From Octopus vulgaris (taxonomy: Eukaryota): DNA of 64,000 bases. The stretch is taken from assembly GCA_951406725.2 (NCBI GenBank), contig OX597815.1, positions 127,100,001-127,164,000 of the forward strand, in the 5' to 3' direction. How positions within the stretch are numbered: position 1 is the stretch's first letter; each line of letters starts with the position of its first letter. The position numbers and the translations under genes were made by a program. The notes beneath the pieces were generated by a model. It saw only the letters and a program-made list of their open reading frames with translations, made no database searches and was not told the origin of the DNA. Of this stretch, positions 1 to 64,000 are shown piece after piece.

Positions 1-565
1 TATCATCATCATCATTGTTTAACGTCCACTTTCCATGCTGGCATGGGTTGAACTGTTTGACTGAAGACTAGCAAGCCAGGAGGCTGCACCAGACTCCAAT
101 CTGATTTGGCAAGGTCTCTACAGATGGATACCTTTCCTAATGTCAACCACTCTGAGAGTGTAGTGAGTGCTTTTTATGTGCCACCACCATGGGGGCCAGT
201 CAGGTAGAATTTGCATTGACCACACTTGAATGGTGCTTTTTACATGCCACCGGCATGAGAGCCAGTCAGGTGGCACTGGCATCAACCACGTTCAAATAGT
301 ACTTTTTATGTGCCACTGGCACTGATACTGGCCACGCTCAAATGGTGCTTTTTATGTGCTATCAGCACAGGTGCCAGTCAGGTAGAACTGGCATCGGCCA
401 TGACAGCAATTTCACTTGATTCAACAAGTCTTCTCAAGCACAGCATATTGCCCAGTGATTAAAGGGTACTTCTAAATGGGCCTGTTATCAACACTGGCAT
501 TGGCCACGGCTACAATCTTACTTGGCTTGCCAGGTCTTCTCAAGTACAAAATATCTCCAATGATC
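1..565 (-). mobile_element. RTE-clade LINE 3' UTR with (GAT)n tail
   Basis: Matches the 3' UTR attached to RTE ORF ends at 10185-10997 and 29540-32645; tandem GGTGCTTTTTATGTGCCAC units. Confidence 0.75.
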
Positions 566-569
566 TTGG

Positions 570-1773
570 TTGCTTCTCATTTTATCCTCTTTCCTTTGTT
601 CCAATGTTTTGTCATCTTGGTTGGTTTTACAGTGCATTTGTATGCGTCCAATTTTTCCACAGTGAAAACATTCCACTTTCTTAAATGGGCAGTTTTTCTC
701 AGGTGTAGACCTCAACATGCAAAACATGTTTCCTATTTCTTGTTCTGTTTGTATTGTATTCTTGTACACACTTGATTTCTATTCTGCCTATTTCACACTT
801 GTTTCACTTGGGAGCCATCTTTATGTTCAATTTTCTCTCTGTCGTGTCTTAAATTTACTATTGTTTCACACTTTTCCAACACTATTTGTAAGGTTACAGC
901 TTGGTTTTGTTCCAGCTTAGCGAGAATTTTTGTCCTTACTTCAGCATCTTTCTCTGCAGTTAGTCTCTGAGTAAATGTCAGGCACTTGAACATATCTGAC
1001 GTTAATTCATCCAACTTAAACTTTTCACATTTCCTGTTAACTCTACCAGCATGTGTGATATAGTCTCCTTCATTGTTCTTTTCTCAGTTCAAACATTTCC
1101 ATCTTGTATTCTCACTAAAAGTTTTACACAATATGTTTATTGTATCTTTAAAGTTTCTGTCAGAAGAGTTTTTCGGGAGTACGTAATTGCTGTAGTGCTC
1201 ATGTTCTCCTGCTACCAGTTTTCCTAAAATTAAACGCGTCTTCATATCATTGTCCAATCTTTGCACTCTTTATTGAAGATTTGTTCATATCTTCTATAAT
1301 AAGCCTTGAAGGTAGCTCCTTTTTTCTGGTTTTCACTTAAACTCAGTTATAGAGTTCCCAATTATAATATGATAAGAGCATTTTTTCAGCCTTTCCTGAC
1401 AACTTACTATTCATTAAATGCAGCATTTGTTGCTGTAATAGTAATTGATGTTGTTGTTCTTCCAATTGCTGTTTTTGCAGCTCAAGCAAACCAGTTAACA
1501 AATTTTCCATAATTTTATGATTTTTCCTCATAAAATTCACACAAAAAAGAAACTTTTGTCAGTTTATTAATTCTTTGTTGCCACTGTTGTAATCCTTTAT
1601 TGTTTGATTGTTACAACAGCCACTTTGGTATAGCAACACAGTTGTTAAACCACTAAAGACACAACTATCTAAGACCTTCTACTTTGTACTCTCTCTCTAT
1701 ACTGACCGACATTGACTAGCGCATACTACTGGTCATGTGGAAGGGGTATACCATTATTACTATTATCCCCACA
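570..1773 (-). mobile_element. Ty3/Gypsy (K02A2.6-like) 5' LTR plus decayed gag
   Basis: About 190 bp TGT...ACA LTR at ~1586-1773, PBS-like TGGCAAC, gag motifs FKCLTF..AEVRTKILAKLEQ, zinc knuckle CFHCGKIGRIQMHC. Confidence 0.8.
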
Positions 1774-2484
1774 ATGGATGTATAGTGGCAGAAGTGTTGG
1801 TGGTCAGTGAGAAATGATTTATTGGAAAGGGACTAGGAACACAGAATAAGGGCGATCAATGGAAAATGTGAGTGAAGAGGAACAATCTAAAGGCTGAGGG
1901 CAGATATCAAAATAAGTGGTTCCAGATAACTGGTAGAACAGAAAGATATCATGAATTATGTAGTTCTACTCTCATTTAATTACAGCAACTGAATAGTGAA
2001 GTTGTCAGAAGAGTAATGATGGGTAGGGAGATGAGGGAATAGGGAAGGTTTGACAATGACATATTGGTAAGGAATCCAGTTGTATACACACATTGTGCTC
2101 GAGAACCTCAGTTGGGCAGGTTTTACTGAGTACTGTGTTTTGCCATTCATTTCAGCTCCTAGTTATCTCATCCATGAGGCCCAAAATTCTAAAGTCAACC
2201 TTTGCTAATTTCTTCAAAGTCGTTCTGTGTCTTCCTTTTCTACAAACTCCATGTAGCTGTGTATACTAATTTATCAGTGATATATGAATAAAAGAATAAT
2301 AATAATTGGATACATAGTTACTTTTTTAAATAAATTTATTTTTACACAATTTTCAGGATATACAAATACTTTTTTATAAATTTTATTATTTACAAACTTA
2401 ACACTCAATCAAACTTCTTACCACAGTTCCTTGCACTGCTGGTCTAAAAAATATGTATGTATATATATATATATATATATATAA

Positions 2485-2670
2485 AATCTCAATGAATTAA
2501 GTATAATTTAAAGTGGGAGATAGTTTGCAAAGCGAAATCATATAGTATAGGTAGTAATTCCTGTTTATTATGCTCTAGTGAATTTAAAGAAATAATATTT
2601 AATAATAATAATAAATTAGTTAATTCATTGGATGAGTGTAAAATTAAATGTAGACACAAAATACTTTAAT
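2485..2670 (+). mobile_element. Penelope-like element C-terminal fragment
   Basis: Translates to LKWEIVCKAKSYSIGSNSCLLCSSEFKEI...LVNSLDECKIKCRHK, the W..CxLC..N..E..CRH tail that follows GIY-YIG in a PLE subgroup; abuts (TA)n. Confidence 0.7.
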
Positions 2671-2699
2671 TATATAATAAATTTTTAGATAAATAGCTA

Positions 2700-4700
2700 G
2701 TATATTTAAACCCTATTTTTGTTTCTAATTTGTAGTTATAATTTGTACTAGTAGTAATTCTATAATTTAGCATGTGATTATATATTGCTTATTACATGAT
2801 TAAATAAGTCTAAATTAAATATTTATTATTAAATAAATAAATTAATTAATTAATTAATTATAGTAATGTTGTGGTTGTAGTTTTGTAGGGTGTTTTGAAT
2901 ATAAGTCAATAAGAGTTAGTAAAGGTGTTTTTACATACTTAGAGTTAGATTATATTTTGATGTTTATTTATTACTAAATATATAATTTATTAAATGAATA
3001 TAGATTAAAAGATAGTTATTTCATTATTTTGTTGTTATTGTTGTTGTTGATATTATTATTATTATAATTATTATATGTGTACTAAAATTAATAGTATTAA
3101 GTATTTGTGGCGGGGAATAGTTTTAGTAACGTTAAATAATTTTGAATATGTAGTAAAAATTTTATCTTTATGTACTATTTATTTATAATAATAATATGTA
3201 CTTTATTTATTCAATTATTGAGTGAAGTATTTGATCTAAATATAAATTACTTTACTTACATAATAAGTTTAATTTATTTGTTAGGATTTGTTTTGAATAT
3301 TAATTTGATATATAATATATATTTGTTATAAATGACGGTCTAGTTTATGATTTGTAATAATTTTTTTTTATATTAGTCAACATGACTTTGTATTATATAT
3401 TTCAAATTAGATTTATTTAATTAATTAATATAATTTATTAATGAATATTAATTACATTATAGTTTTTAAATTAACTTAAGTTTATTAAATTAGTGGTTAT
3501 AATATTGATACTGATTGAATTAGTACTGAGTTTATATAGAATGGGTCTAAAAGTTGTTTTGTTCGAATAAAGGTTGGGCTCCAGTGTAACCATATTTATA
3601 TATATGAAACAAATAAATTTGTATAAGAGTATTAGAGAATATACAGTAAATTGTAGTTATATAAATTAATTTTATTATATGGTGATTTGAGTATATTTTA
3701 TTGCAGTTAATTCTAAATTTTAGTTTTCAAGTGAATGATATTATAGTGTATAGTGATTTTATTCTCTTTTTCTGTTAAAGCTAAAATATATTTGTAGTTT
3801 TCATTGATAAAATGTATATTTCCATCTGTTTGTTCTATTTCTTTAAGCAACGTAATTCACGAGTAATTTATAAACGCTAAATAAGATGTTTTTCATTTTG
3901 ATAATTTTTAGTTAATAATATGCCTTTTAGAGAGATAAGTACACTTTTTATTTAAGAAATATTATTGTACTCTATATAAGTATTGATTGTTAAATATGAA
4001 TTTATAATTTTTTAAATTTGTTAATGATAATTTAGATATGTACATTTATTTAATTATTATTATTTTACAATTATTATATTTGAACCTAAATTTTAAAATA
4101 TCAGTCACTTCGGGATCTAGATCGTAAAAATGTTTTAATTTAACTAAAAGTTTCTTATTATATTTCTAGTACTATTACATTTAATAATAATAGTAATAAT
4201 AAGAATTTTATAAAGATAAGTTATACGTTTTTACTTTGAAATTTTTCAATTATTATTTTTTATTTCATAAATATTTTCAAAAGATATCTATAATATTTAT
4301 GTAAGTAATAATGGATTAATTTAATTTTTGTTTATATGTTCATTGATAGAAAAATTATAGATTTTTATTACTATATTTGTTGATTATAATTTAGACACTT
4401 ATTTTTATATATTTATTATTTTATAATTATTATATGCAAACTAAAATCTAAAAATATTAAGAGTGTTTTGTAAAATAGTTTGGTAATTAAAAACTAGAGT
4501 ATAACTTGGTTAAAGATATTCTACAGTTTATTAATGTTTTTATTAAGCTAAATTATATCTTCACAAATAAAAACATTTTTCTTTCTATTTACTCTATTCT
4601 TTTATCTCAAATATTTAACATAATAAATGTATCGTAGGAAACTGATCCTAATGTTTTAAGTTTCAAATTTAGTTAATGGAGTTTACATATATATAAAATA
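2700..4700 (-). mobile_element. Extremely AT-rich degenerate Penelope-like RT region
   Basis: Relic motifs in the expected order on the minus strand: PNLY..FRPIL, K.MLTNI, KNNEITIF, DLYSKHP; many stops. Confidence 0.5.
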
Positions 4701-4767
4701 TATTTTTCTAATCTGTGTTCAAGTTTGATAAAACATTCAAAATCAAAAGCATCAACTATTGATGAGA

Positions 4768-4780
4768 TTTATTTTTTATT
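4768..4780 (-). promoter_or_regulatory. Two AATAAA polyadenylation signals
   Basis: tttatt at 4768-4773 and 4775-4780, about 40-50 nt downstream of the relic stop. The AT-rich context weakens this evidence. Confidence 0.4.
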
Positions 4781-4818
4781 TCCTTTTAAACTGACAACTA
4801 AATATAACATTTAATTCA

Positions 4819-5053
4819 TTACACTTCAGTGGCTTCAACATCTAAATTATGATTTAAATTATCAAAAGAAGTAATACTCTTTACTCTCTTTTACTCTTTT
4901 ACTTGTTTCAGTCATTTGACTGCAGCCATGCTGGAGCACCACCTTTAGTCGAGCAAATCGACCCCGGGACTTATTCTTTGTAAGCCCAGTACTTATGTTT
5001 ATTTCTGTTTATTTCTGTATCACATTCTTTAATCACAGTGTCCAACTTGAATA
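4819..5053 (-). pseudogene. Relic C-terminal coding segment of the cadherin (FKLDTVIKECDTEIN-[SINE]-KSITSFDNLNHNLDVEATEV*)
   Basis: Coding-like text in a shifted frame on both sides of a SINE fragment, ending T-E-V-stop and followed by AATAAA signals. Confidence 0.55.
4872..5000 (-). mobile_element. 5'-truncated SINE 3' end inserted in the cadherin terminal exon
   Basis: AAGAATAAGTCCCGGGGTCGATTTGCTCGACTAAAGGTGGTGCTCCAGCATGG...GAAACAAGTAAAAAGAGTAAAAG; related copies near 25075-25240 and 55990-56280. Confidence 0.8.
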
Positions 5054-5148
5054 TGGTGAATCATCATCAAATTTGTTACGGTTCTGTAGTTTAATATAAG
5101 TATTTTGGGGATGCGTAACACCAATATCATCATTAAAGGCAGGGTTTA
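5033..5148 (-). CDS. Cadherin terminal coding exon as currently framed (LNPAFNDD...FDDDSPYSSWTL*)
   Basis: Acceptor TTATTTTAG, phase 1, NPAF motif, TGA at 5033-5035. Confidence 0.6.
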
Positions 5149-5242
5149 CTAAAATAATACAAAAAACAAAAATGTAAGTTTTTTTTTATACAAATATACA
5201 AGAAACAAAATAATGTTAATCAATAAAAAGAATGCCTGCTAT

Positions 5243-5281
<39 letters not shown>

Positions 5282-5461
5282 ATGGTTTTTTGTTGTTTTT
5301 GTTCTGGTGTGCTGTCTGGTTGGTTTCTAAATTTTTGTTGTAGTTGTTTTATTTCTGTTTCTTGCCAAAGATTCCACCTGCTCATCAAGACAGGTCAATT
5401 TCACCCAGGGTGAATGGTTTTTTATCCTTAGCAAGGTTGACTAGAGTTCACTTGGAATTAA

Positions 5462-5707
5462 ATGCCACCACTGCTATCATCCCTTGTCATGACCACAACC
5501 TCCACCACCATTATCACCATCACCTCCAATATCAGTACCACCATCACTGGGACTAGTAGCAGCATTACCATCATCACCACCACCACCATTACCAACATCA
5601 GCATTACAACCAGCATCACAACAGCATCACCATCATCAGAACCAGATTGGCAGCACCACCACAACCAGGATCACCAACAACATCAGCAGTGCCATCACCA
5701 CCATCAA

Positions 5708-5757
<50 letters not shown>
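5462..5757. repeat. Imperfect (CAC/CAT)n trinucleotide microsatellite
   Basis: Visible directly; ends in a pure (CAT)n run. Confidence 0.9.
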
Positions 5758-6133
5758 CATGTATAATTGAATGTGTATGTGCATGTATGTATGTGTGTAT
5801 GCGTGTGTGTTTTTATAGTGGAGAATGTGTGTCTCTCACTATATCTATATGTCCACCTTAGTATTCAGCTATGTGAGTATACACTTGTGTGTGTATATAT
5901 GTGTGTGTGAAAGCAAGTCACCTTGTAGTTATTGTGGTGCAGTCACAAATGCAAGATTGTGAGTTCTATTCTCAGAGGGGGTGGTGCATTGTATCCTTCA
6001 ATAAAACAGTTCAGCTCATGTTGCTCTGCAATCACTTCAGCACCTGATGTTTGGCACACCGTGCACCTGCACAGATAATATCAATTTGACACAGAGTATG
6101 AGCTAATGTGCAGCACAAACACTTGATCACTAT

Positions 6134-6335
6134 AGGTGCAGGAGTGGCTGCATGGTAAGTAGCTTGCTTACCAACCACATGGTTCTGGATTCAGTCCCAC
6201 TGCGTGGCATCTTGGGCAAGTGTCTTCTACTATAGCCTAGGGCCGACCAAAGCCTTGTGAGTAGATGGAAACTGAAAGAAGCCCATCGTATATATGTATA
6301 TATGTCTCTCTCTCTCTCTCTCTATAGATATATAT

Positions 6336-6387
<52 letters not shown>

Positions 6388-6560
6388 CAGGAAGCTTTAC
6401 GAAAATAAACAAAAGACGAAGGTAGGTGGAGTACAAACAAATAATTGTATTAGTATGGCGCTCAGGAATAGAAATAAAACATATATGTGTGTGTGTTTGT
6501 GTATCTGTGTTTGTCCCCCCAACATCACTTGACAATCGATGCTGATGTGTTTGCGTTCTG
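6134..6560 (+). mobile_element. tRNA-derived SINE with internal (TA)n/(TC)n and a short nested insert
   Basis: Head GGTGCAGGAGTGGCTGCATGGTAAG with B-box-like GGATTCAGTCCC; inverted copy at ~63440-63550. Confidence 0.75.
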
Positions 6561-6875
6561 TGTCATTTTCTTTCATTATAACTGAGGGTAAGTATAGAAG
6601 TGTTATTCCAGATGTATTCACTTCAATAACATTTTGATTAAATTCAAATACACCACCTTTTAACCTAGAACACTTTATGCTTTTCATCCTCATGATTCTA
6701 AACAGTAGCAAGTGTCTCTCTCTCTCTCTCAATGCTGAAACACAATACATAAAGGCCAGTGTAAGTTAAAAATTATATCCCACAGATACAGGACATCTCA
6801 AAGGTCAATTTTGCAGACAAAAAGTTGACATTGCATCCATTCCAAACCAAAGACACAGACATTAAAACAACTTAC

Positions 6876-6916
6876 GTTTTTTAGTGGTTTTAGCTGCTCT
6901 TAATTCCCTGGAATAT
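6876..6916 (-). CDS. Cadherin juxtamembrane cytoplasmic exon ((R)YSRELRAAKTTKK)
   Basis: Strong acceptor TTCTATTTCTCTTCAG, donor GTAAGT, 41 nt, phase 2/1; basic RxLxAA motif. Confidence 0.72.
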
Positions 6917-6963
6917 CTGAAGAGAAATAGAATAAGCAGTGAACAGACAAACAAATATGTCAT

Positions 6964-7003
<40 letters not shown>

Positions 7004-7054
7004 TGTGAGAGAGAGAATATTTTAGTGGAAATGTTTGTTTTCCAACAATAAATG

Positions 7055-7925
7055 TATTGGGTTGGCAATTAAGTTTCCGCAGTATTTTAAAATTTAAATT
7101 TTTAAAAGCTTTAATAAGAAATAACAACTAATTAATTAATAATGTATTCACGCTTGTTGTTTACAACTTCTTCCCAACGTTCAACAAGATTTTCACTACC
7201 TCGCTGGTAGAAATCACCTGATTTCAACTCGAAAAATTGATCCAGCTAAGCTTTTAATTCTGCCCCAGTATTGAACAAAACTCTATGCATAGCATTTGAA
7301 AGAGATCGAAAGGGGTGGAAAACCATTGGTGCTAAATCAGGAGAGTATGGTGGGTGTGGCAGCACTTCCCAGCCATGCGTTTGAATGGCTTCCTTGGTCA
7401 TATTGGTGATATGAGGGCAGGTGTTGTTGTGCAGTAGAAAAACTCCATGCTGCCGATTAGGTCTTAAATAGCAGTGTTGAGTCATTCCATCTGCTGAACA
7501 TAGAGTTCCACATTAACCATTTGGTTCTGTTCAAGCAATTCATAATGGATAATCTCTTCCCAGTCCCACCATATGCACAACATCGTTTTACACGGATGAA
7601 GATCTTGTTTCACACATGATGTTACTTGTTTACCAGGGCTAAGCCATTCCTTCTGCAGCTTCATATTGATGTACAGACACCGTTTTTCATCACCAGTTAT
7701 GATTCGGTAAAGAAATCATTGCTTGTGTCCATGAGTTGAGCGGTGACAAGCAAGCAAACCAGCAGAGATTGTGGCTAATTGATTTTTGTTGTTGTCACTT
7801 CGAGCATGCAGAACCCATGCTCCATACTTCTGAAACTTTCCCATCGAATGAAGATGCTTCTCTATAGCAGTGTAGGAGCATTCCATATTCTCTGCCAGTT
7901 CCCTTGTCGTTTGACAAGAATTTTC
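7055..7925 (-). mobile_element. Mariner transposon, 5'-truncated and decayed
   Basis: IITGDEK, MLCIWWD, LLHNN, HPPYSPDLAP motifs; TIR-like TATTGGGTTGGCAATTAAG at 7055. Confidence 0.88.
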
Positions 7926-7929
7926 ATGC

Positions 7930-9750
7930 AAAAGTTGGTTTTGCAAAATATGTGGCATAAAAAAGTTCCACAGGTTTCGATTTATGGATCCAAGAAAGGA
8001 ATCCCAATGCATGCAGCAAACTGGTTGCAGCAAAGGGTCACCATACCACTAAACTACAACTATGCAATGGAATATTTACCTTTGCAAATGCTAGGACATG
8101 ATGAAGGTCTATCCTGGTTAATACCCAGAAATGGCAAACCATTCAAAGACACAGCAATAGCAACCCTAAGAGCTGAAGGGGAAATTAAACACATAATATG
8201 GAACACTGTACGATAGTTATCAATAACCTTGGAGGAGATAAAGCGATATGCATCAGAAGACAAGTTCATTAATGAAAATAAAACTTTATGGTCAGCAAAA
8301 GAAAACAAAAAATCGTTTCGTAAGAAAAAAAAAACATGATGTAATCATATATTCAACACGTGATGGGGTACTTATGTATGGCTAAAAGGTAGTGATACCT
8401 GAGATTCTACAAAAGCGAATGTTGAAAGAATTCCATATTGGACATCCAGAGATCGCAAGGATAAAATTGTTTATGTGCAGCTATGTGTATTGGCCAAAGA
8501 TGAAGTTGAAAATGTAGTAAAAGACTGCAGAGGATGTATTCTGGCAGCAAAATTGCCTATAGAAAATGGGAGCCTTTGCCATAAGTAAAAAGTTCCTGGT
8601 CAAGACTACATATCGACTTTGTGGGTCTGTTAAAGGGTTATTACTTCTTAGTCGTAGTTGACAATTTTACAAAATGGCTGGAAATTGTTTAGTGCAAAAG
8701 ACAAACTGACTCAATTATGATGAATTTTTTGCATGAATTATTCCCAAGATTTGGCATCCCAGATGTAATTGTATCTGATAATGGAACACAATTTGTCCAG
8801 TGAATTTAGAAAATTCATTGAAATGTTCATGGAAGAACATAAAACGATAGTGTCTTACCATCCCAGCTCAAATAGACAGGTAGAGCAATTTGTCGACACT
8901 TTTAAAAGAGCTTTGAGAAAAGCAAACAAGGAAGTAACAAACAAAGTTGCTTTGCAGCAATTCCTAAGGGTATATAGGGTGGCACCAAACCCCAATACAC
9001 CAGCAAAAAGCTCACCAGCAGAACTGATGTCCACTAGGAAGGGGAAATCAGTTTTTCATAAACTGTTACCTGGCAAGGAAAGAAAAAGTGCCAGGAAAGA
9101 CACTATCAAAATTTTTCAACATTGGTGATAAGGGGAACATGAGGTCGTATAAAAGCAGAAAACAGTACGAGAAAAATTACAAAGTACATAGGAAAACTGA
9201 TGTACAGAATTAAAAGCAGAAAAGGTATTGAAAAAAGACACAGAAATGAATTGAAGAAGAGATTCATAGAAAATGAATCAAACAGCCTGGAAGAACCTAT
9301 GGAATGGATATATGACACATTCCAGGTACCAACACTGTTACAGGGGGTTGAACCTATGCATACAATTCGAAGGAAAAGGAAGAACACAGAGTTCCTACAA
9401 ATAGATACCAAAAAGAAAAGTATTAAGTTGAAAAAAAAAACGTTAAAAAGAGAAGAGGGGTGAATAAAGTAAAATAAAATTACTTGCTTCCCACAGAAAA
9501 AGAAACTAAAAGGGGAGACATAGTGAAAATGGTACACTCCTTGCCATGTGATAAACTGGTGTGGTAAGATACAGAGACTATGAGGTCAGACAGTCAGTCG
9601 TTGTAGAAGGTCAGTAGTAGTAAAGTTATTATACAAGTTCTTTGTTGGAGTCAGTGTCAGTTACATGATATATACATGTTTGAGTTATCGTCAAGGTAGA
9701 TGTTTCAAAGTCAAAAGATAATAAGACACAGAATACCACCACAACATAAT
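7930..9750 (+). mobile_element. Ty3/Gypsy (K02A2.6-like) pol fragment (RNase H, integrase) and probable 3' LTR
   Basis: GSKKGIPMHAANWLQ, HIGHPEI, VSDNGTQF, YHPSSNRQVEQFVDTFKRAL; purine tract, then an LTR-like segment ending ACAACA near 9745. Confidence 0.85.
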
Positions 9751-9809
9751 AGTGGCAACAAAAATATTACAGTGCCAATAGCAACATACAAGTGGACAAG
9801 GATCCACAT

Positions 9810-10165
9810 TATAACAGTAACTGTGGTGGAAAACTTGAATTGTATGACTAGAAGTCTTGCAAAGAAGTTGGAAGTTTCCAAAAGTACCATTTACGAATAC
9901 TTTTACGTTTGGGTGCTTCACAAACTGTCAGAACAAAACTGCAGAGACTGGTATCTCTGATATTCTTCTAAAATGCAATGAAAATAAGCCTTTCTTGAAG
10001 CAACTGGTAACTGGAGATGAAAATTGGATTGTTTACAATAATATAGTGAGAAAAAGATCATGGTGTTTGTTTGAGGATCCTCCAAAACAGCTTCCTAACC
10101 AGAATATCCATTCAAAAAAATCATGCATTGTGGTCTAGTAGGATTTCAAAGTCACTATTTACTAT
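9810..10165 (+). mobile_element. Mariner transposase fragment
   Basis: WVLHKLS and PFLKQLVTGDENWIVYNN. Confidence 0.8.
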
Positions 10166-10184
10166 AAGGTACTCCAACAAAATT

Positions 10185-10965
10185 TTTTGCCTATTCATGC
10201 TACATGGCAGTGAAACATGGACCGTGACTGCTGAGGATATGCACAAGCTTGCAAGAAATGAAGCCAGTATGCTCCGATGGATGTGTAATGTCAGTGTTCA
10301 TACTCGACAGAGTGTAAGTACCTTGAGAGAAAAGTTGCACCTAAGAAGCATCAGTTGTGGTGTGCGAGAATGGATGAAGACAGGTGTGTGAAAACGTGCC
10401 ACACCCTAGCGGTTGAAGGAACCTGTGGAAGAGGTAGACCAGGAAAACCTGGGGCGAGGTGGTGAAGCACGACCTTCAAACATTAGGTCTCACCAAGGCA
10501 GAGAAGACCTGGCAGGACAAATGAGACCATAACCCGTGGCCTTTACCTGGGATGTAGCCAGTCCACTTATGCATACCTTTCCTTCTTTGGACACAAAACT
10601 CTGCTTGCGAAGAGCTGTTGAGGCAAGTGAAATCAAAATCGATCAAAAAATCAATGGAAATTGTAGTTGTGATACCAGTGCCAGTGGCAAATAAAAAGCA
10701 CCATCTGAACGTAGCCGTTACCAGCGCGGCCTTGACTGGCTTCCATGCCGGTAGCACGTAAAAAGCACCAACTGATCATGGCCGTTGCCAGCCTTGCCTG
10801 GCACGTAAAAAGCACCCACTACACTCATGGAGTGGTTGGTGTTAGGAAGAGCATCCAGCTGTAGAAACACTGCCAGATCAGACTGGAGCCTGGTGTAGCC
10901 TCCTGGCTTCCCAAACCCCAGTCAAACCGTCCACCCCATGCTAGCATGGAAAACTGACTTTAGAC

Positions 10966-10997
<32 letters not shown>
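10185..10997 (+). mobile_element. RTE-clade LINE 3' end
   Basis: MLHGSETW...NEASMLRWMCNVS...GRGRP, 3' UTR and (GAT)n tail. Confidence 0.88.
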
Positions 10998-10998
<1 letters not shown>

Positions 10999-11965
10999 AT
11001 TGTTACTAATGTCTTCCCAACCTTCTCTTCCATTTTTATATAGTTTGAAAAACACTTCCATCATCACTATTGTATCCATAAGTTCATCATGTTTACCAAT
11101 GCCAATTTAGTCACACTTACCTATCTTCCAAACAATTTATTTGGGGGCAACACAATGTTTCAATATTTTGTAATCTTCTTAACTCTAATAATAACAACCC
11201 ACCTGAGACTGTCCCTGGTTCTATGATATAAACTTCCTGTTTAAAGTAATCTAAACGAAATCTTTCATGTTAAACATCACTTTAATGATAAAAAATTATT
11301 TTACTGAATTCTTTGTTATTTTCAAACTTAATTGAAACAAAGGTCGTTGTATTTCAAAAGAAATAAGTTAACAAAAGGCTTAAACATTCTTTTAAAATAT
11401 TAATGTCTCGTGGATGATAATACTGTTTCAAATTTTGTGAATGCATTCTCATTAGCTGCAACCAAGACATACTACTTGAATGTATGACTTACTATTTCTG
11501 GAACTTCACTATATCTTGAACACTATCATTCAAATGTTATACAATGTCTTGAGAGTCTGCACAAATAAAGTGAGATTGCCAGTAAGCAGTCCAAGCCTTT
11601 TGTTTACCCAACCCAAGAGGGGCCCAACACAACACACTCATTTTGCAGCTTAAAGGTACTAATGTGTATAAAATATTTGAGCCCGTTTAAAATTTTAAAA
11701 ATCTGTTCTCCAATTTTTAATTAACAGCTTCTCAATAAATTCATACTTCCTTCCAAATATTACAATTCACTTGGAAAGTCATCCTAAATGTCAATGTTAC
11801 AAAACTTGTTAGCAATATTTTACCTCATCTATGAATGAATTTTGACCTTCATCTCTGATCACAAAAGCTTCTTTGATTTGAAATCATTCCATTTAAAATT
11901 TTCAAAAGTTTATATTTGGTAAATATATAAAAGAAAATGAGTTCATCAGTTTGGGAACTACCAAC

Positions 11966-12090
11966 CTCTGATTACCTGCATGAGACAGAAGCATCGTAAT
12001 GATGAATATGCAAACCAACATCACAGTGACTGTAATAATACTTGTGAAATTCTTTTCATTGCTGTTGGCAGTTCCAGGTGATTCAGGTCG
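11966..12090 (-). CDS. Cadherin transmembrane exon (RPESPGTANSNEKNFTSIITVTVMLVCIFIITMLLSHAGNQR)
   Basis: Acceptor TTGCTCTTCTAG, about 20 hydrophobic residues, donor AG|GTTGGT, 125 nt, phase 0/2, fitting both neighbouring exons. Confidence 0.7.
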
Positions 12091-12479
12091 CTAGAAGAGC
12101 AAGAAATGTCAATCAATAAGGATTTTTACAGAACAGTAAACATAAACATAAAAACCACATAACAACAACATCAATAATTAAATAATAATTTCTGTGGCAG
12201 AAATCCAACAATTTGTTGGATGGGGATTAGTTAATTGAACTGATCCCTGTACTTCATTGGTACTTTATTACATTGCTTCTGGAGGGATGAACAGCAAATA
12301 TAGCCTGGACAAGATTTAACTTGTGAATGTAAAAGCACCAATACAAACACCACAAGGATTTTGTCTCTGACACTGTAATGATTTTGACAATCAACTGCCT
12401 TAACAGCAACAAAAACAACAAAAACAACAAAAATAACAAAAACAACAAAAATCTGTAAAGATTGTGACTGTGGTAATTG

Positions 12480-13012
12480 CTGCGTTAGAGACTGCAAATG
12501 AATAAAGAAGACTGGAATGGAATCTCCTGCAGAGCTTCTAAAGAAGATTTGCCTCTTAGGAGCAGAGAATACCATTACAAAGGTTTTGAACATTGCATGG
12601 TTCATCATGTGGATATCTAAAATTACAGATAGTAACATGCAACCTACGTAAATTCTACCAGGAATAAGATTAATCCTAAGTCAAAACAATTATAATAATA
12701 AAAAAATGAAAGAAATATAAATTTTAAAAAAGGATGCCAGAAACATCTACATAAGATCCCAAGAAAACCATGTCTCAGAGAAATCCAAAAGATTTTGCTG
12801 ACAAGTACTGCCCACATCCTCAGAAAACCCTATCTATTTAAATGTCTGTGTTGTATTATATGGAGATATTTTGCTACACCCACTCCCCAAGATTTCAGTC
12901 ATACTGTAACATCTCTTCCGCTTCACTTACCCCCAGGATGCTGTGTGTGTCTTGGCAACTGATTGTAACAAACATGCAGATTAAAAGTAAGCAATAAAGA
13001 TAATAATAATAA
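12480..13012 (+). mobile_element. Two old RLE-type (R4/Dong-like) LINE 3' fragments
   Basis: Relics LKKICLLGAENTITKVL and EIQKILLTSTAHILRK resemble the end of the 13814-17790 element; the second ends in (TAA)n. Confidence 0.6.
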
Positions 13013-13813
13013 TAGTATATATACATATACATATACATATACATATGTGTGTGTGAGTACACATATACATGTGTGTGTAGGTATATATATACATAGTCTC
13101 TTTCTCTCTTCCTACCATTAATTACAAATATAACAGGCTGAACTGCTCTTCAAAAAGAAAAAAAAATAGAAAAGTTTGACCTCTCCTGACCATTAATGTC
13201 CTTTGTCTCTTGGGCTGTCTCTCCACCATCCGCTGAATCTATTTATAGACCCATAGAGCATGACCTCTTCACCAATCACTGCCCCAAACAATGGTAGTAG
13301 TGGTGGTGATGGTGATAATGATAAAAACAAAAATAACAATAAGATACTGCTGTCACTACACATAAAACAATATCACTGATGATGATGGTGCTGATGGTGA
13401 TGATGATAATAATGATAGTAATAGTGCTGATAATCTATCTATCTATCTACACACACGTACACACACACACACACACACACAGTTCAGCCAACACAAACCT
13501 CACCTCCGCTCTTTAGATGTTAACCAAATATGAATGTATCATCTGCCAGGCAAGAATTCTGGCGTTGAAGACAGCCAGCCAGCCAATGAGACAGACAGAC
13601 ACACAACTCAACCCGCTGCCAACATACTGTGATGGTGATAATGATAAAAACAAAAATAACAATAATAAGATATTGCTGTGACTATACATAAAACAATATC
13701 ATTGATGATGATGATGATGATGATGATGGTGATGGTGATGATGATAATAATGATAGTAATAGTGGTGATAATAATAATAGTAATAATAATGGTGATGATA
13801 ATAATAATAATAA

Positions 13814-16800
13814 GCCGGCTACAGCTGCTATAATGGTATGATTATAATTGTAACGGCAATGATGACCGTCTCCCCATGAGCCACTCAAAGCTCAAAAATG
13901 ATAACATTATCGTAGCACCAAAATGTTTTTGGAAACTAAAAGGAAAACTAAATCAGTATACCAAATCGCTTATCCTATGGTTAATCTGGAAGCGCGTCCC
14001 CCAGGGAAGAGCCAGCCTGGGATCGAAAAGTCATCAACTGGCACAAACTGTTCTCCGAATATGGACATGGATGGTCACTTGAACGGGAAATCCCCCAACT
14101 CGAGCCCTCCAAGTTCACCACCACAACCACCACAGAAAGAAAAATGTAAGCAGAACAAATGGACCCGAGAAGAGTATAAAGAAGTAATATACGCTTATTA
14201 CTATACATTAGGTAGGCCATCTCAAGAGAGACACACCGCAAACTCTTACAGTATATGGAGAACATGGAATCAAGACAGTAGGCCCTATTTGGATGAGAAC
14301 AAATTGGCAAATGTGAGGAGGGATATCCTTAGAAATAACAGATTCACAGACAGTGAAATAAGCGCGATCAAGCACGCAACAGAAAATGACATAAATATAA
14401 GACACAAAGGAAATGAAGAATCAGATGAACAGAATAGCCCGACACGAGGCTTAATTGAAAGATTGCCATCTGACCAAAGTACACAAAGGCCTGAAGATAC
14501 AAGAAATTCTATTGAACCTGTTAAAGATAGCCAGGAAAATGATAAAACAACAGTAACTGAAGATCTCGCATTTGCTGAAGAACACAGAGAGTCTATGGCA
14601 GAAATGAGGCAGAAAATCCTGAATACGCTTGAAGTTGTAAGACATACAAGTATGAATGATAGAGAACCACTTCATAAACTCTCAAATACAAACCAAAATA
14701 AAAAACAAATCAAAATTGGCAACTATGTAACAAATGAAATAATACAAGAATTAAAACCTGATTTTACTGAGTTAAATGAAATTATTTATGCTTCTGCTAG
14801 GGCAATTGAAACCAGCTGTATGCCCCCGAAAAAACAAAGAAAACCAAACCTGGGAAGAAATCAAACCTGGAGAAGTAAAATTGAAAAAGAGATTGAATTT
14901 ATGAGAGGGGAAATATCAATATTAAATGAACTAATATGTGGAAATGATGTAAGATCCAGAACAGGAAGAAAGATGAAGAGAAAATTTGGATCCTCACCAA
15001 GAGGAGAACTAGTATCAATAAAAGAAACGCTGAAACAAAAAGTCCAAGCAAAAGCCCAAAGTATACGAAGATTTGAGAAGAGAAACAAGTTTTACAAGCA
15101 AAATAAGCTGTTCACATCCAATGCCAAAAAATTCTACAGAGAAATAGGGAAGGAGAAAGTAACCGTTAAAGACCCCCTCCCATGGAAGAAGTTCAAAACT
15201 TTTGGAAAAGGATTTGGAGTGACAAGACGTACAACATAAATGCAGACTGGATTATACAAACAGAAGGATCCTACCAAAATTTACAACAACAAGCATGGGA
15301 AGACATCACAATAGCAGACCTAAGAAAGGCACTCACAAAGGCCCATAATTAGAAATCTCCCGGTAAAGATAGGGTGCCGAATTTCTGGCTCGCATCGCTC
15401 CCATGCGCACACGGTAAGCTAGTTCAGCTGCTCAATGGAATTATGAGAGACCCAAAGAAAACACCTGAATGGTTAGCAAGTGGTATTACTTACCTACTCC
15501 CAAAGAATAATGAAACCAACCTTCCAAAAAACTATCGGCCTATAACCTGTCTATCCACCACGTATAAAATCCTAACATCTATCCTGGTGGAGAAAACATA
15601 TGCATTCATGGAGAAGAACGATATTTTCCCTATTGAACAAAAAGGGTGCCGCCGAGGCTCATACGGATGCAAAGATCAACTGCTAATTAATCGTATGATC
15701 CTTGAGAACTGTCACAACAAGCGCAGAAATCTCAGCTCTGCATGGATTGACTATAAAAAGGCCTTCAACAGTATACCGCATCCATGGATCTTGAGATCGC
15801 TGGACACCTTCAAAATTTCCCCTGTGATTTCAAGCTTCCTGAAGCACAATATGTCATTGTGGAATACGAATCTCCAACTATACCACTCTAATGGAATACT
15901 TGCCTCAGAGAATATAAACATCAACTGTGGAATTTTTCAAGGTGACTCACTTTCACCTCTAATATTCTGCATAGCCCTAATACCCCTTACAAAGTGAATT
16001 AAACAGAACAGGGTATGGGTATAAAATTGCCAATAAAACAATAAGCCATCTATTTTATATGGATGACTTAAAACTCTATGGTAAAGTCAATAATGAGCTT
16101 GAAGTCCTATTGCACACTGTGAAAGCATTCAGCGATGACATCGGGATGGAGTTTGGGCTTGAGAAGTGTGCCAAGGCCACTTTCCAGAAAGGGAAAGTGA
16201 AGACCACAAATTCAGTCGTGCTAGATGTTGACACAGTCATAAGAGAGCTTGAGCAAGAACAAACATACAAATATTGAGAGATAAATGAAGGCTCTGGTAT
16301 TCAGCATGCAAGCATGAAAGAGAAGATCAGGAAGGAATGTTATAGGAGAGTCCGTGCAGTCCTGAAATCTGAACTAAATACATGTAACAAGTGTTAGCTA
16401 TAAATTCCTTAGTAGTTCCAGTTGTTACTTATAGCTACAATGTGTTGAACTGGAATATGAGTGAAGTAAACAATATAGATAGGAAAATACGCAAGCTGCT
16501 GAGTTGTAATAGGATGCACCACCCAAAGGCAGACGTAGATCGCCTTTACCTCCCCAGAGCCCAAGGAGGTCGAGGCCTGATCCAATTTGAACTAGCTTAC
16601 AAAACAACCACAATTGGACTGGCCAAATATCTTGAAATAACAAATGACTGGATGCTAAAGCTCATGGAAAATCACGAGAGACGAAAGAAGCTTCATTCTA
16701 TCATAAAGGAAAGCAAAAAATTTGCTATTGATCTCGTGCAGGATACCCAAACTGAACAACCCGAGGGAAGTACGGCAACTATTGTTGCAAAGAAGGTGAA

Positions 16801-17790
16801 AATGATGGCAATGAAAAAAGCGCACGAGCAATTGGCTGATAGGTGGGAGGAGAAACCTCTGCACATGGCAAATATGTGGCCCGTAGCAAACAAGCTGATG
16901 TTGACCAGAAGCAAACCCATCAGTGGCTACGGAGCTCAGGGCTAAAAGCAGAGAGCGAAGGTTTCATCCTGGCTGCTCTAGATCAAAGCCTATTAACTCG
17001 GAACTACCAGGCCAATGTGATGAAAAATGGAGCAGACCCAAAATGCCGATTCTGCAACGACATGATTGAAACAGTGGACCACCTAATCTCTGGATGTAAA
17101 TTCTTAGCACCAGTGGAGTATAATTAAGACATGACAGAGTTGGCCAATATCTACACTGGCTAATAAGTCAGCATTACAATATCAAAACTGCCGACAAGTG
17201 GTATAATCACCACACTGAAGCTGTAACTGAAGGAGAAAATGTAACGATTCTGTGGGACTTTCCAGTACATACAAACCAAACCATCAAAGCCAATAAACCG
17301 GATATTGTTGTGAAAGACCAAAACAATAAAGTTTGCTTATTGATCGACATGAGCATCCCCTGTGATCATAATATCTCGGCGAAAGAGTTTGACAAGCTCA
17401 GAAAATATAAAGACCTGCTCATTGAAGTTGAGAAAATGTGGCATCACAAGGCAGTTAAAATACCAGTGATCGTAGGAGCACTAGGAATGATCAAGAAGGG
17501 AACCGAAAATTATATGAGAATGATCCCTGGCTTACCATCCCTGCAAGAAGTGCAAAAGATTGTCTTAACTGGTACATCACACGTATTGAGAAGAGCATTA
17601 TCGATGTGAGAACTATTACTACCCATGTATTTTAATTTAACTTTAAAAAAAAAATTTAAAAATTTAAAAAAATTAACGAACTAGTGAGTTTAGTTTAATG
17701 GCCTCCCAATGTATACTATGAGTTTCTTTGCCCTAGGAGTCGGGAAGACACTCGGCAAGAAATGGAAGCAAATTTGAAAGAAAAAGAAAA
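13814..17790 (+). mobile_element. Near full-length Dong/R4-clade non-LTR retrotransposon (single RT-CCHC-RLE ORF, several frameshifts and stops)
   Basis: NYRPITCL, WIDYKKAF, GIFQGDSLSPL, YMDDLKLY, GGRGL, CRFC..ETVDHLISGC, RHD, KPDIVV..LLIDMSIP; (TAA)n arrays on both sides, the known Dong target. Confidence 0.92.
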
Positions 17791-17791
17791 G

Positions 17792-17921
<130 letters not shown>

Positions 17922-17929
17922 TAATAAAC

Positions 17930-19760
17930 ATCAGTATGGAATTTAGGATCACCAAATGCTCAGCACTTAGTATGAAAGAGGGAAAAAAGCAGCCTGCAGA
18001 GGATTGTGATAAACATAAGAAGAAACCATGGGTGAACCTGATGGTAGTAGATATGGGTGTTTAGGAATTTAGACATTCTACAAAGAGAAATGAAAGTCAA
18101 GGTCAGTGAGGTGTATCAAAAATGGGTGAAGATGGTTTTGAAATCCAACCTGAATGCCAAAAATTTGATTACTGCAATGAATATATGGGCAGTTGCAGTG
18201 GTCAGATATAGTGCATCTATCCTCAAATGGACTATGGAGGAAATATCAACACTGGATAGAAGGTCGAGAAAGTTGATGACGCTGCATGGGGCGCTACACC
18301 CTGAAGTAAATGAAAACAGACTGTATATGAAAAGAAAGAGTGGTGGCAGAGGACTAATTAGTATAGCCCATTGTATAAGGTTGGAGGCGCAATGGCCCAG
18401 TGGTTAGGGTAGCAGACTCTCAGTCGTGGTTTCAATTCCCAGACCAGGCATTGTGAGTGTTTATTGAGCAGAAACACTTAAAGTTCCACAAGGCTCCGGC
18501 AGGGGTTGGTGGTGAACCCTGCTGTACTCTTTCACCACAACTTTCTCTCACTCTTTCGTTCTGTTTCTGTTGTACCTGTATTTTGAAGGGCTAGCCTTGT
18601 CTCACACTGACATGCTGAATCTCCCTGAGAACTACATAAAGGGTACACGTGTCTGTGGAGTGCTCAGCCACTTGCACGTTAATTTCACAAGCAGGCTGTT
18701 CTGTTGATCAGATCAAATGGAACCCTTGTCATCGTAACCAACGGAGTGCCAACCAAATTGTATAAGGAGTAAAAGAAAAATACTGGCTGAGTATATCATA
18801 AATAGTGATGAAGACCTGCTGCAATATACCATGAAAGATATGGGTGTAAATTCAATGAATGATGGGCAAAGATGAATTTAAGCAAAGAGCTGAGAAGAGA
18901 AAAGAAGACCTTCTTGAAATGAGAATGCATGGACAATTTGAAAGGAATACACAAGATGATAAGGATAATACAGCATCGTGAACATGGCTTGAGTGAGGTG
19001 ATTTGAAGCGTACCACTGGAAGCCTGATCACTACTGCATAAGATCAGGCTCTCGCTACCAATTCAATGAAGTATAACATCTATAAAACTTCTGACACCCA
19101 GAAATGTAGATTCTGTGGAATGAGTGTGGAAAACATGACCCACTTGGTAAGTGGATGTGAGAGCCTTGCACAAAAAGAATACAAGTGCCACCATGATAAA
19201 GTGTGCATGTATCTTCATTGGCTCCTATGCTGTAAATACCAATATGAAGTAACAGAGAACTGGTGTGAGCATGTATCAAGTAAAGTTATGCAGGAGGATG
19301 GAAAAGTAATGATACACTGGTACTATGATTTTCAGATGGATCATGTAATCGAACACCGTCAGCTGGATATTGTCATATTGAATAAGAGAGACAAATACTG
19401 TCAGATCATTGATGTAGCCATACCAAATGACATGAATGCTGTGAGTAAAGATGTTGCAAAAAATCACCAAATACTCCAAATTGAAAGTGGATATGACAAA
19501 ACTGTATGGAACGAGAGGATAATGTAAAAGTGATACCAGTGGTGATTGGAGCATTGGGCTCAATCCCATTAAAAGTCAAAACTTCTTAAGGCAACTGGAA
19601 ATCCCATGCAAGATTGATGTCTTGCAAAAAGCAGCCTTATTGAGTACAGCACACATCTTAAGGTTTGTATTATCGGTCTGAGGTCCTTGTGACTTGACAG
19701 ATGACTAAAGACTCCAGTGCATTTTTGCCTACACTGTGTTATGAAAGAATAATAATAATA
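17930..19760 (+). mobile_element. Older 5'-truncated R4/Dong-like LINE
   Basis: KSNLNAKN..RYS, GGRGLISI, CRFCG..ENMTHLVSGC, HHD, IIDVAIP, VVIGALG; (TAA)n tail. Confidence 0.85.
18381..18756 (+). mobile_element. tRNA-derived SINE nested in the LINE, with 11-bp TSD
   Basis: A-box TGGCCCAGTGG, B-box-like GTTTCAATTCC; ATTGTATAAGG duplicated at 18370-18380 and 18757-18767. Confidence 0.88.
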
Positions 19761-19761
19761 A

Positions 19762-20090
19762 TAGATCAAGAACAAACATTAAGGACCAAGTATATGAAAT
19801 GCAGAATAGACAACACTCCCGAGAGCAACAAATACAGAATGTGTGGTGAGATGGGTGAAACAGTGGTACATTGTTAGTGAATGCTCAAAATTGGCACAAT
19901 GTGAATACAAATGATGGCATGACAATGTGGGAAGAATGATCCATTATGGGCTCTGTAGAAATCACAGCCTACAAAGAACAAAGACGTGGTATGAGAAAAC
20001 CCTAGAAGAAGTCACTGAGAATGAAAATTAAAAAATCTTGGGGGATGTAATGATTCAGTGTGATCACCTGACCAGACATATGGAACTACA
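19762..20090 (+). mobile_element. R4/Dong-like LINE fragment (CCHC region)
   Basis: QEQTLRTK..RMCGEMGETVVHIVSECSKLAQCEYK.WHDNV. Confidence 0.75.
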
Positions 20091-20183
20091 TGTCAACATT
20101 TATATTATTTACAAAAATGCTACACAGGCACATGATAGCAGATTATACTTTACAACAATCAATAAAATTAAAAACAAACTTAC

Positions 20184-20696
20184 CTCTGGTATAGTGATTG
20201 TATCATTTGGCTTTTCAAATTTTGGATTGTTGTTAATGTCAGTAATATTAATACAAATAGATGTAGTTGAACTTAATGGTGGATTTCCTTGGTCTTTTGC
20301 AGTAACATTGAAACACTTGACTCCTATTTTATTTGTTAAATCTGAAGCAATACTCAGAACACCTGTACCTGGATCCATTTTAAATAACACAGATTCCTTT
20401 CCTTGTAGTGAGTACTGAACTTTACCATTTTCTCCAATATCTTCATCAGTGGTTGCAACAGTCAAGATAATTCCTGTTGATATGCTTTCTTGTACATTTT
20501 CAGAATATTTATCAGACTTAAATACTGGAGGATTGTCATTAACATCAGTTACATTGATTAAGATTGTAGTTGTATTTTCTTTCCATCCAGGTTTTTGAAA
20601 ATTATTTTTATAGTCATAGTTATCTTGAGCAGTAATAATAACAGTGTACTTATCCACAGCCTCTCTGTCAAGTTCTGAAATTACCACTATTTCTCC
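20184..20696 (-). CDS. Cadherin exon L (GEIVVISELDRE...DVNDNPPVF...DINNNPKF...TITIPE)
   Basis: Acceptor ATTTCAG, donor GTAAGT, 513 nt, phase 0/0; inside ORF 20109..20711. Confidence 0.93.
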
Positions 20697-21059
20697 CTGA
20701 AATAGAAACAAAATGATATTAATTAAGGAAATTTTGTATTCACAGAAATTTTCAAAACTACAGTTTATTTTGAAAAGAATTAGTAATGAAAATAAAAAGG
20801 CATTGGAGGGGGCGATGCATACCCTGCACGCAGATGAATTTTTTCACAAATAATTTTCACAAGAACAGTAAAATATCAGTTGGCAAAAAAAATTTGAAAG
20901 TTATTTTAGAGTGGATTGGAATTAAAATTTTTTTAAAATTACATAAAATGAAGATTCTTCTCCAATTTTTCACGGAAGAATCAGCATGTCCAAAAACAAA
21001 AATTCCATTTCAATAGTTTTACAGTGAAATGCTAAAATACAAGTTGAAAAATAAAATCA

Positions 21060-21790
21060 AAGGAATATGAAAAAAAAAAGGTCACAAAAGTGAAAAAAAA
21101 AATAGTGTAATATGTGTATAACAACATGTAGTAAATGAACATGAAAAAATAAAGCATGCTGGCAAATGGGAGGTGGGGGAGACAACGTAGAAAATTCACA
21201 TCGGGAATGTTCCAAGTCCTCTCAACACTTCCCCGTTTGTCAACAAAATTTGTTTCCTTCATATTCATTTACTACACACTATTTTACACCTAGTACACTA
21301 GTTTTTATTTTTAATCTTTGTGACCAGGTATTAACGTTGAGTTTTCGGATCCTGTGAGATTGATCGTGTGAATTTTCTGAGTCCTCCTCCTGCTCTCCTT
21401 TTGCCAGCTCACATTTTTTTTTCATATTCCTTTACTACATGTTGTTTTACACCTATTACACTATTTTTTCATTTTTTTGTGACTGGATTGTGTGAGTTAT
21501 CCGAGTCTGCACCCTACCCCCACCCCCTACCCCGTCACAAAAATTGAAAAACCAAATAGTGTACTAGGTGTAAAATAATGTGTAGTAAATGAATATGAAG
21601 AAAAAAATTTTGCTGACAAATGGGGAAGTGGTGAGAGGACTTAGAACATTCCAAATGTGAATTTTCCGAGCCCCCCACCCCCGCCGTTCTCCAGTACACA
21701 TTTTCTTTTCATATTTGTTTACTACATGTTGTTTTACACCTATTGCACTATTTTTTTTTTTTTTTGTTGCTCTGGTCAAACACTGGAGTT
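21060..21790. repeat. Foldback-like nested inverted repeat
   Basis: 21098-21305 is the reverse complement of ~21552-21765; an ~50-bp module recurs in both orientations. Confidence 0.75.
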
Positions 21791-22251
21791 TGACCGAAGA
21801 GATTGCACAGAATTTGAGAAGTGTTTTGAATGTTTTGCAATGATGGCAGGTGAATCAAATGAACTGTAGTTTATTGAGGGATATGAATAATATGGCCACT
21901 TGCTTATCAGGAAATCTGAAAGTTTAATTTAACAAACATTTTTTTTGTCTTTTAAGTATCACCATTATAGGTATTTTATAACTGGTGAAATTAAGAAATC
22001 AACTTGTAAAGTAGTCGAAACTCTCAAATCCATCACTGCGCACATGCATGCATGCACACACATATACACACACAAACACACACACAAATTTGCATATCTA
22101 TGTATTTATTTATGAATCTTTGGAGACAATCAAACCAAATTTTCATCATTTTGAGCCACTCAACCAATGATTATTTCTGTCAAATTTTATGAAGTGTTTG
22201 GAAAAGGGAAAAGAATTAACAACTTAATACAAGAAGATATTTAACACTTAC

Positions 22252-22565
22252 AGTTATTTTGTCAATTTTAAAAGGAGAATTTCCACCAGAAACTGTCAGA
22301 GTATAACTAACATTCGCATGTATTCCTATATCTTTATCAGTAGTTGTTATTGTAGTAATTGTGGTATTTACAGAAGTGTCTTCTGGTACAGGTAATATAG
22401 ATACAAGGTTCTGAAATTCTGGGGCATTATCATTAAAATCTTCAACAACAACAAAAACTGTTGCCGTGGAAGATAATGTTGGTAACAAGGAATCACTGGC
22501 CACAACATTAAATGTGATGTTTGGATTTTCTTCACGATCCAGCTCTGTTTTTAATGAAATTTCAC
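22252..22565 (-). CDS. Cadherin exon K (EISLKTELDREE...DFNDNAPEF...IDKIT)
   Basis: Acceptor TTTTCAG, donor GTAAGT, 314 nt, phase 1/0. Confidence 0.92.
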
Positions 22566-22966
22566 CTGAAAATTGAAAAAATTTACAATAGATAAAAATG
22601 CCATTTTATAGACAAAAATAAAATACTTTAATTTTCTGAGTAGTTAATTACAAATGTTAACCAAGCCAACAGTCATACTGAATAGAAGTACTTATTTCTT
22701 CATATGGTTCCTTGAAGCAATGAAGTAACCTCTAAATAATAATTCAATTTGCTAAATATAAAAGTCAAATCTCCTTCAAATCATAATCTGTAGTCTTGAA
22801 AACCTGGACATGTTATATAATGCATACCAATGCTCAGGAGAAAGAGAAGATGGTCATTGCTGGAATACCTTTAATCATTGGTCTGCTCAATTTAAAGATG
22901 ATCTGAAGTTAAACAACACCAGTGGTCCCCTTCAAGTAAATTCTTCCCCTATCTTCAACCTTGAGA

Positions 22967-23830
22967 TATGTGAGGTCTGATCAATAAGTATTTGGACTGT
23001 TGCCATAGTAACAAAGCTAGAGCACACAGAGTGAAGCCACTTAGTAAAGATCGGCTTTCAACTCTGCTGTGCATATGTACTAAGTTTTAATGTTCTAGAT
23101 CACTTCTGCTTTTTACAGCAGTGCTTGGAAGGAAGGTGTGTAGCATGTAATCATTGCATTAACCATGACAGAGAAAGTTGTCATGGTGATACCTGCTCAG
23201 AGACCTATGTAAAGTTGCAGAAAGTGTATGGAGAGGAGGTTATGAGCTACATGCACGTCTATGTGTGATTCCAACATTTCCTAGATGGCCAAAAAAATGT
23301 CAATATTGACATTCTGGGAGACCTACAACCAATAGAAGTGAAAAAAACATCGCAGATGTGTATACAGCTGTGAGGAGAAATCATCAAATCACCATCCATG
23401 AGTTATTAGAGGATGTGCAGATTAGTTACAGTTCAGTTCAGTCCATTATCACTGAAGATTTGGGTATGAAATGCATGTCTGCCAGGTTTGTACCAAAACT
23501 ACTTTCAGCTGACCAAAGGACACTTGGGTTTCAGTTGCACAAGATCTTGATTATGTTATGAATAATGAAAAGGTTTTGAAAAATTGTGTAGGCCTCTGAG
23601 CAGGTATCACCAAGCTTTTGACAAAATTTGATGCAAATTCTCTGCTCAACTTTCACAGACATGGTCAATACAACGATCACACATTACACACCTTCCTTTC
23701 AAGCACTTCTGTAAACAGCAGAAGTGAGCTTGAAGTTAAAACTGCATGCACAGCAGAGTTTATGGTCAATCTGTGCCAAGTGGCTTCATTCTGTGTGCTT
23801 TAGCTTCATTACTATAGCATCAGTCTATGT
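22967..23830 (+). mobile_element. Internally deleted mariner-like element with long (~180 bp) inverted ends
   Basis: Transposase N-terminal relic (GRPTT..HQITIHEL..SARFVPKLL); ~22995-23170 inverted at ~23660-23826. Confidence 0.75.
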
Positions 23831-23849
23831 ATGTTCCTGAACAGAACAA

Positions 23850-24455
23850 ACCAAAGCAAACAGTTGCTACACTAGCTTTCAATGATCAGTGGGACAAACC
23901 ACAAAAGACATTTCATTGTGTAATCAAGGAGAACGTTTTATTCCTTGTTGCTTCTTTTATTTAGCTATTGGAAATAGATACCAGGTTATCTAATAATTGG
24001 ATTTACCATTTTATTTGCTGGGACAAAGAATTTGCTGGCGCAGAGAATTTCACCCTTGAAAAACCCCACAAGACTGGTGAGATTAATGCCATTAATGATC
24101 CATTGAAGGTCAGCATTGCAGGAAAGACAAGAAACAAGAAGATTCCAGAGAGTGAAGAAAGGGGTGTTGGATGCATCAAGAGTGGTAAGAGATGGAGAGA
24201 GACATGAAGCAGGGGGGTTGCTTTAGAATAGAGGTTGTACAAGGCTAGCCAGCTCCATGAAGCAGAGACCATTACAGTAGCAAGAGAAAAGACAGGTAGC
24301 AGATCAGTATGTTTGAGGTCCAAAAGCTGGAGTGTCAAACAGCTTTCTCTGGAAGCAATCCAGTATATGAGTATGCATAGCAGTATCGCTGTCTCATGTG
24401 GGAGCAATATTCTATTGTAGACCTCATTTGAACCTTGTAGATGGTTGACTAGTAT
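23850..24455 (-). mobile_element. APE-type LINE (CR1/L2/Jockey group) 3' fragment
   Basis: Relic TIYKVQMRSTIEYCSH..LDCFQRK on the minus strand. Confidence 0.55.
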
Positions 24456-24462
24456 CATATTC

Positions 24463-24499
<37 letters not shown>

Positions 24500-24698
24500 A
24501 AGAGAGAGAGAGAGATTTATCAAATGTCTCAAGCGTTACTATTCAAAAGTCCATTTAAGGTATTGCAGAGATGTAAATTTACGTAGTAAGACCATATTAA
24601 CATTAACGGTTATTAAAATTTCATAAAGTACAACACACTAATTACCTTGAAACTAGAAAAAAGTAGTTAAAATAGAGTAAAAGAAAATAGATATGTAC

Positions 24699-24899
24699 CA
24701 GTTTTATCGTTAATGCCAAACTTGTTAGAACTGTCGAGAATTTTATATGTTACAAAGTCATTTTTGTCATCATCAGTGGCTGTAAGTGTTGCAATAATGC
24801 TTCCGACAGGATAGTTTTCAACCAAATTTAGTAATGTAAAATTTTCTCTAAAAACTGGGTAACAATCATTTATATCCTTGATTGTAATTGTCAAAAATC
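24699..24899 (-). CDS. Cadherin exon J (FLTITIKDINDCYPVF...ATDDD...NDKT)
   Basis: Acceptor TTTCCTCAG, donor GTACAT, 201 nt, phase 1/1. Confidence 0.9.
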
Positions 24900-25254
24900 C
24901 TGAGGAAAGAAAAAGAGAGTACTTTGCGATTAATTTAGAAATTATCATTTTTTCCAATAGTTCATTGTATAATTAATTCATTAAAGGATTTAAAGTTTAT
25001 CAAATATTCCTACTATATTTTATGCTCTATTTTATAACTGTAAATATGAAGCAAAAAATTATTGAAAAAATTCTTTTACTTGTTTCAATCATTTGACCAT
25101 GCTAGACCCCAAGACTTATTCTTTGTAAGCTTGGTACTTATACTACCAGTCCATTTTACTGAACTGCTATGTTACAGAGACGCAAACACATTAACATTGG
25201 TTGTCAAGTGATGGATAGGGGATAAACACAGGCATACACAAACGAATATATATA

Positions 25255-25909
25255 TTAAAGACTAAAAAGAGTAAAAAACTACAGAAGGCTTGTGTTATAT
25301 GGTTAAAGAATATATTTAAATCGTTATCTTAGAAAAATGTTATAAAATTTTGCGTATAGTAACATAGGTTTTGGAGAAATAACCTGTTTTGTATTTTCTT
25401 TTCAAATTTCTCAAATTTTTTAACCTATATTGTGTCATGTCTTTGCTATGTTGTGAAATATGGAGTTCAGGAATTTTTTCCGGTATAAGGGAGACAATCA
25501 AACATGTTGGGAATGACTAATTTAACATGATCTGGTTTAGAAGGAATAGAATGTTACAGGTGGTTAGGTTTTGCTTTATATTTTTCAATGAGGGGAATTT
25601 CCTTATTTAAAAATGTTAGAAATGGTTAAGTTTTGGCTTATATTTTTCAATTGGCACATTGATAGAATGGAAAGATAATAAATTGTGGTAGTAGTTGCTT
25701 TGAGCATTTCTAGCGAAGACATGACACGATATAGGTAAAGAAATTTGAGAAATTTGAAAAGAAATTACGAAATCGGTTATTTCTCCAAAAACTATGTTGG
25801 TATACGCAAAATTTTATAACATTTTTCTAACATGACGGTTTAAATATATTCTTTAACCATGTAACACAAGCCTTCTGTAGTTTTTTTCACTATTTTTTGT
25901 CTTTTATAC
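25255..25909. repeat. Long inverted repeat (~195 bp arms, ~260 bp spacer) between TA runs
   Basis: 25255-25448 is the reverse complement of 25711-25909 with scattered mismatches. Confidence 0.85.
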
Positions 25910-27269
25910 ATCCAACCACGTTCTTTCACATACCAACTCTCTCACCTATATATATATATATATATACCGGAGTAAACACATAAATGTGAAACAAGGTGGA
26001 AAAAAGACTACGAACAGGAACGTGAAACTCCGAGTAACAGGTTTTGTTGAATTTCTGCTGCTTTTAAATAGTGTATATATATGAGAAGAAAATGGATATA
26101 ATAACAATGGGAAACTCGTGGTTTTTGCTGGTATGCCTTTAATTTAATTAGATAACAAAGAAGGAAGAAGCAGAGATGAAGGTAGCATTTATGATCACTT
26201 CAATTTTCTGGTTTAAGTAAATCTCTTCGGAATGTGAGTATAGATAGATGCATCAGTTAGGATGCGAAAATAATTGATACATATGTGATGGTAAAATAAA
26301 CAAAAGTGGTAATTCATTAAAATATATATATATATATATTTATATATAAACCGTCCAACCCACGCTAGCATGGAAAGCGGACGTTAAACGATGATGATGA
26401 CGAGAAGGAGGAGGATGATGATACGAATTTATCCCTAGCTTGAGTAATGTATGCTCATTTTAACAAGTACTGCATACTATGAGCTTTAAAATGAAAAGAC
26501 AAGTGTTGAAATTATATGCTTATTTTTTAAATTTAAAACAGGTGCTGCAGGAACATTTTTATTTGATCAAGGAGAAAGAGACAGTGGGACAGAAAAAGAT
26601 GATGAGAAACCGCTAGTTTTTGCAATAAGTTACTGAGTAACTGTAAACATACCCTAAATATTTGACTTTACCATTGATTTTAGATAATATTGGTTTAGAA
26701 AATTAGTATGTATAAACATTTCCAAGTCAATATATAACGTTATTTTGTTATTACAATTTTGTATATTTATTTGGGTAATTAATATATATATATATATATA
26801 TATATTTACAACATTTCTAAAAATAGCCCAACAATTACTGCCTTGGCCAGGGTTAAGATACAGGACTCTTGACATGTCCAACAAAGCGTGACGCCTAAAC
26901 CAATCAGCTTAAGTAATTGAGTGATACTACACACTGATTGGTCAGAATACAGTTTGCAAAACCTAGCAATCTGGAGCCCACACAGCTGTATTTAAGGCAC
27001 AGATTCAATCATCTCGCTACAGTCAAAAATTGTGAAGCATGACTGTCACCACTACTTCATGAACATGAAGATTGCAGAATTTAATGCATGAAAGTACTAG
27101 TTCAATCAGAATGAACATTTAACATTCTATTATATTATATTATCTTATATCATTATGAGATTGTAAATAAAATGTGAAAATCAGACAAGGTTGGAATTCC
27201 TTTTATTAATGTATTCTTCTATACACAATCACACACACCCGTATATCTATCTATCTATCTATATATATA

Positions 27270-28330
27270 TAATATTAGGGAATAAATTATTATTCCAACC
27301 TTACAGGTAAAATTCAGTATAATAATATTAGACTGAACTTCGTAATATATAATATGTAATATATGTATATAACTAATTTAGAGACGAATCACCATTCCAC
27401 AACTCAGTGAATGAAGAGCGCGTCCAAAACCATGTTGTGAGACATATACCATACAAAATACTAATCTAAAATGTTAATAATATATACTATTGAACAGTAA
27501 GATTATTACAATCATATAATATTTAAGAGCAAATACTTTTAAAATCACAGCGAATACCATACAAAGAAATATTCATCACAAAAATATTAATCTAAAATCA
27601 AAAATAGTATAAATTGAACAATAAAAATTAATACAATAATATAATGAATAAAAGTAAGTACTTGTACATTGACTACGCGCATTTCATGGCTGAATTAGGA
27701 CTATATAAAATCATATAATAAAACCATATCCAAGTTCATTAGAACGGGAGAATGATTTTACTCCCAGAGATATTATTAGCTGATAGAAATTTAATTAACT
27801 GCCAAGATAAACGTAATATTAAATGTAGGCATAAATTAAATTATTTATATGATAAGTTTAGATGATGTATTGATTTATTAAAATCCATGTAAAGTTACCC
27901 ATTTATAGTTATGATTAGTAGTGTTAAATACATATAATTAGCTTAGAATACACTGTAGACATTACATTATTATATATAATTGGAATAAATAATTACCTTT
28001 TTACTAATAAAGAATTCAACGATAATATGTGTATTGTTACAATGTTTTATAGCATTATTTACGTAATACATAAATTTCGTACGTGTTATAGTTATAATTT
28101 TTGTAGATTTAAAAGTTTTAAGTATTTTAAATTTTCAATAAATAATTTACTTTAGGTAGACCTTTTTTCGATAATTTCGTTATTATTAAAGTAAATTTAA
28201 TATGTATTTATCTCTGGGTAATGAACGCCATATTTATCACGTGACTTTTAGTATAAATGTTAAAGTACTCTTATTTCGGTTTAATCAACAGTAATTCGCC
28301 GGCCGATAAGTCATGTTTTTAAAAATTTAT
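27270..28330 (-). mobile_element. AT-rich degenerate probable Penelope-like element
   Basis: Starts at a (TA)n run; GAAATGCGCGTAG-type terminal motif; composition like 2700-4700. Confidence 0.4.
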
Positions 28331-28440
28331 TCTTAACAATATCCCAGTACTTAACTGGTACTTAATTTATTGACCCTAAAAGGATGACTGGTAAAGTTGA
28401 CCACAGTGGAATTTGAACACAGAACATAGCTACAGGCGAA

Positions 28441-28775
28441 ATAATAATAATAATAATAATAATAATAATTGTGTACAGTGCTCAGGTGCACTACAACTCA
28501 TCTAAAGTGTATATATAATCAGGTGTAGTTTCGGCGGATTTCGGAAAGCATGAGGGCCTTAAAGGATGCAGTGTCATGGCAGTCAACAACTGACGCAGGC
28601 AGTTTATTCCATGCTTCAGCAACTCTGAGCGTGAAAAAATGTTTCCGAAAGTCATGGGAGCTCTGTTGTTTTCTGACTTTGTAGGCATGTCCATGTGTGT
28701 TAGACACATGGAGATCAAAAAGGTGTTCAGTGTTGTTGTTGGTGAGGTGGTTGATAACTTTGTGGGTGTTTACCA
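28441..28775 (-). mobile_element. CR1-clade LINE 3' end with (TTA)n tail
   Basis: NTHGHAYKVRKQ..FRKHFFTLRVAEAWNKLP. Confidence 0.88.
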
Positions 28776-28848
28776 AGTTAAGTGTATGAATAACAATAAG
28801 AAGTTTATTATAATAAAGAACATTCGCATAAGAGATATATTTCCTTAC

Positions 28849-28984
28849 CTGTTGCTGTTCCAACTCCCACAACAGTATTCTGATCTGATACTTCAACTTT
28901 TAGTATGATACGCTCAAATGTTTCTCTGTCTAGTTTTTCCTTTAGAGTAATATTTCCCGTATTGTGATCAATCTCAAAATATGG
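28849..28984 (-). CDS. Cadherin exon I (PYFEIDHNTG...LDRET...VGTAT)
   Basis: Acceptor CATTTCAG, donor GTAAGG, 136 nt, phase 0/1, LDRE motif. Confidence 0.9.
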
Positions 28985-29539
28985 CTGAAATGGATTGCAT
29001 GATTATGATTAGCATTTTCTTTTGGTTTCTATGAATATGATGCCAGGATTTTTTTTAACTCCGAAATAATTATGGGTGAAGTTGGTAGACAAGAACTGAA
29101 AGAAGCTTGTCATGCATGTGTGTGTGTGTATGTTTGCGTGTGAGAATGTGTTTGTGTGTGTGTGACTGTGTCTGTGTGTATCCAATGGCCTTGACATCTC
29201 GTGATGGATGTAAATGAACATATTCTTCAATCTTCCATGGAAACGTAACTGGCCATAGGAAAGTATTACCTTGCTTGGAACAGATGATGGATAGCACTGA
29301 AAAGAGCATCCAGCAGCAGAAAATCTACCACAATGAATTCCATCTGGTTCATGCAAAAATTGGAAAATGGATTTTAAACCAATTAACTGAGCCAATAATA
29401 CCTAATCTGAGAAGGAATTAAATTCTAGATTGTTTACTAACTTCTGTTAAGGCTTTTAAACACAACTCTACTAAATTTGGCCTCTTGAAAAAAAAAACTG
29501 GCCAACAACGGATTCTTGGTCACTTGACGTGGTAGAAAC

Positions 29540-32500
29540 AGTTGGTGCTTTTTACATGCTACCGGCAGGGAAGCCGGTCAAAGCGGAGCTGGCATCGGCC
29601 ACGTTCGGATGGTGCTTTTTATGTGCCACCGGCATGGGTATCACAACTACAATTTCCATTTGATATTTATTTTGATGTTGATGTACTTAACTCAATAGGT
29701 CTCCTCAAATACAGCAGGTCACCCTGCGATCCAAGGTAAGCGCAGCAGGCCGTCCTGCGATCCAAAGTACTTTGGATGGGCTGGGGTTGTTATGTGAAGC
29801 TGGTGGAGGAAACAGTCATGAACTCACGTTATTTGTCAGATCTTCGCAGTCATAGCATATCTCCAGAGATCTCGGTCTTTCGTTATTGCCTCTGTGGGGC
29901 CCAATGTTCGATGGTCATGCTTCACCACTTCATCCCATTTCTTCCTGGGTCTACCTCTACACCGGATTCCTTCAACTGTTTGGGAGTGGCACTTCTTCAC
30001 ACAACTCTCCTCATCCATCCGTAGTACATGACCATACCAGCGCAAACGTCTCTCTTACACACCAGATCTGATGCTTCTTATGTCCAACATTTCTCTCAGG
30101 GCGCTTACACTCTGTCATGTATACACACTGACATTACACATCCAGCAGATCATGCTAGCTTCATTTCTTTTAAGCCTACGCATGTCCTCTGCAGCCACAG
30201 CCCATGTTTCACTGCCATGAAGCATGGCAGCTCACACACATGCGTTGTACAATATACCTTTCACTCTGAGTGAGAGACCCTTTGTCACCAGTAGGGGTAG
30301 AAGCTTTCTAAACTTTGCCCAGGCTATTCTTTTTCTAGTGGTGACACTCTCTAAGCATCTACCCCACTACTAACTTAGTGACCTAGATAGCAGAAGCTAT
30401 CAACTACTTCTAGTTTCTCCCCCTGGAGTGTGATGGAATCTGTTTTCTAAGTATCTGTGGTGTCTAATTGCCCCTGTGCATCAGCTGCACATGAAAGCTA
30501 TCTTGTGTGTTAATTTTCCTTTGATGTTGCTGCACCTCTTATGTGTCCATAGCTTACACTGGGTGCATCTTATGGAGTTTCTACCTACACCTTTCCTACA
30601 GATCGAGCAGGGCCACCTGCCCGAGGGTGTGTGTGCTGAGTTCGCCTTTCTGCTTACTATAACTTTGGTCTTTGCTACATTTACTCTAAGGCCCTTTGAT
30701 TCTAAACCTTGCTTCTACACCCGAAATTTCTTTTCTAGTTCCGGTAGTGATTCTGCTATGAGGGCCAGGTCATCAGCATAGAGGAGCTCCCAGGGGCAAC
30801 CCATCTTGAATTCAATTGTTATTGCCTGGAGGACTATGATGAATAAAAGGGGACTGAGGGCTGAACCTTGGCGGACCCCTACTTCTACCCAGAATTCTTC
30901 ACTATACTCATTGCCAATCCTAACCTTACTAATGGCCCCTCTGTATAGACCCTGTACAGCCCTTATTAACCATTCGTCAATCTCCAGTTTCCGCATCGCC
31001 CACCAGATAATGGATTGGGGGACCCTGTCAAAGACTTTCTCCAAGTTCACAAAAGCGAAGTACAGGAGTTTATCTTTAGCTAGGTATTTCTTCTGCAGTG
31101 GTCGAACCAGGAATATGGCATCAGTAGTGCTTCTACCCGGCACAAAACCGAACCGCATCTCATCTAAGCATACTCTCTCCCTAATGAGATGGGCTATGAC
31201 CCTCTCCGTGAACTTCATCACCTGATCCAGCAGTTTGATACCCCTGTAGTTATTTCTATCTAGAGCACCCCCTTTACCCTTGTAGCAACTGACTATGGTG
31301 CTGCTATGCCAGTCATTGGGTATAATTCCATTATGAACTACCTGGTTTACAATGCGGGTGTCTAGGCCATAGCCCACATAACCAGCTGTTTTAAGCATCT
31401 CAGCAGTGATTCCTGATGGACCGGGGGCTTTTCCTGGTTTCATACCCTTAATTGCTTTATCTACTAGGGAGCTGTCTATTGGGATAGCTGGTCCCTCTAC
31501 TGGGTCAACATTAGGCAGGCTCTTCTCCTCCCATTCATTCTCCACATTCAGCAGTCTTTCATAAAACATTAAAAGTAAGTGCACCATCATCCATGCGGAC
31601 GCATTTCTCTCCTGTGACATCACAATTTTCTCTCATACACTGTTTAACAATCCGAAATACCTCAGTTCTTTGGTCCTCACGTCGCTGGACATTGGCAAAC
31701 TTCTTTTCCACTTTGCCCTGGCTATGTATACCGCCCGGCCTCCCTTTTGGCTACCTGGTACAGTTCCATGCTACCCCCACCCTTCCAGGGCTTCCAGGCA
31801 TGTTTCTTTGCTCTAATGGCTTTGTCTACCGTACTATTCCACCACCACGTAACTCTAGGTGTGGAAGGGACTTTGCACCATCCACAGACTTGGTCTGTGG
31901 CACTCAGCAAGCTGTCCCATAGAAATTTCGAGTTACCTTCTATGTCCGACGTCTGTAGCTCTTCCTCCCTCTCTTTAAATTTCTTGATGATGATCTCCCT
32001 AAATCTCTGACCATGTGAAGGGTTCTTTAGCTTCCAAATCCTTCTTTTCTGGATTGGTCTGCTTCTTTGTATCCTTCTGGCCTCGATCCTAAAGTCACTA
32101 ATGACCAGCCTACGTTGGGGGGTACATTCTTCACCTGGGAGGGTCTTTGTATTTAAGAGCAACCTTGCGTCCCGCTGTCTGGTGAGGATGAAATCAATCT
32201 GGCTAGCAAAGTCCCCTGATTGATAGGTTATAAGGTGGCTGTCTGGCTTCCTGAAGTTAGTACTGCAGATTAAAAAGTTACATGCATCACAGAACTCCAG
32301 TAGCCTAGTTCCCTCATTATTTCGGGTGCCAATACTATGGCTACAGCGTACCCCAGTGAAGATATCAGATTCTTGCCCAACATGCCCATTAAAGTCTCTA
32401 GCCTCAAAGATGAGGTCATTGCCACTCGTCTTTGAGGTAGCCTGTAGAAGGGTATCATAAAAGTGATCCTTCTGATCATTTGGTAGCCCTGAATGTGGGG

Positions 32501-32645
32501 CATAGGCGGAGATAATTGTAGCTGTACTGTTCTGCAGGACTAGCCTGAGCTTAAGCACTCTATCACATACCCTGACAACCTCTATGACCTTATCTACTCA
32601 TTTCTCTGCCAGGAGTATGCCAACACCCCCTACACCATCCACCTT
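29540..32645 (-). mobile_element. RTE-clade LINE, near-complete APE-RT ORF with disablements
   Basis: APE motifs IISAYAP, DFNGHVG, SQIDFIL; RT motifs NYRGIKLL, FGFVPGRSTTDAIF, GVRQGSALSP, YADD; C-terminal WYGHVLRM..RGRP. Confidence 0.93.
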
Positions 32646-32879
32646 CTGTATAAAAGATAAACTGGGACTAAATAACAAGAACAACAACTAACACCTTTTA
32701 CCTTCACAGTCAAGTGATTAATATTAGAATTGTCATTGGGCTGTAAAATACACTCCAACTATGCAAGTGTTTTGAATTTGAAAAATATAAAAATTAGTGA
32801 GAAGTAGGCCATAAAAACTTTGCTAAACATTCTGAAAAACAAGTTCTATTTCAAGCAAAAAAATCCAAAAATGTCTTAC

Positions 32880-33316
32880 CACGATAGTATTTTTATTGAC
32901 TTCTCTTCCTTTTCCATTTATTTCAATTGTCTCTTGTGAAATATTGAAAATCAGCTTACTATTCAAGTCCTTGTCTGTAGCATTTATTGAAGTAATATAA
33001 GAATTAATGGTTATGTTTTCATAAAGTTCTATATTTGTTTTACCCAGTATCAGTTCTGGTGTTTCATCATTAACGTCTTCTACAATGACATTTACTTCAG
33101 TAGTGGCTGTTTTAGATGGAGTTCCTCCGTCAGTGGCAAGAACGGTGAGATTGTAAAAGGATTTATCTTCACGGTTTAATTTACTGCTGAGAAAAATACT
33201 TCCATCCTCTGAATTTATGCGAAAGACACTGGTTTGTGTTTTTAGACGGAAGTTCACCCGATTGAATGGACTTGTCTTATCATTATCTTTTGCAGTAATG
33301 TTTAAAAGCCAACTAT
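32880..33316 (-). CDS. Cadherin exon H (SWLLNITAKDND...DVNDETP...GREVNKNTIV)
   Basis: Acceptor CCTTGCAG, donor GTAAGA, 437 nt, phase 1/0; inside ORF 32823..33368. Confidence 0.92.
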
Positions 33317-34628
33317 CTGCAAGGAATATAATTAGAGAATATAAGAAGACAATTTTTACATGTTTCATTTACTAGATGTTACAATGGACTGATATTGTAA
33401 ACCTTCTTTTCACAGAGTTAACAATTTGTACCTTGTTACTGACATTATGCTGTCTCCATGGCGAAGACAGATAACACTTGCTTATGCAGTCTACCGGGAT
33501 GTCAATAGATATTATATGCAGCAGTACCTATTGATGAATGTTTCACCTATAACAAAATAACTGGCTTCTAGCAAAGCCACAAATATAATGAGAAGAAACA
33601 ATCAAAGGGATCTAACTAAATACCATAAGGCCTTTATTTGACACCCTGCCAGTTTTGTAACATAACCATCTTTATTAGATAATTGGTGATTGTTTCATTC
33701 ACTTAAAAGCATGGAAGGTAGACACTACCATGAGCATAGCTTGGAAATAACTGATTAGTAGAAGTGTATACTGTGATAGTTGCATTGGGTTGCTGATCTG
33801 ATGTCTTGATATGTGTATAGAACGCTCAAAGGAAGCCTCGTGCAACCAAATGGAAATCATATGATGAGAAATGAGAGAGCTAGCAGCCATAAAAAGGAGT
33901 GTTATAGGACAACATGGATCTTTGTAGATTTCATCACTGTCTACAATCTTGTTCCAATTATTTTCAAATTTGGTATATGGATTAAATTTTGTATACTAAT
34001 TATGAAAATGATATTCATTTTCCCTATAAATCCATAATTAAAAAGTTATTAGCTTCTAAAATTTGCAAAATTTGTTTATTTTAGTCTACCAGAAGTGAGT
34101 ATTTTACACATGACCATGGTGAAGAACTGTGTTTCCATAGTACCGAAAGCAAAGAAGCACTAAGTGTTCCATAGCTGATTGCAAAGTACTTTGTTTCCAT
34201 AGTAAGTAATGATGGTGCATGTGTGCACAAGGAGTTTATTTTCGTAACAGAAGGAATTCATTTCTAGACTGATATAGAGATTTTAGAACAGTAACAAGAT
34301 GGCCGCAACTTTCGTTCTTGAATTTTTTAACTAATAAATGTCTGTTTTAAGCAATGTTTTGACAGTTATTTCTAGCAACTCATGTTGGTTTGTTCACAAT
34401 TTTAAAATATTTAATTTGCTCGAGAATGATTTAATGTTTTTACTGTTTTCACTGTTAACTCTGCTTGTGTATATTTTAATGTTTTGACTCTTATTTCTAG
34501 CAAGTCCTGTTGGTCTGTTCATAGCTTTGAAATATTCAATTTGCTCGCATATGTTTTAATGCTTTAATGTTTTAATGTTTACTGTAGCTACTTTAATGTC
34601 TTGACATGCTCCCCACCCCACCCCATGC

Positions 34629-34788
34629 TACAGGTGTGCAAAATTTGATAATTTTTCAGAATTTTCAGCCAATCAGTAAACAGTGTGTTCACTATCTCTT
34701 CCATCATTAGATATGGAAGAAATAGTGAACACACTGTTTACTGATTGGCTGAAAATTCTGAAAAATTATCAAATTTTGCACACCTGTA
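34629..34788. mobile_element. 160-bp palindromic MITE-like element (Tc1/mariner-like TA-CAGG...CCTG-TA)
   Basis: 67-bp perfect arms (34629-34695 and 34722-34788), one mismatch, 8 more pairs, 8-nt loop. Confidence 0.85.
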
Positions 34789-35019
34789 ACATTTTCACAA
34801 AATTTTTCTGGAATAAATTAATAAAAAATTCAGATTCAGCCTCAAAAATACTTCTATATGATACATTAGAAGATTTTTTTTAAAGATTTCGACATGCTGT
34901 GATGGAAAACACAAAGAACTGAGAACACTACTAGAAACAGTACAGCGGGATTCTCGAAAAGTGAGCTGTGTAAATTGCAGTTATGAACATTCAACATTTG
35001 TCTTATAAGAGTGAAACAT

Positions 35020-37130
35020 AACACATTGTGATGAGGATGACAACTGGAAAACATTCAAACTTGAACAACTTGGAGGAAGCTAGAGCCTGGCTGATACAGT
35101 TTGAAGCAAAAATTTAATGCAATGACATTGAAGATGTTAAAAAGAAGCCAACATTTCTTTCTAACTGTGGAGCCATAATGAAGTTAAAGAATGTTCTTTT
35201 CCCAGTAACCCTTCAGAATGCAACATACCAACAAACAATGAATGCATTGCAACAACTAGTGAAGCCAAAGGAGAAACTGTTAATTGCAGAAAGATTAAAA
35301 TTATTGGAACTGAAGCAACTGGAAAATGAGTCAACCAATAACTCCCTTCTTTGGATTAATTTTCAAGCTTCTTTCTGCCATTTGAATAGGTTGATAGAAA
35401 ATCCAGAAGAAGAGATCATGTAACTCATTTTCATTGCGGGGTTATTGTCAGCAGAGGTAAAGTTAGAAATTTTGAATCAGTTACAGTTAGAGTCAGGGTT
35501 AGGTTCAGTCTAAAATGAAATACACTGAAAGAACTGCTCTTACATCCACCATAGAATCAGAAACACTGTTTGTGAGTAGTTGACAAACAATAACAAACTT
35601 TAATGTCAACAAGAATACCCCCATGGTAGTAGTAGGATTCATAGAAGAAGTTTCGTGAGAATAATGAATTCACAAGCGGTCCCCGACATCCTGCATGCAT
35701 ATCCCAAGTGACGGGACGCCCTGTTTGCCACGGAGTCTCTACAGACACAGGGATAGATCGAATTCGAAGCTGCCTGTTGCTGATCAGACGCCTCTTGGAA
35801 TTTTCACCAGAGCCCCATTGCCCAGGCTGTGGCCCTAATACCACTCGGTGCCAGACCAATCTGCCTTGGGTTTCCCACCCAGGAACCAAAGTTCCCGACA
35901 GCATAGCTCTGACACTGCCCGTTTACACCACCCTACCGCTTTGAGGAGGGGTTGGACTTTAAGGTTGGCCTATGCAGATGACATCACACGCTTGGGCTCT
36001 AACCAGGCAGATGTCCAAGATACTCTCAAAAGGGTGCATGCGGTAGAAGCTGCTGTTGGTCTTCAGATCAATGCTGGCAAAACCAAAGTGATGATGTCTC
36101 TGGTCGCAGCAGATGACTGGTAGCCAATCGTTTGTGAGGGTGTGGAGCTGGAGGATGTGGTTCCAAAGGGCTAGGGCGCAGCTGAGGTCGAGCAACGCAT
36201 AGGTGCTGCCAGATCCACATTCGTGCACCTCCAGTGGTGCCTGTGGGACAGAAGAGAGATCTCCTCGGTGACCAAAGGGCAAATCTACCAGGCCATCGTT
36301 CGTACTAACCTCCTCTATGGTTGTGAAACATGGCCTATGAGGGTAGTCGATCAGCAAAGACTGGAGGTGTTCGAAAATGACTGTCTCTGCCGCATTCTTT
36401 ACTGCCAACGCATTGATCAGGTTCCTACAGCCAGTCTTCATCATCGCCTGAATCTCCAGCCCCTCCCTGTGGTGCTTCTACAATGGCATTTAGGGTGGTT
36501 CAGTTATGCAGTCCAGAGGGTGAGATAATTTGTGATGTCCTCCTCCCACATCCACTTCCCAACTGGTGCAAATGCACAGGCAGGCAGCTGAAGACCTTGG
36601 CAATGACGATAAAGGAGGACCTCTCCGAACTCTCAGGTCTTCTGGTGGTCAGTCTGCACAGATGGAACTGTGAATGGCTCACTATCTCCAGTGATCTCGC
36701 ACAGGACCGTCAAGTGTGGGCTGCCATGGTTCGTGATGCCGTCAGGACCAGAGAAGAAGCCGGCTCAACCCACCCAGGGTGAAAGCCATCACAAGTACAA
36801 AGTACTAGTAAATAAGAATACCCCCAGTAGCAGTCATGACATTATAGTGAAATGTCAAAATTGTGGGCATAGACACAAAGTTCATGCATGTCCAGCATAT
36901 GGGAAAAATTATAATAAATGTGGTAAATTAGGGCATTTTACAAGATTTTGCCAATACAGAAATGATTGCTGTATGGACAAAATAAATGTATCTCTGAGCA
37001 AGACTGGATCTGTCAACAGTTTGTTGCTAAACGTGAACAACAATGCGAGTGCAAATAACATGGGTTTTTGCAAGTGCTTTATAAATAACAGAGGCATAAG
37101 ATATGAAAGTGGATACTGGGGCAGCTTGTT
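35020..37130 (+). mobile_element. Ty3/Gypsy gag-protease remnant split by a LINE
   Basis: PTFLSNCG..KLLIAERLK..KQ..ES; after the LINE, CQNCG..H..CPAYGK..CGKLGHFTRFC and MKVDTGA. Confidence 0.78.
35675..36805 (+). mobile_element. RTE-clade LINE insertion with an inverted 5' segment
   Basis: 35955-36805 plus strand: LAYADD, GLQINAGKTK, LLYGCETW, CAAGTA-type tail. 35675-35945 is GC-rich and reads as 5' UTR/APE start on the minus strand. Confidence 0.75.
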
Positions 37131-38619
37131 TGATAGGTTCCATTATCATTTGCTCTTAGTATTGCTAATCCTCTCCCCTTTCATCCTCTCTGCTAGTCAT
37201 AGTACTATCACTCTGTTTCTGCCATCATACTCTTGCTTCTTTTACCCACTCATCCTGGTTCTTCTGTTATCACTTTTTCTCCTATCAGCCTTGGTCACAT
37301 TGCCTAGAACGAATGGTGATACAGTAGAGTAGCAAGGATTCAAAGTATCTTGAAGAGGCACAAGACAGACTCACTACTGCTGGTGTCACAATATTATGCA
37401 CCCAGAAAATTCAGTGAAATGGGTGGTAAACAAGTGGAGACAATAAACAGTTGAGAAGACAACTTCTCTAATGTTGATGCCATGAAAAAATGCACCAACT
37501 ACACTTTGTAAAGCACTTGGTGTTAGAAAAGGCATCCATCCACAAAGACTATGTCAAATATAGAACACTTGAGTGAAATGTAGAGGATAATAATTCTGGA
37601 TTAGAAGTGACAGGAATCAGAACAACCTGGATGACAATCAGAGAATTTGAATTTTAAATTTCATGGAGATAAAATTCAGTGTTTGTATAATTAATGGTAC
37701 ATACTTCCCAGTCAGATTATACATAAACTACAAATGTGCAGAATTAATTATCTAGTGGCACAGATTTTATATTTTTCTTGTGTGTCAATCAAAGTACTGC
37801 ACTAAGATTAACACATCTAACTTCAACTACAATCACCATGACGTTATCATCAACATAAGACGACATAACAGTCTACTTCAAGCAGAATATCTCACTAAAA
37901 TACCCATTTTCAGTTGTAATAAGTTCAGAAACAATGCATATAGAAATGGTAATCATTTACTGCTCTAACACATTCGTTTTGTAATTGGAACAGTGCCACA
38001 AGCTTCCTGAATTAGTGAATCAAATCAAATTTCATCACAACAAAGATATATTAAGAATTGTTCCATGTGCCTATTTCATACAGAATGATGTTCAAAATAA
38101 ATTGAAGGAAGGTTTCAGTAGTAACCCAATGACCTACTCAGGGTTACAGATTGTTATTAATACTTTCTTACATAAAGAAATTAAAAATATTATGACCTTA
38201 TTGTCACTTAATATTTAAAATTCAAAAGGGCAATGAATTAGCAGAAACAATAGATTGTCAAACAGAATTCTAATAAGGATATGGGCACACTGTTAAGATT
38301 TCCAGACTGAGTTCAAAACCTTATAGCCAGATGGCTACATGGTTAAGAAGCTGATTTGTAATCACATAATTCCAAATTCATTTAAGCTGATTCTCTTACT
38401 AACTGTGTTAGTATTTGTTTCCATTATCTTCATAACCTAATTTATCTGTTAGAAGCTTCTGTAGTTACTTCTTCCCAAAGCATCTCCTTTGTCATTGTAC
38501 CAGATGATAATAACTATATAGCTATGCCAGTTACTGGGTATGACACCTCCCTTTATAACCTGGTTGATTGTGTAAGTGACTAGCTTGAGCCACACTTCAC
38601 CAGGAAGGGTCTCTATATG

Positions 38620-39290
38620 GTGTACATGAGAAATATGGATTCAAAAATGTGTTCTGGGTTCACAGGCAGGTTGGCAGTGAATAAAATTTTTGTATGGGGA
38701 CTACATACAAGAGTGGTTAGTAGTCATAGCAATAACAAAATAAATTCTTTTCAATGCTTGAAAGCCTCTATAGATAGCTTCAGTTACCTAGGAAACCTAA
38801 TCAGCATTGGAGAAGGATGCTCTGAAAGTATAGTCTTTGTTGGCAACAAGAGAATTCTCTCTTCTAGCAAGGAGTAGATTGCATGCGGCTTGTGTATGAA
38901 GTAAAATATTGCATGGTAGAAAGATTTGGGCACTTAATACAGAAGATGTGCAAAGACTGATAGAAAATATAGCGAGCATGTTCCACTGTATGTGTAATGT
39001 TAGTATGCATGGTACAGCTGAGTTGAGATATAAACTAGGTATAAAAAGAATATCTTGTAGTGTGAAAGAATGACAACTGTGTTGGTACAGACATGCATAT
39101 GGAGGATAACAGATAGGTGTAGAATTGCCAGAATGTCTTGAGTGGAATAAAACTATGAAAGAGGAATACCATGCAAGATATTGCAAAAAAATTATAAAAA
39201 CTCATCATTTTATAAAGGATGAGGACAAGGGAAAGTAAGAAATGATGAGATCCAAAAAATGGTATGAAAAGGATCTGTCCAATCATACCT
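38620..39290 (+). mobile_element. Old RTE LINE 3' fragment
   Basis: DSFSYLGNLIS..GCSESI and LHG..W relics; same family as 29540-32645. Confidence 0.65.
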
Positions 39291-39808
39291 GTAATATGTG
39301 TGTGTGTGTGTGTTGTGTATACTGATGCAAACTCAGCATGTCAAGTTGCGTCCCGTTATTTCAAAAAGTTAACTGAGCTGTTTGATAATTCCTGAATTCA
39401 ATGCAGTTGTGTAAAACCTTTGATGGCAGTGCCCCAGACTGACTGCAGTTTATTTACAGAAACTAGTAAAAGAATAACAGATGAAAATTGTGCAGAAGTC
39501 CATCATAATGGGGTAGTAGACTTAATGTCACCTGGATTAAGCTCTTGGGTATCCTTAGCAGAGTCCTTTCTGTTGAAAGCATTCAGCAACCTTTTAAAAG
39601 GTCTGCCATGCTACTTTTCCTTAATTAATAAAAGACATCACTAAAAGTTCTATAAAATAGACCATGCAATAAACTAGTATCACTTCTGCTCACTATATTC
39701 CTCCTTTCCAAAAACCAAGCTATGCTTGGTTAGAAGGAAACGCCATTTCAAAATTAATAGTGTAAAAATTAAAAACAATGAAAATATAATTAATAAATAT
39801 AAACAAAC

Positions 39809-39881
39809 CTTCAGTTAAATCTTCCTTTATTGATATATTGTAAAAACTTTCTTGGAACTGAGGCCCATTGTCATTTACATC
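39809..39881 (-). CDS. Cadherin exon G (DVNDNGPQFQESFYNISIKEDLTE)
   Basis: Acceptor TTCTGTAG, donor GTTTGT, 73 nt, phase 0/1. Confidence 0.88.
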
Positions 39882-40519
39882 CTACAGAACAGTTTAGAGG
39901 TAAAAAACACAGTTAGAAAAGTAAGCAAAGATTTGTTAAGAGGAAGCATTCAGCAATAACAATATCTTACATTATGAAAACAACAAACATACCATTGGCA
40001 CATTTTATACCTTGACTGTGCAACAGTTTAAATCTTCATGTCAATGCATCAGATATAAATTATCTAGGAGCATTTCTTTAAAGGAATATTATACTAGGAA
40101 TGACGTATATGAAAATATATAATTTTGTGTATATAACATAATTTTGTTGTGCACCAGTCTTTGAAATGACGTGTTTTAAAACATATTATCAGTTCAATTG
40201 TGGTATATCTTATACAGAAAACAACTTAATAGCAATGTAAGATTCATTATGATCTATTATAAACAAGATCACAGCACTGGAAAAAGTACCATGTGATATT
40301 TGTTCCAGCCCTTTACATTCTTAGTTTAAATCCTATTGAAGTTAACTTTGCCTATTATTCCACCGAGATTAATAAAATGAAGTACCACTCAAATACTGGC
40401 ATCAAAATAATCAATAAACCCCATCTATCAAAAATTGCTGGCCTTGTATCTCAGATTAAAAACAAAACAATATTAATATGCAATACTAGTCCTAAGAAAT
40501 ATAAGTCAGTTTTATAATT

Positions 40520-41445
40520 ATCAAGTGCAAGTCTTTTGTTTCCTGATTATCCAAAGATCTTTACTGGCATGACATTATACCAGACTCAGTGGTATGGAGG
40601 TATCAGAACACCTAATTTTTCCAGTAAGTTCAACAGGGCATTGATTACACTCCTAGAAAGTCCATGTGGTCAACTGCAAAAGATCTCCATGTACCAGAAG
40701 TTACAATCAGAAAATTTGTCCACGAAGACATCAGATATAAGTCTTATATGATGAGGAAAGGTCAATTTGTCCGAAAAAGCAAAAGAAAATCACTACATCA
40801 GATTTAAAAGGCTCTTAAACAAACTGAAAAAATCCAGTGGAAGAAGATTTGATTTGGTGTTTCTCAAATGAGAAAAACTTCGACCAGTGTCAAAAAAGTT
40901 AACAGAAGAAATGACAGATGGTTATGTGCAGACCCTTCTGAAGTTCCAACTGTTATGCATACAAATTTCCTGCAACTGTCATGGTTTTAGGGGTTGTCAG
41001 CAATAAAGGTCATGTGATGCCTCCTTACTTCTTTCCACAAGGCTTTAGAGTTAACTCTGCCACCTACATTGAAGTCCTGGAAATAATTGTTAAGCCCTGG
41101 ATAGACAGTGTATGCAATGGAAAGCCATATCTGTTTCAGTAAGACTCTGCATTATCACATATGGCTCTAGTAACAGAGGAATGGATGGCTGAAATTTTTC
41201 ATGATTACATAACCCCTAATATTTGGCCTTCTAATTCCCCAATCTATTGGATTATTACACGTGGAGCATTGCTGAAAGAGAGAGGTCAATGAACATGCCC
41301 ATAATACCAAAGATTCTATGAAAGCTGCCATAGTCAGAGTAATGTATAAAATGAATCAGGGCCACTTGATTCGAGCATGTAGATGATTTAGATTCCGTAT
41401 TTAGATCTCAGTTATTGAAGTTGAAGGTGGCTTTATTGAATAACA
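40520..41445 (+). mobile_element. Tc1/mariner DD37D (maT-like) transposase remnant
   Basis: FSNEKNFDQ, NRRNDRWL, GHVMPPYFF, FQ.DSA, WPSNSP..LDYY. Confidence 0.8.
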
Positions 41446-41504
41446 TTTTTTTGAAAAATAAAGTTATTATCTGTTATCATATATCTGTTTTTTATAAAGA
41501 TAAC

Positions 41505-42520
41505 AGTGGAACAGAGGATCACAACAGTGGCGTTGAGGAATTAAGAAACTCATGAGGAATTAACAAACTCACAAGGAATTAACAAACTCATGAGAATTAA
41601 ACAAACTCACAAGGAGTTGTGAAACTCACAAAGGGTTTATCATGCAAATTTTATGGTATACAGAATCGTAATATTATGGAAGATTTGTTGGCCAGTTTGC
41701 TTGAGTTGCGAAAAACAGCAAACAATAACAATTACTATTACAGCAACAAATGCTACAATTAATGAATAAGTCATCACAAAAGGCTGAAAAGATTATGTTG
41801 CACACTCAGTAATAGAATTTAAGTATAAAGCAGACAAAGGAGTCACCTTCGAGGTATATTATAGAAGATACAAAAAAATTTTCAATCAAGAGTGCAGCAG
41901 AACATGAGCATTACATCAATTACGTACTCCCAAAATAACCTTTTGACAGAAACTTTAAAAATACAATAGACATATTGTGTAAAGTTTTTAGCACAAAAAG
42001 CTTCTTGTTCATTACAAGCTGGAAATATTTGAATCTAAAAAAGAACAAGGACTACATCACATATGCTGGAAGAGTTAACAGAGAATGTGAAAAGTTCAGA
42101 CTGGATGAATTAACACCTGATATGTTCAAGTGCCTGATTTACTCAGAGACTAACTGCAGGAAAAGACACAGAAGAACAAGAATTCTTTCTTAGCCGGAAC
42201 AAAATCAAGCTGTAACCTTACAACAAGTGTCAGAAGAGTCTGAAAGAATAGTAAATTTAAGTAACAACACAAACAAAATTGAACATAAAGATGGCACCCA
42301 AGTGAAACGAGAGTAAACCAGGCAGAATAGAAATCAAATGTGTACTAAAATACAGTACAAACAGGACAAAAATCAGGAAACAAACCCATGTTTTGCATGT
42401 GGAGGTTTACACCTGATAAATAACTGCCCCTTTAAGAAAGAGGAATGTTTCCATTGTGGAAAATTTGGACACATAAAAGCACACTATAAAATCAAGATGG
42501 CAAGACATTGGATTACAACA
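41505..42520 (+). mobile_element. Ty3/Gypsy gag remnant, same family as 570-1773
   Basis: ACAACAGTGGCG LTR-end/PBS, ~21-bp tandem GAATTAACAAACTCACAA units, FRLDELTPDMFKCLI, CFACGG.H..CPF..CFHCGKFGHIKAH. Confidence 0.8.
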
Positions 42521-42640
42521 GTATGTATGTCATTATTCAGTTTTATTTAAAGATTTCTTGCCAATAAAGAAAAAGTCAGTTTCTAACCTAGATCCAAGGC
42601 TCCTTCGCTGGAATTTCAACATCAACAATGGGGTATTTTT

Positions 42641-42990
42641 GTATGTATGTATGTATGTATGTATGTATGTATGTATGTATGTATGTATGTATGTATGTAT
42701 GTATGTATGTATGTATGTATGTATGTATGTATGTATGTATGTATGTATGCATGCATGCATGTGTGTATGCATGCATGTATGTATGTATGTATGTGTGTAT
42801 GTATGCATGTGTGTGTGTATGTATGTATGCATGTATGTATGTAGTATGTATGCATGTATGTATGTGTGTATGCATGTATGTATGTATGTGTGTGTGTGTG
42901 TGTGTATGTATGCATGTGTGTGTGTGTGTATGTATTTATGTATGTATGTATGCATGCATGCACTCATGTATGTATGTATGTATGTATATG
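42641..42990. repeat. (TATG)n/(TG)n compound microsatellite
   Basis: Visible directly. Confidence 0.97.
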
Positions 42991-43069
42991 CAGATTTGTA
43001 TGTTTTATTTATGTATTCTCATGCATATAGTTGCATATCTTGACATGCTCATATATATTTCAATGATAA

Positions 43070-45110
43070 ACTTCTGGTAAGTTTTACAGAATTTTACAGT
43101 TCCAGTGATGGAGTGGATCTGTAGTCTTCGAATTAGCTTTCACCTTTCTCATTTTGAGAAGCCTAATTTCTCAAGGTTGGTATTTAGGCAGTGTGTTACA
43201 TATCCCAAGCCCCAATAATTACAGGTATAAATCTGAACTTGTAATATGGATAGAATCAATGCAGATTTCTTAATAGTTCAGCATAGGTGTTTTCTTTCTC
43301 ACTGATCTTCAGCTTTATGTTAACATCCGCTGGAGAGTTAATTTCCACAACTGCACACAATTTCTCTTCTCTACCCAAATCATTATATCAGGTCTGTTGT
43401 GCTTACATTTTTTTGAGGTTTTTACTGAGACATTCCATCAGTACTTCTTTTTATTTTGAGTGGCTATGGCTTGTACTATGCTGTAGGTTCTTATTTCTTT
43501 GTCCTTGGGGTTATCCTTCTGAAGGATTTCATTACATAGTGTTCTAGCTATAACATCATGTCTCATTGGTAGATAATACTGTGACGATACTTTTGGACAG
43601 CTGCTTATGATGTGGGTAATATATTCATAAATTCTGCATCGATTGTCACATTTTACTGGTTTCCTGCATCTGTATCCCTTTTATGCATCAGGTATTTAGT
43701 TTATAAGGCGGTGAGCTGGCAGAATCGTTAGCACGCCGGGCGAAATTCTTAGCAGTATTTCATCTGCCGCTACGTTCTGAGTTCAAATTCCGCCGAGGTC
43801 GACTTTGCCTTTCATCCTTTCGGGGTCGATTAAATAAGTACCAGTTACGCACTGGGGTCGATATAATCGCCTTAATCTGTTTGTCTGTCCTTGTTTGTCT
43901 TCTGTGTTTAGCCCCTTGTGGGTAGTAAAGAAATAGGTATTTAGTTTATATTTCCTGTTCCTGGATTGCAAATACATACTCTTCAAAGTGGGAGGTAGTA
44001 ATCCAGCTATTAGTCCATGACAGACTGCTTTGATGATCAATGTTACTATCATCACAGAGATTTCTACTAACATATCCATGCATAGTCTTCTGCTCATATA
44101 TGATCATCCTTTCATCTAATGATACATTACAGTAGTGTCATGCAACTTCTTTGGGCATGATAATTTAAGGTTATCAGACAAGGAATATTGCTCAAGGAGC
44201 TGCTTTATGATGTTATCAGCCTCAAGTACGCAAACTTGGTCAAGGGATGCACTTCAACACTTGGTTGTTAAAAGATGTTGCTGAAGGGATATGATATGAC
44301 ATTCAAAGACATTTTGGATCGATGTTAAGCCTCTGCTGCCTTGTTTTCATTTTAGGTAGAGGTGATCTATATCACAGTTTATGTGGAAATTATGTGTGCC
44401 TGTTAATATTTTTGGGGTCTTCACATCAAAGGCTTGGATCTCATCAAGCATCCAACCGAGCAGCCCAAATTTTGGTATGCATACTGGCACCAAAAACACA
44501 TTGTGGACCACTGTTTTATTGAATGTAGAGTTCTGAGGTTCAAATTTTCTTTATTCAGCTGTAACATTCATCAATGTTTCAAGCGTCAATGTAGGATATG
44601 TTTTATTCCACCTGAGGTACCTGAAACATTCCTCATCAGACATAGGGGAAACAGTCAAATCATTGCTGGAGATGTTACTTGTCTGGTTTACAGTCTTCTC
44701 TCTTTTCACAACCATATAACAACATTTATCCTGATCAAACTCCAACCCTACATCCTTTGAGAATATTGTAAATAGTTCAAAGCTCTTTTTCATCTCAAGT
44801 GTATTCTTTGCATAAAGTTTTAAGTTGTCCACAAAGAAACAGTGTGTAATTTTGATATTTCTGTTTCCTCATGAATCAGTGAGATACCCTTCAAACTTCC
44901 TTAACATGAATGACAAGGGGTTTACAGAAAGTATAAACAACATCACAGAGAGACTGTCCCCTTAGAATATGCCTTTGTGATACTGCATTCTATCAGTGAT
45001 AATACAGTCATATTTTGTGTTTAATTTCAAGATTGTGGTCCACAATGAAGTCATGGCTTTGATTATGCTCACTGGAAATTTAGCAAGGTGAAGGGTGTGT
45101 GTGAGTGAAT

Positions 45111-45156
<46 letters not shown>

Positions 45157-45940
45157 ATGTGTGAGTGTATGTATGTATGGTGAGTAAGCAAATGATAGAA
45201 AGTAGCACCCAGCACATTTGTTTGGAATCACATATACTTCATAATAGTTTGACTCAGTTCCACATGAGTTTCATGGATAGGAGGATACATTCTCTCAACA
45301 ATCAGAGGCAGAGTGGTGGGTTTGAAAGAAATTCAAGATGGCTTCTAAGTGTTTAGGCCGCTATTGTTCAGTTAGTATCACATGGTATTAGTGCTATCAA
45401 ATTAACACCAGTTATTTTTTCTAAGGTCCATGTGTTTGGATATGATGTCAGCAAGATGCTAGTGTCCCTTTGATAATGGGCTGTGGCATAGTATATTAAA
45501 TGACATCAATTCTGTGAACTGAGTACTGCATGTTGTAGGGTAAGATGTTGGCACAAGTCCAGTAATCATTCAGTGGAGTTTGAACATATTGGCAGCAGTT
45601 TTACGTTGATGATGTGTGATCAACATGGTGGGTTGTAGCCTATATGGGCAGTAGGAATAAAATATCCTTCCCTTGTGTGTATGCGGTAGCAAAACCTAGA
45701 ATGGGAGATTTGGGTTTTATGTGGCTAGCAACTTGAAATTCATAAAGCAGGCATACTTCTAGTGGCAACAATAAAGTTGTAGGCTGTCATGCCCATATAT
45801 AGTGTCTTACAATGCCCTTTGGATAGTGTGAGAGTGATTTTTTAGATTGGTATGATCCTTTCAGCAGGAAGTTGGCAGAATTTCTAAGTCACAGGTGTAG
45901 GTTGGTGGCTGTGTAGTTGTGTGTTTGTGCCTATTGTGAC
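43070..45940 (-). mobile_element. Old RLE-type (R4-like) LINE remnant
   Basis: KGIF.GDSLSVMLFILSVNPLSFML, FVDNLKLYAKN, GLEFDQDKC; heavily decayed, boundaries approximate. Confidence 0.65.
43706..43934 (+). mobile_element. Young tRNA-derived SINE with Meta/CORE-type central domain and 16-bp TSD
   Basis: GGCGGTGAGCTGGCAGAATCG..GAGTTCAAATTCC..GCCTTTCATCCTTTCGGGGTCGAT..AAGTACCAG; AGGTATTTAGTTTATA at 43690-43705 and 43935-43950; CpGs retained. Confidence 0.9.
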
Positions 45941-46884
45941 ATGCAATGTTTAAAGCTATATTATCTAGACACATGAGTAGCTGACATTGATGTTATTCCT
46001 GATGTTAGTTAAGAAGTATTTCCCAAGAAGCCATACATATTATAAAACTCTTCAACCCAACATAACACCTTTTATTTAATTGGCAAATTAATCACAAGAA
46101 GAAACTTTCTCCAAATGGAAGCTATTAAATTTATTATTTACATTTCTATACTGTAGCAAAAAGGATAATTTGGTATTAAAACAATAGTTACAAATCTGTG
46201 TTTGAACAGAAGGCATTTTCTTTGAAATTATAACAATGCAAGAAAGACTCAGACAAAGATTAAGTATTAACTCAGTTAATATTCTAAATAACATGAATAC
46301 ACAAATTGGATGCAAAAAGATGAGTGAACATGGTACATAAAGATTATCCTTTTCTTGACTATTAATTAAGAGAAAATTTCTTTTATAACTCCAATTAATG
46401 TTGACAATTTGGACCAGCCTACTAATGAAATTTTGTATCTGTTTATAGAGAGAAACAGATTTCGTTGATCTTAACAAAAATTGAAATATAAATTCTAGCA
46501 AATGATAGAAAATAATGCTATGCATTTTATGCTTGAGAAGTTAGAAAGGTAACTAAAGACTGATTCCTCAACACATTCTGAAACTTAAGGCTAAATAAAA
46601 AATACTCTTTTATATGTTACAAAACTATTCACTTGTCTTACTCTTGGCAAAATATATCATAAGATAAAATATTGGATTTCTTTTTAAAATAACTTCTTTG
46701 ATTTTTGAGATATCATTCCAAACTAATCTATATGTCATTCCAAAGATGTCGACAGCTACACAAATATAGCTCCATGACCTAAGTACAAGATTCAATCCTG
46801 ATTTAATATAATTAACGACTTTACCCTTAATTCAATATTTTTACAATGTCAAAATGTTAGAAATACTAGATTTTTAGTACTCAC

Positions 46885-47118
46885 CAATACAGTGATATTA
46901 ACAATGGCAGTATCTTCCTTGACTGGTTTACCATTATCTTCAGCTTTGACTACTAACTGGATGACATTATGAGTCAGGCTTTCATAATCTATATTTGATG
47001 GAGTAATAATTCCATTTTGTGCATTTATGGAAAAACTGTTTGAAAGGCTTTGACTAGCATTTACTATTGAATATTTTACTTGAGAATTACCTGAATTCTC
47101 TTTATCAGCATCAGTTGC
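46885..47118 (-). CDS. Cadherin exon F (ATDADKENSG...IDYES...AEDNGKP...NITVL)
   Basis: Acceptor CACTATAG, donor GTGAGT, 234 nt, phase 0/0; not in the ORF track. Confidence 0.9.
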
Positions 47119-47439
47119 CTATAGTGAAAGAGAAATCAACAAGAAATTACTCTTCAAACCAACCACTTTTACAAAATTAATACATAATAATTACAATAGA
47201 GAATTCCCCAAAACTGATCTGTCTCATGAGTTACAACCACTTTAGAAGAGGAAAACCAGCATGTGTGTGTGTGTGTGTGTATGTGTGTGTGTGTGTATGT
47301 GTGTGTGTGTGCATGTGCAGGTAGATAGTATTTGAGGACAGATTTTGTGGTTTCAAAATTGGTAACAGAAAAAAATTGTATTTTTATGAAAATAACATCA
47401 ACATAAAGCTAACTTATCAATTTAATAATTTCATCTAAT

Positions 47440-48142
47440 AAAACCACCATAAGCATCAATAAGTGTGATGCTACGTGGAGTCAAAATCATTTACAAGCTC
47501 GGATTAAGTTGTCCCTGTTCATATCAGACATGACTTAAACTATGGCGCCGTTCAAAGAATTTTAAGTCCTATGGAGGTGCTCATCGAGATTTTTGTCAAT
47601 GATACTCCAAAGACAGTAGTCCAGCAGATTGAGATCTGGAGAATTAGGAGTTTAAATGGTGGGAGTGATGTGATCATGCAAATTGTTGGCCATCCATTCT
47701 TGTGTCATTTGAGCCTTGTGTGATGATGCAGAATCTTGCTGAAAGACATAAGGCCTTCCATTGCATACACTTTTGATCCAAGGCTTAACAACTTTATCCA
47801 GAACTTCAATATACACAGCAGCATTAACCATAAGGCCTTGTGGAAAAAAGTGAGGAGGCATCACATGTCCTTTATTGCAAACAACACCCAAAACCATGAC
47901 ACTTACAAGAAATTTTGTGTGCATTACTCTTGAAACCTCAGAAGGGTTTGCATATAGCCATCTGTCATTTCTTCTGTTAGTTTTCTGGTCTTGGTCAAAG
48001 TTTTTCTTATATGAGAAAAACCAAATCACACCATCTTCTGATGGATTTTAAGTTTGTTCAAAAGCCTTTTGGATCTGATCAAACAGTTTTCTTTTGTTTT
48101 TTCTGACATGAATTGACCTCTCCTCATTACGTAAGATTTGTA
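47440..48142 (-). mobile_element. DD37D (maT-like) transposase remnant
   Basis: KNFDQDQKTNRRNDRWL, GHVMPPHFF, FQQDSA, NSPDLNLLDY. Confidence 0.85.
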
Positions 48143-48645
48143 TCTGACTGGCTCCTGTGCTGGTGGCATGTAAAAGCACCATTCGAGTGTGGTCGTTGCC
48201 AGTGCCGCCTGACTGGCTCCCATGCTGGTGGCATGTAAAAGGCACCATTCAAGCATGGCCAATGCCAATATCACCTGACTGGCCCATGAGCCAGTGGCAC
48301 ATAAAAAGAATCTGCTATACTCTAGGATTGGTTAGTGTTAGGAGGGGCATCCAGCTGTAAAAACATTGCCAGATTGGACTGGAGCCTGGTGCAGCCTTGT
48401 GGCTCGCAAGCCCTCAGTCAAACCATCCAACTCATGCCACCATGGAATGCGGACATTAAACAATGATGATGATGATGATTATCATCATCATCATCATTTA
48501 ACGTCCGTTTTCCATGCTAGCATGGGTTAGACGGTTCGACCGGAGTCTGGTAAGCCATGGAGGCTGCACCAGTCTCTAGTCTGATTTGGCAGTGTTTCTA
48601 CAGCTGGATGCCCTTCCTAACGCCAACTACTCCGTGAGTGTAGTA
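48143..48645. mobile_element. Two RTE 3' UTRs joined tail-to-tail
   Basis: Plus copy ends in (GAT)n at ~48479; minus copy begins with (ATC)n at 48481. Confidence 0.85.
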
Positions 48646-51150
48646 TATATATTTTTTAAGTTAAATTTTCTTATAAAGTATGTTTTTAAGCCTGCTTCAC
48701 AATATATGGGCTGTATTAAGAAGTGCTCATTGCGAGCTAAATCAAAGGATAAGAGAAATTATAGAAGTAACACATCTAAGTAATCAATAAAAATTTCAAA
48801 GTATAATTTAAAGCACACAGTAAATAAATATACATATAAATTTATATAAATAAGTGAATAAAATTACATGTAAAAACCATGCATTATGTACGTTGGGTTC
48901 AGGTACCAAATGGAGAAGTGACAAATAAAGAGACAAAGCTCCAAGGTAAAAGCTTCCAAAAGGAATAGTTCCAATCAATTAAGAATTTGATGTTTATGTG
49001 AATTGTTGGATAAGAGTTCAAAATTTTTAACTTCAGGGGTAAATAAATTTGGTAAAAATATATAAATTCAGGTAAATTTTAGGGGTACATTAAATGTATA
49101 AATGGCGTTTAAAGTGTTTCATATACAGAAACATAATGCCCTCCCCACATTAGGATGGTTTCCTTCATGATGAAATCCTACATAATAGTAATTTGATAGA
49201 TTAAAAAAGGAAGAGAATTTCTTTTATTTTTTAATATATTTTCAAAGCTCATATGCAAATTATGTTACACTGGCAAGAATGGAAGGCTCTAAAGTTCATA
49301 GTCAAGAATTCAAATATCAATAAGTTTCAAGAAATTATATAACCATGACCTACATATGTCTCTACTGCAGAAACTGCACATTGCTCTGTATGCAATTATG
49401 CATCCTAGTTGTTGCAATTTCCTCAAGGGTCTATCATTTATGACATTTTCAAAGTGAATGCATATACATACATATATATGTGTATGAGTGTGTGTGTGTG
49501 TGTGTATGTGTGTGTGTTTTAAAAGTAAAGTTTAAATTTAAATTCAAAATTTAAACTTTGTGTTAGCTGTTTCTCTAGTAGAATGCTGATGGTGTCATCC
49601 ATGATAATTGCACAATCATTGCTGGCTCTATGTCAGGAATTCCTCAGTAAAAACAATAGATGCGAAAGATAGAATATACTAGAAACTTTATTGTCACAAT
49701 GATCGTTTCAACATATCATGCAACTCTCCCATACAGCTGGGAGACTATACAATGAAATATGATGCACCACATGGGGCAGAAGCATCTCTTTAGGTGATGC
49801 AACACAGTTTCTCATTACATAAGTAATATTTCACTTTTCATATCAACTAGAGCATGTTGATAGCAGCCATATTTAAGATACATTGAGTAGGAACTGCAAA
49901 GAATAAATCAAGTGCTAAGCTGTGGATACAAACAGGATGTAATTAAGAAAATAATACAATGTAAAGATTAAGGAAAATAAAGTATACAATAAATTAAAAT
50001 AAAACAAATCCATTAAGTGTGTCAATATCTGTCTTGCTATTCTGGAAATGAGCTGGTGGTAATAAATCCTTTGATAGTTAGCCATCCTTGCCAACATGAC
50101 ATCATATGGCCAGACATCATTCCGGGTGGTAGTAAGGTCATAACACTTACTATTTGGCACACATCTATATCCCAACATACGCCTATTTACACAAATATGT
50201 ACTCACTCACACACACACACACATTTATACATGCATGTGCACCATTTCACATACATACACAGACTTATCAATATTTCTTTACATCAATAGGCATATAGAT
50301 GTGTATGCATCCACATATACATATATAGTTATAAACATACACACACATATACAGGCATATATACATATATACACACATGCGAGAGCACAGACACACTTAT
50401 GTCTGCTTGCACATTAATCACTATTTGGGTTCACACTAATACTAGTGCTATGACAAATACTTACATACAAATTTATACATACAGACTTAGTTGTCTGCTC
50501 CCACTGGATGTAGTTATGTATGATTTTGACCTTGCATGAATGCCTATATGTGTATGTGTAGAGAGAGACACACACCACATACAAGCCCACACATCGATGA
50601 CTGTATTTATAGAGATATACATACATGCTTATAGATATATATACACGTATATATATTCAGAAGATGAACATTCGTGTATAAGAACATAAATACTTGTATA
50701 TTTACAGAACAAATTTACATGAAGTATAAAAGGTACATAAAACTAAGGGGAGGAAGCATGGTATTTCAGGTCTGATAGCTGCTGCTAGGAGCTTGGAATT
50801 ATGTAATAGTTGTAATATTGGGAATACGCAAAAAGTGAAAAATATTCAACCAGTAGTGGATGCATATAAACATTACTGCCAATCCTGCCTTTGTTGACCA
50901 AAATTATCATTGGCTCTGTTTTTCAATACTGGGTTGGGTAGTTTACAATATGATATTTCTCAGTCAAACATTAACAGCAGCATTTTGATCTGCCCAAGAG
51001 AGTTTATACAATATCAATACACTCACCCATATCTTTTCTTTGCCAAATTTGTTTTCAGAATGATGCATAATTTTCTTTGTGATGGCTCTTGAATGAGCTC
51101 ATTGTTGGCATAGTCAGCTCTTAAATTTGTGGGTTTTTTAAAGCCTATGC

Positions 51151-52316
51151 ACAGGATGTTTGGGCCAAATTTGACACTTTTTATATCTCCTTTTATCAGG
51201 AACATCTTGATGTATTGGTGAACAGTCATTGGTGTTGGAGAGAGCATTAAGATTAAAGCTGTAGTTGAGAAAAAGATAACTGACACAGAGGACTGGACGC
51301 TTTCTGAATATTGGAAAAATTTACCTGTATCATGATGGTCCACACCAGGTAAGAAAATGCTGATACCATGACTGTTGCTCAATGCTCTGTGAACACTGTA
51401 AAGGCTGTAAGATGTGACATGGACAGTTGCGTGGTCAGTAGGAAGGGACACAACAGGCATTCTGATTGTGTCTGCATTCCATGATTAATCCCAAAACTAC
51501 TGGACTAGATAATGGAAGATCTGAGCAAAAGAATCAGGACTTTGGCAAGAGAAATGGGCATTAGACTCACCACCAAGAACTGCTCGACAAAGGCAAAAAA
51601 GCTCCTGAAAATGCTGAGGTATCATGTTGAGCCAGGGATGATCTGGTTCTTCTCAGATGGAAAGAACTTCTGCCAAAACTAGTTACACAACATCCAGAAC
51701 ACCAGGTATCTTGCCTACAATTCATGTGATATTCTACATATGAAAACCAGTTCCTCTAAACTGTGATGGTCTTTGGGTGTATCTTCAGTGAGGGTGACAT
51801 CATGTCAACCCACTTCTCTGAACAAGGCCTTAGGCTCAATTCAGACAGCTATGTAAAGCTACTGGAGACAGTGGGCAATCCTTGGCTAGAGAGTATTGCT
51901 GCTGGAAGGCCATATGTGTGGTAGTAGATTTCAGCTCCCTGCCATACCTCCAGAAAGAGTTAGAAGTGGTTGTCAGAGAATTTCTACATCAAAAGCCCCA
52001 ATTTCCTGTCAACTAATTCCTCCCATATGTAATCTCACAGAGCATGATTGTGAAAAACACTAACCACTCTGCCTGCAACATCAAGGCTGAGCTGGTGGCC
52101 AAGATGAAGGTGGTATTTGAAGATCTTCTCAGGGACACAGTGAGGAATGCATGAACCAGGTTCTGGAATCACTTTGAGGCTGTGCTGGAAGCTAAGAGTG
52201 ACTACTTTGTATAAACTGTTATCTTGCAGTTATAATCTAGTTGATATTTTTAGATGAGATATTTTGTTTTGTTTTCCTTTTGTGCAAGCTGTCAAATTTA
52301 CCCACAAACACCCTGT
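51151..52316 (+). mobile_element. Full-length decayed DD37D Tc1/mariner element with TIRs
   Basis: Left ACAGGATGTTTGGGCCAAATTTGACA versus reverse-complemented right ACAGGGTGTTTGTGGGTAAATTTGACA; WFFSDGKNFCQ, VMVFGCI.SEGDIM. Confidence 0.82.
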
Positions 52317-52910
52317 CTAATACAGCACAGCAAATTCTGTTCTCAATTGTATTTGTCTGATATGCAATGTATTTAACTTGCACACTGATTATCCAGAGGA
52401 ATAGATTACTTATTTTAATAATTACATCTATTTTTCATTTGGTTCATATCATTTAGAAAGATTTTAAGTTTATGCGATGAAATGATTTTTATAGGTCTTA
52501 TGGAATTTTTATTATTTTTGTTCAATTTGAAGTTTATCATTGTAGAAGGATCTCTTGACTAAAGAAAAGATTGTTTCATCATAGATGTTATAATAATTTA
52601 GTTAAATGGCAGATTGTTCTAGATTATATTTTAATCTCCAGTGCAGATTTTTGCTATCTATAGAGGTTATAGAATACATTACTGTGTTTTTCAAGCAATT
52701 ATGTGCAAGAACCTAGTTTTCTCTCATCACAAACAACAATAAAAAATACAGAAAAAGAAATAAAGCCTGGTTTAATCCATTGGATAAAAAGCTGAATGCT
52801 AAAAAGTGTTGACAAGAATAATTTCTGTAATTATATGAGACTACAGTGAAATCTATTTCATGCAAGCACGTCAAGACAATGGAATAAAATACAGACAATG
52901 AATAACTTAC

Positions 52911-53148
52911 TTGAACAGTGATTTCATACTCAAAACTGGTTTTGCCCTCTTTCAGAAGTCCAGTATAGAATTTTGGTCTTAATATAGGGGCATTATCATT
53001 AATGCCCTTCACAAAAACATCTAAATCAACAGTCGCTTTTCGATTACCTCCATCAGTGGCTTCAACAAGTAAACTATAAAAAGTTACTTTTTCATAATCC
53101 AGCTTCTTTGAGACTGATATAGTACCGCTTTTGCTGTCTATAGTGAAA
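52911..53148 (-). CDS. Cadherin exon E (FTIDSKSG...LDYEK...ATDGG...INDNAP...ITVQ)
   Basis: Acceptor AAACAG, donor GTAAGT, 238 nt, phase 2/0. Confidence 0.9.
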
Positions 53149-53992
53149 CTGTTTCAGAAGAGAAAATGAGAAGACATAAGTATATACAAAACTAGAAAAA
53201 GCAAAAATAAGTGAAACTGAATAGCTTAATTTCTGAAAAGTAAAGTCAACTATTTCTAAGACAATATACTTCAAAACAAAGATATAATTACAAAATGAAG
53301 GTTTCATTGTTAACCATGTCACTACAATGCATTATGCATGAAGATTGCATACACATATATTTGAATTCATTTAAACATGACTACAACGTATTTTATCAAC
53401 CCCAGAGAAAGAATGGTACAATTCATTTTGGCAAGATTTGAACTTAAGACATAAAAATTAAGTAAAATATAAAAAAAAAATTATGTAATCCAATATAGGC
53501 ACAACACACAGTTGTGAGGTTTTCTTCAACTTAGTACGAGGTAAATAATTTTTGGAGAATGAAGTATTTTCTTTTTTTTTGGCGGGGGTGCCTGAAAGGG
53601 AAGGTCAGTCTATTTGATGCAATCTTTACTATATTGAGTATGTGTTTTTGACAAGGAAAACCTACCCTACCTCAGAGATAGCAAGGCCTAGTATTTGGAG
53701 CATATTTGAAAATTCTAGTTGTGTGCTATACACTTTTATCTTTATTTTTAGGTGGTGTTATGATAATATTTCATTGCTATGTAATAATTATGTTTTTGTT
53801 TGAAAGAAAGATTGATTTTTCATGCATCTATAAGTATATGTCTAGCATTTTACTTTATAATGTAATCAACAAATTAAAATTTATGATATAAAGCAATGCT
53901 AAATGTAAGATACAAAGAAAGGAACCAGCAATTAGATACAATTTCAACTTTCATATACAAATAAAATCACAATCTGAATATTTTTTACTCAC

Positions 53993-54054
53993 CTATTGTC
54001 TCCAAATATTGCATATGTCACTTCTCCATCTTTGCCTGAATCATCATCAGTAGC
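53993..54054 (-). CDS. Cadherin exon D (ATDDDSGKDGEVTYAIFGDN)
   Basis: Acceptor TTTTAG, donor GTGAGT, 62 nt, phase 0/2, ATDxD motif. Confidence 0.88.
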
Positions 54055-55811
54055 CTAAAATATAAATAAATATTTCCATAACTGAAAAAATTAGCTAAGA
54101 TATTATACTACAAATTAATTAATGATGAATTTTAGGACTTAAAACTAGAAGGAGCAGCCTGAATTCCTTTGGTACCAGGACACTTTGCAAGAATATGGGT
54201 CCACTGGTTGAATTTTATATCCAACCAAGGACTATACACAGAAACTGTGATGCAATCTATTACTTATATGATTCAGGAATGTCAGCTCAGACTGTTTGGT
54301 CATGTTGACATACACGTATACATATCTATGGATGTGGGTATGTAATATTATTGTTGATAAATAAATTGCAAATTCTTAGAAGGAAAGGAAAAAATTAGAA
54401 TGCTCTTACCTCAAAAGAAAATCAGAAAAGTGTATCAAGTTTCACTTCACAAGGATCAGTGGAATTCATTGGCCATACCTACATGTGTACACTACCCCAA
54501 CTCCTGGCCAGAAACTACTCTCCCTCTGAGATCCCTTCCACATGTCTGTCCCCATCAACATCTTGATGAAGAAAGTAGCTTTTCAAATGTCTCACTTTTG
54601 ACATGATGCCATTTCCTCTCACTTCCAGTCCTGACATCACTCTTTTTCCCTTGCTTCCGATTCTGATGTCTCCCTTCACTCCTCCACAGAATTAAAGAAA
54701 GGGGGGAGGGAAGGAGGAAGGAAGTAAGGGAGTGAGCAAGGGAAAGAACAAGTATGTGAAAGAATCTATAAATATTTTTGGAATATAGAATTTGCATCTT
54801 GACCCTGGATAAAGCATAAAAAAAGACACTTTTCAACATTAAGAACATTTTTTTTCTGCCTCATCTTATAGCCAAATCAACAAGACACAGCAAAAGTTCT
54901 CTGGATTTTGTGTTAAACAACCATGCTAGTACTACTGCAATTGAAAAGCATTTCTTTCCAAGACCATCTCATGGTACTGTGTAACTTCATTTATCAGCAT
55001 CCAAAAATTAAACCTAAGCAACCCCAGCACACTCATTTGACCCTACAGATCTTCAAAATGCAAAGTAAGGTCCAATTATACATGATCTACAATTTGTTGA
55101 TCGATCTCAAGTGATGGAACCGCTCACCAAGGGGACAATAAAGAACTAAAACAAGAGGGAAATTTTGTACTGTGGAAAACACTTCTAACTCATACAAATA
55201 TGGATAAACCAGCACAAAATGGTTGTGATAGTTATCTCAGAAACTAACTCTGTAACTACTGTTGGTTAGATAGAACTTTAGAAATGACTACAATTATAAA
55301 TTCAAATCCCACCATGGGAAAAATCTAAAGACAACTTTTTTATACAACAGAAAATGCATCTCTGATCACATTAATACAAAAGAGCCTGAATTGGCCTCAT
55401 GAATAATTGTGATTGAAAATAAAGTGAATTTAATAAGATTATACATTTTCTTATTTAGATGTATATTTTTATATGTACACAATGTTCTGATTAGACTGCT
55501 TTCTGCTCATAATCATTTATCATACCACTTGATATATGCATGATACCATGCTAGATTTGATTCAAAACCATTTTTCCTAAGCTCAGGATAGTAAAGTCCT
55601 TATCCATAGGCTATTGCTGCATGTACAGTGGTCAGTATGTACATATCCGAGAAAATGTACCTGAGATGATCAGTGATCAAACAATTAAAAACATGGTAGA
55701 GATATAAAGACTGTATATATGCATTTTAAAGATGATGTTAATTGTCTATAAAATTATTGAATTATTAACAATTTGTCTTAAATATTTAAAGGGAAATTAT
55801 TTCATACTTAC

Positions 55812-55967
55812 AGTTATGGTGATCAGATTACCAACAGTTTTTTCTTCAGAGACATTTACTTGATATCTTTGCTGAGAAAATTGGGGAAGAAATTCATCCA
55901 CAGGCAATATTTCTAGAGTAACATTAGCTTCACTGGTTTTAGATGAAGCTTTATCTTCAGCAACAAT
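55812..55967 (-). CDS. Cadherin exon C (IVAEDK...LPVDEFLPQF...LITIT)
   Basis: Acceptor TTTTCCAG, donor GTAAGT, 156 nt, phase 0/0; not in the ORF track. Confidence 0.88.
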
Positions 55968-57888
55968 CTGGAAAATTCATAAATAAAAAAGGGGCACCAC
56001 CTTCAAGGGTCTGATAAAAAAAATTGACTCTATTACTTATTTTTTCAAGTCTGGTATTTATTCTATCGTTTTTTCCCAAAAAAAAACTGGTAAGTTAGAC
56101 ATAAACAAATCAATACCAGTTGTCAAGCAGTGAGGGGACAACAAACACGCATGCACACACACGATGGGCTTCCACACAGTTTCCACTGACGGAATTTCAC
56201 AAGGCATTGGTTAACCTGATGCTATAGTAGAAGACATTTGCTCAAGATGCCATGCAGTGGGACTGAACCTGAGACCAACCACAACAATATCAAAGTATGT
56301 AATTCATTTTCGAAAAAATTTTAATCTCTTATCATTGTTGTCATCATCATTGTTGCTATCAACATCTTCATTATTGTCATTGTTGCTAAGTTCAGCTTTG
56401 ACTTCAAAGACTTCCTCTCCTCTCCCTTCATTATCATTATAATATTGAGAAATGTAAAGCCTGAAGTAAAATCCTATTAGTTGACTTCATCATAACTCAA
56501 GAGGTTCAAAATAATAGGCCACTGAACTAGGACATCACAAAGTATTCCATGTGCCCTTTTTATCTCTATATTTTGATAATAATTAAATTTTAATTGCTTT
56601 AAATACTGGCTGGATAGATAAAACAATTCCTCTGAGCTCATAGCAAAACTTAGTGAAAATGCACACAAGAAAATTTGTAAGTATATTTTAACAAAATGAC
56701 ACTCTTCAAAAAGATATGTTAGAAGTTTAAGAAGAAACACAACATTACAGAAATCCTGTAACCAGCCCTGAATACTCATGACTTTCACTTATATACATAT
56801 GTGCCATGTGGTATTTTACAATTATTAGATTTCAAATCTAATATGCTTCAATCCTGTACCATACATATAAAGATATGATCTGTTGAATTGAACATTTGTT
56901 TCTTCATTTCTTCATTTTATGTTTGCTTTTCCAGTCTCACATGGATTCAATATTTATTGAGGAACTATTTTTACAGTCAGATGCTCTTCCTGTTGTTAAA
57001 CCTTACTTATTTTTCAAGTAAAGATATTTTAGCCCAGTTGTCTTTGAAAGTGCAGAGATATGGGACAATTTATTAGCATCAACAAATAATCACTGCCATT
57101 TTCCTTCTTTTATTTATTCCCTCAATGTTTTTCAAAGAGAGCTTCTCAACATGGACAAATGACAAGAGAAGAAAAGTACCTAACTGACAGAGAGATGAAT
57201 TGGGATGAAATATCAAAACGGAGTACATCACAACTAAGTTTTACGAATCATGCATCCTGTGATGTCTTCAACAAACTTGGCGAGATAAAGTGTATCAAAG
57301 AGTGATAAATGCAGATGCGGGAAAGTGATAACACCGAAACACAACTGTAATAAGTTATGTTATGGTTAAATTGTTCAAACTCTGTGTAATAACAAGTGTA
57401 ATAATTAAACATGGGAAAGAAAAATATTGTTTACAGCTTTTATTCACATGCAGGGTCAGTGGACAAGGTTATAGTAGTAGTCAGCAGTTTAGTGGTAGAA
57501 GCAGAATGACAAAAATGAAGCTTGTGTGACCTTAGGAGAGTGTTAGGAAAAGTTGCTTGCTAGAAAGACACACAGTGTGTGGAAGCAAAAGAAAACTGAC
57601 CACTAATGTAATTTGTGGGTTCCTATACCTATGGGTAAAGTTGAGATACCACTTAAGACTGTGTGATAACAAAGTGAACTCCGTTATCTCACTGCACTGC
57701 ACTCTATATGTTAAAATTGGAAAACTTGTTTACCATATTTTTAAATGAGAGTAAGCTATGTTAAAGGATAATGTATAAAATATGAAGGGGATAGCAACAG
57801 ATTTGAAGTTTATTTGTACAATACTAAATTTCATCCCATGCTTATATCAAGTTACATTCATTCAAATTAAACTCAAGAACATACCTAC

Positions 57889-58053
57889 CTTAAATGTCAT
57901 TTGCTTTTCCTTTTCATAATCAAGTTCATCAGGATTATTAACACTCAGAGCTATAGTTGTTTCTGTTACTGATTCTACTGGAATAACTTTAAGAGCAGTG
58001 AATGGTTTACCATCCAAAGTTTTCAAGCTAAGACTGAATTTACTGTACTCCAC
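57889..58053 (-). CDS. Cadherin exon B (VEYSKF...ELDYEKEKQMTFK)
   Basis: Acceptor GTTTTAG, donor GTAGGT, 165 nt, phase 0/0, LDYE motif. Confidence 0.9.
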
Positions 58054-58417
58054 CTAAAACAAATGAAGTAGTACATAAAAATGTACTTCATTATGTTAGT
58101 AGAATGAGAAGAAAAAATATATATTCTTAGACAAAATTGTATATAAGGTTATAATTTTCTAGACTGTTGATCTAAACTTAATTCTTAAACAATTTAATAT
58201 AAAAGCTATCCTTTCAGGGAATTTTTGTCTTTCTTAAAATTTATAGAAAAATGTTTGGAATTGTCTTGTTTATATGAGTAATTGTCAAGAAACATTTTTT
58301 AATCTTGAAAATTACTTGATTTTAACCTTATTTTCATAATTTTTAAATCTTACTTTTTTACTTTGACACATTTTAACTTCATTTTAAGCTTATCATTATT
58401 ATTATTATTATTATTAT

Positions 58418-58460
<43 letters not shown>

Positions 58461-58534
58461 TAGTATTAATATATCCATAAACATTTAGGAGCTCTCTCTA
58501 GTTTTAATTACTTTGTGATGTATGAGTATTATTG

Positions 58535-59060
58535 TTGTGGGGATAAGAATAATAATCGTTCACCCATCCCACATGACAAATGGTATGTGGTAGTCATTAT
58601 AAATAAGAGGATGTCTGTCAGTGTTGAGAGAGAATCTGAAATATATGGTCATAGATAGTTGTAGTCTTACTTGTCTTACTAACTATGCTACTATACCTGA
58701 GTGGATATTATAACAATCCAACATTAAGGATGAAAACAGTGTCAATGAGGAATTAACAAACACACAAAAGCTTTTTTGGTGTGAATTTACGAGAAAATAA
58801 AAATTGCAAAATTTGGGAAAATTTGTTGGCTGGTTTGCTCGGGCTGCAAAAACAGCAACAACAGCAACTGAAAGAACAACAGCAGCAGCTACAACTGCCA
58901 GAACAACGGCAGAAGCAACAACAGCAGTAGCTACAACTGCCAGAACAATGGCAGAAACAACAACAACTGAATGAACAACAGCAGCAGCAGCTACAACTGC
59001 AAGAACAAAAGTAGAAGCAACAACAACAATTACTATTACAGAAACAAATGAGTTGAGAAT
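58535..59060 (+). mobile_element. Ty3/Gypsy LTR plus Q-rich gag start, same family as 570-1773
   Basis: TGTGGGGATAA..CCACATGAC LTR similarity; ENLLAGLLGLQKQQQ matches ENLLTGLLELQKQQ. Confidence 0.78.
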
Positions 59061-59814
59061 AAAAAAAAAATTGAAGGGTAGGACAAGTCATAGGGAGTGC
59101 TAAAAAGAGCTCCAAAGTGATAGCCCCAGACAACAGTTCTACTAAAAATTTGCAGAAATATATATCAAATTTAGGTTTAATCAATACATAAATATATATA
59201 TCAATAAATTTATTTATTCTTTTCAGAATCTAAAAAGAAATTACTTTTTAGAGAAATTTCATCTTTTTTAAAACCTTGTTTTAACTTTTTTTTACTTGAT
59301 TTTAACTTTATTAACTTTAAAAAATGATTCGTTACAATGATTAATCATTTAAAAAATACCTTTTATCTTTGGTTTTAACCTTGAAATGAACGTTTTTATG
59401 AGTTTTAACTTTTTGGCAAAAAACTGCCTTAGTGATAATGAAAATCATTCTTATTCTATCACAGAAAATTAAACTAGTGGTAAAAAGATTTTTTCTCCTT
59501 CTATAATTTGTTTTAATGGAATCATTAAAAAAATATGTAGGACGCAGTCACAACTTCTAATCATTGCAAGAATCATTCTTGAGAATGTAGTCTTTATGCT
59601 CAGTGTGGTACTTGACCATTTAAGAGTTAAGAGGCAAACATATAAATAACAGTAAATTTTGACTCATAATTGAAGAGACAGTAGCCCAGACTCTTTAACT
59701 AAACCTGGTCCTTATACTTCATTATAATTCATACATATTGTAGTGTTTCTCTATTTCTTACTGCTACCATTATCTCTCTTTGTCTCTGTCCCAGTCTCTC
59801 AAGAAATATTATTT

Positions 59815-60030
59815 TCAAAAACTGGCACAAAGCCAGCAATTTTGAGGGAGGGGTTAACTAAATTACATCAACTCCAGTGTTCAACTGGTACTTATTTTAT
59901 CAACTCCCAAATGGATGAAAAGCAAAGTTGACCTCAGCAGAATTTGAACTCAGTACATGAAGATGGACGAAATGCCACCAAGCATTTTGCATGGCATGCT
60001 AACGATTCTGTCAGCTTGCTGCCTTAGTCC
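59815..60030 (-). mobile_element. tRNA-derived SINE (Meta/CORE-type)
   Basis: Reverse-complement similarity to 43706-43934; further copies at ~28340-28435, 63616-63760 and 63820-63970. Confidence 0.75.
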
Positions 60031-60164
60031 CTTAACAAATATTACTTATAGTTTATAGTCCTTCTTTCTAGAGACGACCTCAGGGAGAAACTTTCTTTCT
60101 TCCATTAAATTCATGTTAAAAAGCAAATCTCAAAATAGTTCTGGATTTCTAGCAACATTTTGCA

Positions 60165-62560
60165 TGATCATCATCATGATTTAATGCTCTCCTTCCATAC
60201 TGGCATGGGTTGAACAGTTTGACAGGAGCTGGCCAAGTAGGAGTCTGTGTCATATTTCTGTGTATGTTTTGGCATGGTTTTTTATGACTGGATGCCCTTT
60301 CTAACACCAAACACTCTGCAGAGTGGGCTGAGTGCATTTTATGTGACATCAGCAGAATTGAGGTCAGTTTTGGTATGATTTTTACAGCTAGCTGCTCTTC
60401 CAGATATCAACCACTTTACAGTGTGGAGTGGGTGCTTTTTAAGTGGCACCTGTACAAGCAGGGTCACTAAGTAATTTTGAAAGACAAGGAATCTTTAAAA
60501 GTTGAGGGGGCATTGGAGGAGGTGTTCTTGTGTCAGATGATGAAAGGTTAGACTGTAACAGGGAGACAGAAATAGATGTCTTGCTGCAGAGGAGGTAAAT
60601 GGTTACCAAGCCAGAGAGAGGGAGGGAGAGAGAGAGAAAGAGAAAGAGAGGAAGAGGACAGAAAGAGAGTGAGAAATAACGAGAATGAGAGCAGAAACAG
60701 GTGTGCTGCTGAAGATGTAGGACATGGTAACCTAGTAAGAGAGGGGGAGTTAACAAGAAAGAGATGTGCTGCTGTACAGGAGAGACATGGTTACCTAAAC
60801 AGAAGGAGGGAGAGAGATTGATCAAGAATGAGGACAGAAACAAGTTTGTTGTTGTAGAGGAAATTCATGATTATTCAACAAGAAGGAAGAGTAAGGGAGA
60901 GAGAGAAAGTAGGAGACAGAAAGAACAAGAGAGGGATGGCAGTTAGTGCTAGGGTATGCTTGCAAGGAACAAAGATCAGGGCATAGATGGGATGGTAGAG
61001 GAAAGAAGAAAGAAATGAATGATGGCAGGTGCAGGTAGAGTGTTGCCAAGAAGTAGGATGTGTGAGTGGGGAATGTTGTAATGCTGTAACTGGTGAGAAT
61101 CTGGGTATAGAGGGGGAGGGGACAAGGGAGAGCAATAATAGAGTGGGCAGTGTTGAAAGGATTAGATTGGTGAGTGGGAGATAATCATAGCTATGAAGAG
61201 GAAATGTGAGGAAGAGAAGAGAAACAGTTTGGGATCAGATTCACTGGCATGGGTGATCTTCTCTACATCCTCATATCACTAGACATCTCGGACCATTGTC
61301 ATTTCCTCCATGAGCCCCAACATCCTGAGATCAGAGATCACCATTTCATCTCATGTCTTCCTGGGGTTGCCTTCTTCCATAGGTGCCATCCACATTCAGT
61401 GACTGGCTCTTCTTTATGCAACTGTCTTATATGCATCACATATCTAAACCAATGTAATCTTCTCTCATGCATGCTGCATTTGATTCCTCTTATGCCCAAC
61501 GTTTCTCTCAACACATTTGCATTTTGCTGTAACATCCAGCTGAGAATAATGTGTTCATTTCTCTCTTATCTACACGTCTTGTGCATTCAGAGCCCATGTT
61601 TCATTACAATAGAGTATAGCCATTCATACACAGGCATCATGCAATCTACCTTTCACTCTGAGAGAGTCCTTTTGTTGCCAACAGAGGTAATAGATCTCTG
61701 AAATTCCTCCATCCTATTCTTATTCTAGAAGCAATACTTTCAGAGCATCCATCACCATTGCTAATTTGGTCATCTAGGTAACAGAAGCTATCTACTACTT
61801 CGAGAGAGCATCCTGGGCATTTGAGAGTGTGTAAGTCCGGTGTGCTCTTAGTGCTTATTGCTTATGCACATCTGCCACATACAAAGATGACTTTATCTGT
61901 TAATCTACCTGTGATTCCACTGCATCTCTTATAGGTTGATAACCTACATTTCGTGCAGTGAATGAAATCACTTTCCTACAAATTGAGCAGAGCCACTTAC
62001 CTAATGGAAAGAGAGTCTTATCTGTGTTCTTGCTAGCAACACCTTTGGTCTTAACTAGGTTAACTTTAAGGCTCCTTGATTCCAGGTTTTGCTTCTATAC
62101 CAGGAATTTCTTCTCCAATTCTGCTACAGATTCTGCAATGAAGGTGAGGTCATCAGTGTACAGTAGTTCCCACAGGCATCCAGTTTTGAATTCCTCTGTT
62201 ATGGCCTGGTGCACTATGATGAATAGGAGTGAACTAAGAACTGAGCCCTGGTGAACTCCTACCTGTACGCTAAATTCATCACTGTATTTATGCCCGACTC
62301 TCACTTTACTGACAACATCTCCTTTACTCCTAACTTCCTCAGAAACCACCATTTAACAGAGCAGGGAACTCTGTTGAAAGCTTTCTCCAGGTCAGTGAAG
62401 GCTAAGTACAATGGCTTACTTTTGGCCAAGTATTTTCCTGCAGCTGTCTCACTAGGAAGATGGCATCTGTGGTACTCTTCCCAGGTACAAAACCAAACTG
62501 TGTCTCATCTAGGTTAATTCTATTCCTAATCAACTGAGCTATAATTCCCTCTGTAACTAA
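60165..62560 (-). mobile_element. Decayed RTE LINE (RT to 3' tail) with a purine-rich expanded 3' UTR
   Basis: QFGFVPG, VGVHQGSVLS, LLYTDDL, RRLHWF; GAT-type tail near 60170. Confidence 0.85.
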
Positions 62561-63042
62561 TTCAGATTGCTGTGAATAGTCCCACTATTCTTGTTTCTAC
62601 TTCAGCTGCCAATAGACCCTTCAATTTTATTGTAACTAAATTGATAACAAAATAAATACATGTCTCTTCTATTATGTTATACTCATGCAACAAACTACAA
62701 CACAGCTGTTTATTATACAATTCTAATTCAAACCTAACTATTGTATGTATCAGGAGTGTAATATTTATCAATTGCATCTAAATATTCAATGCACAATTTT
62801 TAAAAATATACCTGCTCAAGTTGTTTTCATACAAACAACCAAAAACCGAAAGCGACACTATTTTAAACTCAATATCCGCACAAAAACGAATTTTCACACT
62901 CAATTTTCTTATTTGAGAGGGCTCAGCACAATGCTATTTTTAAAAAATGGAAGATTAAAACACTAAAATATTTATAAATAATACAAAAGATATGATAGGA
63001 AGAAGAAGAATAAAATATGTGAGAAATGCAAAAATTCAGTAC

Positions 63043-63231
63043 CGTATCCTCGTCTTTTACAGTTATAATCTCATTTATTGTTACTGGATTATCCTTTGTA
63101 GTATTTTCATTGACCTTTGCAGTAAAAGATTTTTTATTGAACAAGGGATCATTGTCATTCACATCTTCTACAAATATTGTGATGTTTTTCGTGACACTAT
63201 CACCTTTTTGGTTATTTTTTATTTCATAAGC
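63043..63231 (-). CDS. Cadherin exon A (AYEIK...VEDVNDNDPLF...VKDEDT)
   Basis: Acceptor TTTTATAG, donor GTACTG, 189 nt, phase 0/0, DVNDNDP motif. Confidence 0.9.
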
Positions 63232-64000
63232 CTATAAAATACAAGAGAAAATATTGGTCAATGATTTTAAGCCTAAGTCTAAATAAAGATGAAATAACTT
63301 ATTTTTTAAATATTTTCATAATGCACTCAACAGCATTTTTTGTGAGTTTTTACTTTCGTTTTTCTTTGTTCTTTTTCTTTACAATGATATTATTGAAGAT
63401 TCCATACAATATTCCTTTGAATTTAGATATCTTTGGTCAGCTTGAGGCTCTAATAGAAGACACGTGCCCAAGGTGCCATGCAGTGGGACTGAACCCGGAG
63501 CCATGTGGTTGGTAAGCAAGCTACTTACCACACAGCCACTCCTGCACCTATCTGTTGGATTACATTGATTTCTTTTCGCATGATCGTAAGATTTTGCAGA
63601 GGATATAGATCATTAGATTGACCCCAGTACTTGACTGGTACCTATTTTTCTACTCTGAAAGAGTGAAATGCAAAGTTGTTGACTCTGGCAGAATTTGAAC
63701 TCAGAAACTGCAAAGTTGTAACCAAATAGAGCAGAGCATCTTGTCCAATGTTTGAATGATTCTCTCTATCTATTGACTATTTGTCCATTAATACTAATAT
63801 CTAGATGCTTCTGTTTTTATGTTCTGAGTTCAAATTCCACTTAAGTTGACTTTGTCTTTCATCTTTTCAGGGTCAATAAAATAAGTACCAGTTGAGTACT
63901 GGGGATGATGTAAATGCCTTAGCCCCTTTCCCTGAAATTGCTGGCTTTGTGCCAAAATTTGAAACCAATATTAATATCTAGGTAGCTAAAATCAACAAAG

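Follow-up and report, generated by a model that had tools for sequence, protein, structure and literature searches.

An open-frame, truncated paralog in a cadherin-23-type gene cluster of Octopus vulgaris has lost its membrane-adjacent exons and its class I PDZ tail

Introduction

Vertebrate cadherin-23 (CDH23; USH1D; PDB 8TRI) carries 27 EC repeats. A membrane-adjacent domain has been predicted in CDH23 (bioRxiv 10.1101/460097). According to PMC2967513 its terminal ITEL is a class I motif and an internal harmonin site lies beside exon 68; PMC2928128 reports that ITEL adds little and that harmonin affinity is high without it. The Drosophila protein Cad88C has been named the USH1D ortholog (PMC2649435). 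Invertebrate proteins called 'cadherin-23' from Patella (P0108), insects (P0081, P0099, P0106) and a hemichordate (P0088) are the best colinear non-octopus matches to the genes described here (27–37% over ∼ 1,700 residues); they have a similar size and similar tail motifs, with the ends TTEI, TTEL or VTAV. In contrast to these, the octopus genome studied here has three tandem copies with fast amino-acid change among them. A search of titles and abstract openings in the literature found no report of an octopus cadherin-23 cluster; the supplementary gene tables of cephalopod genomes could list copies.

Two of the three copies, A and B, resemble CDH23 in their EC repeats, a membrane-adjacent region that matches 8TRI, one transmembrane (TM) helix, a cytoplasmic P-x-TN...NP motif, an internal L-x-x-A/V-I-x-E-x-D motif and a class I end (ATEV versus ITEL), but the octopus copies have ∼ 14 EC repeats, not 27. 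The third, gene C, differs from CDH23 in lacking the membrane-adjacent region, the P-x-TN...NP exons, the internal motif and the PDZ motif.

Results and discussion

A cluster of three cadherin-23-type genes

The window, the whole stretch of 64,000 nucleotides that was analysed (G000:C2:127100001-127164000), belongs to a genome of 2.8 Gb, and the surrounding 800 kb were also taken in. An exon map of this region, made with the P0121 protein as query, contains three cadherin-23/Cad88C-type genes lying head to tail on the minus strand (Table 1). The last exons of A and B are found at +460.7 kb and +179.7 kb (window coordinates), and the 3′ part of C fills the window. P0017, whose source name is Octopus vulgaris cadherin-23-like, is a 100% match on the window's chromosome. 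On BLAST ranks and the PDB match we assign the cluster to the CDH23/Cad88C type. Protein and DNA searches of the O. vulgaris genome, with the best candidates scored, found no fourth copy; the cluster has four assembly gaps, every one upstream of gene C, and the stretch from the window to +346 kb is gap-free. The gap at +346 kb (L043, G000:C2) could hide an unassembled copy; the 5′ exons of gene B were not found above +343 kb.

Statements on O. sinensis and O. bimaculoides are based on protein models. The EC repeats are recognized by Pfam PF00028, with 11 stretches in P0121 and 9 in P0005, the O. sinensis ortholog of gene C, to which the window exons are 91–100% identical. The match of the membrane-adjacent domain to PF23206 is weak in A (E 0.0056), and the region in B matches 8TRI with E 8.7e-14; the exons of this domain are absent from gene C. 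Paralogs A and B and the O. bimaculoides proteins P0062 and P0127 share the exon plan and the terminal exon of gene C, with DVEATEV intact, but have kept both the tail and the ten exons missing from gene C.

Table 1. Features of gene C and its surroundings. Positions refer to the window; + marks positions in kb beyond its start.
Feature	Position or protein	Strand	Remarks
Two AATAAA	4768..4780	-	4773 common to paralogs A and B
Relic segment 2	4819..4871	-	ends DVEATEV + TAA, old class I PDZ motif
SINE-like piece	4872..4996	-	3′ 125 bp of a ∼ 400-bp high-copy element, 5′-truncated
Relic segment 1, out of frame	4997..5045	-	LDTVIKECD, copy of the conserved motif; two derived AATAAA (5013, 5003)
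25-nt deletion junction	5046..5047	-	alignment to A and B; no indel in 4/4 runs
Terminal exon, still-coding part	5033..5148	-	38 codons, ends S-W-T-L, TGA 5035-5033
SINE-family 5′ part and presumed mariner-like remnants	6135-6560 and 7130-8050		last intron; intron before it
Juxtamembrane exon	6876..6916	-	41 nt, phase 2 in, phase 1 out
TM exon	11966..12090	-	125 nt, phase 0 in, phase 2 out; 50% identity to paralog A
Possible alternative last exon	19885..19968	-	stop after 27 codons; last exon of the O. sinensis gene model; secreted form predicted
Last ectodomain exon	20184..20696	-	A/B DNA likeness stops 10 nt into next intron; deletion breakpoint near 20174
Eleven further ectodomain exons	22252..63231	-	open, GT-AG; eleven more 5′ exons outside window, up to +153 kb
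Paralog A	P0121; +461 to beyond +664 kb
Paralog B	P0017, P0126; +180 to +346 kb

Gene C has lost ten exons and kept an open frame

The open frame of gene C comprises 1,321 codons in 26 exons, from +153 kb to 5033, with its sole stop at the end. All 26 exons (25 introns) have GT-AG ends and compatible phases. The main frame is free of disabling stops, frameshifts or splice changes of the pseudogene type; its sole shift falls three codons before the new stop, and both lie in the last exon. The frame includes a micro-exon of 12 nt (P-A-G-Q; L020, +117840 to +117829) whose splice sites are clean. At ∼ 20225, in the last EC linker, the window has one Asn codon fewer than the N4 run of A, B and the O. 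sinensis ortholog.

An earlier note, made from the letters of the window, had described all 12 ectodomain exons as intact. The 12 exons within the window are indeed open with GT-AG ends, but the ectodomain is incomplete, since eight exons are gone. They correspond to eight exons of A (residues 1175–1591) that encode about three EC repeats and the membrane-adjacent region. Of the eight paralog segments that separate the last EC exon from the TM exon, none matched positions 4000–20200 (best E 0.17), nor did either of their two middle cytoplasmic exons (best E 1.6). Ten exons have thus been lost in total, eight ectodomain and two cytoplasmic. The P-x-TN...NP motif is present in A, B and outgroups, and both of its exons are missing in gene C.

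Because the two cytoplasmic exons were deleted, the juxtamembrane exon of gene C lies just 1.7 kb from the terminal exon. It leaves in phase 1, whereas the last exon of the paralogs is entered in phase 2. A 2-nt deletion at the first bases of the gene C terminal exon changes its entry phase from 2 to 1, restoring the frame after the exon loss, and the old frame is then kept for 34 codons. The prior for a frame-restoring indel is about one in three, which counts against the weight of this repair. The TM exon (12090–11966) encodes a single helix, but its best 19-residue hydropathy is 2.77 versus 3.63 and 3.21 in A and B; this lower hydrophobicity counts against a live gene.

A different end is suggested by P0005, which terminates without a TM helix at the alternative last exon of Table 1 and is identical to the window in 27/27 residues there. 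This counts against a membrane form: the main product could be a secreted 11-repeat ectodomain, with the TM and tail exons a minor, dying branch. P0005 is a gene model, however, the exon overlaps a repeat-like match, and the RNA contigs described below extend further upstream of 5148 (196–218 letters) than the TM and juxtamembrane exons together. We regard a mainly secreted product as very improbable.

The O. sinensis proteins P0124 and P0125 have a C-type TM exon (88%) and juxtamembrane exon and likewise lack the membrane-adjacent domain. Unlike in gene C, their TM exon is joined straight to an earlier EC exon, and P0124 keeps both middle cytoplasmic exons and an intact B-type tail. They are gene models from a 46-kb scaffold, and no such copy was found in the O. 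vulgaris genome; their design may reflect recombination, an additional copy or an error of the models.

A 25-nt deletion and a SINE insertion separate the old tail from the frame

The terminal exon starts at 5148 on the minus strand, after a TTTTAG acceptor, and ends ...PYSSWTL, as the earlier note had read it. Its reading of the letters behind the stop also holds: the relic frame begins with LDTVIKECD at 5045, runs into a repeat with a TAA (4973–4971) and then gives ...DVEATEV followed by TAA (4821–4819), with AATAAA at 4780 and 4773. That this relic tail is beyond chance is clear from A and B, which carry the exon intact on the same chromosome and are alignable through the 3′ UTR at 79%. The uninterrupted tail that the note had proposed to search for in paralogs and relatives is found in A and B as well as in the models P0124, P0126 and P0132 of O. 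sinensis and P0062 and P0127 of O. bimaculoides. The postulated loss of an ancestral class I PDZ tail is thereby borne out; in gene C, ATEV sits behind two stops and no longer forms the end of the protein.

The nature of the lesion had been misjudged. Instead of a 1-nt frameshift, DNA alignment to A and B gives a net deletion of 25 nt (8 codons plus 1 nt); inserting a T near 5050 does restore the right frame but does not recover the ancestral sequence. Nor can the proposed order, frameshift first and SINE second, be upheld, as the changes are too few to rank the two events in time. The PDZ motif and the internal motif are both removed by the lesions.

Within the two conserved motifs of the relic, 6/10 changes relative to A are silent (20% expected, p 0.007) and 5/10 relative to B (p 0.034), for segments chosen after viewing; for the whole relic pooled, pN/pS is 0.49 and 0.82 against the two paralogs. 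Since the changes in these motifs are mostly silent, the tail was probably coding until late.

Relatives of the tail outside Octopus were sought by a profile search of 1.84 billion proteins, which returned eight matches at E up to 0.001; four are Octopus cadherins and two of the rest are unrelated repeat proteins. When the TM and tail part of A was used in a word-based search, B was the sole match. Neither the tail nor the internal motif of fish had a match among solved structures, in a library that leaves out short peptides. Two derived AATAAA at 5013 and 5003 lie 20 and 30 nt behind the new stop on the minus strand and could place the mRNA end where the SINE begins.

The inserted piece, which the earlier note had given as a SINE fragment of ∼ 130 bp with an in-frame TAA, is 125 bp long (4996–4872) and contains that stop. 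At 2/125 sites it differs from the majority of six close copies, which were picked for likeness. It belongs to a short, high-copy, dispersed family with a repeated 3′ tail, for which 40 other loci scored at 92–98%; there are 27 matches in 864 kb and a very large depth in DNA runs. A head with stretches that resemble A and B boxes by eye is shared by 8/9 copies, the window copy being headless. The Octopus tRNA-related SINEs (Ohshima and Okada, 1994, via PMC4824008) are alike in being high-copy, ∼ 400 bp long and in having a shared head and a repeated 3′ tail. In the present family, ARAGORN called no tRNA in 3/3 copies, and no clear target-site duplication flanks the insertion (≤ 3 nt, inside microhomology at both junctions).

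All nine aligned copies end in letters that yield K-S-I codons, so that these codons at the junction are SINE tail or microhomology; whichever their origin, the flanks are in frame once the insertion is removed. A 5′ part of the same SINE family is present in the last intron of gene C, and the intron before it contains transposase remnants, presumably mariner-like by their motifs. Just behind the 3′ end of gene C, positions 2450–4700 are G-skewed with ∼ 22% GC. The frames of this AT-rich stretch rule out a mitochondrial insert; it is a dispersed repeat with 75 matches at 70–97%.

RNA contigs splice at the terminal exon and read into the SINE

The earlier note had called for a check on a homopolymer error at the frameshift. 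No indel was found over 4997–5165 in 4/4 runs from four studies, and together with the alignment to A and B this rules out a one-base assembly error at ∼ 5050. Nine runs from three studies, which we guessed to be RNA, contained 32–44% of the sampled words, a share to which SINE words alone could contribute in part. The contigs of two runs taken as RNA on this guess (X7 and X14; studies P5 and P8) were aligned, as were those of X1 and X11; X17–X20 had small shares of the sampled words and were given no evidential weight.

The X7 and X14 contigs align from 5148 to 4967 and 4963, into the SINE, and have 196 and 218 further letters upstream, whereas the DNA contigs X1 and X11 continue past 5148 into the intron. 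This pattern is that of splicing at 5148 and read-through into the SINE. The terminal exon, whose use in the cadherin mRNA had been left to a check, is thus used in spliced RNA, and the SINE is retained in the contigs seen. By arithmetic only, the 196 letters of X7 equal 41 + 125 + 30, i.e. both upstream exons (166) plus a contig branch overlap; the 218 letters of X14 leave 52, one above the 51-nt exon end that is common to the last EC exon, A and B, a mismatch that counts against this reading. From these lengths we infer that terminal, juxtamembrane and TM exons are chained in RNA. X11 and X14 differ from the window at 2/152 sites, both amino-acid-changing, and because they carry both lesions, the lesions are older than the window and X11/X14 alleles. 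Behind the SINE there is no cover by RNA contigs, but DNA run X1 has the same hole, which makes these data silent on early polyadenylation at 5013/5003.

These contigs also bear on the possibility that the lesions are assembly errors, or that the SINE is spliced out as part of a cryptic intron, bringing ATEV back. The cluster does have four gaps, the frame would be restored by any of seven GT-AG pairs, rare forms are dropped from contigs, and 52 joints are outside their view. All four gaps lie upstream of gene C, though, with none from the window to +346 kb; 4/4 runs show no indel relative to the window, and the O. sinensis model has the same sequence right behind the breakpoint. The RNA contigs run past the possible donors and into the SINE, and 7/7 candidate acceptors are purine-rich, with 10–15% pyrimidine versus 60–95% in the 25 real ones, which speaks against cryptic splicing to ATEV among these pairs. 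The chance that either account is correct is close to nil.

The new C-terminus fits a loose class II pattern at a high chance rate

The earlier note had suggested a tail swap, in which the protein now ends in a possible class II PDZ ligand. In PMC1978516 the class II form is X-hydrophobic-X-hydrophobic, and the W and L of S-W-T-L fit it. The last four residues are identical in 4/4 runs, and divergence is higher in the still-coding tail than in the relic (26/84 versus 13/80 sites, p 0.03), as might be expected had the frameshift been kept for a new partner with a class II PDZ domain. Against this, 17% of 5,599 random stop-terminated ends from the window also fit this loose class II form and 26% fit some class, and the still-coding tail has a pN/pS of 0.94–0.96 against the paralogs. 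There is also a stricter class II pattern, the ELM form, which the W at −2 fails. W-T-L is moreover a shifted reading of the conserved L-D-S/T-V codons, and the runs compared are too close to show constraint. We judge a selected class II end highly unlikely; W-T-L would simply be a by-product of the frameshift.

The deletion also removes an internal motif shared with CDH23

The motif L-x-x-[AV]-[IL]-x-E-x-[DE] occurs in 9/13 aligned tails, namely four from Octopus, one from a relative, those of the limpet and the hemichordate and two fish CDH23; in the same alignment, the tails of three insects and a mite lack it. By chance it would turn up at a rate of ∼ 0.013 per 200 residues. In the fish proteins the motif adjoins the exon-68 insert. 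It is probably the site bound by the harmonin N-domain. In gene C it lies out of frame at 5045–5019 owing to the 25-nt deletion, as does ATEV, and on sequence grounds the lost motif is probably a second harmonin site. A search of the genome for the harmonin N-domain gave no match, and neither did its control.

By synteny and sequence, gene C appears to descend from a CDH23/Cad88C-type gene whose definition it no longer fits. Because four defining features fail, it is best called a derived, truncated paralog.

A live paralog or a duplicate in decay

We consider it rather probable that gene C is a live, shortened membrane cadherin paralog that has been uncoupled from its scaffold. Deletions and the SINE have cost this tandem copy ten exons and its tail end, yet one frame has stayed open; the terminal exon would be joined to the juxtamembrane and TM exons, and the tail would have been under selection until recently. 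The protein made would have ∼ 11 EC repeats, no membrane-adjacent domain, one TM helix and a predicted cytoplasmic part of 57 instead of 141 residues. It would no longer bind harmonin-type scaffolds and might act as an unanchored adhesion molecule or compete with A and B. There is nothing unusual in a duplicate being truncated or in a SINE landing in freed sequence.

Substitution ratios could also point to a transcribed duplicate in early decay, redundant with A and B, in which the deletions and the SINE became fixed and the exons are still open by youth and gene conversion. The pN/pS of gene C against the two paralogs is ∼ 1 in all parts (ectodomain 1.01 and 0.81, TM 1.7 and 2.2, coding tail 0.96 and 0.94). 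These values are not diagnostic because the full-length pair A–B also has an excess of amino-acid changes (pN/pS 2.7 in the ectodomain). By simple counting, non-silent versus silent changes between A and B are 32.5 versus 3.5 in the ectodomain (p 0.07) and 18 versus 1 in the TM exon (p 0.05), a hint of positive selection between these young paralogs.

The open frame has been used as an argument as well: the earlier note took the intact exons to favour a live gene. The observation extends to all 26 exons, but the argument is weakened by signs of gene conversion. Over 20174–64000, exons and near flanks are 94–99% like A and B, while many intron blocks are only 75–90% alike, and the ectodomain exons are ∼ 2% from A/B at silent sites. 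This suggests exon-centred gene conversion in the cluster, and stops could likewise be removed by conversion from A or B. Under neutrality the chance of no stop is 12–35% for the TM and tail exons; for the whole frame it is 37%, 13% and 4% at 0.65%, 1.3% and 2% divergence in a simulation of substitutions only. Decay would further account for four separate losses of conserved parts and for the amino-acid changes at both sites of the second allele.

On the other side, GT-AG ends and phase are preserved in all 25 introns, the 2-nt deletion repairs the frame, and the TM, juxtamembrane and tail exons are still open after ∼ 69 substitutions relative to A. Spliced RNA comes from two studies, and the O. 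sinensis ortholog is also open, with 96% identity over 1,229 residues. We therefore hold early decay to be possible but the less probable reading, and prefer the live, shortened paralog. Whether selection drove the stepwise loss of all anchoring parts is a separate matter. Such a loss would have produced a scaffold-free decoy that, in competition with the full-length copies, tunes adhesion between sensory cilia or microvilli, in a cluster whose ectodomains diversify under positive selection; we offer this tentatively and think it rather unlikely.

The locus constitutes a natural deletion series in the cadherin-23 family, with two full-length copies beside a spliced copy that is without every known anchoring part. 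If the protein is made, it offers a way to learn how a cadherin-23-type ectodomain works once freed of its scaffold, in an animal whose members of the family seem unstudied in the literature searched. If gene C is decaying, it is an ordinary duplicate being lost, and the SINE is usable as a marker for the O. vulgaris species group.

The differences between gene C and its O. sinensis ortholog are unevenly spread, with 34 in the first 230 residues (exons 3–8, +140 to +97 kb) and 12 in the next 1,000; the adhesive tip of gene C thus appears to diverge, or to convert, much faster than the rest.

Follow-up and report, generated by a model that had tools for sequence, protein, structure and literature searches.

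Does the cadherin gene in this window, a 64,000-nucleotide stretch of an Octopus vulgaris chromosome (contig OX597815.1, positions 127,100,001 to 127,164,000), encode a newly shaped adhesion protein, or has it simply lost part of an older one? The gene is copy C of three tandem cadherin-23-like genes, a family that we name by similarity and without claiming orthology to vertebrate CDH23. A preliminary description had noted that the last cadherin exon, exon L, ends in phase 0 and 11 residues into a new repeat, that the next exon is an in-frame transmembrane (TM) exon about 8 kb away, and that a frame-preserving internal deletion together with an altered tail suggested a re-engineered adhesion protein. 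The exons on which this proposal rests are as follows.

63231-63043, 58053-57889, 55967-55812, 54054-53993, 53148-52911 and 47118-46885, minus strand: exons A to F
39881-39809, 33316-32880, 28984-28849, 24899-24699 and 22565-22252, minus strand: exons G to K
20696-20184, minus strand: exon L, the last cadherin exon of copy C (Pfam Cadherin, 3.3e-18)
11966..12090, minus strand: TM exon, beginning after ...ttcttgctcttctag; its phase-0 reading is RPESPGTANSNEKNFTSIITVTVMLVCIFIITMLLSHAGNQ(R)

All 11 upstream exons (A-K, 22252..63231, minus strand) have open frames and GT-AG at every border, and exons A-L together give 906 codons with no stop and no disabling mutation in any of the 12. Copy C can be traced further, up to a signal peptide at C2:127253107, where again no disabling mutation was found in the 5' exons; the open frame from signal peptide to exon L is a direct observation. 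Pfam Cadherin matches fall on 8 minus-strand ORFs of the window (E 4e-19 to 4e-5), and DxNDN-type linkers are visible in exons A-L, which are cadherin repeats of the CDH23/PCDH15 type; the ortholog P0005 has 9 Cadherin stretches. Within their bounds, exons A-K are 97-100% identical to O. sinensis XP_036356631.1, while the exon DNA of copy C is 93-99% identical to that of paralogs A and B (97-98% for exon L against copies B and A). Exon L holds the end of one repeat, one complete repeat, the DINNN linker and the first 11 residues of a further repeat, and ends in ...ATA CCA GAG|gtaagt (residues ..DINNNPKFEKPNDTITIPE), in phase 0 with the consensus donor GAG|GTAAGT. The described geometry is thus confirmed at 20184 and 12090, with the TM exon next and in frame. 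The ending within a repeat is real but is no peculiarity of copy C, since the same boundary is normal in all three paralogs. The in-frame joining is also unremarkable because, judged from exon lengths, 7 of the 11 upstream donors are in phase 0; the fit of exon L to the TM exon is a by-product of many phase-0 exons and no evidence of design.

The relatives of copy C make it possible to say what is missing. In a search of the octopus's own genome, exons L, F and B occur exactly three times each, all on C2, and the two other copies are the nearby full-length paralogs that the preliminary description had suggested looking for.

Copy A, CAI9718144.1/CAI9718145.1: full-length tandem paralog, O. vulgaris
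Copy B, CAI9718139.1 (P0018): full-length tandem paralog, O. vulgaris

The tail of CAI9718139.1 is 100% identical to the assembly. Models of the array disagree in both O. vulgaris and O. sinensis, some being fused or truncated and others having the TM exon skipped or out of frame. Identity among the three copies is a mosaic, ranging from 68% to 98% across colinear blocks between A and B, and for the DNA of copy C against A and B from 95-97% upstream to 79-92% in the 3' block.

Between exon L and the TM exon, copies A and B have eight exons (416 codons; residues 1176-1591 of P0121, mapped to this interval in A), and copy C has none of the eight. They encode three cadherin repeats together with a membrane-adjacent domain of the CDH23/PCDH15 type, present in paralog A and lacking in copy C, and the block aligns in a single stretch, membrane-adjacent domain included, to CDH23 8tri_A (E 3e-25) and PCDH15 6c13_A. 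These alignments bear out the earlier statement that proteins of this type carry such a domain before the membrane; paralog A (P0122) aligns to residues 233-452 of CDH23 8tri_A with E 1e-12. When a 409-aa query from behind exon L was searched against the genome, all 10 of its 111 matches at 75% identity or more lay in copies A and B, and the remaining matches, at no more than 41%, belonged to other cadherin genes, none of them near the window. The interval measures 52.8 kb in copy A and 7.5 kb in copy C, where it is occupied as follows.

20174..20183, minus strand: upstream breakpoint, where homology to A and B passes the donor GTAAGT and ends 6-10 bp into the intron
12700..20173, no strand assigned: fill of 7.5 kb with no colinear counterpart in A or B
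13905..17927, plus strand: LINE copy, antisense to the gene, with an ORF1-like ORF, RVT_1 (6.6e-18) and zf-RVT (2e-5)
18168..19565, plus strand: second LINE fragment, derived from ORF2 toward its 3' end (matched by tblastx to the LINE at 16391-17492)
19755..20046, plus strand: third LINE fragment, without its own 3' end, stopping about 130 bp from the breakpoint beside exon L
19885..19968, minus strand: alternative exon in antisense LINE, with acceptor ...ttctttgtag, reading AVISTEPIMDHSSHIVMPSFVFTLCQF and then a stop

Both breakpoints are sharp. Past the upstream one, A and B go on into a TG-rich microsatellite, and the downstream one lies at 12699 against A and at 12443 against B. The deletion may have run from the TG-rich tract immediately after the exon L donor into a LINE fragment, where its other end lay. 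What is seen directly is that there are three paralogs, that a block is missing and where its two breakpoints lie: the internal deletion in copy C is real, several exons are gone with the frame kept, as had been proposed, and the block is now defined against its relatives. The description of the interval as LINEs and microsatellites without a cadherin-like exon also stands. In 12091-20183, none of the 31 minus-strand ORFs of at least 60 aa matches a cadherin Pfam model, and a permissive tblastn with three full-length family proteins (E up to 10) gave chance-level matches only, the best (E 0.03) lying on the plus strand within a LINE ORF. The LINE at 13905..17927 has an (ATA)45 tail (TRF 17792-17927). 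The exon at 19968 lies 216 bp from exon L and corresponds to the 3' end of O. sinensis XP_036356631.1, with 27 of 27 residues identical. No AATAAA or ATTAAA occurs within 970 nt downstream of it, and this want of a canonical poly(A) signal counts against the explanation that we favor below.

The TM exon is homologous to that of the full-length paralog (50% identity to ETEPPTVVNNDEKNFIIFIAVIAVLVCILIITIILFYASNRR of P0121, E 1.4e-6); it is plainly diverged yet open, and its hydrophobic stretch is kept in both species despite changes at 5 of 41 residues. Its ancestral donor, AG|gttggt, gives an exon end at 11966, and a second, stronger donor, GCAG|GTAAT, gives an end at 11976, 10 nt shorter and with the frame shifted. 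At this new site A and B have GCAAGTAAT, and O. sinensis encodes Asp (SHADNQ), so it cannot have that donor GT. Only one RNA contig (X12 record 17) lies on the TM exon; it matches 12071-11976 without a mismatch and departs at 11976, and transcription and splicing of the exon are seen in one RNA run. None of the 4 RNA runs lists the proposed junction 20184^12090. Over five diagnostic positions within exon L, the contig depth in these runs consists entirely of the paralog's letters, a weak indication since contigs drop rare variants. Further downstream lie four more features.

9328..9396, minus strand: non-family exon placed next after the TM exon by XP_036356630.1 of O. sinensis (22 of 23 residues identical), with AG and GT in the window
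8081..8173, minus strand: second non-family exon of XP_036356630.1, 31 of 31 residues identical
6876..6916, minus strand: juxtamembrane exon (41 nt), whose ancestral frame reads (R)YSRELRAAKTTKK
4819..5148, minus strand: relic of the last coding exon, shifted by 2 bp at its start and carrying a 25-bp deletion at 5048 as well as an insert at 4990-4877

The juxtamembrane region (6755-6965) is 92% identical to A, and read behind the 11976 donor this exon gives DIPGN and then a stop. The insert in the last exon is 114 bp of an interspersed repeat with more than 20 copies in the neighborhood, and the conserved C-terminal pieces of the relic, whose lesions are again directly visible, are spread over three frames. 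Exons 11 and 12 of A and B have no match in copy C, which lacks the conserved family tail ...DVEATEV. The absence of exons 11 and 12 removes about 124 nt by the P0121 borders, which together with the 2-bp shift brings the tail back into frame; this could be more than coincidence. What had been taken as a sign of re-engineering is nevertheless a set of degenerative lesions and a new frame-shifting donor.

The nearest annotated relatives of copy C are the O. sinensis models XP_036356631.1, XP_036356630.1 and XP_029656906.1. XP_036356631.1 starts at exon 1, continues to exon L and ends in the 27-codon exon at 19968, without a TM segment, and is open across 1235 residues. XP_036356630.1 matches the TM exon of the window and the two non-family exons behind it. 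Both it and XP_029656906.1, which lies on a 46-kb unplaced contig and runs on into an intact B-like tail absent from the window, have the orthologous TM exon follow the phase-0 exon F, read in the TM frame; the splice from exon L to the TM exon is in none of these three RefSeq models. O. sinensis has two C-like sets of exons B-F (P0005 versus P0213/P0212), O. vulgaris one, and the window resembles P0213 more in exons B-C and P0005 more in exons E-L. That P0213/P0212 depart from P0005 where their exons overlap suggests an additional partial copy of the C type in O. sinensis, so the spacing of exon L and the TM exon may vary from one species or assembly to another.

Three other explanations have to be weighed against these observations. 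That copy C makes a selected, shortened and TM-anchored adhesion protein, in which exon L is spliced to the TM exon and 11 repeats come with a new short tail and without a membrane-adjacent domain, is possible but in our view doubtful. The two exons fit in frame with consensus-like splice sites on both, the upstream frame has no frameshift, and the hydrophobic stretch is conserved. A TM-anchored short form is a live possibility because the TM exon is transcribed and spliced and its ortholog is used in frame in two O. sinensis models. Set against this are the RNA runs, without a joint from 20184 to 12090 and (weakly) with paralog letters in exon L; the O. sinensis model with exon L, which stops short of the TM exon; and the donor used in the RNA, behind which the next exons hit a stop in 5 to 13 codons. 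The canonical tail ending in ...EATEV cannot be made. A cadherin that ends in the middle of a repeat leaves its last calcium site incomplete, and the same is predicted here. With no L-TM junction, an XP_036356631.1 lacking a TM segment, a damaged tail and a frame-shifting donor, the label of a re-engineered adhesion protein is not supported.

It is unlikely that copy C is instead a dead, transcribed pseudogene whose upstream frame is open only through gene conversion from A and B. Such a history would suit the mosaic identity, the tail lesions, the absence of an O. vulgaris model for copy C among 94 proteins (E 1e-100 or better, 694-2209 aa), and the pairwise dN/dS of copy C (0.80-0.99, about 0.8-1.0), a value itself confounded by conversion. 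Conversion would homogenize introns too, however, and frame-breaking indels number 0 in the exons versus 3.7-5.2 per kb in the neighboring introns (2.7 kb); moreover, the O. sinensis ortholog is likewise open. The dN/dS analysis that had been suggested for exons A-L gives an answer in part: changes specific to copy C (11 synonymous, 22 non-synonymous; dN/dS about 0.56) lean synonymous, 11 of 33 against 7.2 expected, at a one-sided p of 0.09 and with conversion again as a confounder. The open 906 codons, this ratio and the absence of frameshifts fit a gene that is still under selection and in which decay may be confined to the tail. Less probable still, indeed very unlikely, is an assembly artefact, with the 8-kb distance produced by collapse or mis-joining of paralogous or duplicated segments. 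Sequence identity within this tandem array is 95-98%, and both the second C-like exon set of O. sinensis and the divided affinity of the window to P0213 and P0005 would agree with one. The window, though, contains no N, and the upstream junction is common to both species because the 19968 exon is identical in the independent O. sinensis assembly; the two non-family exons behind the TM exon are shared as well, and collapse of tandem copies would normally delete exons G-L rather than keep them.

The explanation that we prefer, at a probability of roughly 0.6, is that in copy C 52.8 kb with eight exons was replaced by 7.5 kb of LINE debris, and that the gene probably gives a shortened product of 11 repeats while its old modules decay. 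A truncated product is plausible because the upstream ectodomain frame is intact and free of frameshifts. Under this explanation the old membrane-proximal and cytoplasmic modules would be decaying while the shortened product persists, and selection, gene conversion from A and B, or the two combined may have kept the upstream exons open. The transcript could end in the exonized antisense-LINE exon at 19968, yielding a secreted form as annotated in O. sinensis, or perhaps in the relic TM exon with a short, non-canonical tail. Copy C is therefore likely a case of ordinary gene-family turnover, and a new adhesion protein is not proven.

As it stands, the locus is a well-resolved case of birth and death in a tandem gene family, of use chiefly for annotation. 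We consider it improbable that the octopus keeps under selection a cadherin-23-like paralog without a membrane-adjacent domain, its eleven repeats either tethered directly by a relic TM helix with a new short tail or set free in soluble form, in an array where diversifying selection separates the full-length members (dN/dS of 2.8 between A and B). Were this so, the array would form, outside the protocadherin clusters, a modest source of variety in adhesion or mechanosensation. A functional copy C would offer a natural experiment on a tip-link-class cadherin without its membrane-adjacent domain, and add a non-protocadherin case to cephalopod cadherin diversification.

Paralogs A and B resemble the CDH23/PCDH15 type in their long run of cadherin repeats, membrane-adjacent domain, single TM helix and tail ...EATEV, whose ...TEV end we take to be PDZ-binding. 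Copy C departs from that type: its last three repeats are gone, as is the membrane-adjacent domain, and the conserved tail can no longer be encoded. With A and B it shares exon structure and phases up to exon L, and its TM, juxtamembrane and last exons are homologous to theirs; it differs in lacking the eight exons and exons 11 and 12, and in its disrupted last exon. Among the O. sinensis models, XP_036356631.1 is like copy C in exons A-L and the 19968 exon and XP_036356630.1 in the TM exon, whereas none joins exon L to that exon and two join exon F to it. PCDH15 comprises EC1-11 and MAD12, and a MAD28 is predicted for CDH23 (10.1101/695502, 10.1101/460097); the membrane-adjacent domain of PCDH15 drives parallel dimerization (10.1101/460097). 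Copy C has no such domain. Engineered mini-PCDH15 forms reportedly retain both the membrane-adjacent domain and the tail, and copy C differs in losing just these. What the two have in common is the cadherin class and a shortening by removal of internal repeats (PMC10133396).

The window covers C2:127100001-127164000, and its cadherin gene is on the minus strand. Searched against the genome, exons L, F and B of this gene have exactly three matches apiece, every one of them on C2 and with the same orientation. The neighbouring full-length tandem paralogs that the preliminary description proposed to look for were thereby found: two further cadherin-23-like genes, here called copies A and B, besides the window's own copy C, which reaches upstream to a signal-peptide exon at C2:127253107. 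The neighbours lie as follows:

about 127.56-127.76 Mb of C2, copy A
about 127.28-127.43 Mb of C2, copy B

The model CAI9718144.1 (1768 aa) has the full copy A architecture, in which exon L is followed by eight exons (residues 1176-1591), and then by the transmembrane (TM) exon (ETEPPTVVNNDEKNFIIFIAVIAVLVCILIITIILFYASNR.). Behind the TM exon come the juxtamembrane exon, 41 nt long, a pair of small exons and finally an exon whose product ends ...DVEATEV. The tail of the copy B model, CAI9718139.1, is encoded letter for letter in the assembly, 167 kb from the window. PCDH15 is described as EC1-11 plus MAD12 (10.1101/695502), and for CDH23 a MAD28 is described as predicted (10.1101/460097). The 416-residue block of copy A can be aligned without interruption to the solved chains of cadherin-23 (8tri_A, E 3e-25) and protocadherin-15 (6c13_A). 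An O. sinensis fragment (P0122), which shares 97% identity with copy A, matches residues 233-452 of CDH23, through the membrane-adjacent domain, and its alignment with PCDH15 runs through MAD12 and the TM helix. Because a block of this type aligns through the membrane-adjacent domain of both proteins, the earlier expectation of such a domain before the TM holds for the octopus family, in line with the two papers cited. The titles and abstracts returned by a limited literature search on octopus cadherin-23 held no description of this family, and to our knowledge none is in print.

Compared colinearly (C2:127274001-127374000 against 127556001-127696000), copies A and B form a mosaic of blocks of 68%-98% identity, with for example 97% over 4 kb adjoining blocks of 77%, which looks like repeated gene conversion of introns and exons alike. 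Over exons B-L (127.68-127.755 Mb in A, 127.363-127.43 Mb in B) they differ by 3.5 synonymous and 34.5 non-synonymous changes in 843 codons (dN/dS 2.8; binomial p 0.02-0.06), and in the TM exon by 1 and 20; the excess could come from diversifying selection that drives the paralogs apart, or could be produced by patchy conversion. The dN/dS of the TM exon exceeds 1 for the pair A and B as well, and was therefore dropped as uninformative.

In copy C, exon L (20696-20184, minus strand) ends ...DINNNPKFEKPNDTITIPE in phase 0 and is followed by the donor GTAAGT, while the TM exon (12090-11966) has a strong acceptor in front, starts in phase 0 and reads RPESPGTANSNEKNFTSIITVTVMLVCIFIITMLLSHAGNQ(R), so the coordinates and phases first reported are sound. 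Equally sound was the claim that no cadherin exon lies between them: none of the 31 minus-strand ORFs of at least 60 aa in the interval matches a cadherin model, and a permissive tblastn with three family proteins gave matches there at chance level only. What fills the interval is, as described, LINEs and microsatellites, namely one LINE with reverse-transcriptase and zf-RVT domains, two further LINE fragments, and microsatellites. Within this gap, contigs of all four RNA runs reach very great depth over 18368-18955 (about 110,000 at most, in X1) and have several internal joints and loose ends there, which hints at an element that is either strongly expressed or repeated many times. Introns and flank contain other remnants of mobile elements:

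7485-7715, minus strand, mobile-element remains
1087-1269, minus strand, mobile-element remains
30484-32597, minus strand, mobile-element remains
44554-44868, minus strand, mobile-element remains
62098-62352, minus strand, mobile-element remains

They include part of a mariner-type transposase (Transposase_1, 5e-17) as well as an ORF with DUF7083; the gene strand also bears a second LINE with endonuclease, reverse-transcriptase and PHD-like ORFs, and there are more RVT_1 fragments.

The internal deletion in copy C is real at the DNA level. When the 409 residues behind copy A's exon L were searched against the whole genome, only 10 of the 111 matches reached at least 75% identity, six of them in A and four in B; the others, at most 41% identical, belong to other cadherin genes, and no match fell near the window. 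From exon L upstream the window is colinear with A and B at 95-97% identity. This homology breaks at 20174, 6-10 bp past the exon L donor, where A and B go on as a TG-rich tract, and picks up again at 12699 (against A) or 12443 (against B), 350-600 bp before the TM exon and at only 82-86% identity. The homologous points are 52.8 kb apart in A, 64.7 kb in B and 7.5 kb in C, whose 7.5 kb has no colinear counterpart in either. Since A and B are themselves colinear across the break point (93-98% identity), the break is specific to copy C. The LINE fragment closest to exon L (19755-20046) is without its own 3' end, so a deletion with one end inside or beside an old LINE would fit better than a fresh insertion. 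The deletion proposed earlier therefore stands, with the missing block now defined by alignment as the eight exons of CAI9718144.1 residues 1176-1591; the significance that had been read into its frame does not. In each of the three copies exon L closes, and the TM exon opens, in phase 0; spliced directly, the two are therefore in frame. By arithmetic on exon lengths, 7 of the 11 donors of exons B-L are phase 0, which makes frame preservation the likely outcome of any such deletion. Nor is the stop 11 residues into a repeat a special feature, being the ordinary exon L boundary that A and B share.

Three O. sinensis models bear on the 3' end, and the exon L-TM exon joint is absent from all of them. 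XP_036356631.1 (1262 aa) matches exons A-L of the window at 97-100% within exons and ends in a 27-codon exon at 19968-19888, antisense to a LINE and without a TM, of which 27/27 residues are identical. No canonical poly(A) signal lies within 970 nt downstream of that exon. Two more models came from the search with the TM exon. In XP_036356630.1, exon F (...NITVL) is followed directly by the orthologous TM exon, read in the TM frame; the model continues through two non-family exons and stops in the juxtamembrane exon. Both non-family exons are present in the window:

9396-9328, minus strand, non-family exon of XP_036356630.1, 22/23 residues identical
8173-8081, minus strand, non-family exon of XP_036356630.1, 31/31 residues identical

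The other, XP_029656906.1, on a 46-kb unplaced contig, runs from exon F through the TM and juxtamembrane exons into an intact B-like tail. These two differ from XP_036356631.1 in shared exons, which points to an extra partial C-like copy in O. sinensis or its assembly; judged from these RefSeq models, the species seems to have such a fourth copy without counterpart in O. vulgaris. The window is closer to XP_036356630.1 in exons B-C and to XP_036356631.1 in exons E-L, and between the species 5 of 41 residues differ in the TM exon and 0 or 1 in flanking exons. Public models of the octopus cadherin array are mutually inconsistent: XP_036356629.1 has the N-terminal module twice over and is probably two paralogs fused, model P0004 reads the TM exon out of frame, CAI9718139.1 skips it, and the O. 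bimaculoides model P0064 has transposon-like sequence behind exon L.

Expression was looked for in four runs, none recorded as RNA, which we took as RNA because spliced contigs are present. The 4.5-4.8 kb contigs over exon L carry seven mismatches and a TTG insert and continue into STCPDTRIYK, and are thus copy A; at five diagnostic exon L positions all contig depth, in all four runs, has non-C letters. The junction 20184^12090 that the preliminary description proposed to look for in RNA, like the joint from 20184 to 19968, is not listed among the contigs of the four runs, and contigs cannot show absence. A protein search with the TM exon (73-2000 aa) returned the two O. sinensis models only and no transcript-derived protein with the L-TM junction, which is weak evidence. 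A single 307-nt contig in one of the four runs (X12, depth 9.9) spans 12071-11976 without mismatch and departs from the genome exactly at GCAG/GTAAT in the TM exon. Here (11975-11980) one A-to-G difference from the paralogs makes the consensus donor CAG/GTAAT; A and B read GCAAGTAAT, and O. sinensis encodes Asp at that codon (SHADNQ), so that it cannot have the GT there. The TM exon in the window has therefore gained a consensus-like donor, placed 10 nt upstream of its ancestral donor, and this is the donor that the X12 contig uses.

Two parts of the tail are kept in the window:

6916-6876, minus strand, juxtamembrane exon, RYSRELRAAKTTKK
5148-4819, minus strand, last-exon relic

Exons 11 and 12 of A and B have no counterpart in the window or 40 kb beyond, and the CAI9718139.1 tail, searched in the whole genome, matches A and B only. 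The last exon of copy C starts with a 2-bp shift, has suffered a 25-bp deletion and has taken up a 114-bp insert with more than 20 copies in the surrounding 560 kb (local blastn), and its conserved pieces ..NKFDDDSPYS, LDTVIKECDTEINR and ..DNLNHNLDVEATEV stand in three different frames. 'VNPAFNDDIG' at its start was considered as a relic of exon 12 (VNPLYN...) and rejected, the DNA alignment giving it as the shifted homolog of LHSNINNEF. From the donor at 11976, splicing to the juxtamembrane exon adds only DIPGN before a stop codon, and splicing to the exon at 9396 leads to a stop 13 codons on. An open path leads from the donor at 11966 through the juxtamembrane exon to the last exon, ending ...DDDSPYSSWTL, and on it the loss of exons 11 and 12 combined with the 2-bp shift happens to hold the frame. 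Copy C cannot make the canonical tail. The tail is thus altered relative to A and B, as had been said; what is seen in it is lesions.

The deletion and the architecture of copy C are real, and at a probability of roughly 60% we regard it as a truncated paralog in which the canonical modules for anchoring and tail have gone or are in decay, whichever 3' end is used. An assembly artefact in the gap is improbable: the 19968 exon recurs in the independent O. sinensis assembly, so the upstream junction is common to both, which speaks against local misassembly there. A selected, TM-anchored short cadherin, close to the re-engineered adhesion protein first envisaged, is possible but doubtful, and a plain pseudogene with its frame held open by conversion is unlikely. 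In the ectodomain, all twelve exons inside the window are bounded by GT-AG, and their 906 codons contain no stop; against A and B, the 2.5 kb of exon have no frame-breaking indel and one 3-nt indel only, while 2.7 kb of adjacent aligned intron differ by 3.4-4.3% and carry frame-breaking indels at 3.7-5.2 per kb. These findings argue for a protected ectodomain frame, whether selection protects it or conversion from A and B does. Over 843 codons, C has a pairwise dN/dS of 0.99 with A and 0.80 with B, and the changes unique to C (11 synonymous, 22 non-synonymous) give about 0.56 (one-sided p 0.09); the mosaic identity of the copies indicates that conversion is active and blurs these figures. Among 94 strong protein matches there is no O. 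vulgaris model for copy C. On the preferred reading, that of a truncated paralog, copy C belongs to a known kind, that of shortened duplicates within a tandem array of cadherin genes.
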